Assembly: GCA_003555395.1 (NCBI GenBank)
Contig: PWHU01000077.1
Location: 1-51,012, forward strand
Length of the DNA stretch: 51,012 nucleotides
Direction: 5' to 3'
DNA from: Thermoplasmata archaeon
Lineage (GTDB): Archaea > Thermoplasmatota > Thermoplasmata > Halarchaeoplasmatales > Halarchaeoplasmataceae
In this document: positions 1-51,012 of the stretch, one piece after another
Layout of the letters: every line of letters starts with the position of its first letter
Numbering within the stretch: the stretch's first letter is position 1
Made by a program: the position numbers and the translations under genes
Notes under the pieces: generated by a model
What the model saw: the letters and a program-made list of their open reading frames with translations, nothing else
What the model was told of the DNA's origin: nothing
Database searches by the model: none

Positions 1-338
1 GCACCAGCGATACCGAACCCTCCTCGTTCTGCAGAGAGCCCCTCGAAGAGGAAAAGCGAAACGAGTCCTACGCTGAAAAGAACTACGGTCAAAAGTAAAA
101 ATACGGCACCGATCTTAAGATGAAATTTCTTATCACCGTTGGCCGCTGTGAAGGGATAGACACCCTTGAAGAGTTCCCAGTAATACTTTGTTTCCTTAAC
201 CCTTGGTTCATCCCATCGATCCCTGTAGCTTAACCCGCAGTAGGGACAGTAGACCTGTATCTTATCGTTGAATCTATTCTTTCCATCGGCGTAAAATTGT
301 GCTCTACACCTAGGACAGTGGGTTAACAGGTTTTTCAT
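1..338 (-). CDS. Zinc-ribbon membrane protein, truncated by the window edge
   Basis: Not in the ORF track because there is no stop in the window. My own translation from the reverse-strand ATG at 338 is stop-free to position 1: MKNLLTHCPRCRAQFYADGKNRFNDKIQVYCPYCGLSYRD...KIGAVFLLLTVVLFSVGLVSLFLF. It has a CPRC-x19-CPYC zinc ribbon followed by a hydrophobic helix. Confidence 0.5.
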   Translation of the reverse strand, partial: MKNLLTHCPRCRAQFYADGKNRFNDKIQVYCPYCGLSYRDRWDEPRVKETKYYWELFKGVYPFTAANGDKKFHLKIGAVFLLLTVVLFSVGLVSLFLFEGLSAERGGFGIAG

Positions 339-408
339 CACAAGATCATATGCTTGGGAAGGGATAAGAGTTTTTTGTTCATGGATCGATAGATTCCAAG
401 GAGAAAAC

Positions 409-416
409 ATATTTAA
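409..416 (+). promoter_or_regulatory. TATA-like box (ATATTTAA) about 30 nt upstream of the TTG start at 442
   Basis: A/T-rich octamer at the spacing expected for an archaeal TATA box with a leaderless or near-leaderless mRNA. There is no Shine-Dalgarno motif between it and the start. Confidence 0.35.
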
Positions 417-441
417 GAGATGCATAGATTAAGTCTACACC

Positions 442-2109
442 TTGTCACCTAACATAGATCTACCGGAAGGACTAAAAGCACAGGAGATAGAGGGCTTCGG
501 AAAACTTCAACCCCTGCTGGAGAAGTTGAAACGCTATTCGTTCCATGGTTATATCAAGGTCAGAATCAGGGACGAATATGAAGGCTATCTCGTTTTGAAA
601 GACGGGCTACCCAGGAACGCCCTGTTCTATGATCTGAAGGCGGATAAACTCAAAAAAGGTCTCACCGCACTTCAGTATATACATACTCTGGATACGAACC
701 CCAATCTCTACATATCTGTCCATACTGATATAGATATAGATGAATTGATGAACAAGATAGGGGGCCGGCTCCCGGTCCGTGGCGAGAAAGGTGAAGCTGG
801 CGGTAAATCCTCTGCCCCACGTAAACCGAGCGAGATGTTCAGGCAGCAGACTCTTGAGTGGTCGGAAGGCGCCTTGAGTGACCGACCTAAAGAGATCAGA
901 GAAGATTTTCCGGAGTTGTATTCCTTCAAAAATTTTATCGTCGGTCCTAACAACCGGTTCGCCTATACCGCTGCGCTGTCCGTGGCGGAAAATCCGGACA
1001 AGAGCTACAATCCCCTTTTCATAACCAGCAAGACCGGCTTGGGTAAGACCCATCTGTTGAAGGCTATCGGGCGAGCCCAACTCATAGACGATAGAGATAG
1101 AAATGTGAAATATGTGGTCACCTCCAAACTTTTGAACGAGATAGAAGAGGCCAAAAAGAAAGAGGATATGTCCGATCTCAGAAAAAAGTATCTCGAGGTC
1201 GATACTCTGCTTTTGGACGATATCCAATCTTTAGCCAATAAGGAACATCTCCAAGAAGAGTTTTTCTACATCCTATCGGAATTACAGAGCAGCGGCGGCC
1301 TTATAATATTATCCGCGGATAGATCTCCCGAAGAGATTCCGGAGGTGGAGGATCACCTTATCTCACGTTTCAAGTCCGGTTTGGTAGTTGATATCCTAGC
1401 TCCGAGTTACCAGACCCGAAAGAACATAATCGAATACAAAGCGAAGAAGGAAAGACATGACATACCTGGAGACGTGGTCAACTACATGGCAAAAAAGATC
1501 AGGAAGAACGTCAGCTCCATAGAAGGGGCCTTGAACAGGGTCACCGCCTATTCGACCCTTATGGATAAGCCCATAACTCTAGAGACCATGGAACAAGTTT
1601 TATCGAGATATATAGATGAGGAAGTCGATACCGAGGAGAGACTCAGACCTCAGTTCAAACCCGGCAGGAGTTACATCGTAGAGGAAGAGACCACACCCTC
1701 CGAAGGTTTGGGTCTCATCGACGAACTTCCTCCGGGGAAGCAGAAATTCGTGCTTTCCAGGATGAACCCCGATCAGATAAAGGACGAGTACCAGATCGAG
1801 AATGCGGAGATCGCTTGGTTGACAGATAGAAAGAGTGATGAATATACGACCATACCTCCCAACCTAGAAAGATTGAGCTGGACCCTTGAAGAACAGATAA
1901 AAAACATGGACGTAGTCTTCATCGACGGCCTTGAATATTTGATAAGCAACACCAGCTTCGATGCCAGCATCCAGTTCATAAGACACATAGTTGATGTGGT
2001 ATCCGAAACTGACACCGTCTTCGTAGTGGTGGTCAACCCGAGAGCCATGGAAAGCAAGGAGATCAGTATACTCGAAAGAGAGATGGACGTAATATCTTAT
2101 GTGAGCTAA
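442..2109 (+). CDS. DnaA-type AAA+ ATPase fused to a C-terminal DUF835 domain; N-terminal ~100 aa small domain (possibly DUF4388/PATAN-like)
   Basis: The 555-aa ORF starts at TTG. Residues ~160-375 align by eye to DnaA domain III: FIVGPNNRFAYTAALSVAENP, NPLFITSKTGLGKTHLLKAIG (Walker A), DTLLLDDIQ (Walker B), LQEEFFYILSEL, IILSADRSP (sensor 1), ISRFKSGL, NVSSIEGALNRV. Residues ~405-552 match the DUF835 pattern (GRSYIVEE..., FVLSRMNPDQI, IAWLTD, VFIDGLEYLI, FIRHIVDVV, ILEREMDVI). No DnaA domain IV is present. Confidence 0.75.
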   Translation: MSPNIDLPEGLKAQEIEGFGKLQPLLEKLKRYSFHGYIKVRIRDEYEGYLVLKDGLPRNALFYDLKADKLKKGLTALQYIHTLDTNPNLYISVHTDIDIDELMNKIGGRLPVRGEKGEAGGKSSAPRKPSEMFRQQTLEWSEGALSDRPKEIREDFPELYSFKNFIVGPNNRFAYTAALSVAENPDKSYNPLFITSKTGLGKTHLLKAIGRAQLIDDRDRNVKYVVTSKLLNEIEEAKKKEDMSDLRKKYLEVDTLLLDDIQSLANKEHLQEEFFYILSELQSSGGLIILSADRSPEEIPEVEDHLISRFKSGLVVDILAPSYQTRKNIIEYKAKKERHDIPGDVVNYMAKKIRKNVSSIEGALNRVTAYSTLMDKPITLETMEQVLSRYIDEEVDTEERLRPQFKPGRSYIVEEETTPSEGLGLIDELPPGKQKFVLSRMNPDQIKDEYQIENAEIAWLTDRKSDEYTTIPPNLERLSWTLEEQIKNMDVVFIDGLEYLISNTSFDASIQFIRHIVDVVSETDTVFVVVVNPRAMESKEISILEREMDVISYVS

Positions 2110-2112
2110 AAC

Positions 2113-2673
2113 TCAGTCTTCTTCGTTTTTTGAGTTCCCTGTTAGATGATCTAAAAGAGGTCTGCTCGTCGATGTTATCTTAGGATGAGGATGTGGATCA
2201 TGTACCGTGACGTTCTCGCATCTTTTGCATACAAGTGCTACGCCGAACTCTCCCTCGTGACTGCATGAGGGACATTCGAAAGTTTTTGGTAAAAGGGTCG
2301 AATCCAATATCTTGATCTCCAGCTGTGCCAACCTGCTGCCCAGCAAACCGATCTGAGTGGCCAATTTAGCTTCCATACTACTATCTTTATTTCCGAGTTC
2401 AGAATACTTTTGATAGAGATCTTCGGCCCTTTCTGCGGCACAAAAACCGTTCTTGACCAGTTCCTTAGGTGAATCGCCTTCCTCGAACATGTCGAAGGCT
2501 TTAGACTCTAGTGCTAACTTTTTCAACTTTTTTGAAATATCAGGGTTATCCACTATGGCATCTCTAATATTCTCAAGAGGTTCTTCGAGTTCCTCCGCTA
2601 TCTCCTTCAGCGATAACCCTTTATCGGATAGTTCGAGAAGCTTTTCATCCATCTCGTTTAGATCGGCGCTCAT
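2113..2673 (-). CDS. Putative HTH plus zinc-ribbon protein
   Basis: 186-aa ORF with an ATG start. It has an N-terminal helix-turn-helix-like segment (LSDKGLSLKEIAEELEEPLENIRDAI), a central helical region and a C-terminal CPSC-x14-CKRC zinc ribbon. Its stop lies 3 nt from the stop of the convergent 442..2109 gene. Confidence 0.55.
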   Translation of the reverse strand: MSADLNEMDEKLLELSDKGLSLKEIAEELEEPLENIRDAIVDNPDISKKLKKLALESKAFDMFEEGDSPKELVKNGFCAAERAEDLYQKYSELGNKDSSMEAKLATQIGLLGSRLAQLEIKILDSTLLPKTFECPSCSHEGEFGVALVCKRCENVTVHDPHPHPKITSTSRPLLDHLTGNSKNEED

Positions 2674-2733
2674 GATATCTTATCAAAATGACCTTTTTAC
2701 TTATAGTTATTGCGGACTTGAACAACATCTCGT

Positions 2734-3558
2734 TCATATCAGATCAAGACTGATATCCTGCGATCTTATCCGGTGAGTCAACGCGCCTACCGAGATCACG
2801 TCTACTCCTGCTGCCGCTACTTTATCTATATTCTCAAGGTTTACGTTTCCCGAGGCCTCCAAAACCACTTCGCCGTCCACCGTCTCTACCACTTCTTCCA
2901 TCTCGTCTATGGACATATTGTCCAGCATGATTATGTCCGCTCCTGTACAGAGTGCTTCCTCCGCCTCTTCGACGGTTCCCACTTCCACCTCGATCTTCAC
3001 CATATGGCTTTTTCTAACTCTCTTGACGGCTTCTTCTATACCCTCTGCTGACCGTATATGATTGTCCTTTATCAGCACTGCGTCGTAAAGTCCCATCCTG
3101 TGATTCCTACCTCCGCCGACCCTTACGGCGTACTTTTCGAGCATGCGGAGGTTGGGCGTAGTCTTCCGCGTATCTACAACCTTTACGTCGTGATCTTCTA
3201 CCTTTTTTACGTATTTATCGGTGCGTGTAGCTATGCCGGATAACCTCTGAAGGAAGTTCAAAGCGATCCTTTCCCCCTTCAGTATACTTCTAGTTCTGCC
3301 GGAGACCACTGCGATCTTTTCTCTAGGTCTTAAAGTTTCGCCGTCCTTTTTCAAACTCTCAAAATCTATATCGCTATCGATCTCTTTGAACACTTGTTCA
3401 GCTACGGGCAGGCCCGCGAGTATACCTTCTTCTTTGGCCTTGATCTCGCCGGACGACCGTTCATTTTTTGATATGACGCTGTCTGTGGTTATATCTCCGG
3501 TCCAAATATCCTCTTCTATGGCTTCAGCCACTATCTTTCTGATCCTGTGCTCGTTCAT
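2734..3558 (-). CDS. nadC: Nicotinate-nucleotide pyrophosphorylase (quinolinate phosphoribosyltransferase)
   Basis: The 274-aa protein has typical NadC stretches (ERIALNFLQRLSGIAT, VVDTRKTTPNLR, KYAVRVGGGRNHR, DAVLIKDNH, IMLDNM). Its start overlaps the nadB stop (ATGA). Confidence 0.9.
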   Translation of the reverse strand: MNEHRIRKIVAEAIEEDIWTGDITTDSVISKNERSSGEIKAKEEGILAGLPVAEQVFKEIDSDIDFESLKKDGETLRPREKIAVVSGRTRSILKGERIALNFLQRLSGIATRTDKYVKKVEDHDVKVVDTRKTTPNLRMLEKYAVRVGGGRNHRMGLYDAVLIKDNHIRSAEGIEEAVKRVRKSHMVKIEVEVGTVEEAEEALCTGADIIMLDNMSIDEMEEVVETVDGEVVLEASGNVNLENIDKVAAAGVDVISVGALTHRIRSQDISLDLI

Positions 3559-5138
3559 TTCACATACCCCTGGGGATTCTCTTTATCGAATAATACGTGT
3601 TTGTTATCCCATCCATGCTTTTTATCAGGATGATCGATCCTGAAATGCGCTCCTCTGCTTTCTTCTCTTATCAAGGCGGACCTACATATCAATATTCCGA
3701 CTCTCAGCATATTTTTGATCTCGTGACCTTCAGTGTTAAAAAAGGATATATTTTTGATTTTCTTCATTTCCTTTTCTAACCAACCGATGACTTCTATAAG
3801 TTCATCTTTTTCTCTTATTATACCGGCCTTATCCATCATAGAACTCCTTAACTCTTGCTTCAACCCCCACAAACATGGATCATCGCATATATCCTGTTCA
3901 GATCCCGTATGATCAACCTTCACAGAAGAACGGAGTCCATCTTTTCTGATACTCTCGAATATCCTGTGTCCGAAAACTAATCCTTCTAGTAATGAATTAC
4001 TCGCTAATCGGTTGGCGCCGTGGACGCCGGTGCAGGCGACTTCTCCACAAGCGAAAAGGTTCCGTATAGAAGTACGGCCGTCAAGATCGGTCTTTACTCC
4101 CCCTATCATGTAATGGGCTGAAGGTACTACCGGGATAGTATCAACTGTCATATCGATACCTTTTTTCTTTAAAGTAGTGTAAATGTTGGGGAATCTTCCC
4201 TTGATATACTTTTTGTCTAGATGAGTAACGTCAAGCCATACGTTTTCTTTATCGAACTTCTTTCCTTCGGCGATTATAGCTCTCGCCACAACGTCTCGTG
4301 GAGCTAGTTCAGATTCTTCATGATATTTTTCCATGAACCTCTCTCCCTCCTCATTTCTGAGTAAGCCACCTTCACCTCTAACGGTTTCAGAGATCAAGAA
4401 AGATACTCCTTCTGGATCGTATAGAGCCGTAGGATGGAACTGTATGAATTCCATATCGACTATCTCCGCTCCACACCTGTAGGCGGCTGCTACTCCGTCT
4501 CCCGTGGTAACATCCGGGTTCGTGGTATTTTTATATGCCATCCCACATCCCCCACTTGCTAAGATTCCGTAAGGTGCTCGGTAAAAAACGATGTTATCTT
4601 TATTGTGATCGCAGCAGAGTGCCCCAGCAAATCTGTCGTCTTCTACATATATATCTATGAGGAACGTCCTCTCGTTCAACTCAACATTTTCACGGTTCGT
4701 AGCGGCCGCGGTCAAAGATTCTCGGATCTCCTCTCCCGTGGCGTCGCCTCTAGCGTGCAGTACTCTCCTTCTGCTGTGTGCCCCTTCCCTCGCCAGGTCC
4801 AGTTCTCCTTCTATAAAATCGAACTGCGTACCTAACTCGATGAGTTCATTGACCCTATCAGGGCCTTCTTTGACCAGGACTCTCACGGCATCCTCGTTAC
4901 AGAAATCGGCTCCGGCCTGTAAGGTATCTTTCATATGTAGCTCCCAGGAATCCCCTTTATCCAGAACCGCGGCGATGCCGCCTTGGGCGTACTGGGTGCT
5001 GCTTTCCTCCACACTGTTTTTGGTGATTATTTGAACCTCACCCAGTCTGCCAAGCTTCAAAGCTGTATAAAGGCCGGCGATCCCACTCCCCACTACAAGA
5101 AAATCGGTTTCAATTTTATCATCTATATGTGCGGTCAT
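3555..5138 (-). CDS. nadB: L-aspartate oxidase
   Basis: FAD-binding N-terminus (DFLVVGSGIAGL), then QGGIAAV, HPTAL, GGLLRNEEGERFM and a C-terminal RGAHFR motif. The ATG at 5138 overlaps the nadA stop; a GTG at 5141 is an alternative start. Confidence 0.9.
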   Translation of the reverse strand: MTAHIDDKIETDFLVVGSGIAGLYTALKLGRLGEVQIITKNSVEESSTQYAQGGIAAVLDKGDSWELHMKDTLQAGADFCNEDAVRVLVKEGPDRVNELIELGTQFDFIEGELDLAREGAHSRRRVLHARGDATGEEIRESLTAAATNRENVELNERTFLIDIYVEDDRFAGALCCDHNKDNIVFYRAPYGILASGGCGMAYKNTTNPDVTTGDGVAAAYRCGAEIVDMEFIQFHPTALYDPEGVSFLISETVRGEGGLLRNEEGERFMEKYHEESELAPRDVVARAIIAEGKKFDKENVWLDVTHLDKKYIKGRFPNIYTTLKKKGIDMTVDTIPVVPSAHYMIGGVKTDLDGRTSIRNLFACGEVACTGVHGANRLASNSLLEGLVFGHRIFESIRKDGLRSSVKVDHTGSEQDICDDPCLWGLKQELRSSMMDKAGIIREKDELIEVIGWLEKEMKKIKNISFFNTEGHEIKNMLRVGILICRSALIREESRGAHFRIDHPDKKHGWDNKHVLFDKENPQGYVK

Positions 5139-6049
5139 CACTCACTTCCTCTTCCTATCCGGATCATCCGCTCCAGTGGTTTCTTCGCCCTGCTTGCCAA
5201 TCCCTCGTCAACGGTGATCACGGGTTCCAATCGCTCTAGAGATCTAACTACCTTCTCTAACGTTATCTTCTTCATGTTCTGACATGTCGGATCTCCCGGG
5301 AAGTGATATTCTTTTTCTGGCACCTCTTTTTTCAGCCGGTATCCCATCTCCTTCTCGGTGCCTATTATCATGTGTTTAGCACTAGTTGTTTTAGCCCTCT
5401 CCAATATGCCGGCGGTGGATTCTACGAAGTCCGCTATATCCACTATCTCGGGCTTACACTCGGGATGGACAACGACTTCGGCTTCAGGGTATTCGTTCAT
5501 CAACTTTTCCACGTCCTCTTTCATGATGTCATCGTGGGTGGCACAGTACCCTTCCCATAAGTCGACTTCCTTATCCTGGACGAATCTCTTTACGTAGTGT
5601 CCCAAATTTCTGTCCGGTACGAACAACACCTTGGGATTGTCTAAACTTTCAACGACCTTTACCGCGTTGGAAGAGGTACAGCAGACGTCTGATTCCGCCT
5701 TGGTCTCTATATTGGTGTTGACGTAAGATACCACAGCGGCGTCAGGATTTTTTTCCTTGTAATCTCTAAGCTCGTCCAAATCGACCATCTGAGCCATCGG
5801 ACATCCGGCCTGTGATTCCGGATGGATGATCCTTTTGTCCGTATTGAGGACGGCGGCGGATTCGACCATGAAGTCCACTCCGCAGAAAACCACGTTTGAA
5901 ACATCTAATTCAGTAACTTTTCTAGCCAAACCGAATGAATCTCCTACGAATTCCGCCGCATCCTGTATCTCGCCTACTTGGTAGTTGTGCGCAACGATGA
6001 CCGCATCGTTCTCTTCCTTCAATTCCTCGATCCTGTCGCTCAGAGACAT
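5138..6049 (-). CDS. nadA: Quinolinate synthase
   Basis: 303 aa with NadA hallmarks (VIVAHNYQ, FVGDSFGLA, FCGVDFM, CPMA, VSYVNT, VCCTSSNA, VHPEC). It is the first gene of a nadA-nadB-nadC operon on the minus strand. Confidence 0.9.
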   Translation of the reverse strand: MSLSDRIEELKEENDAVIVAHNYQVGEIQDAAEFVGDSFGLARKVTELDVSNVVFCGVDFMVESAAVLNTDKRIIHPESQAGCPMAQMVDLDELRDYKEKNPDAAVVSYVNTNIETKAESDVCCTSSNAVKVVESLDNPKVLFVPDRNLGHYVKRFVQDKEVDLWEGYCATHDDIMKEDVEKLMNEYPEAEVVVHPECKPEIVDIADFVESTAGILERAKTTSAKHMIIGTEKEMGYRLKKEVPEKEYHFPGDPTCQNMKKITLEKVVRSLERLEPVITVDEGLASRAKKPLERMIRIGRGSE

Positions 6050-6107
6050 CGCTTATTCATATATAACTCCATTATAAGTTTTTACCCTTTGAGTGAAGTA
6101 AGAAAAG

Positions 6108-6203
6108 TGCTCCCGGGGGGATTCGAACCCCCGTAATCGGCTATCCCTGGCCGTTGTCGGCCTCGAAAGGCCGAGATGATTGGCCGGACTACACCACAGG
6201 AGC
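6108..6203 (-). tRNA. tRNA-Glu (anticodon UUC) with a 21-nt intron; CCA not encoded
   Basis: Reverse complement: GCTCCTGTGGTGTAGTCCGGCCAATCATCTCGGCCTTTCG[AGGCCGACAACGGCCAGGGAT]AGCCGATTACGGGGGTTCGAATCCCCCCGGGAGCA. The acceptor stem is GCTCCTG/CGGGAGC and the T-arm is GGGGG-TTCGAAT-CCCCC. After removing the bracketed segment the anticodon stem is TCGGC/GCCGA with loop CTTTCGA. The mature length is 75 nt. Confidence 0.85.
6143..6163 (-). other. tRNA-Glu intron at the canonical 37/38 position (boundary ambiguous by 1 nt)
   Basis: The 21-nt insert contains the hairpin GGCCG-ACAA-CGGCC and can also pair with the 5' anticodon stem (TCGGCC/GGCCGA). This is compatible with a bulge-helix-bulge splice substrate. 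Confidence 0.7.
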
Positions 6204-6302
6204 AAATTACGTAGTAATTTGCGACTCATTGGAACGTACTTCCGAACCAGGAGCAAAATGTGAACGCAGTGAGCATTTTGCGACTAAGCGGAACGTACTT
6301 CC
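6197..6302. repeat. Two tandem ~52-55-nt units directly upstream of tRNA-Glu (relative to the minus strand)
   Basis: On the plus strand each unit reads CAGGAGC, an A/T hairpin, GCGACT, N4, then GGAACGTACTTCC. Unit A is 6197..6243, with hairpin GCAAATTAC-GTA-GTAATTTGC at 6202..6222. Unit B is 6248..6302, with hairpin GCAAAATG-N13-CATTTTGC at 6253..6281. The CAGGAGC of unit A is the complement of the tRNA 5' acceptor strand. Confidence 0.6.
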
Positions 6303-6423
6303 ACGTCGTCAGGGGCGATCGTGTGGCTTTCACTTAAAAGCTGACCTTAATATATATTTTTCTCCTTGCTCAAGAGATCGGGGCGAAAAACTTATACTGA
6401 CTTCTCAATACCGAAGCGGTGGT

Positions 6424-7527
6424 ATGTTGGAAGAAAAAGACCCGTTCGTTTACGCTCACGAGAAGGAAAAAGAGATAGTCTGGATGAGTCAGAATACAAA
6501 TCAGATAAAGACCTCGCCTAAGATAATGGAATCTATGATAAAGGCGCTTGAGGAGGGAAAGCACAACCTATATCCCCATAGAGACGGTATATTGGGTTTT
6601 AAAGATGATATCTTGAAAGACCTCGGACTAAAAGGTGAAGGCTTCGACGCGCTGATCACCAACGGCGGCATCGAGGGGACTTACACATTGACAAGATCTA
6701 TGCTCGACGAAGGTGACAACGTCATCGCTTCGGACCCGAGCTTCATGCCGATCCATCATCAGATAGAATTGTGCGGCGCCGAACCTAAAGAGATAGATAT
6801 TTACAAGGATCCTTACAAACTCTCCATAGATGAAGTCAACGAAGCCGTCAACGGTGACACCAAGATGATACTACTGATCGATCCGCTTAATCCGTTAGGA
6901 AGTTCTTATACTGAAGAGGAGGTCAAGGGCATCTCTCAAATAGCGGAAGATAACGATCTATTACTGATACACGACATAACGTATCGCGATTTTGCATACG
7001 AGCACACTCTAGCTTCGGAGTTCGTTCCCGAAAGGACCATATTTGCGTGCTCTTTTTCAAAGAATGTAGGGTTCGCAGGGATGAGATTGGGCGCTTTGGT
7101 GATGCCTGAAGAGTATTCCGATATATTGCACAAATACAGAACCAACGTTCTTTCCGCCAACGTGATAGCTCAGGTCGGAGCTAAAAAAGCGTTAGAAACG
7201 AAAGAAGAGTGGCTCCCCGACATGCTTGAACAATCCAGGAAGAACCAGAAGATCATCAAAGAAGCGGTGGAAGAGATACCGGACGTACACCTCCCTGTTT
7301 ATCCTTCCAGCACGAACATGTTCGTGATAGATGTGGAAAAAACGGGTCTGGATCCGCAAAAGATACAGAAAAAATTACTCTACGAACATGATGTATTCGT
7401 ACGCGGCGGCAATTACTTATCGAAAACTGCGGGAGATAAGTTTATCAGAGTTTCTTTCACGGTACCGGAAGAAGGTGCAAGAAAATTCGCAGAAAAATTA
7501 GCGCTGGTGATGGATGATCTGAGATGA
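6424..7527 (+). CDS. PLP-dependent aminotransferase, class I/II
   Basis: The track ORF starts at 6154, but its first 90 codons overlap the tRNA and the repeats. The first plausible start is ATG 6424 (MLEEKDPF...), preceded by GGTGG. Family motifs: LITNGGIEG, LLIDPLNPLG, LLIHDITYRDF, SFSKNVGFAGMRLG (PLP lysine context). Confidence 0.8.
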   Translation: MLEEKDPFVYAHEKEKEIVWMSQNTNQIKTSPKIMESMIKALEEGKHNLYPHRDGILGFKDDILKDLGLKGEGFDALITNGGIEGTYTLTRSMLDEGDNVIASDPSFMPIHHQIELCGAEPKEIDIYKDPYKLSIDEVNEAVNGDTKMILLIDPLNPLGSSYTEEEVKGISQIAEDNDLLLIHDITYRDFAYEHTLASEFVPERTIFACSFSKNVGFAGMRLGALVMPEEYSDILHKYRTNVLSANVIAQVGAKKALETKEEWLPDMLEQSRKNQKIIKEAVEEIPDVHLPVYPSSTNMFVIDVEKTGLDPQKIQKKLLYEHDVFVRGGNYLSKTAGDKFIRVSFTVPEEGARKFAEKLALVMDDLR

Positions 7528-8186
7528 GTGAAGTGAAAGCAGTGCCTATCTCCGACGGCGTCTTCAAGATCGACGGTCGCTATCATACGCTGAATCTCGT
7601 ACCGGGAAGATCCGTTTACGGCGAAGACCTTCTACAACTTGACGACGTAGAGTACAGGCATTGGGATCCGAACCGCAGTAAGCTGGGTGCCTTCTTGGTA
7701 AAGGAAGGGGGCCTTCCTTTCAAATACGATTCTGAAGTACTCTATTTAGGTGCCGGAGACGGTACCACCGTATCTCATCTCTCCGACATACTCACGGACG
7801 GAAAGATATATGCCGTCGAGGTGGCAAAAAATCCTTACCGTAATCTGCTTCAACTTTCCAAGAGAAGGAAAAATATCTTTCCTATAATGGCGGATGCACG
7901 CCGAACCCAGGATTATCGAGACCTAATTAACGAAGTCGATATAGTTTACCAGGATATCGCTCAAAGGGATCAAGTCGAGATATTCATCAAGAACCTTGAC
8001 TTTTTGAAGTTGGATAACCACGGCCTGATAGCAGTAAAATCTAGAAGTATGGAAGTTTCGACCCCGCCAAAAAAGATCTACCAAAAGGTGATGAAGAAAC
8101 TTGAAGATAGGAACTATCAAGTGATGATGCAGGTAGATATATCGAGATGGCAAAAAGACCATGCCGTTCTAGTGGTGGAAAAGTAG
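7524..8186 (+). CDS. flpA: Fibrillarin-like rRNA/tRNA 2'-O-methyltransferase
   Basis: 220 aa with VYGE, YRHWDPNRSKLGA, VLYLGAGDGTTVSHLSDI (SAM site), IYAVEVA, NIFPIMADAR, DIVYQDIAQRDQ, KSRSMEV and KDHAVLVV. Its ATG overlaps the aminotransferase stop (ATGA). Confidence 0.85.
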   Translation: MSEVKAVPISDGVFKIDGRYHTLNLVPGRSVYGEDLLQLDDVEYRHWDPNRSKLGAFLVKEGGLPFKYDSEVLYLGAGDGTTVSHLSDILTDGKIYAVEVAKNPYRNLLQLSKRRKNIFPIMADARRTQDYRDLINEVDIVYQDIAQRDQVEIFIKNLDFLKLDNHGLIAVKSRSMEVSTPPKKIYQKVMKKLEDRNYQVMMQVDISRWQKDHAVLVVEK

Positions 8187-8243
8187 AACTCTTGAGAGGA
8201 TCGCTCAAAAGCTATTTTACACCCTTACCTTTATTTAGGAACG

Positions 8244-8981
8244 ATGATCGACATCTTAAAAGATGAAGAGGAGTTCTACGAAACGATATGGGGAAAGTTA
8301 TTCCTCTTCTTCAATCCCTTCCTTATAGCTGCGTTTTACATCTATCTGCTTCATCTGATCCTATACGATATCACAATATTTTGGATAGTGGGTGGAGCGA
8401 TCCTCACCTATTTCTTTCCACCCGCGGGAAAAGAAAGCGTGATACCCGGGACCATTTTTCTACTTCAGAATAATCACGGCGGTCTTCCCGCTTACTTGGT
8501 GATATTCGTGGTGGCTGGATCCATCGCCTTCGTTGACATAGTCACGTCTTATTTCCTGCTCTGGAACTTTTACATAGCTAAAAAGATCCCGCTCATAGGA
8601 AAATGGATACAAAATTTTCAGGATTACGGTGCAGAAAAGATGAAGCAGAAGGATTGGATAAGAAATCTCGCGTTTCTCGGCGTAGCTGTATTCGTGGTTT
8701 TTCCTTTTCAGGGTAGCGGCGGTGTTGGCGGCTCGATATTGGGTAGGGTCATAGGCATGAACAAATACCGTGCATGGCTGGCGATAATCACTGGCTCGTT
8801 CACCGGCTGTTTTATGATCGGTCTATTGGCATACTACACCGGCGGCGCCATAGTGGACATATTCAAGACCGATGTTTTTGCCGGCATCGGAGCACTCATA
8901 TTAGTTATCGTAGCATTTATATTCCTTTATCACTTCTCAAAGAACCGATTATTCGAGGAGAAAAAGGATGAGAAAGAATAG
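8244..8981 (+). CDS. Polytopic membrane protein (possibly COG2426 / small multidrug export-like family)
   Basis: 245 aa with about 6 hydrophobic helices. The family assignment rests only on overall pattern and is uncertain. Confidence 0.55.
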   Translation: MIDILKDEEEFYETIWGKLFLFFNPFLIAAFYIYLLHLILYDITIFWIVGGAILTYFFPPAGKESVIPGTIFLLQNNHGGLPAYLVIFVVAGSIAFVDIVTSYFLLWNFYIAKKIPLIGKWIQNFQDYGAEKMKQKDWIRNLAFLGVAVFVVFPFQGSGGVGGSILGRVIGMNKYRAWLAIITGSFTGCFMIGLLAYYTGGAIVDIFKTDVFAGIGALILVIVAFIFLYHFSKNRLFEEKKDEKE

Positions 8982-9017
8982 GAGAGTGAGATAATAAAGC
9001 TGAAAGATCGTAATATA

Positions 9018-9959
9018 TTGGTTACGGGTGCGGCTGGATTCATAGGAAGTCATCTTGTAGATGCCCTAGTCGAAGAAAATAAAGTGATCGGCTACGACAA
9101 TCTTTCTTCAGGTAAAAAAGAGATGTTGGAGCATCTTGAGGGTGAGGAGAACTTTGAACTCGTGGTGGGAGACATACTGAACAAAGAAGATCTATCTGAG
9201 CAGATGGAAAGATGCGATATGGTCTTCCATCTAGCTGCTGATCCTGACGTCAGGGTCGGTGCGGAAAATACATACGTCCATCTAGAGCAGAACATCATAG
9301 GCACCTACAACGTGTTGGAATCCATGAGGAAGAAAGGTGTCCGTGATATAGTGTTCACTTCCTCTTCCACGGTCTACGGCGAGACCGACGTGATACCGAC
9401 CCCGGAGGACTTCGGACCCTTGAAACCTATCTCACTCTACGGCTCCTCAAAATTGAGCTGTGAAGCCCTAATCTCTTCTTTCTGTGAAACATTCGATATG
9501 AGATCGGTTTCGTTCAGATTCGCCAACGTGGTTGGCCCGAGAAGTACCCACGGGGTCACCTATGATTTTGTGCATAAATTGAAAGAAGACCCTACGGAAC
9601 TGGAGATATTAGGTGCACCACCAGGTACGAGCAAGTCTTATTTCTATATAGAGGACTGTATCGACGGCATGCTATACGCCACAAAAAATGCAGAGCAGAG
9701 AGTTGAGTTCTTCAATCTGGGTTCGGAGGACTACATAACGGTGAAGCGGATTGCCGATACCGTCTGCAGGGAGCTAGGTTTGGACGATGTAGAGTATAGA
9801 TGGACTGAAGAAACCGGCGGCAGCAAAGGAGGATGGAAGGGAGATGTAGAGGTGATGCACCTTTCTATCGAGAAGATGAAAGAATTGGGTTGGTCGCCGA
9901 ACCATGACAGCGCCGAGGCTATAGCTATGACTGTTAGAGCCTTGACTGACAACTTATAA
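9018..9959 (+). CDS. NAD-dependent epimerase/dehydratase (SDR family, UDP-sugar epimerase-like)
   Basis: Rossmann motif VTGAAGFIGSHLVDAL, catalytic YGSSK (YxxxK) and FRFANVVGPR. The only in-frame canonical-type start after the upstream stop (8979..8981) is TTG 9018; CTG 9000 is an alternative. Confidence 0.85.
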   Translation: MVTGAAGFIGSHLVDALVEENKVIGYDNLSSGKKEMLEHLEGEENFELVVGDILNKEDLSEQMERCDMVFHLAADPDVRVGAENTYVHLEQNIIGTYNVLESMRKKGVRDIVFTSSSTVYGETDVIPTPEDFGPLKPISLYGSSKLSCEALISSFCETFDMRSVSFRFANVVGPRSTHGVTYDFVHKLKEDPTELEILGAPPGTSKSYFYIEDCIDGMLYATKNAEQRVEFFNLGSEDYITVKRIADTVCRELGLDDVEYRWTEETGGSKGGWKGDVEVMHLSIEKMKELGWSPNHDSAEAIAMTVRALTDNL

Positions 9960-10291
9960 AGAAGTGTTACCGAGGTCCTGAAAGGTTCCCACCGCTATCA
10001 TCATATCAGAGCACTCAATATATTGACCGGGTCCGCGACCCACAGGGCTATCAATATGCAACTTACGAAATAGATGTAATAGAGGATATTGTATTTGTAT
10101 TCGCCTAACTTTTCCATCGCTTCTCCCGTCATACGAATTCCTCACTATGTCATACATTTATCAGACAAACATAAGAGTATTCGAGCACATATATATAATT
10201 TGTCCTTCTATCTTACCTCGATCTTCGATAAACAACCCCAAAAAAATATAAGTAGTTAAATCACTATCTTCTTCATATCAGAGGCATCTGA

Positions 10292-10453
10292 ATGGATAAA
10301 AAAATCCACAAAAAAATAGATAAGCACGATGAATCCATCTCCATCGTCGATATCCAGGAGATGATCAGGGAGATTCAAGAAGAGAACCCGGATAGAGAAG
10401 TATTTTTCGATGGAGACGAATATGCTATCTGCAGCAGGAAAAAGGAAGGATGA
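10292..10453 (+). CDS. Small hypothetical protein (53 aa)
   Basis: Below the track cut-off; my own translation: MDKKIHKKIDKHDESISIVDIQEMIREIQEENPDREVFFDGDEYAICSRKKEG. Its acidic composition matches the neighbouring genes. An A/T-rich TATA-like stretch lies about 35-50 nt upstream, and the stop is 3 nt before the ipk start. Confidence 0.35.
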   Translation: MDKKIHKKIDKHDESISIVDIQEMIREIQEENPDREVFFDGDEYAICSRKKEG

Positions 10454-10456
10454 CCC

Positions 10457-11209
10457 TTGATTCTGATCAAATTAGGCGGAAGCGTTTTGACTAACAAAGA
10501 TAGAAAATATTCATTCAGGACTCGTACAGCTGAAAGGCTGATCCAGGAGATAAAGGAAAGTGAAGTTGAAGAGTATGTGATAGTACACGGGGGCGGCAGC
10601 TTCGGCCATCCGGGCGCGGAGGAATACGGACTGAATTCGATAGAACCTAAAAGGCCCGCCGAAGGTATGGCTAAAGTCCAATTGGATATGAGGCGGTTGA
10701 ACAACAGGCTACTAGAGATGATGCTGGACCATGGGATATGGGGCATATCCATACCCGGAGGTCTGATAACGATATTTGACGAGGGCGAACTTCACGAAAT
10801 AGATCACGAGATCGTCAGACGATACCTTTCCTTGGGAACGGTTCCCGTGGCTTTCGGCGACGTTACCATCGATAAGAAGAGAGGTATCACCATATGTTCG
10901 GGAGACGATATAATGAAGGGTTTATCAGAATTTGCTGATAGAGCCGTCTTCGTCAGCGATGTAGACGGCATTTACAAGGAAGGCGAGTTGATTAAACTAT
11001 TCAAGGAAGATATGCTGCCATTGGAAAAAAACGATCTTCTCGACCATGAAACCACCGTGGATGTAACGGGCGGTATGAACCGGAAGGTAGAAAAGATGAT
11101 GGAGATATCGGATGAAGCGGAAACCCATATTATAAACGGTGATGTTAAAGGTAGGCTGAAAAACATATTAGATCAGGAAGAAGTCGTCGGAACGGAGGTG
11201 AAAAGATGA
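10457..11209 (+). CDS. ipk: Isopentenyl phosphate kinase
   Basis: Amino-acid-kinase fold motifs IKLGGSVLT, VIVHGGGSFGH, ICSGDDI, VSDVDGIY and DVTGGM. The TTG start is the first codon after an in-frame stop. Confidence 0.85.
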   Translation: MILIKLGGSVLTNKDRKYSFRTRTAERLIQEIKESEVEEYVIVHGGGSFGHPGAEEYGLNSIEPKRPAEGMAKVQLDMRRLNNRLLEMMLDHGIWGISIPGGLITIFDEGELHEIDHEIVRRYLSLGTVPVAFGDVTIDKKRGITICSGDDIMKGLSEFADRAVFVSDVDGIYKEGELIKLFKEDMLPLEKNDLLDHETTVDVTGGMNRKVEKMMEISDEAETHIINGDVKGRLKNILDQEEVVGTEVKR

Positions 11210-12249
11210 TCGAATCTAGAAAAAAGGATCATATCGATATATGTTTGAACGAAGACGTTGAGATCAAAAAAAATTACTGGGATGAAATCAAACTTTATCA
11301 CCAGTCGGCACCCGAGATAAATATAGATGATATATCGATCAGGACTAACTTTTTAGGCAGAAGGCTTGAAGCGCCGATAATGATAGCGGGTATAACTGGT
11401 GGTTACGAAGGAGCAAAGGGATTTAATAAAAGGTTGGCAGAGACTGCTGAGAAGACGGGGATAGGTCTAGGAGTGGGCAGTCAAAGACCCGCCTTGGAAG
11501 ACGAGAGATTGAGAGACAGCTACGAATTGCTGGCGGAATTTTCCCCTCCACTTGTAGTGGGCAACATAGGCGCGCCGCAGTTGATAAGCCAAGACGGCGA
11601 AAAGCCCTTTGGAGTATCTGAAGCGAAGGAAGCTTTGAAGATGATAGACGGGGATCATCTCGCGGTACATTTCAACTATCTTCAAGAGGCGGTACAGCCG
11701 GAAGGCGATCTGAAATCAAAAGGAGTTCTCAACGCTTTAAAAAACATATCTAAAAAAGTCCCCACCATAGCTAAAGAAACCGGAGCCGGCATGTCTCCCG
11801 AGATGGCGATGAAATTCCGAGATTCTAGGGTTGAAGCCATAGATGTAGGGGGCATGGGAGGTACGTCTTTCTCCGCTGTAGAAGCTCACCGTATCGAAGA
11901 CGACGATAATATCAAATATATCGCGGAAGACCTGAGAGAGTGGGGGATCCCGACGCCGGTATCCATAGTGAAGTGTAGGGGCTCTGTATCTCTTCCGTTG
12001 ATCGCAACAGGAGGTATACGTAACGGCCTCCAGATAGCTAAAGCACTGGTACTAGGGGCCGATATAGTGGGTATCGCGGGAGGCATACTCCCTGAGATAG
12101 GTAAAGGCGAGAAAGCCGCCGTAGAATACATTGAAAGGTTAAAATACGAGTTGAAACTGACCATGTTCCTGCTGGGCTGCGAAGATGTTAAAGACCTCTT
12201 CGACATAAACAGGGTCATAACCGGCGAGCTAAAAAGCTGGCTTAGTTAA
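11206..12249 (+). CDS. fni: Isopentenyl-diphosphate delta-isomerase, type 2 (FMN-dependent)
   Basis: RKKDHIDICL, APIMIAGITGG, GLGVGSQR, AVHFNYLQE, IAKETGAG, IDVGGMGGTSF and ATGGIRNGLQIAKALVLGAD. Overlaps the ipk stop by 4 nt. Confidence 0.9.
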   Translation: MIESRKKDHIDICLNEDVEIKKNYWDEIKLYHQSAPEINIDDISIRTNFLGRRLEAPIMIAGITGGYEGAKGFNKRLAETAEKTGIGLGVGSQRPALEDERLRDSYELLAEFSPPLVVGNIGAPQLISQDGEKPFGVSEAKEALKMIDGDHLAVHFNYLQEAVQPEGDLKSKGVLNALKNISKKVPTIAKETGAGMSPEMAMKFRDSRVEAIDVGGMGGTSFSAVEAHRIEDDDNIKYIAEDLREWGIPTPVSIVKCRGSVSLPLIATGGIRNGLQIAKALVLGADIVGIAGGILPEIGKGEKAAVEYIERLKYELKLTMFLLGCEDVKDLFDINRVITGELKSWLS

Positions 12250-12275
12250 TATACGAGTATAGGAGCGTGCATTTC

Positions 12276-13259
12276 ATGTCATTTATAGAGGAACTGAAAA
12301 AAAGAAAGAGCGATGTTGACGAAGCCATAACTCACATGTTTCAGAAGGAAAAAGCGCATCCGCTGTGGGGCCACATGGCGTATTATCCGGAAGCTGGGGG
12401 TAAGAAGCTTCGACCCTTTTTGGCCATGATCACCGCGGCGGCCTTCGGCGAAGACGAAGATAAAGCCATCCCTTACGGGGTAGCTATCGAACTGGTCCAT
12501 AATTTTACACTTGTCCACGACGATATAATGGATAAAGACGAGAAGAGAAGGGGTAGAAAGACGCTTCACAAAAAGATAGGAGAGCCCCGGGCGATAAACG
12601 CTGGAGACGGTCTTTTCGCTCTAGCGTTCAAAAAACTAGTGGAGATAGATGTCGAGGGGGAAACATTGAGAAGACTCCTGGATGAATTATCCACCTCCGT
12701 GGTGAAAGTAGCGGAAGGCCAGGAAGAGGATATCAGCTTTGAAGGTAGTTACGAGATAAGCGAAGAAGACTTCATAGAGATGATAGAAAAGAAGACGAGT
12801 TACCTTTTTAGAGCCGCAACACGAGGAGGCGCTATCATCGGAGGTGGAGACGAGAAACAGGTAGAAGAGATGGGTGAGTACGCTAGAAAGATGGGCATCG
12901 CTTTCCAGATACAGGATGATTATTTAGATCTTATAGGTGAAGAAGATAAGATAGGAAAAGATGTAGGCAGCGATATAAAGGAAGGGAAAAGGACCTTGAT
13001 GGTCATAAAGTCTCTTAACGAATTGCCTTCCGATGATAAGGAAAGGTTGATAGAGATATTGGAGGAAGAAGAAAATACCGATGTGGAGGTAAGAGAGGCC
13101 ATAGGACTTTTAGAAAAAGCCGGAGCTATAGAGTATTCTAGAGAATTGGCTGAAGAATATGCGCAGCAGGCCAAAGAGCATCTGCGGCTCATCCCGGATG
13201 GAGAACATAAGGATATTCTAGAAGGTCTCGTTGATTATATAATATCGAGAGATAAATAG
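12276..13259 (+). CDS. idsA: Geranylgeranyl diphosphate synthase (short-chain trans-prenyltransferase)
   Basis: First aspartate-rich motif LVHDDIMDKD and second FQIQDDYLD, plus GGKKLRP and GKRTL. ATG 12276 has an AGGAG 10 nt upstream; GTG 12267 is the track start. Confidence 0.85.
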   Translation: MSFIEELKKRKSDVDEAITHMFQKEKAHPLWGHMAYYPEAGGKKLRPFLAMITAAAFGEDEDKAIPYGVAIELVHNFTLVHDDIMDKDEKRRGRKTLHKKIGEPRAINAGDGLFALAFKKLVEIDVEGETLRRLLDELSTSVVKVAEGQEEDISFEGSYEISEEDFIEMIEKKTSYLFRAATRGGAIIGGGDEKQVEEMGEYARKMGIAFQIQDDYLDLIGEEDKIGKDVGSDIKEGKRTLMVIKSLNELPSDDKERLIEILEEEENTDVEVREAIGLLEKAGAIEYSRELAEEYAQQAKEHLRLIPDGEHKDILEGLVDYIISRDK

Positions 13260-13267
13260 TCGTAATT

Positions 13268-13798
13268 CTATTTAGTGAGCATATCTCTAGCGGAGTATAG
13301 AGCTATCATGGTGTGAGGATGTGTTAGTTTTCCTTCTTCTAAAAGTTCGTAGGCCTTTTCTATCTTCAATGGAAAGATCTCGATGTCCTCGCCTTCGTCG
13401 TGTTCCACCTCTCCTACTTTTTCCGCTTCACCCACGTAAAGGTGTGCCTTCTGATCGTTCAGACTCGCCACGGGGTGGTATTCATTTATCTTTTCACACC
13501 ATTTGAGCCCGTAACCGGTCTCTTCTCTCAATTCTCTTCCTGCGGCTTCTTCTGGAGATTCGTCTGGCTCGATGAAACCAGCGGGTATCTCTATCACCTT
13601 CTTGTCTATAGGATATCTGTAATTTTTTACTAAGATAAGTCTATCTTCTACTTTTGGAAGCACTCCGGCGAAGTCAGGGAGTTCCAGCATGGTATAGGTT
13701 TTTTCCGTCCCATCCGGGAGGACCACCTCGTCTTCTACAAGGGTAAAAAACGTCGAGTGTGTCACCGTTCTAGAATCTTTTTTCTTCCATCGAGACAT
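13268..13798 (-). CDS. Nudix hydrolase (ADP-ribose pyrophosphatase-like)
   Basis: Nudix box GFIEPDESPEEAAGRELREETGY in a 176-aa protein. Confidence 0.85.
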   Translation of the reverse strand: MSRWKKKDSRTVTHSTFFTLVEDEVVLPDGTEKTYTMLELPDFAGVLPKVEDRLILVKNYRYPIDKKVIEIPAGFIEPDESPEEAAGRELREETGYGLKWCEKINEYHPVASLNDQKAHLYVGEAEKVGEVEHDEGEDIEIFPLKIEKAYELLEEGKLTHPHTMIALYSARDMLTK

Positions 13799-13833
13799 GA
13801 TACTGTAACAGAACAGGACGTATTTTTATTTGT

Positions 13834-14493
13834 TCACGCTAAGAAGATAGCCTCTATCAAAAAAGCGATACCCAGGATCAAGAATACGGCCGAAGTGACG
13901 AGATCTAATTTTCTACTCTTTATGGTCTTGCCGAGTTTAGCCCCCAGTATAACACTGATCCCTATTACTGCGATGAAGGCCAGCACGGCACCTGTGAATA
14001 CGGACAACGGTGCAGCGTATGTAGCTGCAAAAGCCATCACTACGAATTGAGTTTTATCCCCCAATTCCGAGATGAAGGAAAGAAAAAAAGAGGATGCTAC
14101 GGTCTTCCTTTTCCTCCTTCTAGTCCTTTTTTTCATCCCTATTTTCTTTTTCTTTTCCCGTCTATCTTTTTTATCATCGAGGTATTGAGAAGATAGCAGG
14201 GTGTAAACACCAAAAAAGATAAAGGTGATAGATGCGAACAATTTTACATAAAACAAAGGAACGAACTGGAATATGATGGTGCCTATAGTGACGCCTATCA
14301 GAGTTATTACCGCCAATCCGGTTATGACACCCATGAATACGCTCTTTTCTTCATACCTGGAAGCCAAAGAAACGGCCAAGATCTGACTCTTATCACCTAA
14401 CTCGGCTAGAGCTACGGATGAAAACACTATCGCGATTATCAGGTACCACGGCATCGTATATCGTTTACGTTGCGAGTATAAATTACTTGTCAT
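13834..14493 (-). CDS. UPF0016 (GDT1/TMEM165) family cation transporter
   Basis: It has two copies of the family signature E-x-G-D-K-[ST] (ELGDKSQ and ELGDKTQ), each opening a three-helix half. A polybasic loop (DDKKDRREKKKKIGMKKRTRRRKRKT) separates them. ATG 14454 (MPWYLII) is an alternative start. Confidence 0.8.
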   Translation of the reverse strand: MTSNLYSQRKRYTMPWYLIIAIVFSSVALAELGDKSQILAVSLASRYEEKSVFMGVITGLAVITLIGVTIGTIIFQFVPLFYVKLFASITFIFFGVYTLLSSQYLDDKKDRREKKKKIGMKKRTRRRKRKTVASSFFLSFISELGDKTQFVVMAFAATYAAPLSVFTGAVLAFIAVIGISVILGAKLGKTIKSRKLDLVTSAVFLILGIAFLIEAIFLA

Positions 14494-14574
14494 CTCTACC
14501 TCAAACCCACCATATATAAAAAAAGGAGGATTAGATTTATAACCGATGCCTTTATCCTAAATACAGGTGTCCCC

Positions 14575-15609
14575 TTGAAGATATCACCTTTGGTCTCACG
14601 GCCTCATCACGTTCATTTCTATCAGAATTTGATAAAGGAGCTTAAAGAAGAGGGCCATGAAATCCTGTTGTTCCATACTGGTAATGAGCTGACCCGGGAG
14701 CTTTTGGAGCCGCTGGGCATAGATAATAAGGTATTCGGTAGACTCATCGATAGAAGAGTCACAAAGCTCGTTTCTTCGCTCTACACTAAAACATCACTTC
14801 TAAGGGGATTGAAGAGCTTTGAGCCCGATCTTATCCTATCGGTCAACGGACTTCCCCCTTCACCTTTCAATTCACTCATAGATGTGCCGACCGTCGTATT
14901 TTTAGATACGGAACCGCACCACATGGAAGAATATCTGCTGTTCAATTATGCAAGTAACATAGTAACTCCCGACTGTTATCACGCCGACGTGCCTAAAAAG
15001 AAACACTTGGAACACCCGAGTTACCACTCCCTAGCTTATCTTCATCCTAACTGGTTCACGCCGGACAAGAGGGTCCTTAAAGAACTCGATCTCGAACCTA
15101 AAAATTATGTGGTAGCTAGTTTCAGCAAGTATATAGAAAAGAAGATCGACCTTAAAAGACATCCGTTGAGGAGAAGGCAGATCATAGACATGGTGAGAGA
15201 CCTAGGAGATCATTGTAAAGTGTTCGTAGACGAGAGAAGTTATGTCCCCTCGCCTTTGAAAGATCACTGCCCCGATATACATCCTTCAAAATATCTAGAT
15301 CTTTTAGCTAACGCGGCATTGGTGATAGGCGATCATCCCGTGGTTTCCGCCGAAGCCGGAGTCCTCGGCACGCCCTGGATATACATATCCAATTATTCCA
15401 CCTTTACACTAGAAGATCAGGAACTGCACTATGAGATAGGTAGTCAAGTTCCTACAGTAGAGGAAGGTGAAGAACTCGCGGAGATGATATTGACAGGGGA
15501 ATTGGAACTTGACGTTGATAAAAGCCGAAAAAAGATATTAAGAGATAAGACCGACCTTACCAGTTGGATGCTCAAATTGGTGAAAACGTTGAGATCATCA
15601 TACGAGTAG
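14575..15609 (+). CDS. DUF354 family protein (glycosyltransferase-like fold)
   Basis: 344 aa starting at TTG. The N-terminus (RPHHVHFYQNLIKELKEEGHEILLF) and overall length resemble archaeal DUF354 proteins. The assignment is by pattern only. Confidence 0.6.
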   Translation: MKISPLVSRPHHVHFYQNLIKELKEEGHEILLFHTGNELTRELLEPLGIDNKVFGRLIDRRVTKLVSSLYTKTSLLRGLKSFEPDLILSVNGLPPSPFNSLIDVPTVVFLDTEPHHMEEYLLFNYASNIVTPDCYHADVPKKKHLEHPSYHSLAYLHPNWFTPDKRVLKELDLEPKNYVVASFSKYIEKKIDLKRHPLRRRQIIDMVRDLGDHCKVFVDERSYVPSPLKDHCPDIHPSKYLDLLANAALVIGDHPVVSAEAGVLGTPWIYISNYSTFTLEDQELHYEIGSQVPTVEEGEELAEMILTGELELDVDKSRKKILRDKTDLTSWMLKLVKTLRSSYE

Positions 15610-15640
15610 CACTTTAAAAATTAGAAGAAAAGTGGTTTTT
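15610..15640 (+). terminator. Stem-loop plus T-run after the DUF354 gene
   Basis: CACTTT (15610..15615) pairs with AAAGTG (15629..15634), followed by GTTTTT. Confidence 0.3.
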
Positions 15641-15814
15641 ACCCCTTCACAGGTCGAGGGCGTCTCTTTCTCCATCATAGGTCTTTAAACTCCTGCGTAT
15701 ATGGGCTTTGAGACAGAATATAATAATTTTTCAAGTAGGTATACTTAGTTATCGCGAAAGCCCTTCTGCTGGCCCCACTATTGATTAACCGATCGCAATT
15801 CCAAGCGATATTAT

Positions 15815-15973
15815 ATGGGTTGGCGGAAGAAGAGACTGCTAGAGATGAAGCCACGTTTGAGAAGGAGAAATACTCATGTTCACAAAGCGAACGCTTACCA
15901 TGATCATGATCTCTATCTTGCTCATATCGACATAGAGAAAGAGTTAGGAGATAGACGACAGCGTAAAAGATAA
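15815..15973 (+). CDS. Small arginine-rich hypothetical protein (52 aa)
   Basis: My own translation: MGWRKKRLLEMKPRLRRRNTHVHKANAYHDHDLYLAHIDIEKELGDRRQRKR. It is the only open frame in a 402-nt gap. Its strongly basic composition is atypical for this window, so coding status is doubtful. Confidence 0.25.
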   Translation: MGWRKKRLLEMKPRLRRRNTHVHKANAYHDHDLYLAHIDIEKELGDRRQRKR

Positions 15974-16020
15974 GTTGGTAGAGGCTATAGAAAGAAGAGC
16001 ATGATATCGGAGTGAGTGAG

Positions 16021-16452
16021 ATGGAAGAAGAGGATGAAAGAAAAGTTATAGTGACTGAAGAGGATTTTCAACTGGACGAGTTGAAAGAAAGGATATGGTC
16101 AAAGGAGGACGGCGCCATCTCTATATTCAACGGCGTGGTTAGAAATGAAAATAGAGGAAAGATAGTAAAAAGATTGGAACTCCAGCGGTATGAGGGCATG
16201 ACCGGATCTGAGTTGGATAAAGTGAGAGAGGAGGCGGTCAACAACTTCGAAGTGAACGATATTTTGTTGGTGCACAGATACGGCGAGTTGGAAGTAGGGG
16301 CGAATATCGTCGGCATAGTGGTCACCGCTCCTCACCGTGAGGAAGCCTTCGAAGCCTGCAGGTACTGTATCGACAGGATAAAGGAGAAAGTCCCTATCTG
16401 GAAGAAGGAGACCACCGAAAAGAACGGATCTGAATGGCTGAAAGGAAAGTGA
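16021..16452 (+). CDS. moaE: Molybdopterin synthase catalytic subunit
   Basis: GAISIFNGVVRN, LELQRYEGM, LLVHRYGELEVGANIV, VVTAPHREEAFEACRYCIDRIKEKVPIWKKE. GTG 16012 is an alternative start. Confidence 0.8.
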   Translation: MEEEDERKVIVTEEDFQLDELKERIWSKEDGAISIFNGVVRNENRGKIVKRLELQRYEGMTGSELDKVREEAVNNFEVNDILLVHRYGELEVGANIVGIVVTAPHREEAFEACRYCIDRIKEKVPIWKKETTEKNGSEWLKGK

Positions 16453-16508
16453 AAACGATCAAAAATAACGATTTCAATTTTCGAAGTAGCTTTTGAATCT
16501 ATTGACTA

Positions 16509-18338
16509 TCAGATAACTATGCTGACTCTTTTTCCTCTGTTAGTGTCCTCTAAAAGACGTCTTCCAACTCTTGTGCCCTTTCTCACCTTTATAGTGCCGT
16601 CCTCACCGACTGTCAAGGTCGAAAGGTATTCGTCATCTGAGTAAATATCAACGCTTTTTTTAGCGTATTCTACTCCCACATCTATGACTATCTTTTCTTT
16701 CTCTATGAATATATCTACGTCCATCATCTCGGATTCCGTTCTTTCACGAATTTTACCACCGCCTAATGGTTGCACGTCGATGCTCATCCCCAGCCCCTCT
16801 TCTATCCTGGAGATGTTCCTGCCGTTCTTACCAAGGAGCGAAGCTATCTCGCTCTCGGGTACATAGACCGTGATCCTGTCTGATGAATCGACTTCTACTT
16901 CGACACGCCCTCTAACATGTCTGCTCAATTCCCTCTCTATTTCTCTCTCCGCCATGTTCCATACGGGTTTTTCTAAACTGCCTTCGGTTTCCTCTACAGG
17001 CATCACCACCACCTGCTCGCCGTAGGAGTAAACTTCGAACTCGACTATCCCTGTCTCGAAATCTTTCACCTCGATAACCGGTCTAGCTAGATCTTCTTCC
17101 ATCATGCCCGCCGGCACCTTGACGGTATAGCTTACATCGTAAACCTTGTTTATTTGACCGTCTTCAACATAGATCACCGTATCGACCACCTGCGGGACCA
17201 TACCTAGTTCTACTCTACCTATCAGTCTTTGGAGGGCATCTATAGCTCGACTCGCGTGTGTCACCCCGATCATGCCGACGCCGGCTAATCTCATGTCTGC
17301 GAAGACCTTAAAATCCGGTGTCTTTCTCACCTCGTCGTAGATGGTGTAATCCGGTCTTACCAGGAGTAAAATGTCACCGGTATCCTCCATCTTCCCTGCT
17401 AAGCTGGTATACTGGGTGATCTCGTCTCCTACCTGTAAGTCTCTAGGGTCTTCCATGGTCTTCACCGTATAATCCAAGTCCTTTAGATAGACGGCTATCG
17501 CTTGAGCCAACGTACTTTTTCCGGCACCGGGAGAACCGGATAAAAGGACACCCCGCTGCCTTTCAGCCAACCGTTCCTTCAACTCATCGGACAATCTATA
17601 ATCGTCCAATTCTACCTTAGCTACGGGTTTCACCGCCGTGATCTCGAAACCGTCGGAAAAAGGAGGTCTAGCTATCACTATACGGATATCCTCGAGCTGG
17701 ACAACCGTAGCACCGCCTTTATCGACTTCTATGAAACCTTCAGAAGACCTTTTAGCGCTTTCTATTATGTCATGAGCTATTTCGTTCAGTTCTTTTTCAT
17801 CCAAGACGCGTTCCTCTATGATACGTATACTAACGTTTCCAGGAGTACCCACCTTCGCCTTAGGCTTGTCTCCTTTGCGTAGATGTACCGACATGACGTT
17901 CTCGTCGAAGTAGTCTCGTATGCTCTTCCCTTTTTTTTCTTCTCTACTTTCTGGTTCGAGATAGTCCACATCTAAACCTTTAGCCCTGCCCACTTCCGAT
18001 TGAACGATATCGCTGGTGAGCAGAGTCGCATCTTCTTCGAGAGCCATGGAACGTATCATCGAATCTATCTCGCCGCTTGAACTAGCTTCCATCTCCTCGA
18101 CAGTAGGTCTTTCGCCGGCGAAAGAAAGCTTTATCTTTCCCTCCTCGTGGTACTCCCTCAATTTTTGTATCTCCTCGATACCGCTCAACCCTGTTTCTTG
18201 GCCCCTATTGGCCTGGCCTTCCAACTCGAGTAGAACTGCTTCAGGGATGATTATATGCGCTTCCTCGTAAAGTCCCTCTTCTATCCTGTCAGTGACTCGG
18301 CCGTCGATTATAACGCTAGTATCGGGTACTATCTTCAT
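16509..18338 (-). CDS. PIN-domain / PilT-like ATPase / KH-domain protein (archaeal PINA-type ATPase, COG1855)
   Basis: N-terminal PIN domain ([14 protein letters not shown]...), Walker [17 protein letters not shown], and a C-terminal KH-like [20 protein letters not shown]. Confidence 0.85.
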
Positions 18339-18673
18339 GTGCTATCTATCAGTTATATTGGGGTTAAATACTTTTGGCCCATAGTAAAGTTTCTTAAAGA
18401 CCATTTCAAAATCCATCGTCCGACATTTTCATATTATAACTGTTACTAAATCTTGATCTTTTAACCGAGCCTGAAATAAACATGCTCGGATCTTTAGATC
18501 CGCTCGCCGTAAGGTGAAATACGAACGTGAATCGATCTTTCTTTAGTTCTGTCAGACGCCGGCCTTTTTCAGGGTCTAAAAAGCTCGAAAAACCCGGGAT
18601 TTAGGGGTAAAAATCCTGGATATTAGCGAAACATATTTATATTAATAGTCTATTCCCCATCTGGAGGTCGGTG

Positions 18674-18928
18674 ATGACATCGACCCCGTCTAATGGAGGA
18701 AAAAAAATGAGCATGGAAAAAATAAGCGTAAGCAAAGCAAGAGAGATAGCCGAAAATAAAAACCTAAAACCAGGTTTGGTAAAGGGTACTGACGGCATCC
18801 AGTTCACGAAGGGGAATAACGACAGGATAAAGACCATCTCTTGGGACGAATTCCAAGAAAAACTGGACGAAAGAGACCTTGCAGTTTACGAATCCGGCGG
18901 CTGGATGAAGATAATGAGCGAGGACTAA
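18674..18928 (+). CDS. Small hypothetical protein
   Basis: Two candidate starts each have a GGAGG upstream: ATG 18674 (6-nt spacing) and ATG 18707 (8-nt spacing, MSMEKISVSKAREIAE...). No recognisable domain. Confidence 0.55.
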   Translation: MTSTPSNGGKKMSMEKISVSKAREIAENKNLKPGLVKGTDGIQFTKGNNDRIKTISWDEFQEKLDERDLAVYESGGWMKIMSED

Positions 18929-18966
18929 GAAAAACTTAGTCCTCCTCCCTTTCTTTCTTTTTTTTT
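18921..18966 (+). terminator. Perfect 9-bp hairpin spanning the stop codon, followed by a T-rich tract
   Basis: AGGACTAAG (18921..18929), loop AAAAA, CTTAGTCCT (18935..18943), then CCTCCCTTTCTTTCTTTTTTTTT. Confidence 0.5.
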
Positions 18967-19009
18967 CGAGACTAAATCTTTTTTACCATCCCTTCTATAC
19001 TAATCAAAA

Positions 19010-20686
19010 ATGATCGAGATAACTGATAGATGGGGTCTAGCGAAAAAAGGAACGTGGGAGTTCAACGAACAAAAGATACAGCTGCCGAATATATTCTTCC
19101 TCGAGAGTGAATATTTTGTTCCCCCTGATGATGCTGAGATCACTATCTCTACAGATAAAGACTCGACTTTTAACTTACCAAAATCTTTTTTTCGAACTTC
19201 TATAGACTTCACGTTCCCAGCCCCTTTCGCTTACCCCGAGGGCATAGGCGACGGCCTAGTCGAAACAAGAGGAGATCACCCAAAGATCCAAATAATTTAC
19301 GATCAGGAGCCGGACCCTGATGCTGAACTCTACGTTATCGGAAACGCCCCCGAGCTTTTACAAAGAAGTGGCCTACTTTACGAGAAGTTGGTGGGATTGA
19401 GAGAGAGACTCTCATTTCATAAGTTGATATACGCCCCAGGGATAACCCTGCCCCAGAACATGGCTCTGCTGGCTTATCTCGGTGTCGACCTTTTCGACTC
19501 TTCCCTTTCTGAATTGATGGGTTTGGACAACGTCGCTTTGACCGATTGGATGGAATTTGCGGGAGAGACGGAAGGCAACGACCAAGCTTTATCAAGAGAA
19601 TTGGAACTGATCAGGAAGGGTATAGAGAGCGGCAGGATAAGAGAGCTGGTAGAGAGCAGGGTTAGGACTCAACCATGGATGGTAGAGGCCCTGAGAGCCG
19701 CTGATAAGGATTATCAGGTGTTTTCCGAGGGCGTACCTGTAACAGGAGGTACTCTCAATGCTACCACTAGGGAGAGTTTGAACAGACCCGATATAAAGAG
19801 ATTTATAAGGAGGATAAAAAAGAGATACGAGCCGCCAGAAAGGGACGTGTTGCTCCTTTTACCGTGCTCGGCTAGAAAACCGTACTTTCTCTCGAACACT
19901 CACAGGAGGATAAGACACGCCACTCAACAGGGAGATTGGACGGCACTCCAGGAAGTCATACTCACATCACCATTAGGAGCGGTGCCCAGAGAACTTGAGC
20001 AGTTCTATCCAGCTCAGCAATATGATATCCCTGTATCGGATGAATGGTTTCAAAGTGAAAAAGAGTTGATCATCGAACAGTTGAAGACGATAATGGATAA
20101 ACGGAATTATGAAAAGATCATATCCCACCTTCCGAAGAACATGTCTTTCGTTGCAGACGATATAGACTGTGTAAACACAACTAAAGGTGCACATCCGACT
20201 TCCGAAGAAGCATTAGAAAGACTAGCTCAAGCAGTAAAAAGATATGCTGGAGACGACCTAGGCAGCGTTCCAAATTACTTGAAAGAGAATATGAGTTCTT
20301 TCGCGATATTTCAATTCGGAGAAGACGGAAAAGCCCTCCTCGAAGGTACGGAAGTCAAGGGAAGGTATCCTCGTTACAAGATAATAGATGGAGATGAACA
20401 AAGAGGGATGTTAGTTCCTGAAAGAGGTTTGATCTCCTTGACATTAGAGGGCGCCCAAAGGTTGAAGGAGAAGAACGTTTACCAGGCACAAATCGATGAT
20501 TTTAAACCCAAAGGCAGCGTTTTCGCCGTAGGCGTGAGGGAAGCTGATCATAAGATCAGGCCGGAAGACGAAGTGTTAGTGTTACACGAAGATGAGTTGA
20601 GAGGTGTGGGCCCCGCTACCATGTCGGGAAGAGAGATGGAGGATGCGGAAAAAGGCGAAGCCGTTAGACTGAGACATTATAGTTGA
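19010..20686 (+). CDS. arcS: Archaeosine synthase (ArcS-like; DUF5591 plus PUA domains)
   Basis: 558 aa. It has the LLLLPCSARKPYFLSNTHRRI motif (PCxxxKP of the ArcS/DUF5591 module), a TGT-like N-terminal region and a C-terminal PUA-like segment (VFAVGVREADHKIRPEDEVLVLHEDELRGVGPATMSGREM). Confidence 0.75.
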   Translation: MIEITDRWGLAKKGTWEFNEQKIQLPNIFFLESEYFVPPDDAEITISTDKDSTFNLPKSFFRTSIDFTFPAPFAYPEGIGDGLVETRGDHPKIQIIYDQEPDPDAELYVIGNAPELLQRSGLLYEKLVGLRERLSFHKLIYAPGITLPQNMALLAYLGVDLFDSSLSELMGLDNVALTDWMEFAGETEGNDQALSRELELIRKGIESGRIRELVESRVRTQPWMVEALRAADKDYQVFSEGVPVTGGTLNATTRESLNRPDIKRFIRRIKKRYEPPERDVLLLLPCSARKPYFLSNTHRRIRHATQQGDWTALQEVILTSPLGAVPRELEQFYPAQQYDIPVSDEWFQSEKELIIEQLKTIMDKRNYEKIISHLPKNMSFVADDIDCVNTTKGAHPTSEEALERLAQAVKRYAGDDLGSVPNYLKENMSSFAIFQFGEDGKALLEGTEVKGRYPRYKIIDGDEQRGMLVPERGLISLTLEGAQRLKEKNVYQAQIDDFKPKGSVFAVGVREADHKIRPEDEVLVLHEDELRGVGPATMSGREMEDAEKGEAVRLRHYS

Positions 20687-20693
20687 AACACTT

Positions 20694-22226
20694 TCAGCAG
20701 ACCTTCTCCACTTTTGGATGCTCCTCCAAGATCATGCCTTCCACCTTTAAGGGTTTAAGGTGATTGGCGGCTTTCACCGCCTTCTTCAACTCGCTCTTAC
20801 TTTCCGAATAGATCGTGTAAAGTACTTCGTCCCTTTCTACCTTATCTCCCTTTTTCTTATCCAAGAACAGGCCGGCCCCTTTACAGTGAGGCCCTCCTGC
20901 CGCCCTCACGATATTTATTATCTGATGGTTGTTTATACTGTCAACATAGCCCTCTTCCACTGCCCGGATGTCTTCAGAATATTCTCCTATCTCGACATCA
21001 TCGGACGTAACCTCAGGATCTCCACCCTGCTTATCTATTATCTGTTTCATCTTATCCAGGGCTTCGCCGCTGTTCAGCAATCGTTTAGCCTCTTCTTTAC
21101 CGTCACTTATACCGCCCTGTTCAAGTACCATGCCCGCAAGAGTGGTAGATTTTTCTATCAAACTTGAAGGCACATCCTTTCCTTCAAGGGCCATCAACGC
21201 TTCTTTAGCCTCTATGGCCGGTCCGACAGCTCTACCAACGGGCTGGCCTCCGTAACTCAAGGCACATCTGGTTTCTATGCCTATATCCTCGCCGAGAGAG
21301 ACAAAATCTCTTGCGTATTTTCTTCCTTTCTCTATGGTCTCCACTTTGGTGTTCTCTCCCACAGGGATGTCCATCACCAGATATTCGGCTCCGGCGGCTT
21401 TCTTTTTTGATAGAACGGAAGCTAGTACCTGAGCGTAAGGATCTATCCTCAAGGGATATTCGGCTCTTATGATCATGTCGTCACTGGGCGCTAGATTTAC
21501 CGCACCACCCCATGCTATAGTACCTCCGACATCTTCCGCTATCTCCTTTATCTCGTTCACGCTCAGACACACGTTGGCCAATGTCTCGAATATATCTGCG
21601 GTTCCTCCGGCGCTGGAGATAGCTCTTGAGCTGGTTTTTGGGATCATGAGGCCTGCAGCTGCCACTATAGGGACTATGAGCAGCGTTATCTTGTTTCCGG
21701 GAACACCGCCTATACTGTGATGATCGAAGACAGGATGTTCATCAAATTCGATCCTGTCGCCTGTATCGATCATGGCATGGATTAGATCTTTTATCTCCCT
21801 GTTGCTCATACCGTTGGCGTAGACTCCGGATACGTAGGCTGAAAGCTCTATATCCGAGAGACGTCCTTCTACTATATCTTGGATTATCTCGTTTATTCCA
21901 TGGGTGGACAATTCTTCACCTTCCAATTTTTCTTTTATATGCTCGATAGATTCGGGTCTTCTCGCCTGGACTACTTTCAATTCGTCCCCTTGGGTAACCT
22001 TGAGGTCTTGGATAACTTTTTCTACTAGTCCTATCTCGCCCTTATCTATCAAACTCTCTGATATCTCAACCACAGCCGTGGTGTTTCTCCCCTCTTTGTT
22101 CACGCTCACTCTACTCTGGCTCCGCAGTCCCATCCTTTCTGCATCATCTCTGTGTAGTATCACTAAATGATCTCCTGATTCCAGGTCTATCTTTTTGCCT
22201 TTCAATTTCATCGGTTTCACATCCAT
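20694..22226 (-). CDS. deoA: AMP phosphorylase (thymidine phosphorylase family, archaeal type)
   Basis: About 505 aa, with the extra N-terminal domain typical of AMPpase, plus HSIGGVPGNK, SSRAISSAGGTAD and PVGRAVGPAIEAKEAL. ATG 22211 (MKLKGKKIDL) is an equally plausible start. Confidence 0.85.
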   Translation of the reverse strand: MDVKPMKLKGKKIDLESGDHLVILHRDDAERMGLRSQSRVSVNKEGRNTTAVVEISESLIDKGEIGLVEKVIQDLKVTQGDELKVVQARRPESIEHIKEKLEGEELSTHGINEIIQDIVEGRLSDIELSAYVSGVYANGMSNREIKDLIHAMIDTGDRIEFDEHPVFDHHSIGGVPGNKITLLIVPIVAAAGLMIPKTSSRAISSAGGTADIFETLANVCLSVNEIKEIAEDVGGTIAWGGAVNLAPSDDMIIRAEYPLRIDPYAQVLASVLSKKKAAGAEYLVMDIPVGENTKVETIEKGRKYARDFVSLGEDIGIETRCALSYGGQPVGRAVGPAIEAKEALMALEGKDVPSSLIEKSTTLAGMVLEQGGISDGKEEAKRLLNSGEALDKMKQIIDKQGGDPEVTSDDVEIGEYSEDIRAVEEGYVDSINNHQIINIVRAAGGPHCKGAGLFLDKKKGDKVERDEVLYTIYSESKSELKKAVKAANHLKPLKVEGMILEEHPKVEKVC

Positions 22227-23446
22227 TTATCAAGGGCCTTTTTCAATTCTAGATGCTCTTTTGCATATTCTTTCAGTTCTATACCTTTGACGGCCGCGTC
22301 TACGGCCTGTGAAAGAGCTTTCGCTCCTGCTCTCACACCGTCAGGATGCCCCGAGACACCGCCGCCGGCTTGGATCTGTACGTCATTTCCGCTGTTTTCC
22401 ATCAGTTCGGGTATCAATCCTGGATGAAGCCCTCCGCTCGCCACGGGCATCATCCTTTTCAAACCGTGCATCTCGCCTAAAAGGGCTTCTTTGGACATCA
22501 ATTCTTCAGATATGTCGGCGTGCATCTTTCCAGTTCCGTAAGTACCGGTATGCAGCGCATCTCCTCCAGCCATCCTTACCAGTTTTGCTATCACGGGCAT
22601 GGATATACCGTGATCTGGATTTTTCGTGATAGCGCCGTGCATTGCCCTATGAACGTGGATAGGAACTTTGATCGATGGGTCTTCAGCAAGAGCTTGCAGG
22701 CCGGAAAAACCGACTGTCAAAACGTCCACCATCAACTGCCTAGCGCCGTTCTCCAAAGCTAGGTCGCCGGCTTCTAAAATTTTATGAACGCTGGTGCTTA
22801 TGTTGTGAGCGTGTATCATCTTGTGGCCTTCTTCCTCCAACAGATCCAACTTTTCACTCACATAAGACACTCTTTCTTCTAAAGGACAAAAATCCTGATC
22901 TACCAAAGTTTCGTCGTCCTTTGAGTTGGTAAGTCCGCCTTTTCCCGCCTCGTATACGTAATCGGAAAACTCTTCAGGAGGAAGACCTATCTTTGGCTTC
23001 ACTATAGTACCTACTAGAGGTTTTTCGGGTCTCCCCAATATCCCACGAAGACCTTCTATTCCCTGCTGAGGTCCAGGATACTTATTTACAATTTTAGACG
23101 GTAACTCTATATCTACCAAACGAACTCCGTCTAAAGAGTCAAGACCGAAAAGATTTCCTGCGATTATACTCAGTATTTGAGGGATCTCTCCGATCTCACC
23201 TGAAAAATCTATAACAGGGTAACCAATCCTAGTACGATCACCTTCCGCCTCCACTACTTTGGCGCCGTACCGCTCGAATATTTCATCCGACAAAGTTGTG
23301 GGATGTGTCCAAGTTCCGGTGGACTCCTCTTCAGCTATCCTTTTTCCCGCGGTCTCTATGTCAAGGTCACTTTTCACTGTATATTGGCATATCAGGTATC
23401 CTTCTGGGTCTAATTCTTCGTCCAATGCTAGATAGTCTATACTCAT
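22217..23446 (-). CDS. rbcL: Ribulose-1,5-bisphosphate carboxylase, form III large subunit
   Basis: All catalytic positions are recognisable: VKPKIGL (K175/K177), SKDDE (K201/D203/E204), HVHRAMH (H294/R295/H298), HTGTYGTGK (H327/K334), SGG and GGGVSGHP. At 409 aa it is at the short end for form III. Confidence 0.9.
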   Translation of the reverse strand: MSIDYLALDEELDPEGYLICQYTVKSDLDIETAGKRIAEEESTGTWTHPTTLSDEIFERYGAKVVEAEGDRTRIGYPVIDFSGEIGEIPQILSIIAGNLFGLDSLDGVRLVDIELPSKIVNKYPGPQQGIEGLRGILGRPEKPLVGTIVKPKIGLPPEEFSDYVYEAGKGGLTNSKDDETLVDQDFCPLEERVSYVSEKLDLLEEEGHKMIHAHNISTSVHKILEAGDLALENGARQLMVDVLTVGFSGLQALAEDPSIKVPIHVHRAMHGAITKNPDHGISMPVIAKLVRMAGGDALHTGTYGTGKMHADISEELMSKEALLGEMHGLKRMMPVASGGLHPGLIPELMENSGNDVQIQAGGGVSGHPDGVRAGAKALSQAVDAAVKGIELKEYAKEHLELKKALDKWM

Positions 23447-24366
23447 CTTATCATCTCCTCTATAATGCGATAAGCACCTTCGGGTGAGATCACGCCTTTC
23501 TCGGTGATTATCGAGTCTATATACTCTGATGGGGTGGCGTCGAAAACTGGATTGCTTATGTTAACACCCGGAAATTTTTTAGGGTCTACGATCTCCGATG
23601 GGTCCCGTTCCTCTATCGGGACAAGTTCGCCGAAGGTGCTTTTTCTCGAAAACTTGTAGGTTTCGGCGCAGACCGTTAGAGGGACTCTTGCCTCGTCGGC
23701 ACAAAGGGCTACCTGAGAAGTACCTATCTTGTTTATGACAGCGCCGTTAGATGCGATGGTGTCGGCACCTACGTACACCTTGTCGACCTTCTTGATCTTC
23801 GCCCTCACCGCCGAATCCACTATCAGCGTAACCGGTATACCTTCCTTTGAAAGCTCTTCGACCGTTATGTAACCCTGTTTTTTAGGCCGCGATTCAGTGG
23901 CTATAACGCTTATGTTCTTTCCATTGTTCCACGCGTACTTTATCGCCGCCAAGGCCATCGAGCTGTTGCAGTGCGTCAGGACCATGTCGTCATCGCTGAT
24001 CCTTCTACCGCCGTACTCGGCTATCTTGCTTTTTGCTCTGATAGAGTTATCGATGAAATCCGAGTAGTTATCACTTATCATTTCTTTCAATTGTTCTATA
24101 TCATCAGCTTTTCTCACTCCGTGCATCACGTATCTTAAACCGTTCTCTAAGGATACGGCGGTGGGCCTTGTAGAAAGCAATCTTACCTTGCATGTTTCAA
24201 GCTCTTCCAAAAGATCCGTCATGTCTTCATTTTCAAAATCTTCCCCGATTTTTTTCAGTGCGTAGGCCCCGGCTCTTGCTATCTCAGCGGCACCTCTTAT
24301 CTCCATAGATTCGATCTTCCTGGCGATCTCTTCTACCTCTAATCCCTCTATATCGTCTAAACCCAT
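23443..24366 (-). CDS. Ribose-1,5-bisphosphate isomerase (eIF-2B alpha/beta/delta-like)
   Basis: MEIRGAAEIARA, RPTAVSL, VLTHCNS, ATESRPKKQG, VGADTIASNGAVINKIGT and NPVFDATP. ATG 24366 fits the family N-terminus; the track's TTG at 24432 adds 22 atypical residues. Overlaps the rbcL start by 4 nt. Confidence 0.85.
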   Translation of the reverse strand: MGLDDIEGLEVEEIARKIESMEIRGAAEIARAGAYALKKIGEDFENEDMTDLLEELETCKVRLLSTRPTAVSLENGLRYVMHGVRKADDIEQLKEMISDNYSDFIDNSIRAKSKIAEYGGRRISDDDMVLTHCNSSMALAAIKYAWNNGKNISVIATESRPKKQGYITVEELSKEGIPVTLIVDSAVRAKIKKVDKVYVGADTIASNGAVINKIGTSQVALCADEARVPLTVCAETYKFSRKSTFGELVPIEERDPSEIVDPKKFPGVNISNPVFDATPSEYIDSIITEKGVISPEGAYRIIEEMIR

Positions 24367-24439
24367 GGGATGGAATATGCTTTTATGGGTAAAAAATCTT
24401 TGTGTGTTAAGGCTGAAAAAAAAGTCGATCAAACGATTT

Positions 24440-25081
24440 TTACAAATCCAGCCTTTCTAGTAAAAGTGAAAGGTCCTTCTTCTCTATTATCATGTCAGCC
24501 GCCTTTCGTACTTCGTTATCGCTGGGATTGAACGCTATGCCTACGCCGGCTTTTTTCAACATGGGAGCATCGATGTGACTGTTACCAACGGCGACACATC
24601 TTTTCTTTTTGACTCCTATATCTTTCACCAGTCTTTCAAAGATATCCCCCTTCTCTTTTAACTTCACTTCTACTATACCCTCACCCGTCAATTCACCTCC
24701 TTTCTCCTCGACATCGTTAGCGAGTATCCTATCGAAGTATCTACTTCCGATCATCTCGGCCAAAGGTTTCAAACCTCCGCTTATCACCGCAGTTGTGTAA
24801 TTTTCTCCAAGATAGGGTACACATTCATCGAACCCGTTCATCACAGGAGCTTCGCTCAATATGTTTACTACTTCCTCCTTTGAAATATCAGGGTTCATAG
24901 ATCTCCATAGACCAATATCCCTTCTTATGAATTCTAGATCGTCTATCTCATCGTTCATGTAGGCTCTCAAAGAATCTTCATTGTCCACGCCGAACCTGTC
25001 GTGGATCCACTTCCATGAACTGTGTGTGTCGACTAGAACGCCGTCCATGTCGAAAACGATCATCTCTTTTTTTGAAGTCAT
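24440..25081 (-). CDS. HAD-superfamily phosphatase (phosphoserine phosphatase-like)
   Basis: Motif I is VFDMDGVLVD, motif II is VISGG, and motifs III/IV are KGD...AVGNSHIDAPMLKKAGVGIAFNP. The start overlaps the upstream gene's stop (ATGA). Confidence 0.8.
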   Translation of the reverse strand: MTSKKEMIVFDMDGVLVDTHSSWKWIHDRFGVDNEDSLRAYMNDEIDDLEFIRRDIGLWRSMNPDISKEEVVNILSEAPVMNGFDECVPYLGENYTTAVISGGLKPLAEMIGSRYFDRILANDVEEKGGELTGEGIVEVKLKEKGDIFERLVKDIGVKKKRCVAVGNSHIDAPMLKKAGVGIAFNPSDNEVRKAADMIIEKKDLSLLLERLDL

Positions 25082-27297
25082 AAGTCAGCCCTTATATCCT
25101 CCATATTCTTTTTGTACTCTTTAAAATATTCTATGCTTTCCTTTAGGTCCCCGCTCTTTCGAGCGTTGTTGGTCTCCTTTAAAAGTTTTACCGGCCTCGA
25201 TATATCCGCCCCCTGGATCTTAGCTTTTTTAAGCTCGTCTCTAGCCTCTTTTATATCATCTTTAAGAGCGTTCGCCAGCTGCCGGAAAGCTTTATTTTCT
25301 ATCTTTTCGATCAGTCTTTGTAATCCACCTATTTCTCCCTTCTCGCATTTACTTCTCGCTTTTTCAATGAGACCCCGTGCTTCAGGAAAATCGAGCTCGA
25401 GTTTTTCAGCCATACTGATGGTGTCTTCGATCCTAGAAAGTTCTTCTTTGAAGGGCTCTAAATCCTCTTCATCTCGCTCACTTTCTTTTTCTCCCCCTCT
25501 CTTCTTTTTTTCGATCAACTCCCTTATCTTTTTGTAATCTCCATTATCTCTATATTTTTCGATCCTTTCCTTCAGCTCTTGCATACCGTCGATCGAACTC
25601 TCTTCCATCTGGTTTAACTCGTCCTCGATCTTTTTATCAAGCTTTCTTTGGAAGAACTCTTCACAATCTCTCAAAGATTGTATCGCATCCTCATAATCGT
25701 TCTGTTTAGTTTTTTCCACAGCCTCTTTGATGAGTTCTTTTCCCCCTTCGATATCGATACCGAAATTCTTTGATCTCTTCAGAAGTTCTTTAGTCCTAGG
25801 TATTTTCTGCTGTATCTCTTTGAAGAGGTTTTTTCCACCTTTCTTCTCCACCGTTTCTTCTTTTTTCTTTTTTTCGACTTTTTCTTCCTTTTCCCCCAAT
25901 TTCTTTTTGAGATCATCTATGGTACCTTCGACTTTGTCTTCCCCGCCGGAGATATCTCCCCTTTTGAACCTTTCTTTTGCCTCCTCTAGGTCGTCCGAAT
26001 ACTCTTCATATTCCCTCTCTTTCTCCTTGAGCCGTTCTATATGATCTTCCGCTTCTACGATCTTCTTAGATATATCATGTACGGTTTCAGCTGTCCTATT
26101 AGCGTTCATGATGCTGTGAAAACTTTCGATCAGATCGCCGACTTCCATCTCTATAGATGAATTGTCTACGTACTCTTCTATATCTCCTGTGTCTACATCT
26201 ACATTGAGATCGTCTATCTCAGAAAGCTTTTCTTTTACGGATTTTTCTTTCTTTTCTATATATCTCTTCAATTCTTTTCCTTTCTTCATCCCCATGTCTT
26301 CGGCCACTTCTTTTATGTCTTGTTCGACTTCATCCGCCTTTTTTGATGCCACCCTGTATTCCCCAATCTCACATCCTCTCAATATGTCTTCTATCCATTC
26401 TTCGAGATTTGAAGTATCGCTTTTTTGAGAGATCCACTCGATGTAATTTCTACATCTTTCTACTCTTTCACGTATGTCTAATGCAAAGCCTACCCTATCC
26501 TCTGCCCTTTCGACCAGACCGTTAGCTTTTTCTTCGTCTTCATCCTCTAATGCATTTTTTACTTTATTCAAATCTGATTTGATCTCATCCAATACTATAT
26601 TGGAACGCCTCAACCTTCCTATTTTCTCTTCAAGTGAATGGACTCTTTCCTGAAGGTCCGTTTCGCTACTTTCCATCTGCTGCTCGAGGATAGAATCTAA
26701 CTCTTCGAAATCACCGTGTATATCATCCAGTTCCTCTGCCACGCTGCTGATATCTTTTTCAAGTTCTTCTTTCTTTTCATCCACCACTTCTTCTTCGATC
26801 TCTTCATCTTCTTCTTCCTCAAATATCACGCCGCAGCTTGGACATTCGGATGCATCTTCTGAAACTTCACTTTCACATATGGGACATTCAAAGGTGATGA
26901 TCCTCTCTATGTTCTCTTCCGTATCTTCCTCAGTATCTTCGGGTTCCTTTTTCTCCTCTTCTAAATCATCATCAGACAGGCCAAGGTCTTTGAGGTCTTC
27001 TATAAGTTCGTTTTGTATCTCATCATCGTCCTCTTCTTCTTCCTCCTCCTGTATCTCTTCCTGGCCTAGTTCGTCCTCGATCGAATCCAAATCACTAGGT
27101 CCATCTATTTGATCGATACCTTCATCGTCTAAAACCATATCCATAACTTTTTCGATCGATTCTTGAGATATGTCATCCTCTAGATCTATATCTTGATCAA
27201 ACAGACTAAGATCGGCTCCGCAGATGGGGCACTTTTCTTGGTCGTGCGGTATATCAGAATCGCAAACGGGACAAATGGTCTCAGAATCTTCTTCCAA
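25078..27297 (-). CDS. Hyperacidic coiled-coil protein with two N-terminal zinc ribbons
   Basis: 739 aa with a TTG start. The zinc ribbons are CPVC-x11-CPIC and CPIC-x11-CPSC. The rest is E/D/K-rich with heptad-like periodicity and matches no family I recognise. Confidence 0.7.
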   Translation of the reverse strand: MEEDSETICPVCDSDIPHDQEKCPICGADLSLFDQDIDLEDDISQESIEKVMDMVLDDEGIDQIDGPSDLDSIEDELGQEEIQEEEEEEDDDEIQNELIEDLKDLGLSDDDLEEEKKEPEDTEEDTEENIERIITFECPICESEVSEDASECPSCGVIFEEEEDEEIEEEVVDEKKEELEKDISSVAEELDDIHGDFEELDSILEQQMESSETDLQERVHSLEEKIGRLRRSNIVLDEIKSDLNKVKNALEDEDEEKANGLVERAEDRVGFALDIRERVERCRNYIEWISQKSDTSNLEEWIEDILRGCEIGEYRVASKKADEVEQDIKEVAEDMGMKKGKELKRYIEKKEKSVKEKLSEIDDLNVDVDTGDIEEYVDNSSIEMEVGDLIESFHSIMNANRTAETVHDISKKIVEAEDHIERLKEKEREYEEYSDDLEEAKERFKRGDISGGEDKVEGTIDDLKKKLGEKEEKVEKKKKEETVEKKGGKNLFKEIQQKIPRTKELLKRSKNFGIDIEGGKELIKEAVEKTKQNDYEDAIQSLRDCEEFFQRKLDKKIEDELNQMEESSIDGMQELKERIEKYRDNGDYKKIRELIEKKKRGGEKESERDEEDLEPFKEELSRIEDTISMAEKLELDFPEARGLIEKARSKCEKGEIGGLQRLIEKIENKAFRQLANALKDDIKEARDELKKAKIQGADISRPVKLLKETNNARKSGDLKESIEYFKEYKKNMEDIRADL

Positions 27298-27426
27298 GTG
27301 GAAACCACCTCGGGTCTTAGTATTGAAACAAGAAGGGGTAAGATATAAAGATTTTATGTGGATATTCTCAAATCTGTTTTTGTGAAACCAAAACGTTTTA
27401 AACTACCTACAAACCATGCTCATCCG

Positions 27427-28698
27427 ATGACCCTTATAGACAGATGTAAAAAAGAAGTACCGAAAAAGGTTCATAAAGCTGTAGAGGACGAACCCATCCC
27501 GGCCAAAAAGCTGGCAAAAATGATAAAAAAGGGTAGGGCCGTCATCCCAAACAATCCTATCCACGATCCCGACCCTAAACCGATAGGCGAGGGACTTAAA
27601 GTCAAGATAAACGTGAACATCGGTACTTCAAAAGATCTTCATGACGTCGAGAAGGAAATGGAAAAATTGAAAGTGGCTGAGGATTATGGCAGTGACGCAG
27701 TCATGGACCTGAGTACAGGCGGGGATATCGACAAAGTAAGGAGAGACGTGATAGAGAAAACCACTCTTCCTGTAGGGACCGTCCCGATATACCAGTGTGG
27801 ACTTACTAAGGCTAGAGAGTCTTCTATAGTCGAGATGACCTCTGATGAGATATTCAACAGTATCAGGAAGCACGCTGAAGACGGTGTAGACTTCGTCACG
27901 GTCCACTGCGGAGTCACTCAAGACGTCCTTGAAAGTTTGAAAGAGAGCGGGAGGCTCACCGACATAGTGAGCAGAGGAGGATCCTTTTTAGCGGCATGGA
28001 TATTACACAATCAGGAGGAGAATCCTCTCTACGCGGAGTTCGATTATCTATTAGAGATCGCTAGGGAATATGATCTAACTTTGAGTCTTGGCGACGGTCT
28101 GAGGCCCGGCTCCATCGCCGACGCCACCGACAGACCGCAGATACAGGAACTGATAACATTGGGGGAACTGGTAAAAAGATCACGTGAAGAAGGGGTACAG
28201 GCCATGGTGGAAGGACCTGGCCACGTTCCACTTGATCAGGTGGAAACCAACGTAAAGATACAAAAAGAACTCTGTCAAGGAGCACCTTTTTATGTTTTAG
28301 GTCCTCTTGTGACCGATTTCGCCCCGGGATACGATCATATATCGGGCGCTATAGGAGGTGCTCTGGCTGCGTACCATGGTGCTGACTTTTTGTGTTACGT
28401 GACCCCGGCGGAACATCTAGGCCTTCCGGACGTTGAAGACGTTAGGGAAGGTGTAGTAGCTTCCAAAATAGCGGCCCACGCCGCCGATGTGGCTAGAGGT
28501 ATAGATAAAGATATAGACTGGAACATCTCTAAAGCGAGGAAAAACTTGGACTGGAAAAATATGTTCGAAAAGGTGGTTGACCCCGAAAAAGCAAAAAGGC
28601 TGAGAGAAGAAAAGAACATCAAGGATCCAGAAGACGACGCATGCTCCATGTGCGGAGATGTATGCGCTATAAAGATGGTGGATGAATACTTTGGGTAA
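27427..28698 (+). CDS. thiC: Phosphomethylpyrimidine synthase
   Basis: NVNIGTS, DAVMDLSTGG, VPIYQ, VDFVTVHCGV, VSRGGS, LSLGDGLRPG, VEGPGHVP, LGPLVTD and a C-terminal CSMCGDVC cluster motif. ATG 27427 fits the family length; the track's GTG is at 27358. Confidence 0.9.
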   Translation: MTLIDRCKKEVPKKVHKAVEDEPIPAKKLAKMIKKGRAVIPNNPIHDPDPKPIGEGLKVKINVNIGTSKDLHDVEKEMEKLKVAEDYGSDAVMDLSTGGDIDKVRRDVIEKTTLPVGTVPIYQCGLTKARESSIVEMTSDEIFNSIRKHAEDGVDFVTVHCGVTQDVLESLKESGRLTDIVSRGGSFLAAWILHNQEENPLYAEFDYLLEIAREYDLTLSLGDGLRPGSIADATDRPQIQELITLGELVKRSREEGVQAMVEGPGHVPLDQVETNVKIQKELCQGAPFYVLGPLVTDFAPGYDHISGAIGGALAAYHGADFLCYVTPAEHLGLPDVEDVREGVVASKIAAHAADVARGIDKDIDWNISKARKNLDWKNMFEKVVDPEKAKRLREEKNIKDPEDDACSMCGDVCAIKMVDEYFG

Positions 28699-28807
28699 TC
28701 ATAAAATAAGGCTTGTTTCCTTGATTCCTCAACAGGTTTACATCTTCCTGACAGTAGAGGACTGACGTCCCCGCATATTTCGGGAAGAAAAAACTTCCCT
28801 TCAACAT

Positions 28808-28966
28808 GCCGAGGTAGCTAAGTCTGGGCTAAGGCGCCGGCCTTGAGAGCCGCCCAAAGGAAAAAAGTCTGGAAAGGCCTTTTCCTTGCATCGGGAAGAG
28901 ATTCCCGGTGTGTCAAGCAAGCCGGTGGCGCGCTGCGCCTCAGGAGTTCGAATCTCCTCCTCGGCG
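28808..28966 (+). tRNA. tRNA-Ser (anticodon UGA) with a 72-nt intron
   Basis: The acceptor stem is GCCGAGG/CCTCGGC with discriminator G. The T-arm is AGGAG-TTCGAAT-CTCCT and the long variable arm is GGCGC-GCT-GCGCC. The anticodon stem CCGGC/GCCGG forms only after removing 28848..28919, giving loop CTTGAGA. The mature length is 87 nt. A T-run (CTTTTT) follows. Confidence 0.8.
28848..28919 (+). other. tRNA-Ser intron at the canonical 37/38 position
   Basis: 72 nt: AGCCGCCCAAAGGAAAAAAGTCTGGAAAGGCCTTTTCCTTGCATCGGGAAGAGATTCCCGGTGTGTCAAGCA. It has two internal hairpins: CAAAGGAAAA...TTTTCCTTG, and CGGGAA-GAGA-TTCCCG. Confidence 0.7.
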
Positions 28967-29196
28967 CTTTTTACATTTTCTGAGTGATAGCGAAGAAGAT
29001 TTAGAAGCAAGGAAAATCTGTGATTTTGTGGCGTCTTCAAATCTTTTGAATGAAATGAAGAAGTTTGAAGGCGAGAAGAAGCTATGCTTCTTCTATTTCG
29101 AACGTAGTGAGAAAAATTGATAGCTGCTATGATCTTCTGATCACAAAACTTAACAGAACGATATCATGAGATATATATTGTTATGACGTTTGCTTG

Positions 29197-29562
29197 TCAC
29201 CCTAACAAAGCAAGGATCCCTGCATTTATACTGAGAACGCCGATTATCATTTGAACGGGAACGAGTCCCTTGATCAGCTTATCTAGATTTTGTTTGATCT
29301 TGGGCATCGGCGCCCACATCAAGAGACCGAGTGCCGCCGTGACACCGGCTATGATAAGGATTATACTAATCCATATACCTAGGCCCCAGACACCAATACC
29401 TACGCCTATTATCCCTATAGCTCCTTGAAATATACCTATCCGCTCGACCTCTTCATCCAAACTTTGTCCGCCGATCGGGATCAATTCGTACAAGACTAAA
29501 AATGCGGTCAAGAGGGCGAACCCGACTATTATAGCAAAGATACCGGTTATCATGATTAACAC
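29197..29562 (-). CDS. Small glycine-rich membrane protein (about 4 TM helices)
   Basis: The 121-aa ORF is hydrophobic and G/I-rich throughout. It starts at GTG 29562 or ATG 29553. No known motif. Confidence 0.55.
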   Translation of the reverse strand: MLIMITGIFAIIVGFALLTAFLVLYELIPIGGQSLDEEVERIGIFQGAIGIIGVGIGVWGLGIWISIILIIAGVTAALGLLMWAPMPKIKQNLDKLIKGLVPVQMIIGVLSINAGILALLG

Positions 29563-29650
29563 CTAACTCAATATATTCCTTCATATATATAGCCAACGGT
29601 TCAGGTTGGATCTTTTAAACTATTCGGATGTATGACTGCGCGTGAAAACA

Positions 29651-32644
29651 TCACAGATCTCTATCTAGGTTTGCATCACAGGCCCAGCATTTTTCGAATT
29701 CAGGTTCGTTTTCGCTGCCGCAGAAAGGACATTTGATCACACCGTCGTCTGCAGGTGGGGGTATTTCTTCTCTTGAATATTCTCTGTTCCCTGTATCGCG
29801 TCTTCTATCTCTTCTTATATCATTTCCTTTTTGTGGACTTTTTCCTTCGCTTTTACGTCGCCGCCGCTCCGCTACTGCTGCGGGAGAAAGCAGTTTTCCG
29901 TTCTCATCTCGCATCGGTTGATCGTTTCTATCTTGAGCAACTGTTCTTTCCGGGGGAGCTCGTTGATCATTTTGCTGTTGATCCTGTCTCATGGGAGGAG
30001 CTCTTTCCGGGGGAGCTCGTTGATCATTTTGCTGTTGATCCTGTCTCATGGGAGGAGTTCTTTCCGGAGGAGCTCGCTGATCATTTTGCTGTTGATCCTG
30101 TCTCATAGGAGGAGTTCTTTCCGGAGGAGTTCGCTGATCATTTTGCTGTTGATCCTGTCTCATGGGAGGAGCTCTTTCCGGAGGAGTTCGCTGATCATTT
30201 TGCTGTTGATCCTGTCTCATGGGAGGAGCTCTTTCTGGAGGATTTTGCCGTCCGTTTTGCTGCTGATCCTGTCTCATAGACACGTCGTCATACTCTTCAG
30301 TACTTTCAAAAGGATCTGGTGCATCAGGAATTTCTTCTTTATTAGATGGAGCCGCCTCTATATTGGCATAATCCTCGCCGCAGTTGGGACAATAACCTTC
30401 GAATCTCACACAAGCTTCGTGATAAATATTACCACATGAACAGGCGACTAGGTTTTCGGAAGCTATATGTGTACCACACATATCACAGACTTCTTTCCAT
30501 TCTCCCGAATCGCCAGGCTCAGAACCTTCGGAAGTCATAGGCAAGAAACCTCCGTTTTCCATCTCACCTTCAGGAGGCCTTCCGTCTGCAGATTCCCAAT
30601 CGAATCGTTCGTACCTTTCTTCCTGTATTTTTTCTAACTTCTGTTCTTTTCCTTGTTTGATCTTAGATAATCTTGAATCTTTCATAGGGATCAATTCTTC
30701 TTCTTTTTCCCTTTTCTTTTTCCAATAAACGAAAAGTCCTAACAAGACTAGAATCACTGGAGTCGGAGTGAAATACCATGCGTTTATCCCGACGCTGGCC
30801 TCTTCAGTCTCGGTCTCCATCACGTTACCTGCGTTATCGACGGCCTCGACATAATATTCGAAGGAAGAAGAGAATCCGACATGGTCACCGGGTATGGTAG
30901 CTACGTACTCACCACCTTCTTGGCTCATGCGTACGTCTCTCCAACCGTCTCCTGTATCGTAGTAAAGGCGAACGTCGTCAATCCCGCTGTATTGGTCTCT
31001 TAGATCCGCCCTGACGATCATATCATTATTCCAAACCGTATCAGAGTAAGAAATTTCCTGGAGAGTGGGTGTAGCTGTATCGACGTAAAAGGTAACATTT
31101 TTGACCATCTCATTACCGACCAGATCGATGCTTCTCACTTCTAAATATACTTCCCCTCTCTCTTCGCATACGATAGTGTCTTCATAGGATGCGTTTATAT
31201 CGTTTCCAAAAAGTGTCTCCCACTCCTCGTTTTGATCATATCTATAGTCTATCCTTGTCAACCCTGATAGATCGTCTTCACTCGAGATGGTTACCTCCGG
31301 CGAAAAAGAGTACCATTGATGGGTTGTTTCTGGAAGAGTTATATCCAATTCAGGGGCCTCATTATCCACTTTGATCTCTAAAGATTCTATCTGGCTTTCC
31401 AGCCCCTGGTTGTTCTCCGCATAATATTCGATATCGTGAATTCCCGAGTCGAATTCTAATGTTACGGCTTCGGTCTCATGCTCGTTCCACGTTTCGGCTC
31501 CACCTATACGTGTATAAATAGAGTCCACACCAGAGATATCGTCCTCGGCGCTTATGTTCAATTCAACAATATCTGTGTACCAGCCCTGATCGTGCATCGT
31601 TCCCGAAACGATCTCATGAGTCACTTGGGGCGGTTCCTCATCCACTTCATAACTTATGGATATCTCTTCCAATTCAGGCGTGTCTATACCGTCGGTCGCT
31701 TCGAACGTGACCCTATACTGTATATATCTGTATCTGGGACTTGGGACATCCTCCTCATTTTCCGCTTCCTCCCAGTCGCTCCAAGATACTTGATCTGGAG
31801 AAGTCCGGGTCTCTACCGTCAGGTCGGTCGTACCTGTAGGTTCCTCGTATTCCCACGAGATAGTATCCCAGTTCCAGAAGTACTCCCCGGGATCATACAC
31901 GGAAGATTCGAGTACTCCGTTCTCTTCGTGGGTTATTATTTCAGCTTCCATGGTATGTCTTTTCGTTTGACCGACTTCGTTCATCGTTTCAGGTGTGCTG
32001 CCTATGTTCGTTCCTGTTCTGTAATAGTTGTGATCTCCGCCTGTTTTTGCGGCTGAAAGTTCTCCAAATGCATATATGCCGATCCAATCACCCTGGTTTA
32101 TCGGGAGGTCCACATCCCATGTCCTTCTTCCGCCTGGTTGAGGATTATCTATAGCGGTTTCACCCTGAGGGGTGTCTACCCAATAGTCATCACCTCCAGA
32201 CGGTTTAAGAACCATCAGATCGAAGGAACTTACGTTCTCGCCGGTAGCCATGGTGAATTCGTCTATAAATCCGCCTCTTGATGCCTGATATTGAGGGTCG
32301 GCCGATTTGGTGGTGTAACCGCCTTCCCAAGCGGAATCAGGGGTCTCGACCCTCCCTATCTTGTAGCTGTATGTGTCCAGCTTCATAGTTCCTGTATCGT
32401 CTATGATCAAAGTATCGTCTACTTCGCCCTCTTCGAAATCATCACGGGTGGATTGTCTCCATTCTCGTACGTGATCTTGTTGGATGCTCTCGCTAAGCGT
32501 AGAATCGGTATCTATACCCGCGTCATATTCGTACGAACCAAAAGCGATGCCTGAAAGCACGGGTGAAGAACCGATGATCAACCCGAAGATTATCCATATC
32601 GAAACTATCCTCTCGATGCTGATTGAGTCCGTTGTTTCTGGCAT
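29651..32644 (-). CDS. Large single-pass membrane protein: Ig-like ectodomain, cytoplasmic zinc-finger and tandem-repeat tail
   Basis: 997 aa with an N-terminal signal/anchor helix. The ectodomain has three modules with SG[VLI]D...[DN]x(A/V/Q)G[NL] signatures (DDISGVDSIYTRIGG, DDLSGLTRIDYRYD, DQYSGIDDVRLYYDTGDGW...AVDNAGN). A TM helix (PVILVLLGLFVYW, then KKK) follows. The cytoplasmic tail carries a C4HC3 finger, six 19-aa repeats, an R/K-rich stretch and a C-terminal CPFC-x10-CWAC ribbon. Confidence 0.8.
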   Translation of the reverse strand: MPETTDSISIERIVSIWIIFGLIIGSSPVLSGIAFGSYEYDAGIDTDSTLSESIQQDHVREWRQSTRDDFEEGEVDDTLIIDDTGTMKLDTYSYKIGRVETPDSAWEGGYTTKSADPQYQASRGGFIDEFTMATGENVSSFDLMVLKPSGGDDYWVDTPQGETAIDNPQPGGRRTWDVDLPINQGDWIGIYAFGELSAAKTGGDHNYYRTGTNIGSTPETMNEVGQTKRHTMEAEIITHEENGVLESSVYDPGEYFWNWDTISWEYEEPTGTTDLTVETRTSPDQVSWSDWEEAENEEDVPSPRYRYIQYRVTFEATDGIDTPELEEISISYEVDEEPPQVTHEIVSGTMHDQGWYTDIVELNISAEDDISGVDSIYTRIGGAETWNEHETEAVTLEFDSGIHDIEYYAENNQGLESQIESLEIKVDNEAPELDITLPETTHQWYSFSPEVTISSEDDLSGLTRIDYRYDQNEEWETLFGNDINASYEDTIVCEERGEVYLEVRSIDLVGNEMVKNVTFYVDTATPTLQEISYSDTVWNNDMIVRADLRDQYSGIDDVRLYYDTGDGWRDVRMSQEGGEYVATIPGDHVGFSSSFEYYVEAVDNAGNVMETETEEASVGINAWYFTPTPVILVLLGLFVYWKKKREKEEELIPMKDSRLSKIKQGKEQKLEKIQEERYERFDWESADGRPPEGEMENGGFLPMTSEGSEPGDSGEWKEVCDMCGTHIASENLVACSCGNIYHEACVRFEGYCPNCGEDYANIEAAPSNKEEIPDAPDPFESTEEYDDVSMRQDQQQNGRQNPPERAPPMRQDQQQNDQRTPPERAPPMRQDQQQNDQRTPPERTPPMRQDQQQNDQRAPPERTPPMRQDQQQNDQRAPPERAPPMRQDQQQNDQRAPPERTVAQDRNDQPMRDENGKLLSPAAVAERRRRKSEGKSPQKGNDIRRDRRRDTGNREYSREEIPPPADDGVIKCPFCGSENEPEFEKCWACDANLDRDL
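29936..30277. repeat. Six tandem 57-nt repeats, in frame within the 997-aa gene
   Basis: The complement of the Met codon (CAT) recurs at 29990, 30047, 30104, 30161, 30218 and 30275, which is exactly 57 nt apart. The units encode MRQDQQQNDQR(A/T)PPER(A/T)PP and differ at only a few positions. Confidence 0.95.
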
Positions 32645-32726
32645 GATAATAACCTCTAAGGGACCTTTGAACTAAATTATAACATGCTGTGTACTTATAA
32701 CTTTCGAAAAAAACACCAACGTTCAA

Positions 32727-32734
32727 TTTAAATA
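32727..32734 (+). promoter_or_regulatory. Canonical TATA box (TTTAAATA) upstream of the AhpD-like gene
   Basis: It is centred about 27 nt upstream of ATG 32757 with no intervening Shine-Dalgarno motif, which implies a leaderless mRNA. Confidence 0.45.
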
Positions 32735-32756
32735 GCCCGATTTTTTTCTAATACGC

Positions 32757-33314
32757 ATGTCATGGATAGAAGAGATAGGTATGGATGAAGCTGAAGGAGA
32801 TCTAAAGGACATATACGAGGATATAAAAGGCGCGAGAGGAAAACTATCCAACATAATGAAAGTCCAGAGTTTGAATCCTGGTGCTATGGAAGCTCATATG
32901 GAACTTTATCTTTCCGTGATGTTCAAAGATTCAACCCTAAGACGTGAAGAAGGAGAGATGATCGCCGTTATCGTTTCTGCAGCCAACGGCTGCGAGTACT
33001 GCGTCGAACATCATTCTGAAGCTCTAAATCACTACTGGCGTGATGAAGAAAAGGTGTCTGGGCTGTCAGACGATCACACAAGCATAGACCTCAGCGAAAA
33101 GCACCTTGCTATGCTTGATTTCGCTGAAAAACTGACCGAAGCACCTAACACTATCATGGAGGAAGACGTCGAGACCCTCAGAGAGAACGGCTTCAGTGAT
33201 CAGGACGTTCTTAACATCGTACTCGTCACAGGTTACTTCAACTTCGTTAACCGCATAGCGCTTGGACTGGGAGTGGATGTTGATGAAGAAGAAGTCGGGG
33301 GATACGAATATTGA
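32757..33314 (+). CDS. Carboxymuconolactone decarboxylase / AhpD-like peroxidase-related protein
   Basis: 185 aa with the CEYCVEHH (CxxC) motif of the AhpD-like fold, plus YFNFVNRIA. Confidence 0.8.
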   Translation: MSWIEEIGMDEAEGDLKDIYEDIKGARGKLSNIMKVQSLNPGAMEAHMELYLSVMFKDSTLRREEGEMIAVIVSAANGCEYCVEHHSEALNHYWRDEEKVSGLSDDHTSIDLSEKHLAMLDFAEKLTEAPNTIMEEDVETLRENGFSDQDVLNIVLVTGYFNFVNRIALGLGVDVDEEEVGGYEY

Positions 33315-33321
33315 AATGCGG

Positions 33322-33876
33322 TCAGGAAGAAGAATCTACTTTTTCCCAAACGTGCTCCGATCTCTTAGTGGTTTTGAATATAGCGATGGTCAACCAGATC
33401 AAAAAACACAAGCTTAATCCTATGGGTATTAAAGTCAAAATACCGAATGTCAATGCAAAGAGAGTTCCGACCACCCCCACAAAAATCAACAGGATTATGA
33501 GGAGGATACCTCCGATGATCCGTCCATATTTGTTGAAATCCGTTTCAGACTTAGGGTCTTTAGTCTTCACTAGGTCCGCGTGTTTTGTTATCGCGTCATT
33601 CAGACCGACGAATTCTTTCGAGGCCCACTCAGGAAGCCAAATACCTTGATCATCTTTCAGAATCAGATATACTTTTTCAGGATACGGCTCCACACCATAA
33701 TACATCTTCTTGATAGAATCCAAAGGAACGGTTCTCAACTCGCCGTTCTTTCTGAATTTGATAGATTCTGGAGTCATGCTGAAGAGTAACTCGGTTTCGA
33801 CCTTTCTTTTACCCTCTTCTCTTTTGACTGTTCTATCTTCTTTTATCCAGATGTAATCTTCTCCATCTTCCTCCAT
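33322..33876 (-). CDS. Membrane protein with a soluble N-terminal domain (PH-like?) and C-terminal TM helices
   Basis: 184 aa. The N-terminal ~120 aa are charged and soluble, followed by 2-3 hydrophobic helices (IIGGILLIILLIFVGVVGTLFALTFGILTLIPIGLSLCFLIWLTIAIF). Confidence 0.55.
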   Translation of the reverse strand: MEEDGEDYIWIKEDRTVKREEGKRKVETELLFSMTPESIKFRKNGELRTVPLDSIKKMYYGVEPYPEKVYLILKDDQGIWLPEWASKEFVGLNDAITKHADLVKTKDPKSETDFNKYGRIIGGILLIILLIFVGVVGTLFALTFGILTLIPIGLSLCFLIWLTIAIFKTTKRSEHVWEKVDSSS

Positions 33877-33938
33877 TACTATTTCACCTATAGTTGAATA
33901 AATACTGTTTTGTTAAAGGCAGGGTCGTCATTTATTTA

Positions 33939-34298
33939 TTACCCTCCGGGTTCATTATAAACTTCTAACTCTTGGGGTAGAGCGGAAGTACCGTTTTCAT
34001 CGGGCATCAACTCGTGAACTGAATCCACGGCTTCGAGATCTAGAGGTCCGTAGATATGCGGATATTTTTCACCAGACATATACAGATCTTCATAAACTAA
34101 GTCCGAAGACAGCTTCTTTTCGTCTATACAGATCAATACAAGATCCTCTTCATCCTTGAAGAGCTTTTCTGCAACTTCTAAAACTTGGGTCAAATCGGAG
34201 CAGTGGATAAACCCGTCAGTTTCTAAGGAATCTGGTTTGTAGACACCCTTTCTCTTCGCTTCTTTCCAGAGTTCTTTCCTCGTTATGTGGGTGATCAT
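33939..34298 (-). CDS. DUF952 family protein
   Basis: 119 aa with the family-typical DGFIHCS, LVLICID and YPHIYGPL. Confidence 0.7.
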   Translation of the reverse strand: MITHITRKELWKEAKRKGVYKPDSLETDGFIHCSDLTQVLEVAEKLFKDEEDLVLICIDEKKLSSDLVYEDLYMSGEKYPHIYGPLDLEAVDSVHELMPDENGTSALPQELEVYNEPGG

Positions 34299-34335
34299 AT
34301 TAGCTCAGGAAGAGTTTGGTGGTATTTGACTTTCT

Positions 34336-35520
34336 TCATCTTATCCCAGGTATCAACGTGAAGAAGGCCCATACTGCGCTGGTGCATCCAACTAAGAGAA
34401 AGATTGTGGTCAAATTTAGGAATATCAAAGATAGACCGATCAGGAGCGGCGCGGTGGTCATACCTACGTACTTCATGGTGTTGAATATAGATATCACTGA
34501 TCCGGTAAGATCTGGTGGAGACAATCGGGTGACCCTGTTGTAGATAGTGGGAGAAACTATACCCATACCTATGCCGTAGGTGATGAAACTGAAGCTGACG
34601 AGGTAACTCCCTATGGGCCAGAGAGGCAGCATCAAAAAACACAGGCCGATGAGGAAGAAACCGAGAGAGGCACGTTTTCGCCAGTCAAGATGATCTGCGA
34701 TAAACGTTGCCTTCGATGCCAGCAAAGCAGAAAAGACGGCCTGTCCGGAGAGTGCTACACCGTTGAATATTTCATCGAAGCCGTGGATATGGGTGAGGTA
34801 TAAAGGCAGGTAAGTGACCAAAGCGTATAGGAAAAAAAAGAGGATGAAAGAATGTACCATTATATTGCGTATTTTTTTTATCTTCAAAGTGGAGAAGAGA
34901 GACGACAGATATTCTGAGGGGCTTTGAGACACTTGGTTTTTCGTTTCCGGTTTGGTTTCGGCTATCACGAAGTAAAATGATATGGCTAAAAAAATTGAGA
35001 ATCCGTAAACCGCGAAAACCAATTTCCAGTTTATCGACGCTAGCACACCTCCGATCAGGGGGATCACCGCCGCACCGAGGGCTATGGTCCCGGAAAGGTA
35101 GCCCATGAGTTGGAGTCTCCGATCACCAGAAAAAAGGTCACCGATCACCGTCATGGCGACCGGCACCAGTCCCGCGATGCCTACACCCTGCATGAACCTC
35201 ATCAGTAACAGTATGGAAAAATTCGGTGCCATTATGATGGCTAACCCAGCGGCCCCGTCTATAAGGAGGCAGGTGATCCCTACTTTTTTGCGGCCGACGC
35301 GATCGATCAAATAACCGATCAAAGGAAGACTGATCGCCGCCGACAGAGTGTATATACTCAGTATCAAACCTACCTGCTCTTCCGGAGCGTCGAAGGCTTC
35401 GCCTATAGTAGGTAATCCCGGGGCCACCAAACCGCCGCCCATGACCCCGAAGGCTCCCATCAAGAGGAGAATCCCCACAACGAATACTGAAAATTTTCTC
35501 TCATCGGTATACAAAACCAT
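34336..35520 (-). CDS. MFS transporter
   Basis: About 12 TM helices, with the MFS loop motif GYLIDRVGRKK between TM2 and TM3. ATG 35520 (GTG 35523 alternative). Confidence 0.8.
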   Translation of the reverse strand: MVLYTDERKFSVFVVGILLLMGAFGVMGGGLVAPGLPTIGEAFDAPEEQVGLILSIYTLSAAISLPLIGYLIDRVGRKKVGITCLLIDGAAGLAIIMAPNFSILLLMRFMQGVGIAGLVPVAMTVIGDLFSGDRRLQLMGYLSGTIALGAAVIPLIGGVLASINWKLVFAVYGFSIFLAISFYFVIAETKPETKNQVSQSPSEYLSSLFSTLKIKKIRNIMVHSFILFFFLYALVTYLPLYLTHIHGFDEIFNGVALSGQAVFSALLASKATFIADHLDWRKRASLGFFLIGLCFLMLPLWPIGSYLVSFSFITYGIGMGIVSPTIYNRVTRLSPPDLTGSVISIFNTMKYVGMTTAPLLIGLSLIFLNLTTIFLLVGCTSAVWAFFTLIPGIR

Positions 35521-35681
35521 CACTCCTCGCAGTACTAAAGGATCCGCAAGATATACTGCGGATGAAAATAAACATCAGATACATATTAAATTTACGATAA
35601 AGAAAGCGATCATTTCAACTTGACTACCGCATTCCAGTAAAAATCAAAAAAGATTAAATCCTATACAGTACTTGGTGAACT

Positions 35682-36902
35682 ATGCATCTCGAAATTCCTT
35701 ATGCGGGTGAAAATGTAACCGTAGATATAGACGAAGGAAAAGTCAACGCCGTCCTTTATCCAAAAGAAGTTGATAAAAAGGACGAGGCGGAAGTGATCTT
35801 GGAAGCACTTGAGAGTCCCCTCGGTAAACCTAGATTTTCTGATTTCATCGGTGATGGTACTCTTTTCATAGTCAACGACGCCACGAGACCGACCCCTACG
35901 TCTCGGGTTTTAGAGTTGATGAAAGAGGAGATAGAGGGACACGAAGTTGAATTCATCGTTGCAACTGGCTCCCATCGTGAACCAACGGAGGAAGAATATT
36001 CACATATATTCGGCGGACTATACGAGACTGAAAAAGATCACATCTATCATCATGACGCGAAGAAGGACGAGATGGAGGACTACGGTAAAACATCTAGGGG
36101 TACTCCAGTAAAATTCAACAGGAGGATCTGCGAAGCGGAGAACGTAGTGGCGATAAACACGGTCGAGCCGCACTATTTTGCAGGTTTTACCGGGGGTAGA
36201 AAGTCGTTCTTACCGGGGGTGGCGTCATACGAGACCATCACCAAGAATCACGAATTTGCACTCGATGAAAAGGCACAAACCCTAAGTTTGGAAGGCAATC
36301 CTGTCCACGAAGATATGATGGAAGCCATTCAAAAATTTGAAGGCGAGGTGTTCGCACTCAACATGACCCTGGATAAAGATAGAGACATCCATAGCGCTTC
36401 TGCCGGCGGCATCGAAGAGTCTTTCATGAAAGAGGTGGAAGTCGCCAAAGAACTGTTCGGCGTTCCTATTGAACAGAGATCGGAGGTCGTTCTCACAGCT
36501 TCATATCCCATCGATTTGAATCTATACCAGAGTCATAAAGCTCTTGAGAACGGGAAGCTCGCGCTGAAGGAAGGAGGCATCATCATCCTAGTTTCCGCCT
36601 GTCCCGAAGGTATAGGGCCTAGAAACTTCTACGATCTCATGGCATCCATGGATGACCCGGAGAAGGTAAAAAGGAAGATCGAAGAGGGCTACAAGTTAGG
36701 TTACCACAAAGCCGCTAAGATGGCCGAACTTTGTTCGGATTCATGCATATGGTGCGTGACCGAATTGGACGAAAAGAAGATGAAGGCGGTATTTATGGAG
36801 CGGAAAAAGAGTGTGCAGAAAGCTCTCGACGAAGCCTTAGAGCGAACGGGAGGAAAAGTCACTTTTCTTCCTGAGGGAGGTATGGTAGTTCCTGTTTTGT
36901 AG
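35682..36902 (+). CDS. larA: LarA-like nickel-pincer-dependent racemase/epimerase (DUF2088)
   Basis: VNDATRPTP, ATGSHR, TVEPHYFAGFTGGRKS (cofactor-tethering Lys context), NPVHEDM and GYHKAAKM. 406 aa. Confidence 0.8.
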   Translation: MHLEIPYAGENVTVDIDEGKVNAVLYPKEVDKKDEAEVILEALESPLGKPRFSDFIGDGTLFIVNDATRPTPTSRVLELMKEEIEGHEVEFIVATGSHREPTEEEYSHIFGGLYETEKDHIYHHDAKKDEMEDYGKTSRGTPVKFNRRICEAENVVAINTVEPHYFAGFTGGRKSFLPGVASYETITKNHEFALDEKAQTLSLEGNPVHEDMMEAIQKFEGEVFALNMTLDKDRDIHSASAGGIEESFMKEVEVAKELFGVPIEQRSEVVLTASYPIDLNLYQSHKALENGKLALKEGGIIILVSACPEGIGPRNFYDLMASMDDPEKVKRKIEEGYKLGYHKAAKMAELCSDSCIWCVTELDEKKMKAVFMERKKSVQKALDEALERTGGKVTFLPEGGMVVPVL

Positions 36903-36951
36903 TACAAAAAAAGCCTTTAGGATAATATTTTAAATGACCTTCTAGTGTTAG

Positions 36952-37845
36952 ATGATACAGGCGATGGATATAAGACTAGATAGGAAGGAGATCTTGATCG
37001 TAACCGTGATCCTCCTACTGCTCTTGGCTTGGGCTTTAGGGAATATGAGTTCAGCCTATTTTTGGATAGGCGAAGACGAGACCATACTGGAGAGGGAACC
37101 GGCGGATCCTGACTATGAAGGAAGTACTACAGCCCCTTTTGCTACCGATATCCCCGATGTGATGAGGTATGTTTTACCGATTTTTATAGTGGTAGCCGTT
37201 ACGATAGGGAGTTTGCTCTCTACTTCGGAGGATATGAAGGGCCGTATAAAGACGATGATGACCGGTGTAGCCCTGATAATCCTAATATTTTTCCAGAAAC
37301 CCATCATAGGCTTTTTAGAATATTTAGCGGGTTTTAGACGCTTTCTTCCCAGTGTAAGATTTCCATTCAAACCTGATATCCCTTTCGGGGATGGTGCTGA
37401 GCCTTTCTTCTCTCCGGCTAGATCGAACATAGCCAGTTTGATCATACTTATCGTACTCCCCTCTCTTCTCATCATCTTTCTCTTTTATTTCAAACACAAA
37501 AGGTCTACAGATGAAGAAGCCGATGAAGATGATATATCGACTACCGCGGACAAAGCCATAAAGCAGCTGCACGAAGGAGAAGATGTAAGAGACGTGATAA
37601 TCCGGAATTATCAGAAGATGTGTATGATCCTGGAAGAAGAAGGCGTTCCCCAACATGTATCTTACACACCAAGAGAATTAGAAAGGAAGGCCATAGAGAA
37701 ATTAGAATTAAAAGAGAGCACCATCGACGAGATGACGAAGCTGTTCGAAAAGGCGAAATACAGTGACCATCCCCTTGGAGAGGACCAGCGGGATAGAGCT
37801 ATAAAGAACTTCGAACAGATAAAAAGGGAATTGGAGGCCGTATGA
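36952..37845 (+). CDS. Membrane protein with a C-terminal DUF4129 domain
   Basis: Several TM helices, then a cytoplasmic IRNYQKMCMILEEEGVPQHVSYTPRELERKA...FEKAKYSDHPLGEDQRDRA, which resembles DUF4129. Confidence 0.65.
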   Translation: MIQAMDIRLDRKEILIVTVILLLLLAWALGNMSSAYFWIGEDETILEREPADPDYEGSTTAPFATDIPDVMRYVLPIFIVVAVTIGSLLSTSEDMKGRIKTMMTGVALIILIFFQKPIIGFLEYLAGFRRFLPSVRFPFKPDIPFGDGAEPFFSPARSNIASLIILIVLPSLLIIFLFYFKHKRSTDEEADEDDISTTADKAIKQLHEGEDVRDVIIRNYQKMCMILEEEGVPQHVSYTPRELERKAIEKLELKESTIDEMTKLFEKAKYSDHPLGEDQRDRAIKNFEQIKRELEAV

Positions 37846-37846
37846 T

Positions 37847-38467
37847 ATGGTCGCGCCGAGAGTTAGGAATATGTTAGGGATGAAATCCTCTATTTATATA
37901 TTATTTATGAAGCTTATCGGTGTAGCGGTCCTATTGTTTTTGGTTTTTTTTGGGAGGGGTGTCAGGGCCGCCATCCTTGTAACGGTGATGGTGATACCTT
38001 TATGGCTGCTCGTAGAGATGGTGAACGTAGATAGTGAATTCGCTGATCTATGGCAAAGTATCGAAGAGAAAGAAGAATTTTCCGAACTCCCTTTAAAGGA
38101 TGATATGATAAGTTTGAAGAAAGCTAGGAAAGGCCAGAGAGTGAAACAAGCACTCATCGAAGGCAGGATCAAAGAGCAGATTTACCGCCTGATCATGATC
38201 GATCAAAATCTTTCTGATGAGGAACTTCGGGATTTAAAAAAAGATGATGAAGCCCTGGTAGAAAGATTGGATAACGAACTACTTCGGGAATATATCCGGA
38301 AGGCCATAGATCTGAATGATCTGAAGTCGCCTGGTGAAGTAGACGGAACTACCATGTTCTCCGACGAAGGATCAAAAAGAACGGATCAAACTACCAAGGA
38401 GTTCGAAGAAAAGATAAGGGCCGCTATAGAGGAATTAGAAAAGGCTTACGGTATAGAGGAGACGTGA
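37847..38467 (+). CDS. Hypothetical membrane-anchored acidic helical protein
   Basis: 206 aa with two N-terminal TM helices and a charged helical C-terminus. The ATG is 1 nt after the upstream stop. No family recognised. Confidence 0.55.
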   Translation: MVAPRVRNMLGMKSSIYILFMKLIGVAVLLFLVFFGRGVRAAILVTVMVIPLWLLVEMVNVDSEFADLWQSIEEKEEFSELPLKDDMISLKKARKGQRVKQALIEGRIKEQIYRLIMIDQNLSDEELRDLKKDDEALVERLDNELLREYIRKAIDLNDLKSPGEVDGTTMFSDEGSKRTDQTTKEFEEKIRAAIEELEKAYGIEET

Positions 38468-39741
38468 TAGATCAGATGAGAAATAGAAATCTGGTTTATT
38501 TGTTAGGTTTTTTCTTATCGACCCTCGCCCTCGGCCTCACTTTCATGAGCCCTATGCTCTTGATCTTGGCTTTCACTTCAGTTACTATAGTTGCAATAGG
38601 TTATATAGGCCTACCTCCCGACGACGATGCTATAGAGATCAAGAGAGCGAATGAAGAAGCCCATACCTATGAAGGAGAGGATTTCACAGTCGAATTAACG
38701 GTTGAAAATAACGGAAGTTCTAAAGTTTTCCTCGAAGTAAAAGACGAGCTTCCCAAAAATATCAAAGTATTAGAAGGTTCGAATCATCGGCTTCTTTATC
38801 TAGCCGCTGGCGAAGAAAAGAAAATAGAATACAAAATAAAGTTCTTGAAGACGGAAAATTACAGTATCGGTCCGACAAAGATTCGATACATGGACCCTTT
38901 GAAGTTGTTCAAAAAAGATTGGAAATTCGAAAAGAGCTTGAACGTTGTGGCGCTGCCCCCTATCGAAGAATTGAGTCGAACGAAATTGAGGCCCAAGCGC
39001 ACAAAAGGCTGGCTAGGAAATATAAAGTCATCTCAGATGGGAGTGGGTTCGGAGTTCTTCTCCATACGAGAATATTTGGAAGGAGACGAGATGAGAGATA
39101 TCAACTGGAAAGCTACCGCCAGGTATCTAGACCCTAAGAGCAACGCATACGAAAGTGAGAAGAGCGGGGACGTGGTCATCATAGTCGATGCCTTCCACGA
39201 GTCTAACGTAGGCGTATTCGAGGATAACATGTTGAAACATTCTGTTAGGGCTGCAACAAGTTTAGCCTCCGATATGATAGCGGACAGGAATAGGGTGGGT
39301 TTGCTGGTGATAGGAGAATTCGTCAGGTGGGTTTATCCAAAATCTAGCCAGGAACAGATGTACGAGATAATGAACGATCTTATGGATTTGGAGAGCGGAA
39401 GCTACTGGCGGTTGGAGCATGCTAGATACATCCTGGATAAGATATTCCCCAACAGATGCCTGCTGTTCTTCATCTCACCTTTGAACAGTGAAAAAGTAGC
39501 TGAGGCAATAGCGGGATTGGCCATGAAGAGGTACGAGATCGCAGTCCTGTCTCCCTGTCCCGTGGAACTTCAAAAAAGACACATCGATGAAAAAGAGAAG
39601 CTCATGGAAAGATTGCAGCGCATCGAGAGGAACAATCGGATGGCTAGATTGAGAGATTACGGTCCTGTTATAGACTGGGATCCAAAACAACCTTTAGAAG
39701 TCGCGATAGAGGGGGTGAGACGATACCAGATGAGAAGATGA
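38464..39741 (+). CDS. DUF58 domain protein (vWA-like, usually MoxR-associated)
   Basis: Two N-terminal TM helices, an Ig/CARDB-like segment, then the DUF58 signature GSEFFSIREYLEGDEMRDINWKATAR and a vWA-like VVIIVDA. The GTG start overlaps the upstream stop. Confidence 0.8.
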   Translation: MIDQMRNRNLVYLLGFFLSTLALGLTFMSPMLLILAFTSVTIVAIGYIGLPPDDDAIEIKRANEEAHTYEGEDFTVELTVENNGSSKVFLEVKDELPKNIKVLEGSNHRLLYLAAGEEKKIEYKIKFLKTENYSIGPTKIRYMDPLKLFKKDWKFEKSLNVVALPPIEELSRTKLRPKRTKGWLGNIKSSQMGVGSEFFSIREYLEGDEMRDINWKATARYLDPKSNAYESEKSGDVVIIVDAFHESNVGVFEDNMLKHSVRAATSLASDMIADRNRVGLLVIGEFVRWVYPKSSQEQMYEIMNDLMDLESGSYWRLEHARYILDKIFPNRCLLFFISPLNSEKVAEAIAGLAMKRYEIAVLSPCPVELQKRHIDEKEKLMERLQRIERNNRMARLRDYGPVIDWDPKQPLEVAIEGVRRYQMRR

Positions 39742-40340
39742 ACAGAGGAACGATCACCTTTTTAGAGAGTATAGGAGACGAAATGAAAGCATTTTTTGTC
39801 TTGATCTTTTTGATATTGGTTACTACTATATTCCTTTACCCCGCTTTCGTTTGGTATCTTCCCATAACAGGTGCCATCGTATCAGGTCTGGGTGTCCTTC
39901 TAAAGAAAAAGAGTCTTATCGTGATCGGAGTCTTCAGCACGGCGGGAATATTTTATATCCATAGTTTGGATGCCCCTCTCTCTTTTTCGACCATCTTCAT
40001 CATCACGGGGTATTTCATACTCTTTTATGGCAGCATGGTTTACATGGAAGAGCTCATGATGAGAGGTATGATCATGAAGGAAACAAAAGGAGATCTTTCC
40101 GACATGGTGGCAAAGAGTAGATATAGGAAGGAGTGGAACAGGACGCTTTTTGGAAATCTCGTTTTTGGTCTATTTATAGCGTTTATAGGTTCAGTCATCC
40201 TTTGGGCGGGCTCTTTTGATTTCAGTGATTATGTTGATCATCCCATAACATTTATCGCTACGCTTTTTTTCATAATTTTTAGCTTGTTCCTGATCTATGT
40301 GCTGATGATAAAGCTGCCTGAATCCTTCGAGGAGGCCTGA
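39738..40340 (+). CDS. Hypothetical polytopic membrane protein
   Basis: 200 aa with about 5 TM helices. Its ATG overlaps the DUF58 stop (ATGA). Confidence 0.6.
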   Translation: MNRGTITFLESIGDEMKAFFVLIFLILVTTIFLYPAFVWYLPITGAIVSGLGVLLKKKSLIVIGVFSTAGIFYIHSLDAPLSFSTIFIITGYFILFYGSMVYMEELMMRGMIMKETKGDLSDMVAKSRYRKEWNRTLFGNLVFGLFIAFIGSVILWAGSFDFSDYVDHPITFIATLFFIIFSLFLIYVLMIKLPESFEEA

Positions 40341-40356
40341 GAACGGCGTGACCTTT

Positions 40357-40803
40357 TCACCGATAGGAAGGGATCTCTTCTTCAAAAGGATCTCTTTGGA
40401 TCCAGTCCGGTTCGTAACGGAGGATCTTACCTGTATCTTCTTCTCTGATCTCAAAGCTTATCCAAAATTCATCCTCCCCTCCCGGTTCGATCTTATTTGG
40501 AAAGCCGATAACGTCGTGGTAATTGTGGGTATATCCTAGGTCAGTATCGACTTCGAAATCTCGACTAGCGGGATATAGGTCCGACCTATCATCTAAATTC
40601 CTCAAGTGTACTTGTATATATAAAAAGATATGACCGTGAGCGGCCCGATAATTATTCTTATCGTATTCTCTTATCTCAACGTACGATATATTGATCTCGA
40701 CATCGGGATCAGCGGTCACACCACCGTTATCTAAACATCCCATGAAACCTGATACTAGACAGAGGATAAGGATGAGAGATAGGATCTTACATGTCTTATT
40801 CAT
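40357..40803 (-). CDS. Secreted lipoprotein (DUF4352-like Ig fold?)
   Basis: The signal peptide ends in a lipobox-like LVSGFMGC. The mature part is beta-rich and acidic. Confidence 0.6.
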   Translation of the reverse strand: MNKTCKILSLILILCLVSGFMGCLDNGGVTADPDVEINISYVEIREYDKNNYRAAHGHIFLYIQVHLRNLDDRSDLYPASRDFEVDTDLGYTHNYHDVIGFPNKIEPGGEDEFWISFEIREEDTGKILRYEPDWIQRDPFEEEIPSYR

Positions 40804-40942
40804 GACCTCATCTCTATAAGTGATAACGAGCTCAAAGGATAAAAATTTTTTCTATGCTCTTCACACGATAAAACCGATAAGAATACAGGCATATGGGTTT
40901 TCTAAAGTATAAAGAAAGGGGTTCGGCTCGTAAAGAGAGTCT

Positions 40943-41806
40943 TCACTTCTTTTCTATCTCTTTCAAGCCCTTTTTGTTTTCCACCGTTGCGGACTCGTGG
41001 ACCTTGAGTTCTCTTGCCTTGACGGTCTTTATCTTACAGCCTTGACCTATGACCACTTTATTTCCTGTAACACTGTCCGCCTTTGTATTCTCCAGGTAGA
41101 TATCGTCTCCGCTGATGCTCTCGACTTCTAAAGAGCCAGATTTCCCGAAGCCGAAGAAACCTCCGCCGCCGCTTTCAACCATGACGTCTCCACCTTTGAT
41201 CTTTTTTATCTTGGATTTTCCAGAGACCTTCAGAACTACGTCTCCGCTCAGTACCCCCAAGATATTGAATGCTCCCTTGCCGTTCATGGAGGAACAATCA
41301 ACATCGCCTTCGGCTTTGAAGGAACCCGCGGACTCGATGATGTCGATCTTGACACTGTCTTCGAACTTTGAGGCACCGCTCAAGTCTAATTTTTCCCCCT
41401 CGCTCTTTCCCGTCACTTTCAATGCACCGCTGGAATCTAAAGTTCCAAAATAAGCGTTACCCTTTATTTTGGTCGCTCCAGAAACATTCGCTTTATCTGC
41501 TCTGAGATCGCCGTTGACTCTTGAAGCTCCGGCCGCTTTAAAGGTCTCACAGTTGCATCCGTCTATCTCCGAGGCACCAGACATCTTAACTTTTTTTGTT
41601 TTTTTTGGTTCTTCCTTTTCCTTCTCTTCGGAGACATTCTCTAGATCTTTTTCCACTTCTTCCTCGAGCTCTTCGACCAGATCTTCTTCTTCTACTTCTT
41701 CTTTTTCGTGCCTGGAAATGATCTCGTTGTAGAGTTCTTCAGATATCTCTCCCTTCGCCAACCGTTCGTCCAACTTTTTTAACATCTTTTTTTCCATCTT
41801 CGTCAC
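40943..41806 (-). CDS. Bactofilin-like (polymer-forming cytoskeletal) repeat protein with an N-terminal SHOCT-like motif
   Basis: The N-terminus (LKKLDERLAKGEISEELYNEIISRHE) is SHOCT-like and is followed by an acidic linker. Then come repeated short beta-strand units (SGASEIDG, AGASRVNGDL, VSGATKIKGNA, SGALKVTGKS, SGASKFEDSV, ...) typical of bactofilin/DUF583-type beta-helices. GTG 41806 or ATG 41797. Confidence 0.6.
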   Translation of the reverse strand: MTKMEKKMLKKLDERLAKGEISEELYNEIISRHEKEEVEEEDLVEELEEEVEKDLENVSEEKEKEEPKKTKKVKMSGASEIDGCNCETFKAAGASRVNGDLRADKANVSGATKIKGNAYFGTLDSSGALKVTGKSEGEKLDLSGASKFEDSVKIDIIESAGSFKAEGDVDCSSMNGKGAFNILGVLSGDVVLKVSGKSKIKKIKGGDVMVESGGGGFFGFGKSGSLEVESISGDDIYLENTKADSVTGNKVVIGQGCKIKTVKARELKVHESATVENKKGLKEIEKK

Positions 41807-41838
41807 CTTTGTATAGGTATAGATGCGTCAGTATTTAT

Positions 41839-41892
41839 ATCTATCTTGAAAATAATATTAGATAGATTGAACTTTTCATTGGTTAAGTTCAA
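41839..41892. promoter_or_regulatory. Inverted repeats in the divergent promoter region (candidate operators)
   Basis: ATCTATCT (41839..41846) and AGATAGAT (41860..41867) are separated by 13 nt. TTGAAC (41867..41872) and GTTCAA (41887..41892) are separated by 14 nt. They lie between the bactofilin-like gene and the ArsR-type gene. Confidence 0.3.
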
Positions 41893-41938
41893 CTCTCGGG
41901 TTGAAAAACCTATATATCTCCTTTTCCATTACTGAGCG

Positions 41939-42376
41939 ATGAAGGATTTCACCAAAGATATGATAGGCATATTCGGTTCCAAGACCAGGTGCGAGATATT
42001 GGAGATGCTGAGAGAAGGTTACGACCATCCTGACGATCTAGCTGAAGACCTAGAGCTCACAAGGCAGGCCGTAGATAAGCACCTCAAGGTGCTGCACGAA
42101 TGGGGGATGGTGGAAAGGAACGCGGTCTTTCCTCCTGAAGGAAGACCCAAGATCGTGTATGAGATGACCAAGGCGGGTAAAAGATTGATGAACACGATGG
42201 ACAAACTGGCTGAAAGGTATAAAAGTACCATGATAGAGAGAGCTGAATATGAGATCGAAGAGCTGGATATCAAACTAGCTACCGGTGAGCTTTCCGAAAA
42301 GATATACAAGAAGAAAGTGAAGGAGATAAAGGACAGGTGGAATTACCCGGAACTTAAGGGATTAGAAGAAAGATAA
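41939..42376 (+). CDS. ArsR-family winged-helix regulator with a C-terminal SHOCT-like motif
   Basis: RCEILEMLREGYDHPDDLAEDLELTRQAVDKHLKVLHEWGMVER is the wHTH. The C-terminus EELDIKLATGELSEKIYKKKVKEIKD is SHOCT-like. Confidence 0.7.
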   Translation: MKDFTKDMIGIFGSKTRCEILEMLREGYDHPDDLAEDLELTRQAVDKHLKVLHEWGMVERNAVFPPEGRPKIVYEMTKAGKRLMNTMDKLAERYKSTMIERAEYEIEELDIKLATGELSEKIYKKKVKEIKDRWNYPELKGLEER

Positions 42377-42707
42377 ATTCACATCGATCGGAAAACAAGT
42401 ATTACCCCCCTGCTTATCGGCTCGGGTCTGCTTTGATCGTTCCGCCACAACTCGCTTTTTTTACAAAAAACTATCCAGTGCCCTTTTCCAACTCCCGTGT
42501 TGAACTTCTTCACCGTAATATTACACTTATCTATTTTTATTTTAAAGAATAATATAAATACTCCTGCCGCATTACTATGATCGTGAGAAAAATGATAGAA
42601 AATAAAAGATTCAAAGAAAGAAGAGCCGGATACCCGAGTTACGAACATGCGAACGAGTTATCTGTGCTGATAGGAAGAAAGTAACCGGTCAAAAACCCTT
42701 TCTTTTT

Positions 42708-44168
42708 CTAATCCTTTTTTCCTTTGGCCTGTGTGAATTCACAGCTCTTTATCTTGATGTGAGGTATGAAAGTAGGGGTGTTGACTTCCCACCATCTCAC
42801 CTGTTCTAGATCTTTTCCGATGGCTTCGATATTTTCACACATATCAAGCAGGTTCCCTTTCAGCCGTAGATTTTTGATCGGCTTTTTTATCTCGCCGTCT
42901 TTTATCAGAAAAGCAGCGTCTCTAGGTACCGTAGAGAACTCCCCCTCGGCCATATTGGTGAATCGGGTGTACCAATTGGACGTTAGATATATGGTGGGTC
43001 TGGAGCATGATGCGATGAGCTCCTCAGTGCCGTAAGAACCGGTTTTGAATCGATAGTTGGTGGGTGCAGGTAGTAGGGTCTTTGGATTTTCTTCAGTCCC
43101 GGTCATACCCATCTGCCCCAGGACCGAGTTCGAAGTGGTTCTTTCCTTCTTCCAAAATCTCAATTTGATCTTGTTCAGGAAACTCCAGAATTTAGCCGTA
43201 GAAGTGTTGTGCATGAGGGCTTTGAACTCGCCGTTTTTGACTATACTCGTTTTTTCTGAAGGCGTACCTTCATCATCGAAGGGCCTGCTGTTCAGTCCTT
43301 TTTCTACCAAGGGATCGTCGATTATGGTGAGTTCATCCGGGCCGATCTTATCGTCCATCTTTCCTTTCAAGGGACTCATGCCGCCGATGATCATTATGGG
43401 GTTTGCTCCGTTCAGAAGGTTGCCAAAAATGTTAGCCCCTACAGTGGGACTCACTATCAGGTCGTAGGTTCCCGGCTTACCGTTCTCTGCACCGGCACTC
43501 CTTTCCGCCAGCTCTCCAGCCTTTTTACCGGCTTTTTTAAACCTTTTTTCGATGTTAGAGAGGTCTCTGCTAGCCATCAGGGCCTGTCCGCTGCTCTCGT
43601 CGTCGTGAAAAGCTCTGATGGTGGCGCGGCAGAATGAAGATAAGTAATCTCCACCGTTCCCTTCACTGGTAAGAAGTCCGGTCTTACCGACTCCCGAATG
43701 CAATACACCAGCAGTTTTTTTCGCACCACCTTCGTGGGATGAATCGATCATCTTCTTTACCAGTTTTGGACCTTTCTCATTAAAATTTTTTATCTCATCA
43801 TGATAAAGGGAAAGAGAAGGATAGGACGTATGGGATCTTTCATCCATACCCCAGTAGAGTTTACTCTTGGGAAGATCATCTAAAAGTCTTACCTGTTTCG
43901 GTACTCTCTTTTTCACTTTATCCTTGCTCGGATCCTGTATACTCAACGTGTCTATCTTTCTTGTGAGAGAAAAACGTGGTTTTTTTGAGATGAATATATC
44001 CAGTGTGTAGATCTGCCACTCTTTGTTAACGTCTATAGAAGAGTTGGAAAATCTTATCTGGTGTTTTTTCTCTTCTACCAGCTTAGCTATGACATCGTCA
44101 GCTCCGGACTTCTCCGCGGTCTCGACAGCCAGCTTTAACAATTCTTTATCGAACCTTTTTCCTATCAT
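42708..44168 (-). CDS. pmbA: PmbA/TldE-family metalloprotease subunit (no HExxxH)
   Basis: 486 aa with the PmbA/TldD fold pattern. It is adjacent to and co-oriented with tldD. Confidence 0.75.
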   Translation of the reverse strand: MIGKRFDKELLKLAVETAEKSGADDVIAKLVEEKKHQIRFSNSSIDVNKEWQIYTLDIFISKKPRFSLTRKIDTLSIQDPSKDKVKKRVPKQVRLLDDLPKSKLYWGMDERSHTSYPSLSLYHDEIKNFNEKGPKLVKKMIDSSHEGGAKKTAGVLHSGVGKTGLLTSEGNGGDYLSSFCRATIRAFHDDESSGQALMASRDLSNIEKRFKKAGKKAGELAERSAGAENGKPGTYDLIVSPTVGANIFGNLLNGANPIMIIGGMSPLKGKMDDKIGPDELTIIDDPLVEKGLNSRPFDDEGTPSEKTSIVKNGEFKALMHNTSTAKFWSFLNKIKLRFWKKERTTSNSVLGQMGMTGTEENPKTLLPAPTNYRFKTGSYGTEELIASCSRPTIYLTSNWYTRFTNMAEGEFSTVPRDAAFLIKDGEIKKPIKNLRLKGNLLDMCENIEAIGKDLEQVRWWEVNTPTFIPHIKIKSCEFTQAKGKKD

Positions 44169-44172
44169 CGTA

Positions 44173-45642
44173 TCACCCGACTCTCACGTCTCTCATCCTG
44201 AGGTAAGGGCCTCCTGTAGATACGCTGACCGGCTGCATGGGATCGCTCTTTCCGCAGAAGTTCATACGGTATTCATAGTCGTCTGAGACCCCGTCGATGC
44301 TTTCCAACAGCGATGGCGTAGTCAACTCAAGAGCGGGTCTTTTGACCATCTTGTCGGTCACTTTTCCCTTCTCTATCAGATACGCTTCGAGTCCCACATA
44401 CTTGCTGTGGAATCTTCTATCGTCTATGTTCCATTCTGTAAAACTCTCGATCAGGACTCCTTTATCCACGTCTTCTATCAGTTCTTCTTTGCTCTGGTCC
44501 TTTGGTTCGAAAAACGTGTTCGACATCCTGGGGATGGGCTCTCTACTGTAGCCGGCGGAACGTGCTGCTCCATTCGATGAAGTGCCGAACACCGAGGCGA
44601 ACTCACGGTTCAAAAGAAGTTCGTTGAGGCGCCCCTCTTTTATAAGATAGCGGGGCCGAGCTTCAACACATTCGTCGTCATAAAGATAAAAACCCGGACT
44701 TCCTCTGATGGTGGGATCGTCTATGACCGAAACGGTCTCGGATCCGATCTCGACGCTACCTTTTTCTATCTCGTCAGAGTTCTCCGGACCCAACAGTTCT
44801 TTGTAGAAGGAGCCCCCGGCCTGCGCTTCTTCCCTGCCCATTATCCTGTCGCTCTCGCTGGGATGCCCTACGTTCTCGTGGGCCATTATACCGGAAACTT
44901 CCGGCCCCACTATGACGTCGATAGTATCTCTGAACTTCATACTCCGAGCTTCTAGTGCTGACTGAACCAGTTTTTCGCTTTCCCTCACGATCAGATCACG
45001 TATATTCTCTTCTTCCAACCACTCCCAACCCGAAGTTCCACCAAAACCCAGCATCCTCTGTTCCTTCTCGTCTTTCGCCTTGGCGTTCATCACGCAGAAA
45101 ATGGAGATAAAAGATCCGTCGGAATCCACCGTAGAACCTTCCGAATTGACTATATACTTTTCCGATGAGTTCATATGGAAGAAGAGTATCCTGTTCTTTA
45201 TCTTACTGCGGAGGGAAAATCCTTTAGAACCGGATTTTTTCATGTCTTTATCCAAACTTTTAACGAATCCCCGCTTTTCCTCCTTAGAGATATCGTCGAA
45301 AGGGATCTTAACCGGAACTTTCCAGCTGTCCTCCACCGCCTTTTCCTCCGAAAATCTTATAGGAACTTCTCTTTCGCTGAGTTGGGCCATCTTCGCTATG
45401 GATTCCATCCTATCTTCGATCTCTTCTTTGCTGAAAGAGCTCACCGAACCGAACCCGAGGCAGCCGTCTATCAAGATCCTCAAGCCGATCCCTCTGCTGG
45501 GTTTTTCCTGTATGCTCAGGAACTCACCGTTCCTGGCAAAGTAATTTTCGTTAACTGAATCTATGAAGCGGGCTTCTACGTGTTCCGCTCCCAGCGACCT
45601 TCCGTATTCAACGGCATGTTCTGCCAGAGTCCTTCCGTCCAT
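44173..45642 (-). CDS. tldD: TldD-family metalloprotease
   Basis: 489 aa with an HExxxH site in GIMAHENVGHPSE. Confidence 0.85.
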   Translation of the reverse strand: MDGRTLAEHAVEYGRSLGAEHVEARFIDSVNENYFARNGEFLSIQEKPSRGIGLRILIDGCLGFGSVSSFSKEEIEDRMESIAKMAQLSEREVPIRFSEEKAVEDSWKVPVKIPFDDISKEEKRGFVKSLDKDMKKSGSKGFSLRSKIKNRILFFHMNSSEKYIVNSEGSTVDSDGSFISIFCVMNAKAKDEKEQRMLGFGGTSGWEWLEEENIRDLIVRESEKLVQSALEARSMKFRDTIDVIVGPEVSGIMAHENVGHPSESDRIMGREEAQAGGSFYKELLGPENSDEIEKGSVEIGSETVSVIDDPTIRGSPGFYLYDDECVEARPRYLIKEGRLNELLLNREFASVFGTSSNGAARSAGYSREPIPRMSNTFFEPKDQSKEELIEDVDKGVLIESFTEWNIDDRRFHSKYVGLEAYLIEKGKVTDKMVKRPALELTTPSLLESIDGVSDDYEYRMNFCGKSDPMQPVSVSTGGPYLRMRDVRVG

Positions 45643-45756
45643 ATCTCCGACCTCCAGATATAAATATCACGCATATGTTTATAACTTCTGAACATATAAG
45701 AGTTCTGTCCAAAATAAAATAAGAAAAAAGAGTTTTTGATAATTCACTGAGTTCGA

Positions 45757-45951
45757 TCATTCCAGCTTTTTAACGTTAACGGCTCTAGGTCCTCTATCGC
45801 TCTGTTCTGTTTCGAATTCGACCATATCGCCTTCGCTCAAATAGTTACCTTCTATATCGCTTCTGTGAACGAACAAATCTTCATCACCTTCATCAGGTTT
45901 GATGAATCCAAAATTTTTCATGGTATTGTAGAACTTTACTTCTCCTTTCAT
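45757..45951 (-). CDS. cspA: Cold-shock domain protein
   Basis: 64 aa: MKGEVKFYNTMKNFGFIKPDEGDEDLFVHRSDI, with RNP1-like NFGFI and RNP2-like LFVHR. Confidence 0.9.
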   Translation of the reverse strand: MKGEVKFYNTMKNFGFIKPDEGDEDLFVHRSDIEGNYLSEGDMVEFETEQSDRGPRAVNVKKLE

Positions 45952-45957
45952 ATCTAG

Positions 45958-45967
45958 TTCACCTCCT
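45958..45967 (-). promoter_or_regulatory. Strong Shine-Dalgarno site (AAGGAGGTGA) 6 nt upstream of the csp ATG
   Basis: Reverse complement of TCACCTCCTT at 45958..45967. Confidence 0.6.
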
Positions 45968-46089
45968 TTATTTTCTTTCTACTGCTCATCGTGTAACGCT
46001 TCTACAAGCTGCTAGCATATATAGTTATGGTATTGGTATGGTCTTGGATGTTTCGAAAAGGTATAATAAGCCTTGTTCGATGAAAGAAT

Positions 46090-46509
46090 ATGTATCGAAG
46101 AGTCATCGTACCCACCGACGGATCGGAATTGGCCATGAAAGGCGTCAAGGAAGGCATGAAGTTGGCCAGATATTTAGATATCCCTGTAACGGCTGTACAC
46201 GTAGTAGATATAGGAGATATATCTCTAACGGGAAAGATGGAAGAAAGTCTCAGGAAGTCCGCTGAAAATATACTGCGGGAAGTAGAAGATTTAGCAGAAG
46301 AGTTAGAAGTCGAGATAGAATCGAAGACCTTTAAAGGTACGCCCTACAAAAGGATATCAGAATATGCCCAGAAAGACGACGTTATATACATATCGTCTCA
46401 CGGCAGTTCTGGATTTCGAGAACTATTCATGGGGAGCACCACGCAGCGCCTTCTGAATCATGCGGACTGTACCGTTTCCGTGGTAAAAGGAACACCGGGA
46501 AAGATCTGA
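46090..46509 (+). CDS. Universal stress protein (UspA family)
   Basis: 139 aa with RVIVPTDGSE, the ATP-binding-type motif SSHGSSGFRELFMGSTTQRLL, and CTVSVV. Confidence 0.85.
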   Translation: MYRRVIVPTDGSELAMKGVKEGMKLARYLDIPVTAVHVVDIGDISLTGKMEESLRKSAENILREVEDLAEELEVEIESKTFKGTPYKRISEYAQKDDVIYISSHGSSGFRELFMGSTTQRLLNHADCTVSVVKGTPGKI

Positions 46510-46558
46510 AGCGTCACCTCGAGAATAGGTTTTAGACGGCCTGCGCGGAGGAAAAAAG

Positions 46559-49225
46559 ATGAAAATAGAAAAAAGTGTGACTTTGTGTTTGGGTTTGTTG
46601 TTAGTGACGAGTGTTTTCTGCTTTGCTTTTTGTTCTGAAGTTGGAACGGACGAAGTCGAGGCCGTATCCGATGAAAGGATCGGGGACGAAATTGAAGAGG
46701 ATCCAAAGCAGATAGAAGACATCCATGACCTGCAGGAGATGGATCAGGGATTGGACGCGCATTACGTGATCATAGACGATATAGACGCAAGCGAAACCTA
46801 TGATTGGAACTCGGGCGGATTCGAACCCGTAGGAGATGAAGACGAGCCGTTCACCGGAACATTGGATGGTCAAGGGTTCAAGATCACCGAACTGTTCGTC
46901 GACCGTCCAGATTCGAATTACGTCGGCCTGTTCGGAAATTTGGGAGATGCGGCGCAGGTGAGCGGCGTGACCCTCGAGGATGTAGATATCACTGGAAAGT
47001 ACTACGTTGGTGCCCTAGCCGGATTCAACTCCGGGTCGGTATCCGATTCAAGTTCGTCAGGAAGAGTAGAAGGAAACGACAACGTAGGCGGTCTCGTAGG
47101 GAGGAACTACGGCGGACTGTTGAACGCGCACTCGAAGGCGGATGTGACGGGTTTCGGCAGAGTTGGCGGTCTCGTAGGTAGAAACGACGGCGAAACAACG
47201 AACTCCTATGCAAAAGGGGATGTTGACGGGAGCCTGGAGATCGGCGGCCTATCGGGAACAAACCATCACAGGATATCCTACTCCTATGCAACGGGTGGTA
47301 TAACCGGGGATTTTGCAGTCGGTGGATTAGTTGGACTCAGCCACAGCAGTGTTACCACATCTTACGCGATGGGAAGCGTCGTCGGATCGGAAGAACGTGT
47401 AGGTGGTCTGGTAGGATACAATTACTACGGCACGGTATCCGACTCCTACGCTGAAGGAAGTGTTGATGGAAACTACCGAGTAGGCGGTCTCGTAGGGCTC
47501 ACCCGTGGCGAGGTGAAAAACTCGTATTCGATAGCGAGCGTTACCGAAACCGGTGATATGATAGGTGGTCTGGTAGGAGAGGATACGGAAACGGTAGTAT
47601 CAAACGGTTTCTGGGACGTCGAGGCTTCTGGCATGGATGCCAGCGACGGCGGTACGGGTAAAAGCACGGCGGAGATGAAAGACGTCGCTACTTATACGGA
47701 CACATCAACTGCAGGATTAAGCGAGCCCTGGGACTTTGTTGGAGACCCCAACGACGACGAAGGCGATGAAAACATCTGGGATATCGACGAAGATGAGGAA
47801 CTCAATCATGGATATCCTTTCTTGGCTTGGAAAGAAGATCCGGTCGAATACAATCTGACCGTCGATATAGAAGGTGAAGGTTTGGTAAGAGTCGAAGGGC
47901 AAGAGATAGCGGATGGTTGGACCGAAGAGTTTGAGGAAGGAGAAGAACTGACCGTTGAAGCGATAGAAGATAAGGAGGGCTGGTATTTTGCTGAGTGGAT
48001 CGGGGACGTACCCGAGAGCGAGAAAGAGAAATCAGAGATAACAGTAGAGATGAACGATGACAAGGAGATAACGGCTTCTTTCCAAGAGTATACAGAACAT
48101 TACGATCTCACGATAAATATAGATGGAGAAGGATCAGTGGAGATCGACGGAGAAGAAGTCGAAGACGGTCGGACAAAAACATACGAAGAAGGAACTGAGG
48201 TAGAGCTGCAAGCGAAGCCTGGTGAAGACCGGTATTTTGTTAATTGGACAGGCGACCATGAAAGCGATGAGGAGGAGATAACAGTGACCATGGACGAAGA
48301 TAAGGAGATAACCGCGCATTTCGAAGAAGAGGCAGCGGTATATCACGAACTAACTGTAAACGTAGAGGGCCAAGGCCAAGTGGAAAAAGAGCCTGAGCGG
48401 GAAAAATACCAGGAAGGTACGGAAGTGATCTTGAAAGCTGTCGCAGACGTAGATTGGCGTTTCGATAGATGGTCGGGAGATGTTCCGGGAGGAGAGGAAG
48501 AAGATAGTGAGACCGATATGATAATGGACCAAGATAAAAATATCACGGCTAACTTCTTGCGCGAGCCTTACTTCGAAGTGGATATAGTCGATCACTGCCA
48601 AGAGGTTAAAGAAGGGGAATTCGTCGTGATCGATTACATCGTGGTCAACACGGGAGATATCGAAGATACGCAGGAGGTAGGGCTTACGGTTTCAGGTGAG
48701 TTGAAAAAGATAGAGGATGTTAGTCTAACAGGAGGTTCGGAGTTCTCAGGAGAATTCATATGGCCCACTGAGGAAGAAGATGCCGGTGTATATGAATTGA
48801 GTGTGGCCAGCGCGGACGACGAAGAAGCGGTGAACGTCACCGTATTAAGAGATGCATTTTTTGAAGTGGAGATCGTTGATCACCACGACGAAGCGCTTGA
48901 ACAGGTAACCGTAGGATACGAGGTGACCAACACCGGTGGTGTGGAGGCAGAGCAAACCATAGAGATCAAAGTCAACGACGAAGTTGAAGAAAGAGTAGAG
49001 ATCGTTCTCGGTCCTGGAGAAAAATTTGAAGACGACTTCGTCCTGCGGTCCGAAGATCCGGGAGAATACTTACTTCAGATATCGAGCGAAGACGAAGATG
49101 ACGAGGTCATCGTGAATATAGAGGAAGGAGAAGAAGGCATACCTGGTTTTTTGGCTATACTTTTCGCGCTAGTTGTGATAGCTGCATCAGCCGTTATAAT
49201 CATTTACAAAAAGAAAAAACAGTGA
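46559..49225 (+). CDS. Secreted surface protein: GLUG repeats, InlB B-repeat-like domains, CARDB-like domains, PGF-CTERM anchor
   Basis: A signal peptide is followed by at least 7 GLUG motifs (VGGLVGRNYG, VGGLVGRNDG, IGGLSGTNHH, VGGLVGLSHS, VGGLVGYNYYG, VGGLVGLTRG, IGGLVGED). Next come four Y(N/D/H)LT(V/I)...W(I/T/S)GD repeats and two CARDB-like FEV(D/E)IVDH modules. The C-terminus is GIPGFLAILFALVVIAASAVIIIYKKKKQ. Confidence 0.85.
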   Translation: MKIEKSVTLCLGLLLVTSVFCFAFCSEVGTDEVEAVSDERIGDEIEEDPKQIEDIHDLQEMDQGLDAHYVIIDDIDASETYDWNSGGFEPVGDEDEPFTGTLDGQGFKITELFVDRPDSNYVGLFGNLGDAAQVSGVTLEDVDITGKYYVGALAGFNSGSVSDSSSSGRVEGNDNVGGLVGRNYGGLLNAHSKADVTGFGRVGGLVGRNDGETTNSYAKGDVDGSLEIGGLSGTNHHRISYSYATGGITGDFAVGGLVGLSHSSVTTSYAMGSVVGSEERVGGLVGYNYYGTVSDSYAEGSVDGNYRVGGLVGLTRGEVKNSYSIASVTETGDMIGGLVGEDTETVVSNGFWDVEASGMDASDGGTGKSTAEMKDVATYTDTSTAGLSEPWDFVGDPNDDEGDENIWDIDEDEELNHGYPFLAWKEDPVEYNLTVDIEGEGLVRVEGQEIADGWTEEFEEGEELTVEAIEDKEGWYFAEWIGDVPESEKEKSEITVEMNDDKEITASFQEYTEHYDLTINIDGEGSVEIDGEEVEDGRTKTYEEGTEVELQAKPGEDRYFVNWTGDHESDEEEITVTMDEDKEITAHFEEEAAVYHELTVNVEGQGQVEKEPEREKYQEGTEVILKAVADVDWRFDRWSGDVPGGEEEDSETDMIMDQDKNITANFLREPYFEVDIVDHCQEVKEGEFVVIDYIVVNTGDIEDTQEVGLTVSGELKKIEDVSLTGGSEFSGEFIWPTEEEDAGVYELSVASADDEEAVNVTVLRDAFFEVEIVDHHDEALEQVTVGYEVTNTGGVEAEQTIEIKVNDEVEERVEIVLGPGEKFEDDFVLRSEDPGEYLLQISSEDEDDEVIVNIEEGEEGIPGFLAILFALVVIAASAVIIIYKKKKQ

Positions 49226-49326
49226 AGGGTACTTCCCGTTTTGACCTCATTTTCCGACTCACAGAAAGATTTATCAAAATCGTACCCTCTTTATTCTCGA
49301 CCTGAAAAAACCTGAGGTGTGATGCG

Positions 49327-50754
49327 TTGTCCCCTAAAAAAGATGTGAAGAAGGAAAGCAGTGGAAAAGTGGATAAAGTGATAGATAAGCTCTCTAGATC
49401 TCTGGGAGATGACAAGTTATCTACCAAGAGAGCGGACCTTCTCTCTTACAGCCACGATTATTGGCCCATATACCTGCACTGGATACTGAAAGACAAGTAC
49501 CCCTCGCTGCCGGATGCGGTGGCATGGCCCGAAAGCAAGGAACAAGTAAAGGATATAGTGAGATGGTGTTACAGGGGCAAGGTGCCCATTTATCCGTATG
49601 GCGGAGGTTCTGGAGTTTTGGGGGCGGCTGTACCTGAATCGGGAGGTATAGTAGTAGACTTGAAAAGGATGCGTTCATTAAATATAAGCGAAGAAGACCT
49701 GTTAGTGGAAGCCGAAAGCGGTTTGAACGGCTATTACCTAGAGGACAGCTTAAATGAAGAGGGATATACCATGGGAAACATACCCCAATCTCTTTATCCT
49801 TCAACGGTAGGAGGTTGGGTAGGAACTAAAGCACTGGGACAATTTTCAACAAAGTACGGCGGTATAGAAGACATGCTGAAGGGGATAGAAGTGGTTGTTC
49901 CGCCGGGAAGATCGATAGAGCTCAAGCCTCATCCACGGACTTCGACGGGCCCGGATCTGAGAAAACTGTTCGCAGGTGCTGAAGGCACCATGGGTATAAT
50001 GACCAAAGGTTGGTTCAAGATATGGCCCGAACCGCAGAAAAGGATAAAGATATCCTACGCGTCGGAGAGCCTCGAGGACGCTGTAAGATCGATAAGGGAT
50101 GTGATGAGGAGAGGGGCCGAACCCGCGGTTATCAGGATATACGACAGTATAGAGACTAAAAGGCATTTTTACGAGTATGAAGACATATATGGGAAAATAG
50201 CTACGGTCTTGGTGATAGAAGGTGACGAAAAGATCGCTAAAGCGGAAAGCGAGGTGGTCCGTGAAGAGTTCATCGGCGAGGAAAAAGGCGAAGAGCCGGT
50301 AGATCACTGGTTGGAGACCAGATTCAACGTTAAAGAAGCACCTCAATTCGTTCCCATGGGTGTGGTCTTCGACACCATCGAGGTGGCTGTAAAATGGTCC
50401 GACGCCATGGACCTTTATCACAACGTGGTTGAGTCTATCAGGCCTATAAAAGGCGTACTTTTCGCCTCGGCTCACGCATCCCATTTTTATCCCCAGGGCA
50501 TCTGCTTCTACTTCACCTTCGCAGGTATACCTCCTAGGAGAAAGGATGCGGAAGAGTTCTACCAGGAGGCTTGGATGGAAGCCATGAACGCGGTCCTGAA
50601 ATCAAACGGGACCATAAGCCATCATCACGGTATAGGAAGGCAGAGACGAGATTGGATGTATGGGGAGCTTGGAGAGGCTTACAATCTTTTGAAGGAGATC
50701 AAAGATAGAGTGGATAAAAGGGGTATAATGAATCCCGGAAACATGGGGTTGTAA
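49327..50754 (+). CDS. FAD-linked oxidase (GlcD / D-lactate dehydrogenase-like)
   Basis: PCMH-type FAD-binding domain (PIYPYGGGSGVLGAAVPESGGIVVDLKRM, GAEGTMGIMT) and C-terminal GTISHHHGIG. The TTG start has GAGGTG about 6 nt upstream. Confidence 0.85.
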   Translation: MSPKKDVKKESSGKVDKVIDKLSRSLGDDKLSTKRADLLSYSHDYWPIYLHWILKDKYPSLPDAVAWPESKEQVKDIVRWCYRGKVPIYPYGGGSGVLGAAVPESGGIVVDLKRMRSLNISEEDLLVEAESGLNGYYLEDSLNEEGYTMGNIPQSLYPSTVGGWVGTKALGQFSTKYGGIEDMLKGIEVVVPPGRSIELKPHPRTSTGPDLRKLFAGAEGTMGIMTKGWFKIWPEPQKRIKISYASESLEDAVRSIRDVMRRGAEPAVIRIYDSIETKRHFYEYEDIYGKIATVLVIEGDEKIAKAESEVVREEFIGEEKGEEPVDHWLETRFNVKEAPQFVPMGVVFDTIEVAVKWSDAMDLYHNVVESIRPIKGVLFASAHASHFYPQGICFYFTFAGIPPRRKDAEEFYQEAWMEAMNAVLKSNGTISHHHGIGRQRRDWMYGELGEAYNLLKEIKDRVDKRGIMNPGNMGL

Positions 50755-50756
50755 AC

Positions 50757-51012
50757 ATGCCGGACGAGATGGACTGGTTGAAGGACGAGATGTCCGGGAT
50801 ATCCAAACTCACCAAGTTTTCCACGGTGATGAAATTTTTGAAAGGAAAAGTTTCGGGGCCCGACGACGTAACAAAATGTTCCATGTGCCCCAACATGTGC
50901 AGGCACGCCTGTCCCGTAAGTATAGTTGATGGGAAGGAAACCACGTCTCCCGCCGGAAAATCTAGAGTCGGTATGATGTTAGAAGGCAGCGTTCTACGTA
51001 TGGTAAAAGAGA
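50757..51012 (+). CDS. Fe-S cluster-binding oxidoreductase subunit (GlcF/HdrD-like), 3'-truncated by the window edge
   Basis: Not in the track because there is no stop. My own translation from ATG 50757: MPDEMDWLKDEMSGISKLTKFSTVMKFLKGKVSGPDDVTKCSMCPNMCRHACPVSIVDGKETTSPAGKSRVG..., with a cysteine cluster CSMCPNMCRHACP. It starts 2 nt after the GlcD-like stop. Confidence 0.65.
   Translation, partial: MPDEMDWLKDEMSGISKLTKFSTVMKFLKGKVSGPDDVTKCSMCPNMCRHACPVSIVDGKETTSPAGKSRVGMMLEGSVLRMVKE

Follow-up and report, generated by a model that had tools for sequence, protein, structure and literature searches.

DnaA is the textbook initiator of bacterial replication; its domain I contacts DnaB and DiaA, and the helix-turn-helix (HTH) of domain IV reads DnaA boxes. 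Archaea, to our knowledge, are taught to use only Orc1/Cdc6, an AAA+ protein with a winged-helix domain, for initiation. DnaA-family AAA+ modules without the DNA-binding domain are found in Hda, a domain-III-only protein of about 230 amino acids, and in uncharacterized bacterial tandem DnaA-AAA+ proteins (from Gemmatimonadota and other groups, some of them bearing MshEN, DUF4388 or TPR), which carry two AAA+ domains each. The DUF835 domain has been named "iKaiC" and serves as the output domain of archaeal response regulators with a REC-DUF835 architecture (Galperin 2018, PMC5847659).

The window, i.e., the whole stretch of DNA that was analyzed, comprises 51,012 nt from a Thermoplasmata archaeon (GCA_003555395.1, contig PWHU01000077.1, positions 1 to 51,012, forward strand). 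It contains a gene whose product joins an N-terminal domain (N-domain), a DnaA-type AAA+ module and a DUF835 domain (Table 1), and family HMMs for each of the three parts matched this open reading frame. Thus far, the identical protein is present on 6 to 7 public contigs, including NCBI assembly GCA_019594385.1. The host is a Thermoplasmatota metagenome-assembled genome (MAG): the relatives are named Thermoplasmatota, its tRNA genes are of intron-containing size, and genes for fibrillarin and the archaeosine TGT occur, in agreement with the archaeal host assumed from the start. An antisense open reading frame within the gene (607..1227) was taken as spurious. The TATA-like element listed in Table 1 would imply that the fusion-gene mRNA is possibly leaderless or nearly leaderless.

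Table 1. Coordinates of the fusion gene, its domains and related features in the window
Feature	Position	Strand	Details
Divergent upstream gene, N-terminal part, runs off the window	1..338	-	Zinc ribbon and hydrophobic, membrane-like C-terminal half
Possible archaeal TATA-like element ATATTTAAGA	409..418	+	About 28 nt 5' of the TTG start; candidate from the sequence alone
Fusion gene: N-domain/DnaA-type AAA+/DUF835	442..2109	+	555 aa; TTG start; stop codon 2107-2109
N-terminal domain, family-specific (residues 1-112)	442..777	+	Predicted topology b-a-b-b-b-b-a-b-a
Variable linker (residues 113-158)	778..915	+	Family alignment
DnaA-type AAA+ module (residues 159-392)	916..1617	+	Pfam Bac_DnaA, TIGR00362, weak Hda_lid match; PDB 8bv3, 8btg, 2z4r
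Domain IIIa core of the AAA+ module	916-1392	+	
Lid IIIb of the AAA+ module	1393-1617	+	
DUF835 domain (residues 405-553)	1654..2100	+	RecA/KaiC fold; SRMNP at the P-loop place
Convergent partner gene, short form, 186 aa	2113..2673	-	HTH-like N-terminal extension, conserved helical core, C4 zinc ribbon CPSCSHEGEFGVALVCKRC, acidic tail
Unlinked long-form partner homologue, 739 aa	25078..27297	-	Long-partner HMM, hmmsearch E=1.1e-54; Pfam Zn_ribbon_3, DZR, UPF0547

The central module resembles bacterial DnaA in its complete AAA+ core and lid and in every DnaA box. All boxes named in the original prediction were recovered, namely, FIVGPNNRFAYTAALSVAENP (residues 165-185), NPLFITSKTGLGKTHLL (190-206), LLLDDIQ (256-262), QEEFF (271-275), SADRSP with sensor 1 (291-296), SRF (308-310) and IEGALNRV (360-367); the gap between NPLFI and GLGKTHLL had to be corrected from five residues to four. 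Key residues are the Walker A K202, the Walker B D259/D260, the sensor-1 D293/R294 and the arginine finger R309. Counted from the Walker A lysine, the arginine finger (+107) and the sensor-2 position (+156) lie exactly as far away as in E. coli DnaA, in which the two corresponding arginines are R285 and R334. Pfam Bac_DnaA (PF00308) matched residues 159-317 over profile positions 4-162 of 162 (E=2.2e-54), and domain III of Bacillus subtilis DnaA (8bv3) aligned without gaps to residues 159-387 (E=3.4e-58, 200 bits). The core scored far better to DnaA than to Hda, DnaC or Orc1/Cdc6: TIGR00362 reached 283.7 bits compared to 90.5 for Hda, 54 for IstB and 21 for DnaC, and no Cdc6/Orc family of Pfam or NCBIfam matched the fusion protein at an E value of ≤1. 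The equivalog cutoffs were missed both for TIGR00362 (343.9 bits; matched profile positions 95-342 of 437) and for the Hda model TIGR03420 (194.8 bits).

Domain IV was reported missing in the original prediction, and Pfam indeed gave no PF08299 match, the C terminus being occupied by DUF835; a local domain-IV profile matches 83 bacterial DnaAs. Domain I (PF11638) likewise had no Pfam match in the fusion protein. Among 77 family members, GLGKT and the sensor-1 arginine are invariant (77/77 each), while DD is found in 76, the arginine finger in 74 and the sensor-2 arginine in 71. Two features of the window copy had been overlooked: the sensor-2 position (q358, within NVSSIEG) is a serine instead of an arginine, and q305 is a histidine where E. 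coli has R281. The single-stranded DNA (ssDNA)-binding H/B motifs of DnaA correspond to V211 and R245 of E. coli (PMC10325909). In contrast to bacterial DnaA, the family does not conserve these positions; q235, the V211 equivalent, is I in 19, E in 14, S in 12 and R in 7 members (E235 in the window), and q269, the R245 equivalent, is E in 18, D in 18, K in 11 and R in 10 (H269 in the window). Judged by its sequence, the gene carries a true DnaA-type AAA+ module, consisting of domain III only, in an archaeon. The module differs further from bacterial DnaA in that it sits between two unrelated domains in an archaeal host. With Hda, it shares the lack of a DNA-binding domain and the weak Hda_lid match; however, the fusion protein bears two extra domains and its host is devoid of the bacterial replisome.

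The predicted DUF835 domain proved to be complete (PF05763, E=2.7e-26, 92.4 bits with a cutoff of 33.1, profile positions 6-136 of 136), and NCBIfam ArlH/FlaH models matched it weakly. A Foldseek search with the AF2 model (pLDDT 89) returned FlaH (4yds, E=1.8e-5), with RecA and KaiC next at about 3e-4 (all within 2e-5 to 7e-4). The domain therefore has the fold of ArlH/FlaH and KaiC and the Pfam family of the REC-DUF835 regulators; those regulators have a receiver as input, whereas a DnaA-type AAA+ module takes that place in the fusion. Unlike ArlH/FlaH and KaiC, the domain has no Walker A P-loop (no GxxxxGK[TS]); it carries SRMNP instead, with R45, N47 and P48 invariant in the family, and the catalytic glutamates of KaiC/ArlH-type ATPases are absent as well. 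On the strength of the model and these motifs, DUF835 is an inactivated KaiC/ArlH-like domain, predicted to be unable to bind ATP.

The N-domain had been likened to DUF4388/PATAN regulatory modules. This assignment is unsupported: none of 16 members gave a Pfam match to it even at an E value of ≤10, and comparison with a 126-sequence DUF4388 (PF14332) alignment of low diversity (Neff 2.2) yielded an hhalign probability of 0.5% (E=0.11); given that low diversity, a very distant kinship may still exist. The N-domain model (AF2 pLDDT 86.3) had no fold neighbor in the PDB (best Foldseek E=0.13), and when 5.8 billion proteins were searched with its profile, only Thermoplasmata family fragments came back. 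A marginal DUF2226 match was seen for 1 of the 16 members (E=0.048). The linker that follows ranges from 33 to 237 amino acids in relatives, the longer ones containing a helical WKxxGYxVxxLE region. A relationship between this helical linker and the repeats of the partner protein described below was considered; it was weak, with three matching proteins, including a DUF835 gene of locus L083 (E=1.8e-8).

A genome scan with a 7-sequence family alignment gave 362 species-genome matches. The best 80 of these were all from Thermoplasmatota, and AAA+ was fused to DUF835 in 70 of the 80. The family is present in MAGs labeled Methanomassiliicoccales, an order with cultured members. The gene is single copy and keeps a stable synteny with nadABC, fibrillarin, thiC and a Na/Ca exchanger gene in many MAGs and some complete chromosomes. 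Five loci among the best 80 of the 362 hold paralogues with N-domain and DUF835 but no AAA+; a helical linker and a zinc ribbon stand in its place, and the same partner gene follows. No paper on the architecture, and no description of the family with a known role, was found in the searchable literature. We conclude that this is an uncharacterized, chromosomally inherited fusion family of Thermoplasmatota.

The origin of the AAA+ module was addressed with two neighbor-joining (NJ) trees, one of 230 and one of 102 modules, both confined to DnaA-type sequences. Their backbone was star-like, and archaeal monophyly was not recovered. Archaeal and bacterial tandem modules tended to part together from domain-IV-containing DnaA (F of 0.85-0.9, with no exact bootstrap split). 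The bacterial tandem proteins also ranked high in the exhaustive search. They lack domain IV like the fusion protein but have neither DUF835 nor the family N-domain, and their per-domain identity is 32 to 40%.

The original prediction had proposed that three neighboring genes may be linked. Both flanking genes were found as described, i.e., a divergent gene for a zinc-ribbon membrane protein and a convergent HTH/zinc-ribbon gene whose stop lies 3 nt from that of the fusion gene. Linkage of the downstream partner is strongly supported: it adjoins the fusion gene in about 61 of the 74 AAA+-containing loci (57 convergent and 4 overlapping codirectional), lies within 1 kb in about 9 to 10 more, and is retained across fusion members that are just 35 to 45% identical, in clades with short and mid-length partners alike. 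The upstream gene, whose product has 219 amino acids as called in locus L001, was detected by jackhmmer in only 15 of the best 80 of the 362 matches, all within L010-L030, the clade of the window; thus, the unit is really a two-gene one. A Roadblock/LC7 gene located 4.5 to 6 kb upstream in 12 loci, all of the window's clade, was put down to general synteny. The flanks consist of housekeeping genes with no convincing match to a defense system, and one locus lies near gyrA/gyrB. An active KaiC-like ATPase gene (GPPGSMKTS, TLEE) is located just past the partner in about 19 loci plus L008, and the fusion proteins of these loci share 37 to 94% identity with each other. The window contains no such gene. 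It encodes the 739-aa homologue of the long-form partner, whose gene adjoins thiC at a distance of 23 kb from the fusion gene and which comprises an N-terminal zinc ribbon, a double zinc ribbon, an acidic linker and helical repeats.

On the basis of the domains identified, their modeled folds, the conserved motifs and the linked genes, all of which the analysis shows, we tentatively propose that the fusion protein acts as a nonreplicative, ATP-gated self-assembly switch in a KaiC-type complex. The family-specific N-domain and the C-terminal inactivated DUF835 would form a scaffold with the complete DnaA domain III between them. ATP binding would allow the DnaA module to oligomerize head to tail via its arginine finger, as in DnaA, and this would gather DUF835 domains that presumably cannot bind ATP themselves. 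The conserved zinc-ribbon/coiled-coil partner could then dock onto the assembled DUF835 domains, joined in many lineages by the active single-domain KaiC-like ATPase from the gene cluster, giving a signaling or assembly output; ATP hydrolysis would reset the assembly. Since the sensor-2 arginine was lost in the window's subclade, hydrolysis is probably slowed there, and the protein may act more as an ATP-binding latch. The nonreplicative signaling or assembly role suggested in the original prediction fits several of the results, because the H/B positions are unconserved, paralogues do without the AAA+ module, DUF835 is KaiC/ArlH-like, and a KaiC-like gene occurs in about 19 loci.

Several observations count against the switch. 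The partners are mostly convergent and hence not cotranscribed with the fusion gene. Among the 40 long-form loci with space enough for a KaiC-like gene, only 15 have one linked. Homology between short and long partners would rest on the zinc-ribbon knuckle, since the FECPxCG ribbon is all that aligns (hhalign probability of 73% over 25 columns). DNA-binding-type accessories also speak against it, as do the degree of conservation of the AAA+ module, which is close to that of real DnaA (mean identity of 45% within the family compared to 43% to canonical-length DnaA matches), and the basic residue (R/K) kept by 60 of 77 members at the equivalent of E. coli K243; the latter two could mean that nucleic acid binding has been retained.

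An unlikely alternative is a chromosome- or replication-linked factor, a "split DnaA" in which the AAA+ filament still engages nucleic acid, a zinc-ribbon/HTH partner targets DNA in trans, and the protein, next to Orc1/Cdc6, regulates or aids the initiation of replication or some other DNA transaction. It would account for a module whose conservation matches that of true DnaA and extends to boxes VII and VIII and the K243 equivalent. It would also suit the zinc ribbon found in every partner, the HTH_38 match of the L005 partner (0.0019), the SAP domain on the split DUF835 gene of L087 (E=1.3e-10) and the gyrA/gyrB neighborhood of one locus. The HTH assigned to the window's partner stood up as a weak match in that copy; however, it turned out to be a clade-specific extension rather than a family-wide feature and is absent from the codirectional short partners. 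The long partner contains coiled-coil regions, is strongly acidic and shows no recognized DNA-binding domain. Moreover, the unconserved H/B motifs, the missing domains I and IV, and the AAA+-less paralogues that keep the same partner argue against a split DnaA, and a scan of 20 open reading frames of the window revealed neither Orc1/Cdc6 nor anything resembling an origin.

We also regard it as improbable that the fusion protein regulates a type IV filament (pilus or archaellum) ATPase, with DUF835 docking onto a hexamer of the PilB/ArlI family under the gating control of the DnaA-type module. MshEN and DUF4388, which are found in pilus ATPases and in regulators of motility, occur on bacterial domain-IV-less DnaA-AAA+ proteins. 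FlaH/ArlH is the closest structural neighbor of DUF835, and the binding of ArlH, as a hexamer, to the motor ATPase ArlI offers a precedent (bioRxiv 10.1101/2021.03.19.436134), but Foldseek matched RecA and KaiC almost equally well. Within the same archaeal class, the Thermoplasmata protein P0189 (MFA5771387.1) joins a domain-IV-less DnaA-type AAA+ module directly to PilB3_N-T2SSE in a pilin/T2SSF operon and thereby places such a module in a nonreplicative machine. P0189 differs from the family, however, in being an active secretion ATPase fusion of a pilus operon with no DUF835, family N-domain or zinc-ribbon partner. Its AAA+ module is nearer to canonical-length DnaA (up to 62%) than to the family (up to 58%), and P0189 may thus have arisen by a separate fusion event. 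A search of ±8 kb around the 80 family loci (best 80 of 362) turned up no T2SSE gene.

A broader reading, which we consider quite doubtful, combines elements of the above: a bacterial-type initiator ATPase would work on the chromosome of an Orc1/Cdc6 organism, its DnaA-type filament, targeted by zinc-ribbon (in places HTH or SAP) partners and controlled through KaiC-like domains, would couple a KaiC-type signaling state to Thermoplasmatota replication or another DNA transaction, and domain-IV-less modules would constitute a so far unrecognized class of portable ATP switch spanning bacteria and archaea. To this class would belong the archaeal family, the Thermoplasmata PilB fusion, an Altiarchaeales protein and the bacterial tandem, MshEN and DUF4388 proteins. 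Finally, it is highly improbable, and largely refuted, that the protein is an ATPase of anti-phage defense or of a mobile element, or that it stems from bacterial contamination of an archaeal bin: AAA+/STAND-like ATPases with zinc-ribbon partners are frequent in defense islands and PADLOC gave weak matches (mad8, 9e-4; PtuA, 6e-3), but these scores are marginal, IMG/VR contained no relative, the single-copy gene keeps its housekeeping synteny across many MAGs and some complete chromosomes, and about 70 independent archaeal contigs share the fusion architecture together with archaeal neighbors.

A conserved DnaA domain III is thus a stable and widespread chromosomal component across the archaeal phylum Thermoplasmatota, where the domain that reads DNA has been lost and the module is connected with KaiC-like domains and with zinc-ribbon partners. 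Should the switch mechanism proposed here be right, the ATP-dependent oligomerization switch of DnaA would be reusable outside replication, and a first functional handle would be gained on DUF835, the family N-domain and the large zinc-ribbon/coiled-coil partner. If the protein acts on DNA instead, a bacterial-type initiator module would be at work inside an archaeal replication system. Either way, the fusion family defines a concrete, testable two- to three-gene system.

The 555-amino-acid fusion protein (ORF 442..2109, forward strand, TTG start) is annotated in identical form on several public contigs, including JAFDTV010000001.1 (NCBI GCA_019594385.1), overlapping the window. The host is an archaeon: close relatives bear the names Thermoplasmatota or Thermoplasmata, and the window carries two tRNA genes of a length sufficient for introns as well as genes for fibrillarin and an archaeosine-type TGT. 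ARAGORN detected the 6108-6203 tRNA only, with the anticodon unassigned, and did not report the one at 28808-28966. The original prediction had placed a DnaA domain III in the center of the protein, and Pfam Bac_DnaA matched residues 159 to 317 (E = 2.2e-54). All of the quoted DnaA motifs were found; however, NPLFI and GLGKTHLL are separated by 4 residues and not by 5. The best solved-structure match was Bacillus subtilis DnaA domain III (8bv3, E = 3.4e-58), which aligned gap-free over residues 159 to 387. The NCBIfam DnaA model TIGR00362 scored 283.7 bits and did not reach the equivalog cutoff (343.9); Hda, IstB and DnaC scored 90.5, 54 and 21, respectively, and no Orc1/Cdc6 model of NCBIfam matched. 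The AAA+ core thus scores much higher to DnaA than to Hda, DnaC or Orc1/Cdc6. In the Pfam scan, neither Bac_DnaA_C, in agreement with the predicted absence of domain IV, nor DnaA_N was matched by the fusion protein, and the DUF835 domain was complete as claimed (residues 420 to 548, profile positions 6 to 136 of 136, E = 2.7e-26).

A first protein search yielded approximately 77 clusters (90% identity) combining PF00308 and PF05763, all from Thermoplasmatota metagenome-assembled genomes (MAGs), and databases label the family proteins by domain only (for these clusters, e.g., "DnaA ATPase domain-containing protein"). With the C-terminal domain as query, a scan in which each GTDB species was represented by a single genome gave 362 encoding stretches. 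The best 80 of these all derived from Thermoplasmata, Thermoplasmatota or Methanomassiliicoccales-type MAGs, with complete chromosomes among them. Using family HMMs, these 80 were sorted into 63 full-length proteins (N-terminal domain, AAA+ module and DUF835; N-AAA-C), 7 AAA-C proteins (mostly broken by a contig end), 5 N-C proteins and 5 with the C-terminal domain only. The N-C proteins retained the N-domain, a helical linker and DUF835 and carried a CxxC...CxxC zinc ribbon at the position of the AAA+ module. Therefore, the N-domain and DUF835 constitute a scaffold, with two or more alternative middle parts of which the DnaA module is one. L083 and L087 differ from the other loci in encoding the AAA+ module and DUF835 in separate, adjacent genes. 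One 72%-identical member (P0003) is labeled "Candidatus Aenigmatarchaeota archaeon" at NCBI and may stem from a mis-binned or mislabeled MAG; all other named members of both searches carry a Thermoplasmatota, Thermoplasmata, Methanomassiliicoccales or broader euryarchaeal label.

The DUF835 model (pLDDT 89) matched FlaH/ArlH (4yds, E = 1.8e-5, TMq 0.60), RecA and KaiC in Foldseek. "SRMNP" occupies the P-loop position, with R45, N47 and P48 invariant. This RecA/KaiC-like fold without a P-loop agrees with Galperin 2018 (PMC5847659), in which DUF835 is listed among the output domains of archaeal response regulators under the label "iKaiC". The N-domain model (pLDDT 86) displayed a b-a-b-b-b-b-a-b-a topology and had no PDB neighbor in Foldseek (best E = 0.13); a profile search found no relatives outside the fusion family, and Pfam scans of the window protein and 16 members gave no matches in this region. 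The proposed resemblance to DUF4388/PATAN was not supported, as hhalign against real DUF4388 domains returned a probability of 0.5%. The idea probably arose from a short "GYI...G.P..A" hairpin motif.

Among 77 family members, Walker A GLGKT and the sensor-1 arginine were invariant, Walker B DD was present in 76, the arginine finger R309 in 74 and the sensor-2 arginine R358 in 71. Within the subclade of the window, the sensor-2 residue is S, N or T (Ser in the window protein). Motif spacing was the same as in Escherichia coli DnaA, so that residue positions can be mapped between the two; the E. coli numbering was reconstructed and cross-checked against the gap-free B. subtilis alignment. The equivalent of R281 is His in the window protein, and 60 of the 77 members have kept a basic residue at that of K243. 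The equivalents of V211 and R245, ssDNA-binding H/B residues of E. coli DnaA (PMC10325909), were unconserved: q235 was mainly I (19), E (14) or S (12) and q269 was E (18), D (18), K (11) or R (10), with E and H, respectively, in the window protein. Near-invariant ATP-site and arginine-finger residues next to variable H/B positions point to a module that would bind ATP and contact the ATP of the adjacent protomer, with the DnaA-specific grip on ssDNA predicted to be lost.

When 1.84 billion representatives were searched exhaustively, 18,347 matches were obtained. Canonical-length DnaAs were 41 to 48% identical to the query, i.e., as near as distant archaeal family members. Neighbor-joining trees from the AAA+ module alone had a star-like backbone and did not recover archaeal monophyly; the archaeal modules showed a tendency to fall with bacterial tandem-AAA+ and other domain-IV-less proteins, apart from DnaAs with domain IV. 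A large bacterial tandem-module family without domain IV (P0060, P0079, P0114, P0120, P0122 and P0123; named ones Gemmatimonadota) includes MshEN in P0122 and P0123 and a true DUF4388 in P0120 and, by local jackhmmer, also in P0122 and P0123. The P0145 cluster includes ODS42663.1 from a second archaeal lineage (Candidatus Altiarchaeales, 1.39-Mb contig); it is annotated "DnaA" and comprises Bac_DnaA without domain IV and a 223-amino-acid C-terminal tail with no Pfam matches. In a Thermoplasmata MAG, P0189 (MFA5771387.1), named "chromosomal replication initiator protein DnaA" at NCBI, joins a domain-IV-less DnaA-type AAA+ to PilB3_N-T2SSE within a type-IV-pilus operon (Pilin_N, DUF7289 and two T2SSF genes), adjoined by a response regulator.

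The neighborhoods of close relatives are uninformative by themselves, since their gene order is broadly syntenic with that of the window. In distant members (35 to 45% identity), the other neighbors differ, yet a gene still abuts the 3′ end. Of 74 AAA+-containing loci, 49 had a convergent long partner (440 to 736 amino acids; N-terminal ribbon, double ribbon CPxCG..CPxCGvxFaEEg..FxCPxC, acidic linker and helical repeats), 8 had a convergent short partner of the window's type (186 to 199 amino acids, single ribbon) and 4 had a co-directional short partner with a stop-codon overlap of 4 to 29 nt. At about 9 to 10 loci the partner lay within 1 kb; it was missing in 2, and 1 more contig ends early. 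Short and long partners share the ribbon knuckle alone (hhalign), and the HTH-like N terminus of the short partner was confined to convergent versions. A convergent long partner also followed all five AAA+-less paralogues; thus, the partner goes with the scaffold. Family-wide, convergent genes abut at -8 to +72 nt. In the window, the two stop codons (2107-2115) are 3 nt apart with no terminator-like structure, so the transcripts must overlap or end within each other's coding region. At L052 and L057, a second DUF835 protein with a long N-terminal part and a signal-peptide-like hydrophobic start (a secreted look, judged by eye) directly follows the fusion gene and precedes the long partner.

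The proposed three-gene linkage stood for the fusion/partner pair, which is robust across members 35 to 45% identical, but not for the upstream zinc-ribbon membrane protein gene, which occurred at 15 of 80 loci, all within the window's wider clade. The arrangement is therefore a robust two-gene unit with a clade-specific neighbor. For the upstream gene, the choice of start codon is ambiguous (window 336-410, reverse strand): public calls take the ATG at 410 (219 to 224 amino acids), just 31 nt from the fusion gene, whereas a start at the ATG at 338 would leave 103 nt, close to the gaps of 72 to 101 nt in relatives. Just past the long partner, 19 loci plus L008 encode an active-type single-domain KaiC-like ATPase (GPPGSMKTS, TLEE; 237 amino acids, highly conserved) approximately 1.6 to 2.6 kb downstream of the fusion gene (e.g., L043, L055 and L088), forming a three-gene cluster. 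Among the 40 long-form loci whose contigs offered enough room, 15 showed this linkage, with 37 to 94% identity between the fusion proteins; the ATPase gene is not present in the window.

Features in the window, at loci of relatives (L numbers) and among protein database matches
Feature	Location	Strand	Remarks
tRNA gene	window 6108-6203	-	Rfam; 96 nt, sufficient for an intron
tRNA gene	window 28808-28966	+	Rfam; 159 nt, sufficient for an intron
N-C paralogues	L060, L070, L073, L074, L075		AAA+ swapped for CxxC..CxxC zinc ribbon
Split DUF835 gene	L087:3687-4505		N-terminal SAP domain, E = 1.3e-10
Split DUF835 gene	L083:7647-8462		helical repeat matching long-partner HMM, E = 1.8e-8
Second DUF835 protein	L052:1090-2847		
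Second DUF835 protein	L057:6738-8462		
KaiC-like ATPase	L008:9704-10417		
P0189	L090:8001-10421		
Gemmatimonadota proteins			two DnaA-AAA+ modules, with or without DUF4388; domain-IV-less
MshEN + two DnaA-AAA+ modules			domain-IV-less
DnaA-AAA+ module + zinc ribbon			domain-IV-less
Long-partner homologue	window 25078..27297	-	unlinked to fusion gene; long-partner HMM, E = 1.1e-54
nadC-nadB-nadA	window 2734-6049	-	quinolinate phosphoribosyltransferase, L-aspartate oxidase, quinolinate synthase; directly past partner gene; kept in closest relatives, replaced in others
RuBisCO large-subunit homologue (409 aa)	window 22217-25081	-	adjoins IF-2B-family protein and HAD hydrolase (Pfam); resembles the gene pairing of archaeal AMP/nucleoside salvage
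609-aa protein	window 16509-18338	-	N-terminal PIN domain and T2SSE-type secretion ATPase domain
DUF4129 and DUF58 proteins	window 36952-39741	+	206-aa ORF between; unrelated to fusion gene
888-aa GLUG/InlB-B-repeat surface-type protein	window 46559-49225		unrelated to fusion gene

Reviews describe DnaA as the bacterial and Orc1/Cdc6 as the archaeal initiator, and the literature searched held no mention of a DnaA+DUF835 architecture or of DnaA-type proteins in Thermoplasmata. The modules are already known; what is undescribed is the architecture, its spread across the phylum, the conserved partner gene and the link to KaiC-like proteins. A DNA- or replication-linked "split DnaA" would fit the weak HTH, SAP and zinc-ribbon features and an AAA+ module that is so highly conserved; however, the H/B motifs are lost and paralogues without AAA+ exist, which makes this role unlikely. 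We consider it equally improbable that the protein regulates type-IV-filament ATPases: DUF835 resembles ArlH and one Thermoplasmata protein is a DnaA-type/PilB fusion, but no T2SSE gene lay within ±8 kb at any of the 80 loci. A defense function, mobile element or contamination is largely excluded, with no viral copies found in IMG/VR and no convincing matches in PADLOC.

We tentatively favor an ATP-gated assembly switch, a reading that is somewhat short of an even chance; domain identities, motif states and gene linkage are established by the data above, and the steps of assembly and docking are inferred. Upon ATP binding, the DnaA modules would oligomerize head to tail and thereby cluster the inactive KaiC-like domains, which could then recruit the zinc-ribbon/coiled-coil partner and, where encoded, the active KaiC-like ATPase. 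ATP hydrolysis would reset the assembly, and the window's subclade, lacking the sensor-2 arginine, may be impaired in this step.

Follow-up and report, generated by a model that had tools for sequence, protein, structure and literature searches.

The gene at 29651..32644 on the minus strand encodes what is predicted to be a type I cell-surface membrane protein, whose large ectodomain is joined by a transmembrane helix to a tail carrying a C4HC3 RING finger and a terminal zinc ribbon. Our best explanation of this architecture, advanced tentatively and with somewhat less than even confidence, is a surface binding protein docked through its zinc-bearing tail to an intracellular partner. The domain types and the prokaryotic RING family concerned are known already, and the function is put forward as a proposal. 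An earlier note on this DNA had suggested signalling, or an adhesin anchored to an inside partner, which would be a reasonable reading of the translated protein.

The window, i.e. the whole stretch of DNA analysed (51,012 nucleotides), comes from a haloalkaliphilic (soda-lake) Thermoplasmatota archaeon, and the identical sequence is present in several soda/salt-lake metagenome assemblies (DNA assemblies). In the ORF list, the gene is a complete 997-aa ORF with an ATG start; the ORF and all the listed motifs were found at the coordinates given by the earlier note. Homologues at 30-60% identity align over the full length of the protein. Since the ligands are invariant at this identity and 11 of the 12 cysteines of the protein fall within the finger and ribbon motifs, these motifs are beyond chance. 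The features are as follows.

29651..32644, minus strand: the whole gene, predicted type I membrane protein whose cytoplasmic tail carries the RING and the zinc ribbon (ORF list; full-length homologues)
32537..32644, minus strand: signal peptide or anchor, aa 1-36 (hydropathy scan; hydrophobic core aa 12-36)
31628..32536, minus strand: N-terminal ectodomain, aa 37-339, putative tandem all-beta jelly-roll, lectin-like sandwiches (AF2, Foldseek)
30782..31627, minus strand: three Ig-like modules, aa 340-428, 429-522 and 523-621 (NCBIfam and Pfam)
30722..30781, minus strand: transmembrane helix, aa 622-641, followed by KKKREK and kept in homologues (hydropathy scan)
30605..30721, minus strand: basic juxtamembrane segment, aa 642-680 (invariant columns in family alignment A2)
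30365..30496, minus strand: C4HC3 RING-type zinc finger, predicted binuclear, aa 717-760 (pattern, ligand conservation, AF2, profile search)
29936..30277, minus strand: six 19-aa Q/P/R-rich tandem repeats, aa 790-903, in a disordered linker (TRF; protein repeats)
29744..29935, minus strand: R/K-rich low-complexity stretch, aa 904-967 (pI 9.8; 17 K+R in 64 aa)
29654..29743, minus strand: C-terminal C4 zinc ribbon, aa 968-997 (Pfam DUF7577; Cys conservation)
29197..29562, minus strand: small multi-TM protein of 121 aa, directly downstream on the same strand, a possible operon partner (locus comparison)

The finger motif, C-x2-C-x11-C-x-C-x4-H-x2-C-x6-C-x2-C, spans aa 720-755 (nt 30380..30487), exactly where it had been placed before. 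All eight ligands are invariant within the family alignment and, across 66 diverse fingers, seven are invariant and one is kept at >=90%; the commonest ligand spacing among 107 finger copies is x2/x10-12/x1/x4/x2/x6/x2. The AF2 model, with a mean pLDDT of 84.8 and a core at 90-94, exhibits a beta-hairpin and a central helix, and is predicted as one cross-brace domain, not as two ribbons. Nearly all of its top 50 PDB matches in Foldseek are RING/U-box E3 domains (TM 0.45-0.67), the better of which superpose at an rmsd of 2.0-3.4 A, and the finger profile matches RING-H2 E3s over the full length at E~1e-6. By ligand order together with predicted fold, the finger belongs to the RING finger superfamily (cross-brace binuclear treble clef) and is expected to bind two zinc ions.

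The finger had been described as a PHD/RING-variant type, of which the RING part holds and the PHD part is dropped, as sequence and fold matches favour RING E3 domains. The C4HC3 order, with a gap of 4-5 residues from ligand 4 to ligand 5, does fit a PHD finger. However, PHD structures are lacking from the top 50 fold matches, the profile matches to MLL3 and Pygopus reach only E>=1.8e-4 over positions 3-36 alone, against the full-length RING-H2 matches, and Pfam PHD models gave no match to the window protein at E<=1.

Prokaryotic RINGs have the C4HC3 ligand order (PMC11354881). On the Pfam family Prok-RING_1 (PF14446, gathering cut-off 29.1 bits) the window protein itself stays under the cut-off, at 12.6 bits (E 0.14). 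Relatives of its finger, found with the family's finger profile at E 1e-15 to 1e-7, reach 50.9, 40.1, 34.6 and 31.5 bits on PF14446, and also exceed the Pfam cut-off of zf-RING_2. Membership in Prok-RING_1 would thus be supported transitively, through these relatives; since its own PF14446 score is just 12.6 bits, the window finger is best regarded, on these profile scores, as a divergent subgroup of the Prok-RING_1-like C4HC3 class. With Prok-RING_1, introduced as prokaryotic RING finger family 1 by Burroughs, Iyer & Aravind (2011, Mol Biosyst 7:2261), the window finger has in common the C4HC3 order, the RING fold and the adjacency to a TM helix; the window protein differs in having, besides, its terminal ribbon, a juxtamembrane motif specific to its family and a large lectin/Ig ectodomain.

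The layout of signal peptide, ectodomain, TM helix and one or more RING fingers recurs in dozens of other proteins, and all the taxon-named ones are from Thermoplasmatota. Some of these relatives carry up to 6-7 such fingers in tandem, and some carry extra ribbons or a C-terminal J-domain. The finger type had been called rare outside eukaryotes, a claim to be qualified, as its relatives exceed the cut-off of a described prokaryotic family and its layout recurs. Such recurrence points to a general role as cytoplasmic adaptor.

The tail comprises the 356 aa after the TM helix. It would lie in the cytoplasm, because the KKKREK stop-transfer segment conforms to the positive-inside rule, zinc-type cysteines are confined to the tail, and the ectodomain is hyper-acidic, with a net charge of about -100; these sequence features all agree with the placement proposed earlier. 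Next to the membrane, the juxtamembrane motif [LIM][LIM]P[MV]K[DE]S[KR]x[SD][KR]I...KLE is family-specific, being confined to the family of the window protein and to the P0011 group, whose ectodomain is a different one. At the other end of the protein, signal peptide cleavage near SGIAFG/S is possible, and the homologues have equivalent N-termini with A-x-A-like ends.

The terminal ribbon has the motif C-x2-C-x3-N-x6-C-x2-C with ligands at aa 972-989 (nt 29678..29731), and all four of its cysteines are invariant in the homologues. The isolated C-terminal segment matches DUF7577 at 31.2 bits against a cut-off of 28 (E 1.7e-7), a score that falls to 23.7 bits when the whole protein is scanned, and Zn_ribbon_3, Zn_Ribbon_1 and DZR match the ribbon in all seven family members. 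A RanBP2 pattern had been seen in this ribbon. The spacing of Cys and Asn does agree in the window protein, but RanBP2 identity does not: the type is defined as W-x-C-x2-4-C-x3-N-x6-C-x2-C with conserved Trp and Asn, and here the Trp ahead of the first Cys is absent, P0009, P0010 and P0011 have Leu or Val in place of the Asn, and the score on the RanBP2 finger (PF00641, Zn_ribbon_RanBP) is 13.4 bits (E 0.048) against a cut-off of 27. Among structures, RanBP2 and TRABID come up no better than E 0.016-0.05, amid generic ribbons. Judged by these profiles, the module is a generic archaeal C4 zinc ribbon (DUF7577) with two CxxC knuckles.

Between finger and ribbon, Tandem Repeats Finder detected at 29945..30277 a period of 57 with 5.8 copies and 94% matches, which corresponds in the translation to six units of the MRQDQQQN... 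type. The six repeats described earlier are therefore present, but they are not conserved beyond the closest relative, P0002, which alone has a related repeat (~23-aa). The exact count of six rests on the window's own assembly, because all four short-read assemblies aligned to the gene break within the array. The R/K-rich stretch is likewise kept in P0002 only, and the linkers of the homologues are unrelated, acidic/Pro-rich segments of 136-216 aa. Within the disordered linker, the 19-aa repeats amount to lineage-specific filler, derived from a recent 57-bp tandem expansion. The variation of the linker sequence among homologues, while the modules at both its ends stay fixed, is as expected of a tether.

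The tail is conserved in every full-length homologue. The same tail is found in P0011 (Ca. Natronoplasma) on an unrelated InlB-B-repeat/CARDB ectodomain, and because of this it is regarded as a separable module; juxtamembrane motif, RING, spacer and ribbon together form a portable cassette.

On the outer side, the AF2 model of aa 54-339 is all-beta (pLDDT 74). Foldseek linked it weakly to haloarchaeal virus tail proteins with ConA-like lectin and LamG-like jelly rolls (E 9e-9, TM 0.42), and also to phage baseplate proteins, the DDR1 discoidin domain and lectins (TM <=0.38); Pfam gave no match for aa 37-339. The model suggests two lectin-like jelly-roll sandwiches, a weak fold assignment. The Ig-like region matches the NCBIfam OmpL47-type beta-barrel domain NF047446 in two stretches (63.1 bits against a cut-off of 40) and Pfam DUF7743 at aa 521-631 (33.1 bits against 27), and longer homologues have three additional modules inserted within it. 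Three modules of an SGxD...AGN type had been described: the modules stand, as two of OmpL47-type and one of DUF7743, but the literal strings occur in only some of them (SGVD at 371, SGID at 553, VGN at 509, AGN at 605), and SGGD at 149 belongs to a different domain. The stalk modules are of the same domain type as those in Leptospira OmpL47-type multi-barrel surface proteins and bacterial Ig-like domains (Big_13, Big_3_2). The likeness goes no further than this domain type: on the equivalog model for OmpL47 itself the window protein scores 59.8 bits, far under the cut-off of 250. We infer that the ectodomain most likely binds a ligand or glycan, as an adhesin or S-layer-like module.

The gene neighbourhood was compared among the homologues. 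The window gene and its closest relative have in common a CMD-family gene and the 121-aa membrane protein, and no other neighbours. The 121-aa protein occupies the same position in the locus of the closest relative (L004/L006) with 70% identity; it gave no Pfam match, and it was not found beside distant homologues. The P0011 gene is surrounded by housekeeping genes. Another surface protein of the window, at 46559..49225, has a simple TM helix and a short basic tail.

Long-form homologues adjoin pilin-like genes in several loci, and a wHTH protein, missing from the window, is divergently encoded beside them. In L010 the genes directly upstream of the homologue encode a T2SSE ATPase and a T2SSF-like protein with a weak score (under the Pfam cut-off). 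Judged by PilB/T2SSE, PilC/T2SSF and pilins, L010 is a type IV pilus locus, and L001-L003 and L009 are so in part; no such genes were detected by tblastn in the window or in L004, and the sole T2SSE-like ATPase of the window is a PIN-ATPase-KH protein, 11 kb from the gene. A survey of archaeal type IV pilus loci (Makarova, Koonin & Albers 2016, PMC4858521) noted, among their products, Zn-ribbon membrane proteins as well as large 'S-layer-like' proteins with a C-terminal TM anchor. The long-form homologues resemble the proteins of that survey in adjoining genes for small pilin-like proteins with N-terminal hydrophobic helices and for a large DUF7286-like protein; the survey does not describe a RING tail.

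In the docking explanation, a signal peptide would export the ectodomain, with its two jelly-roll sandwiches on a three-Ig stalk, and one TM helix would hold the protein in the membrane. The RING and the tethered ribbon would act as zinc-stabilised protein-docking sites, through which the surface protein may be held to a partner inside the cell and so be positioned, clustered or assembled; in the longer relatives the type IV pilus-like machinery encoded nearby may play this part. Such a mechanism would need no enzymatic activity. Several points speak against it: the window gene and its closest relative, unlike the T4P-locus proteins, lie outside any pilus-like locus, P0011 is found amid housekeeping genes, the fold of the ectodomain is weakly assigned, and a pure adaptor role is less conventional, as characterised RINGs are mostly E3 ligases.

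An alternative, which we consider unlikely, is a structural envelope or S-layer-like protein in which the zinc modules have no specific partner and do no more than stabilise or retain the C-terminal anchor, for instance as a compact 'plug' in the cytoplasm or as a self-associating lattice contact. RINGs often homodimerise, and the top matches of the finger include TRAF6, TRIM and Ring1B/Bmi1 dimers, so lattice contacts are conceivable. The simply anchored surface protein at 46559..49225 indicates that anchoring alone needs little; the 356-aa tail exceeds what an anchor needs, with juxtamembrane motif, RING and ribbon each conserved at 30-60% identity and the tail moved to another ectodomain.

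Slightly less probable still is a membrane-anchored RING E3 ligase, whose ectodomain would bind a ligand while the RING recruits a charged E2-like enzyme, so that a Ubl is attached to substrates nearby in the membrane or bound to the tail. The best fold matches are active RING E3s, several of them E2-bound (TRAF6-Ubc13, TRIM21-Ube2N, Ring1B-UbcH5c), with the PA-TM-RING protein RNF13 at rank 48, and the profile matches include the membrane E3s RNF13 (E 5e-4), ZNRF3 (E 2e-3), AMFR and synoviolin. As in E2-binding RINGs, ligands 1 and 2 enclose a hydrophobic residue (CDMC/CDIC), and four of the seven family members have CPxC at ligands 7-8. Other details of the finger argue against this reading: the helix/loop from ligand 6 to ligand 7 has four residues fewer than that of RING-H2 E3s, so that the usual Trp position is lost, a Gly replaces the Arg/Lys 'linchpin' after the last Cys, and the finger arrays of the relatives are atypical of E3s. 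Prok-RING_1 was described with a gene-neighbourhood association to Ubl, E1, E2 or JAB genes. Genes for E1, E2, Ubl or JAB proteins were found neither within the 51-kb window nor in the homologue loci L001-L010, a difference from that family, and a literature search gave no report of E2-type systems in Thermoplasmatota.

The RING srfp of Caldiarchaeum subterraneum (CSUB_C1477) is also an archaeal C4HC3 finger, and its nearly equal spacing (C-x2-C-x11-C-x2-C-x4-H-x2-C-x10-C-x2-C; PMC3082918) counts in favour of E3 function. This small protein comes from an operon-like cluster that also holds Ubl, E1-like and E2-like genes, with an Rpn11-like gene adjacent. The window protein has 997 aa, is a membrane protein, lacks neighbours of this kind and has a shorter loop between ligands 6 and 7. 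The eukaryotic PA-TM-RING and single-pass TM RING E3s (RNF13, ZNRF3) have the same order of signal peptide, extracellular binding domain, TM helix and cytoplasmic RING. The window protein has no PA domain by Pfam or NCBIfam, its RING is C4HC3 rather than RING-H2 (C3H2C3), and an E2/Ub system is not evident for it, so the likeness is one of analogous layout that does not imply family membership. Activity as an E3 ligase is possible, though unsupported.

It is rather improbable that the tail is catalytically active and belongs to a large unrecognised set of archaeal single-pass transmembrane RING E3s in Thermoplasmatota, outside Asgard and Aigarchaeota. If so, extracellular binding would be coupled to intracellular conjugation of a Ubl or other modifier, or to regulated turnover of surface proteins, and the protein would be a prokaryotic counterpart, and possible evolutionary precursor, of the PA-TM-RING/ZNRF3-type receptor ligases.

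Least probable is a one-component transmembrane signalling receptor, in which an outside ligand would alter the tail so that the R/K stretch and ribbon bind nucleic acid or a regulator and change expression: basic stretches (pI 9.6-9.8) flank the zinc modules, zinc ribbons often bind nucleic acid and the wHTH gene adjoins the long-form homologues, but the R/K stretch is confined to the closest relative, strongly acidic linkers elsewhere would repel nucleic acid, Pfam and NCBIfam recognised no signalling domain, and the window gene has no wHTH neighbour.

RING fingers are a hallmark of eukaryotic ubiquitin ligases, and few experiments have dealt with their prokaryotic relatives. In this soda-lake Thermoplasmatota lineage, large surface proteins carry at their inner end a confidently predicted RING and a tethered ribbon, which together make up a transferable cassette. 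The partner of the tail, once known, would show how these archaea link surface proteins to the cell interior, and would reveal either a non-ubiquitin, ancestral use of the RING or a new archaeal branch of E3 ligases.

The 997-aa protein is encoded on the minus strand of the window, and all the features that the earlier note had listed for it were located in this ORF, the finger at exactly the coordinates claimed. Its layout is the following.

29651..32644, minus strand: 997-aa ORF with an ATG start, from the ORF list
aa 12-36: N-terminal hydrophobic segment
aa ~622-641: second hydrophobic helix (TM), with KKKREK directly after
aa 720-755, equal to nt 30380..30487 (exact map): finger, C-x2-C-x11-C-x-C-x4-H-x2-C-x6-C-x2-C
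aa 790-903: six 19-aa MRQDQQQN.. repeats
29945..30277: 57-bp repeat array (Tandem Repeats Finder: period 57, 5.8 copies, 94% matches)
C-terminal to the repeats: basic stretch, pI 9.8
aa 972-989: terminal ribbon, C-x2-C-x3-N-x6-C-x2-C

The ectodomain is likely outside and the Cys-rich tail inside, in agreement with the cytoplasmic location first proposed for the latter, because the positive-inside rule, the confinement of the zinc-type cysteines to the tail (11 of the 12 cysteines fall within the finger and ribbon motifs) and a net charge of about −100 over the extremely acidic aa 37-621 all point to this topology. The N-terminus does not present the [KRDE]-[GA] cleavage context found in the pilin-like neighbours of the homologue locus L002, and therefore a Sec-type signal is more likely than a class III (pilin-type) signal peptide, which was rejected.

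We investigated the identity of the finger by three independent lines of evidence. The Pfam matches of the finger itself are all sub-threshold (zf-RING_15, E 0.007; zf-C3H2C3, E 0.078; Prok-RING_1, E 0.14); the finger-only relatives retrieved with the family profile pass the Pfam cut-offs of Prok-RING_1 (up to 50.9 bits, cut-off 29.1) and of zf-RING_2. The AlphaFold2 model of aa 710-768, built from an alignment of 66 diverse fingers, exhibits a beta-hairpin and then a central helix, with a mean pLDDT of 84.8 and a core at 90-94. Its top 50 PDB matches are nearly all RING/U-box E3 domains (TM 0.45-0.67), including TRAF6, TRIM21/69, Ring1B-Bmi1, LNX and RNF13, the better ones with an rmsd of 2.0-3.4 Å, and no PHD finger is found among them. 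In the same way, the 66-finger profile matches RING-H2 E3 domains of the PDB over its full length at E~1e-6, compared to E>=1.8e-4 for PHD fingers, which match only its first two-thirds. Therefore, the scores of the relatives, the fold matches and the profile matches together argue for a predicted cross-brace RING of the prokaryotic C4HC3 class. Of the PHD/RING-variant cross-brace proposed at the outset, the cross-brace stands and the PHD option is ruled out by the fold and profile comparisons; two independent ribbons are likewise ruled out by the model, a single cross-brace fold, and its RING matches. Such fingers had been thought rare outside eukaryotes, but the class is already described in prokaryotes: C4HC3 is cited in a review as the prokaryotic RING arrangement (PMC11354881), and the RING 'srfp' of the Caldiarchaeum operon has almost the ligand spacing of the window finger (PMC3082918). 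Compared to RING-H2 E3s, the segment between ligands 6 and 7 is four residues shorter and the basic 'linchpin' past the last Cys is absent, so E2 engagement is not readable from the finger sequence.

The C-terminal segment scanned alone passed Pfam DUF7577 (31.2 bits, cut-off 28), and generic zinc-ribbon models match all seven family ribbons. The RanBP2 pattern suggested for this ribbon does not hold: Zn_ribbon_RanBP reaches 13.4 bits against a cut-off of 27, the Trp is absent and the Asn is replaced by Leu or Val in three family members, which excludes a RanBP2/NZF identity. Against the PDB, the ribbon profile finds ribbons of the generic sort; RanBP2 and TRABID come up among them at E 0.016-0.05. 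From these profile matches, the terminal motif is read as a plain C4 zinc ribbon. At locus L010, the homologue has a further zinc ribbon (CYSCGSEINEEDESCEAC) inside its tail; it lies in a linker extremely rich in Glu, between the RING and the terminal one. How many ribbons the tether bears is therefore variable.

The three Ig-like modules of the ectodomain are real, with the NCBIfam OmpL47-type barrel domain (63.1 bits, cut-off 40, two stretches) and Pfam DUF7743 (33.1 bits, cut-off 27) above their cut-offs, but the literal 'SGxD...AGN' strings by which they had been recognised are only partly present. No family match was obtained for aa 54-339, which AF2 predicts to form two sandwiches within an all-beta fold (pLDDT 74). 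The leading matches of this model are all weak. At E 9e-9 and TM 0.42 it resembles tail proteins from haloarchaeal viruses, of the ConA-like lectin and LamG-like jelly-roll kind; plant lectins, a discoidin receptor and phage baseplate and tail proteins come in at TM <=0.38. The ectodomain may thus reasonably, though not firmly, be read as a lectin-type binding module carried on an Ig stalk. A search of the literature found no mention of DUF7577, DUF7743, DUF7266 or DUF7286.

An exhaustive profile search with the TM-to-finger region against 1.84 billion representatives returned six with the whole tail core and about 70 finger-only matches, and among 185,579 species genomes scanned the family occurs in five species, all Thermoplasmatota or Thermoplasmata MAGs, so that the family appears small. 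The MAGs that carry a family member include GCA_036626195.1, GCA_964462425.1, GCA_905333205.1, GCA_048620515.1, GSL_GSL3510_12 and B1Sed10_20; isolate names of the latter type are a hint that these species come from salt or soda lakes. Several metagenome assemblies of soda and salt lakes (2012-2022) contain a base-for-base identical copy of the window gene itself. All full-length homologues, at 30-60% identity, retain the tail architecture first described for the window protein, i.e. TM helix, juxtamembrane (JM, aa 642-680) motif, finger with all eight ligands invariant, low-complexity linker and terminal ribbon. In P0004, an apparent tail loss was set aside: the ORF diverges inside the TM with a stop 80 nt before the contig end, either a real truncation or an assembly artefact. 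The JM motif, [LIM][LIM]P[MV]K[DE]S[KR]x[SD][KR]I...KLE, was absent outside the family and P0011 among the 112 proteins collected. The low hydrophobic moment (<=0.32) of the juxtamembrane segment speaks against an amphipathic, membrane-surface helix and for a charged linear motif or helix.

In the relative P0011, from Ca. Natronoplasma, the TM-JM-finger-linker-ribbon tail recurs, but the ectodomain (InlB B-repeats and CARDB) is entirely different, which makes the tail a portable cassette. The window contains a second type I surface protein, of 888 aa (46559..49225, plus strand), with GLUG motifs and InlB B-repeats, the ectodomain type that bears the RING cassette in P0011; it ends in a C-terminal TM helix and a short YKKKKQ tail only. 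The pair appears to illustrate shuffling of ectodomains and tails. No other RING tail was found in the window by a six-frame HMM scan.

The linker sequence is unconserved, most relatives having acidic, Pro-rich linkers of 136-216 aa, and P0002, the closest relative (60% identical), alone has a related repeat, of ~23 aa and differently phased. The 19-aa repeats thus represent a recent expansion, specific to this lineage, within a spacer, and the view of the Q/P repeats as conserved and functional was rejected. Within the 57-bp array (29975..30205), each of the four short-read metagenome assemblies is interrupted, and unitig depth runs at about one to four times the flanking level. How many copies the window shows depends on its assembler's handling of the array, so this number is less secure than the remainder of the gene.

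The window gene has a divergent CMD-family gene on one side and, downstream, a gene for a 121-aa multi-TM protein, an arrangement common only to the window and the closest relative (locus L004). The long-form homologues, with three extra Ig modules, adjoin a conserved gene cluster encoding small proteins whose N-termini have a hydrophobic helix and a pilin-like cleavage context, and a 1400-aa protein with weak DUF7286 similarity. At L010, a T2SSE ATPase and a T2SSF-like protein that scores weakly (23.2 bits, cut-off 25.2) are encoded immediately upstream of the RING-tailed homologue. By gene content, the L010 genes form a type IV pilus-like locus.

3125..18310 of L010: type IV pilus-like locus of Thermoplasmata MAGs, also in L001, L002, L003 and L009
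Content at L010: T2SSE ATPase, weak T2SSF-like protein, 192-aa protein, RING-tailed homologue, two ~168-aa and two ~162-176-aa proteins with N-terminal hydrophobic helices, 1400-aa DUF7286-like protein

A 305-aa wHTH protein is divergent and upstream in L001, L002, L003 and L009. No pilus-like cluster genes were found in the window. Its gene content (fibrillarin, type III RuBisCO with AMP phosphorylase, archaeosine TGT), its two intron-bearing tRNA genes and the labels of the homologues assign it to an archaeon of the phylum Thermoplasmatota. The window also holds the following.

442..2109, plus strand: bacterial-type DnaA ATPase domain (E 2e-54) and C-terminal DUF835, a fusion unusual for an archaeal genome
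6107..6203, minus strand: intron-containing tRNA gene (Rfam 46.3 bits), the only one detected by ARAGORN, anticodon not named
16509..18338, minus strand: 609-aa PIN domain, T2SSE-like ATPase and KH domain protein, the window's sole T2SSE-type ATPase and not of the pilus-assembly kind
20694..24432, minus strand: AMP-phosphorylase-like glycosyltransferase, type III RuBisCO large subunit and IF-2B-family (ribose-1,5-bisphosphate isomerase-like) gene, the archaeal AMP salvage pathway arrangement
25078..27297, minus strand: 739-aa hyper-acidic, coiled-coil-rich soluble protein without TM helix; a second zinc-ribbon protein, a few kb from the 997-aa gene, with two near-N-terminal ribbons (aa ~9-30 and ~137-160; UPF0547, Zn_ribbon_3, DZR)
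28808..28966, plus strand: intron-containing tRNA gene (Rfam 38.6 bits), overlapped by probably spurious ORFs 28801..29040 (minus) and 28908..29120 (plus)

The domain types of the 997-aa protein are already known, its family being annotated as hypothetical only, and it belongs among prokaryotic RING-finger membrane proteins. Dozens of proteins among the finger relatives are laid out alike, with a signal peptide and a large ectodomain followed by a TM helix and one C4HC3 finger or several; the ectodomains are of unrelated types (NosD/PKD by Pfam; DUF2341 or sialidase by source annotation), and some proteins have added ribbons or a C-terminal J-domain. The taxon-named ones are all Thermoplasmatota/Thermoplasmata, bar one copy also binned as Aenigmatarchaeota. 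Given this recurrence, surface proteins with a RING in a cytoplasmic tail seem to be a common design among the finger relatives. The RING-tailed membrane proteins P0016 (467 aa) and P0073 (1449 aa) have a similar C-terminal region, in P0016 a DnaJ (J) domain by Pfam, which may mean that at least some of these tails recruit Hsp70.

We tentatively favour, for the 997-aa protein, the reading that it binds at the cell surface and is docked by its cytoplasmic cassette to an intracellular partner, via the RING and the ribbon, the linker being a spacer. A purely structural, self-associating envelope protein is an unlikely alternative. The analogy with PA-TM-RING ligases makes a transmembrane RING E3 ligase attractive, but this is slightly less likely still, being without any E2/Ubl gene context: the search for a ubiquitin-system neighbourhood across the window and the ten homologue loci found no E1, E2, Ubl or JAB genes. 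A nucleic-acid-linked signalling receptor is highly improbable. In the favoured docking reading, zinc-stabilised interaction sites would be provided by the RING and by the ribbon on its tether, with the variable linker as a flexible spacer of the cassette; in the long-form relatives, the partner may come from the adjoining pilus-like machinery.
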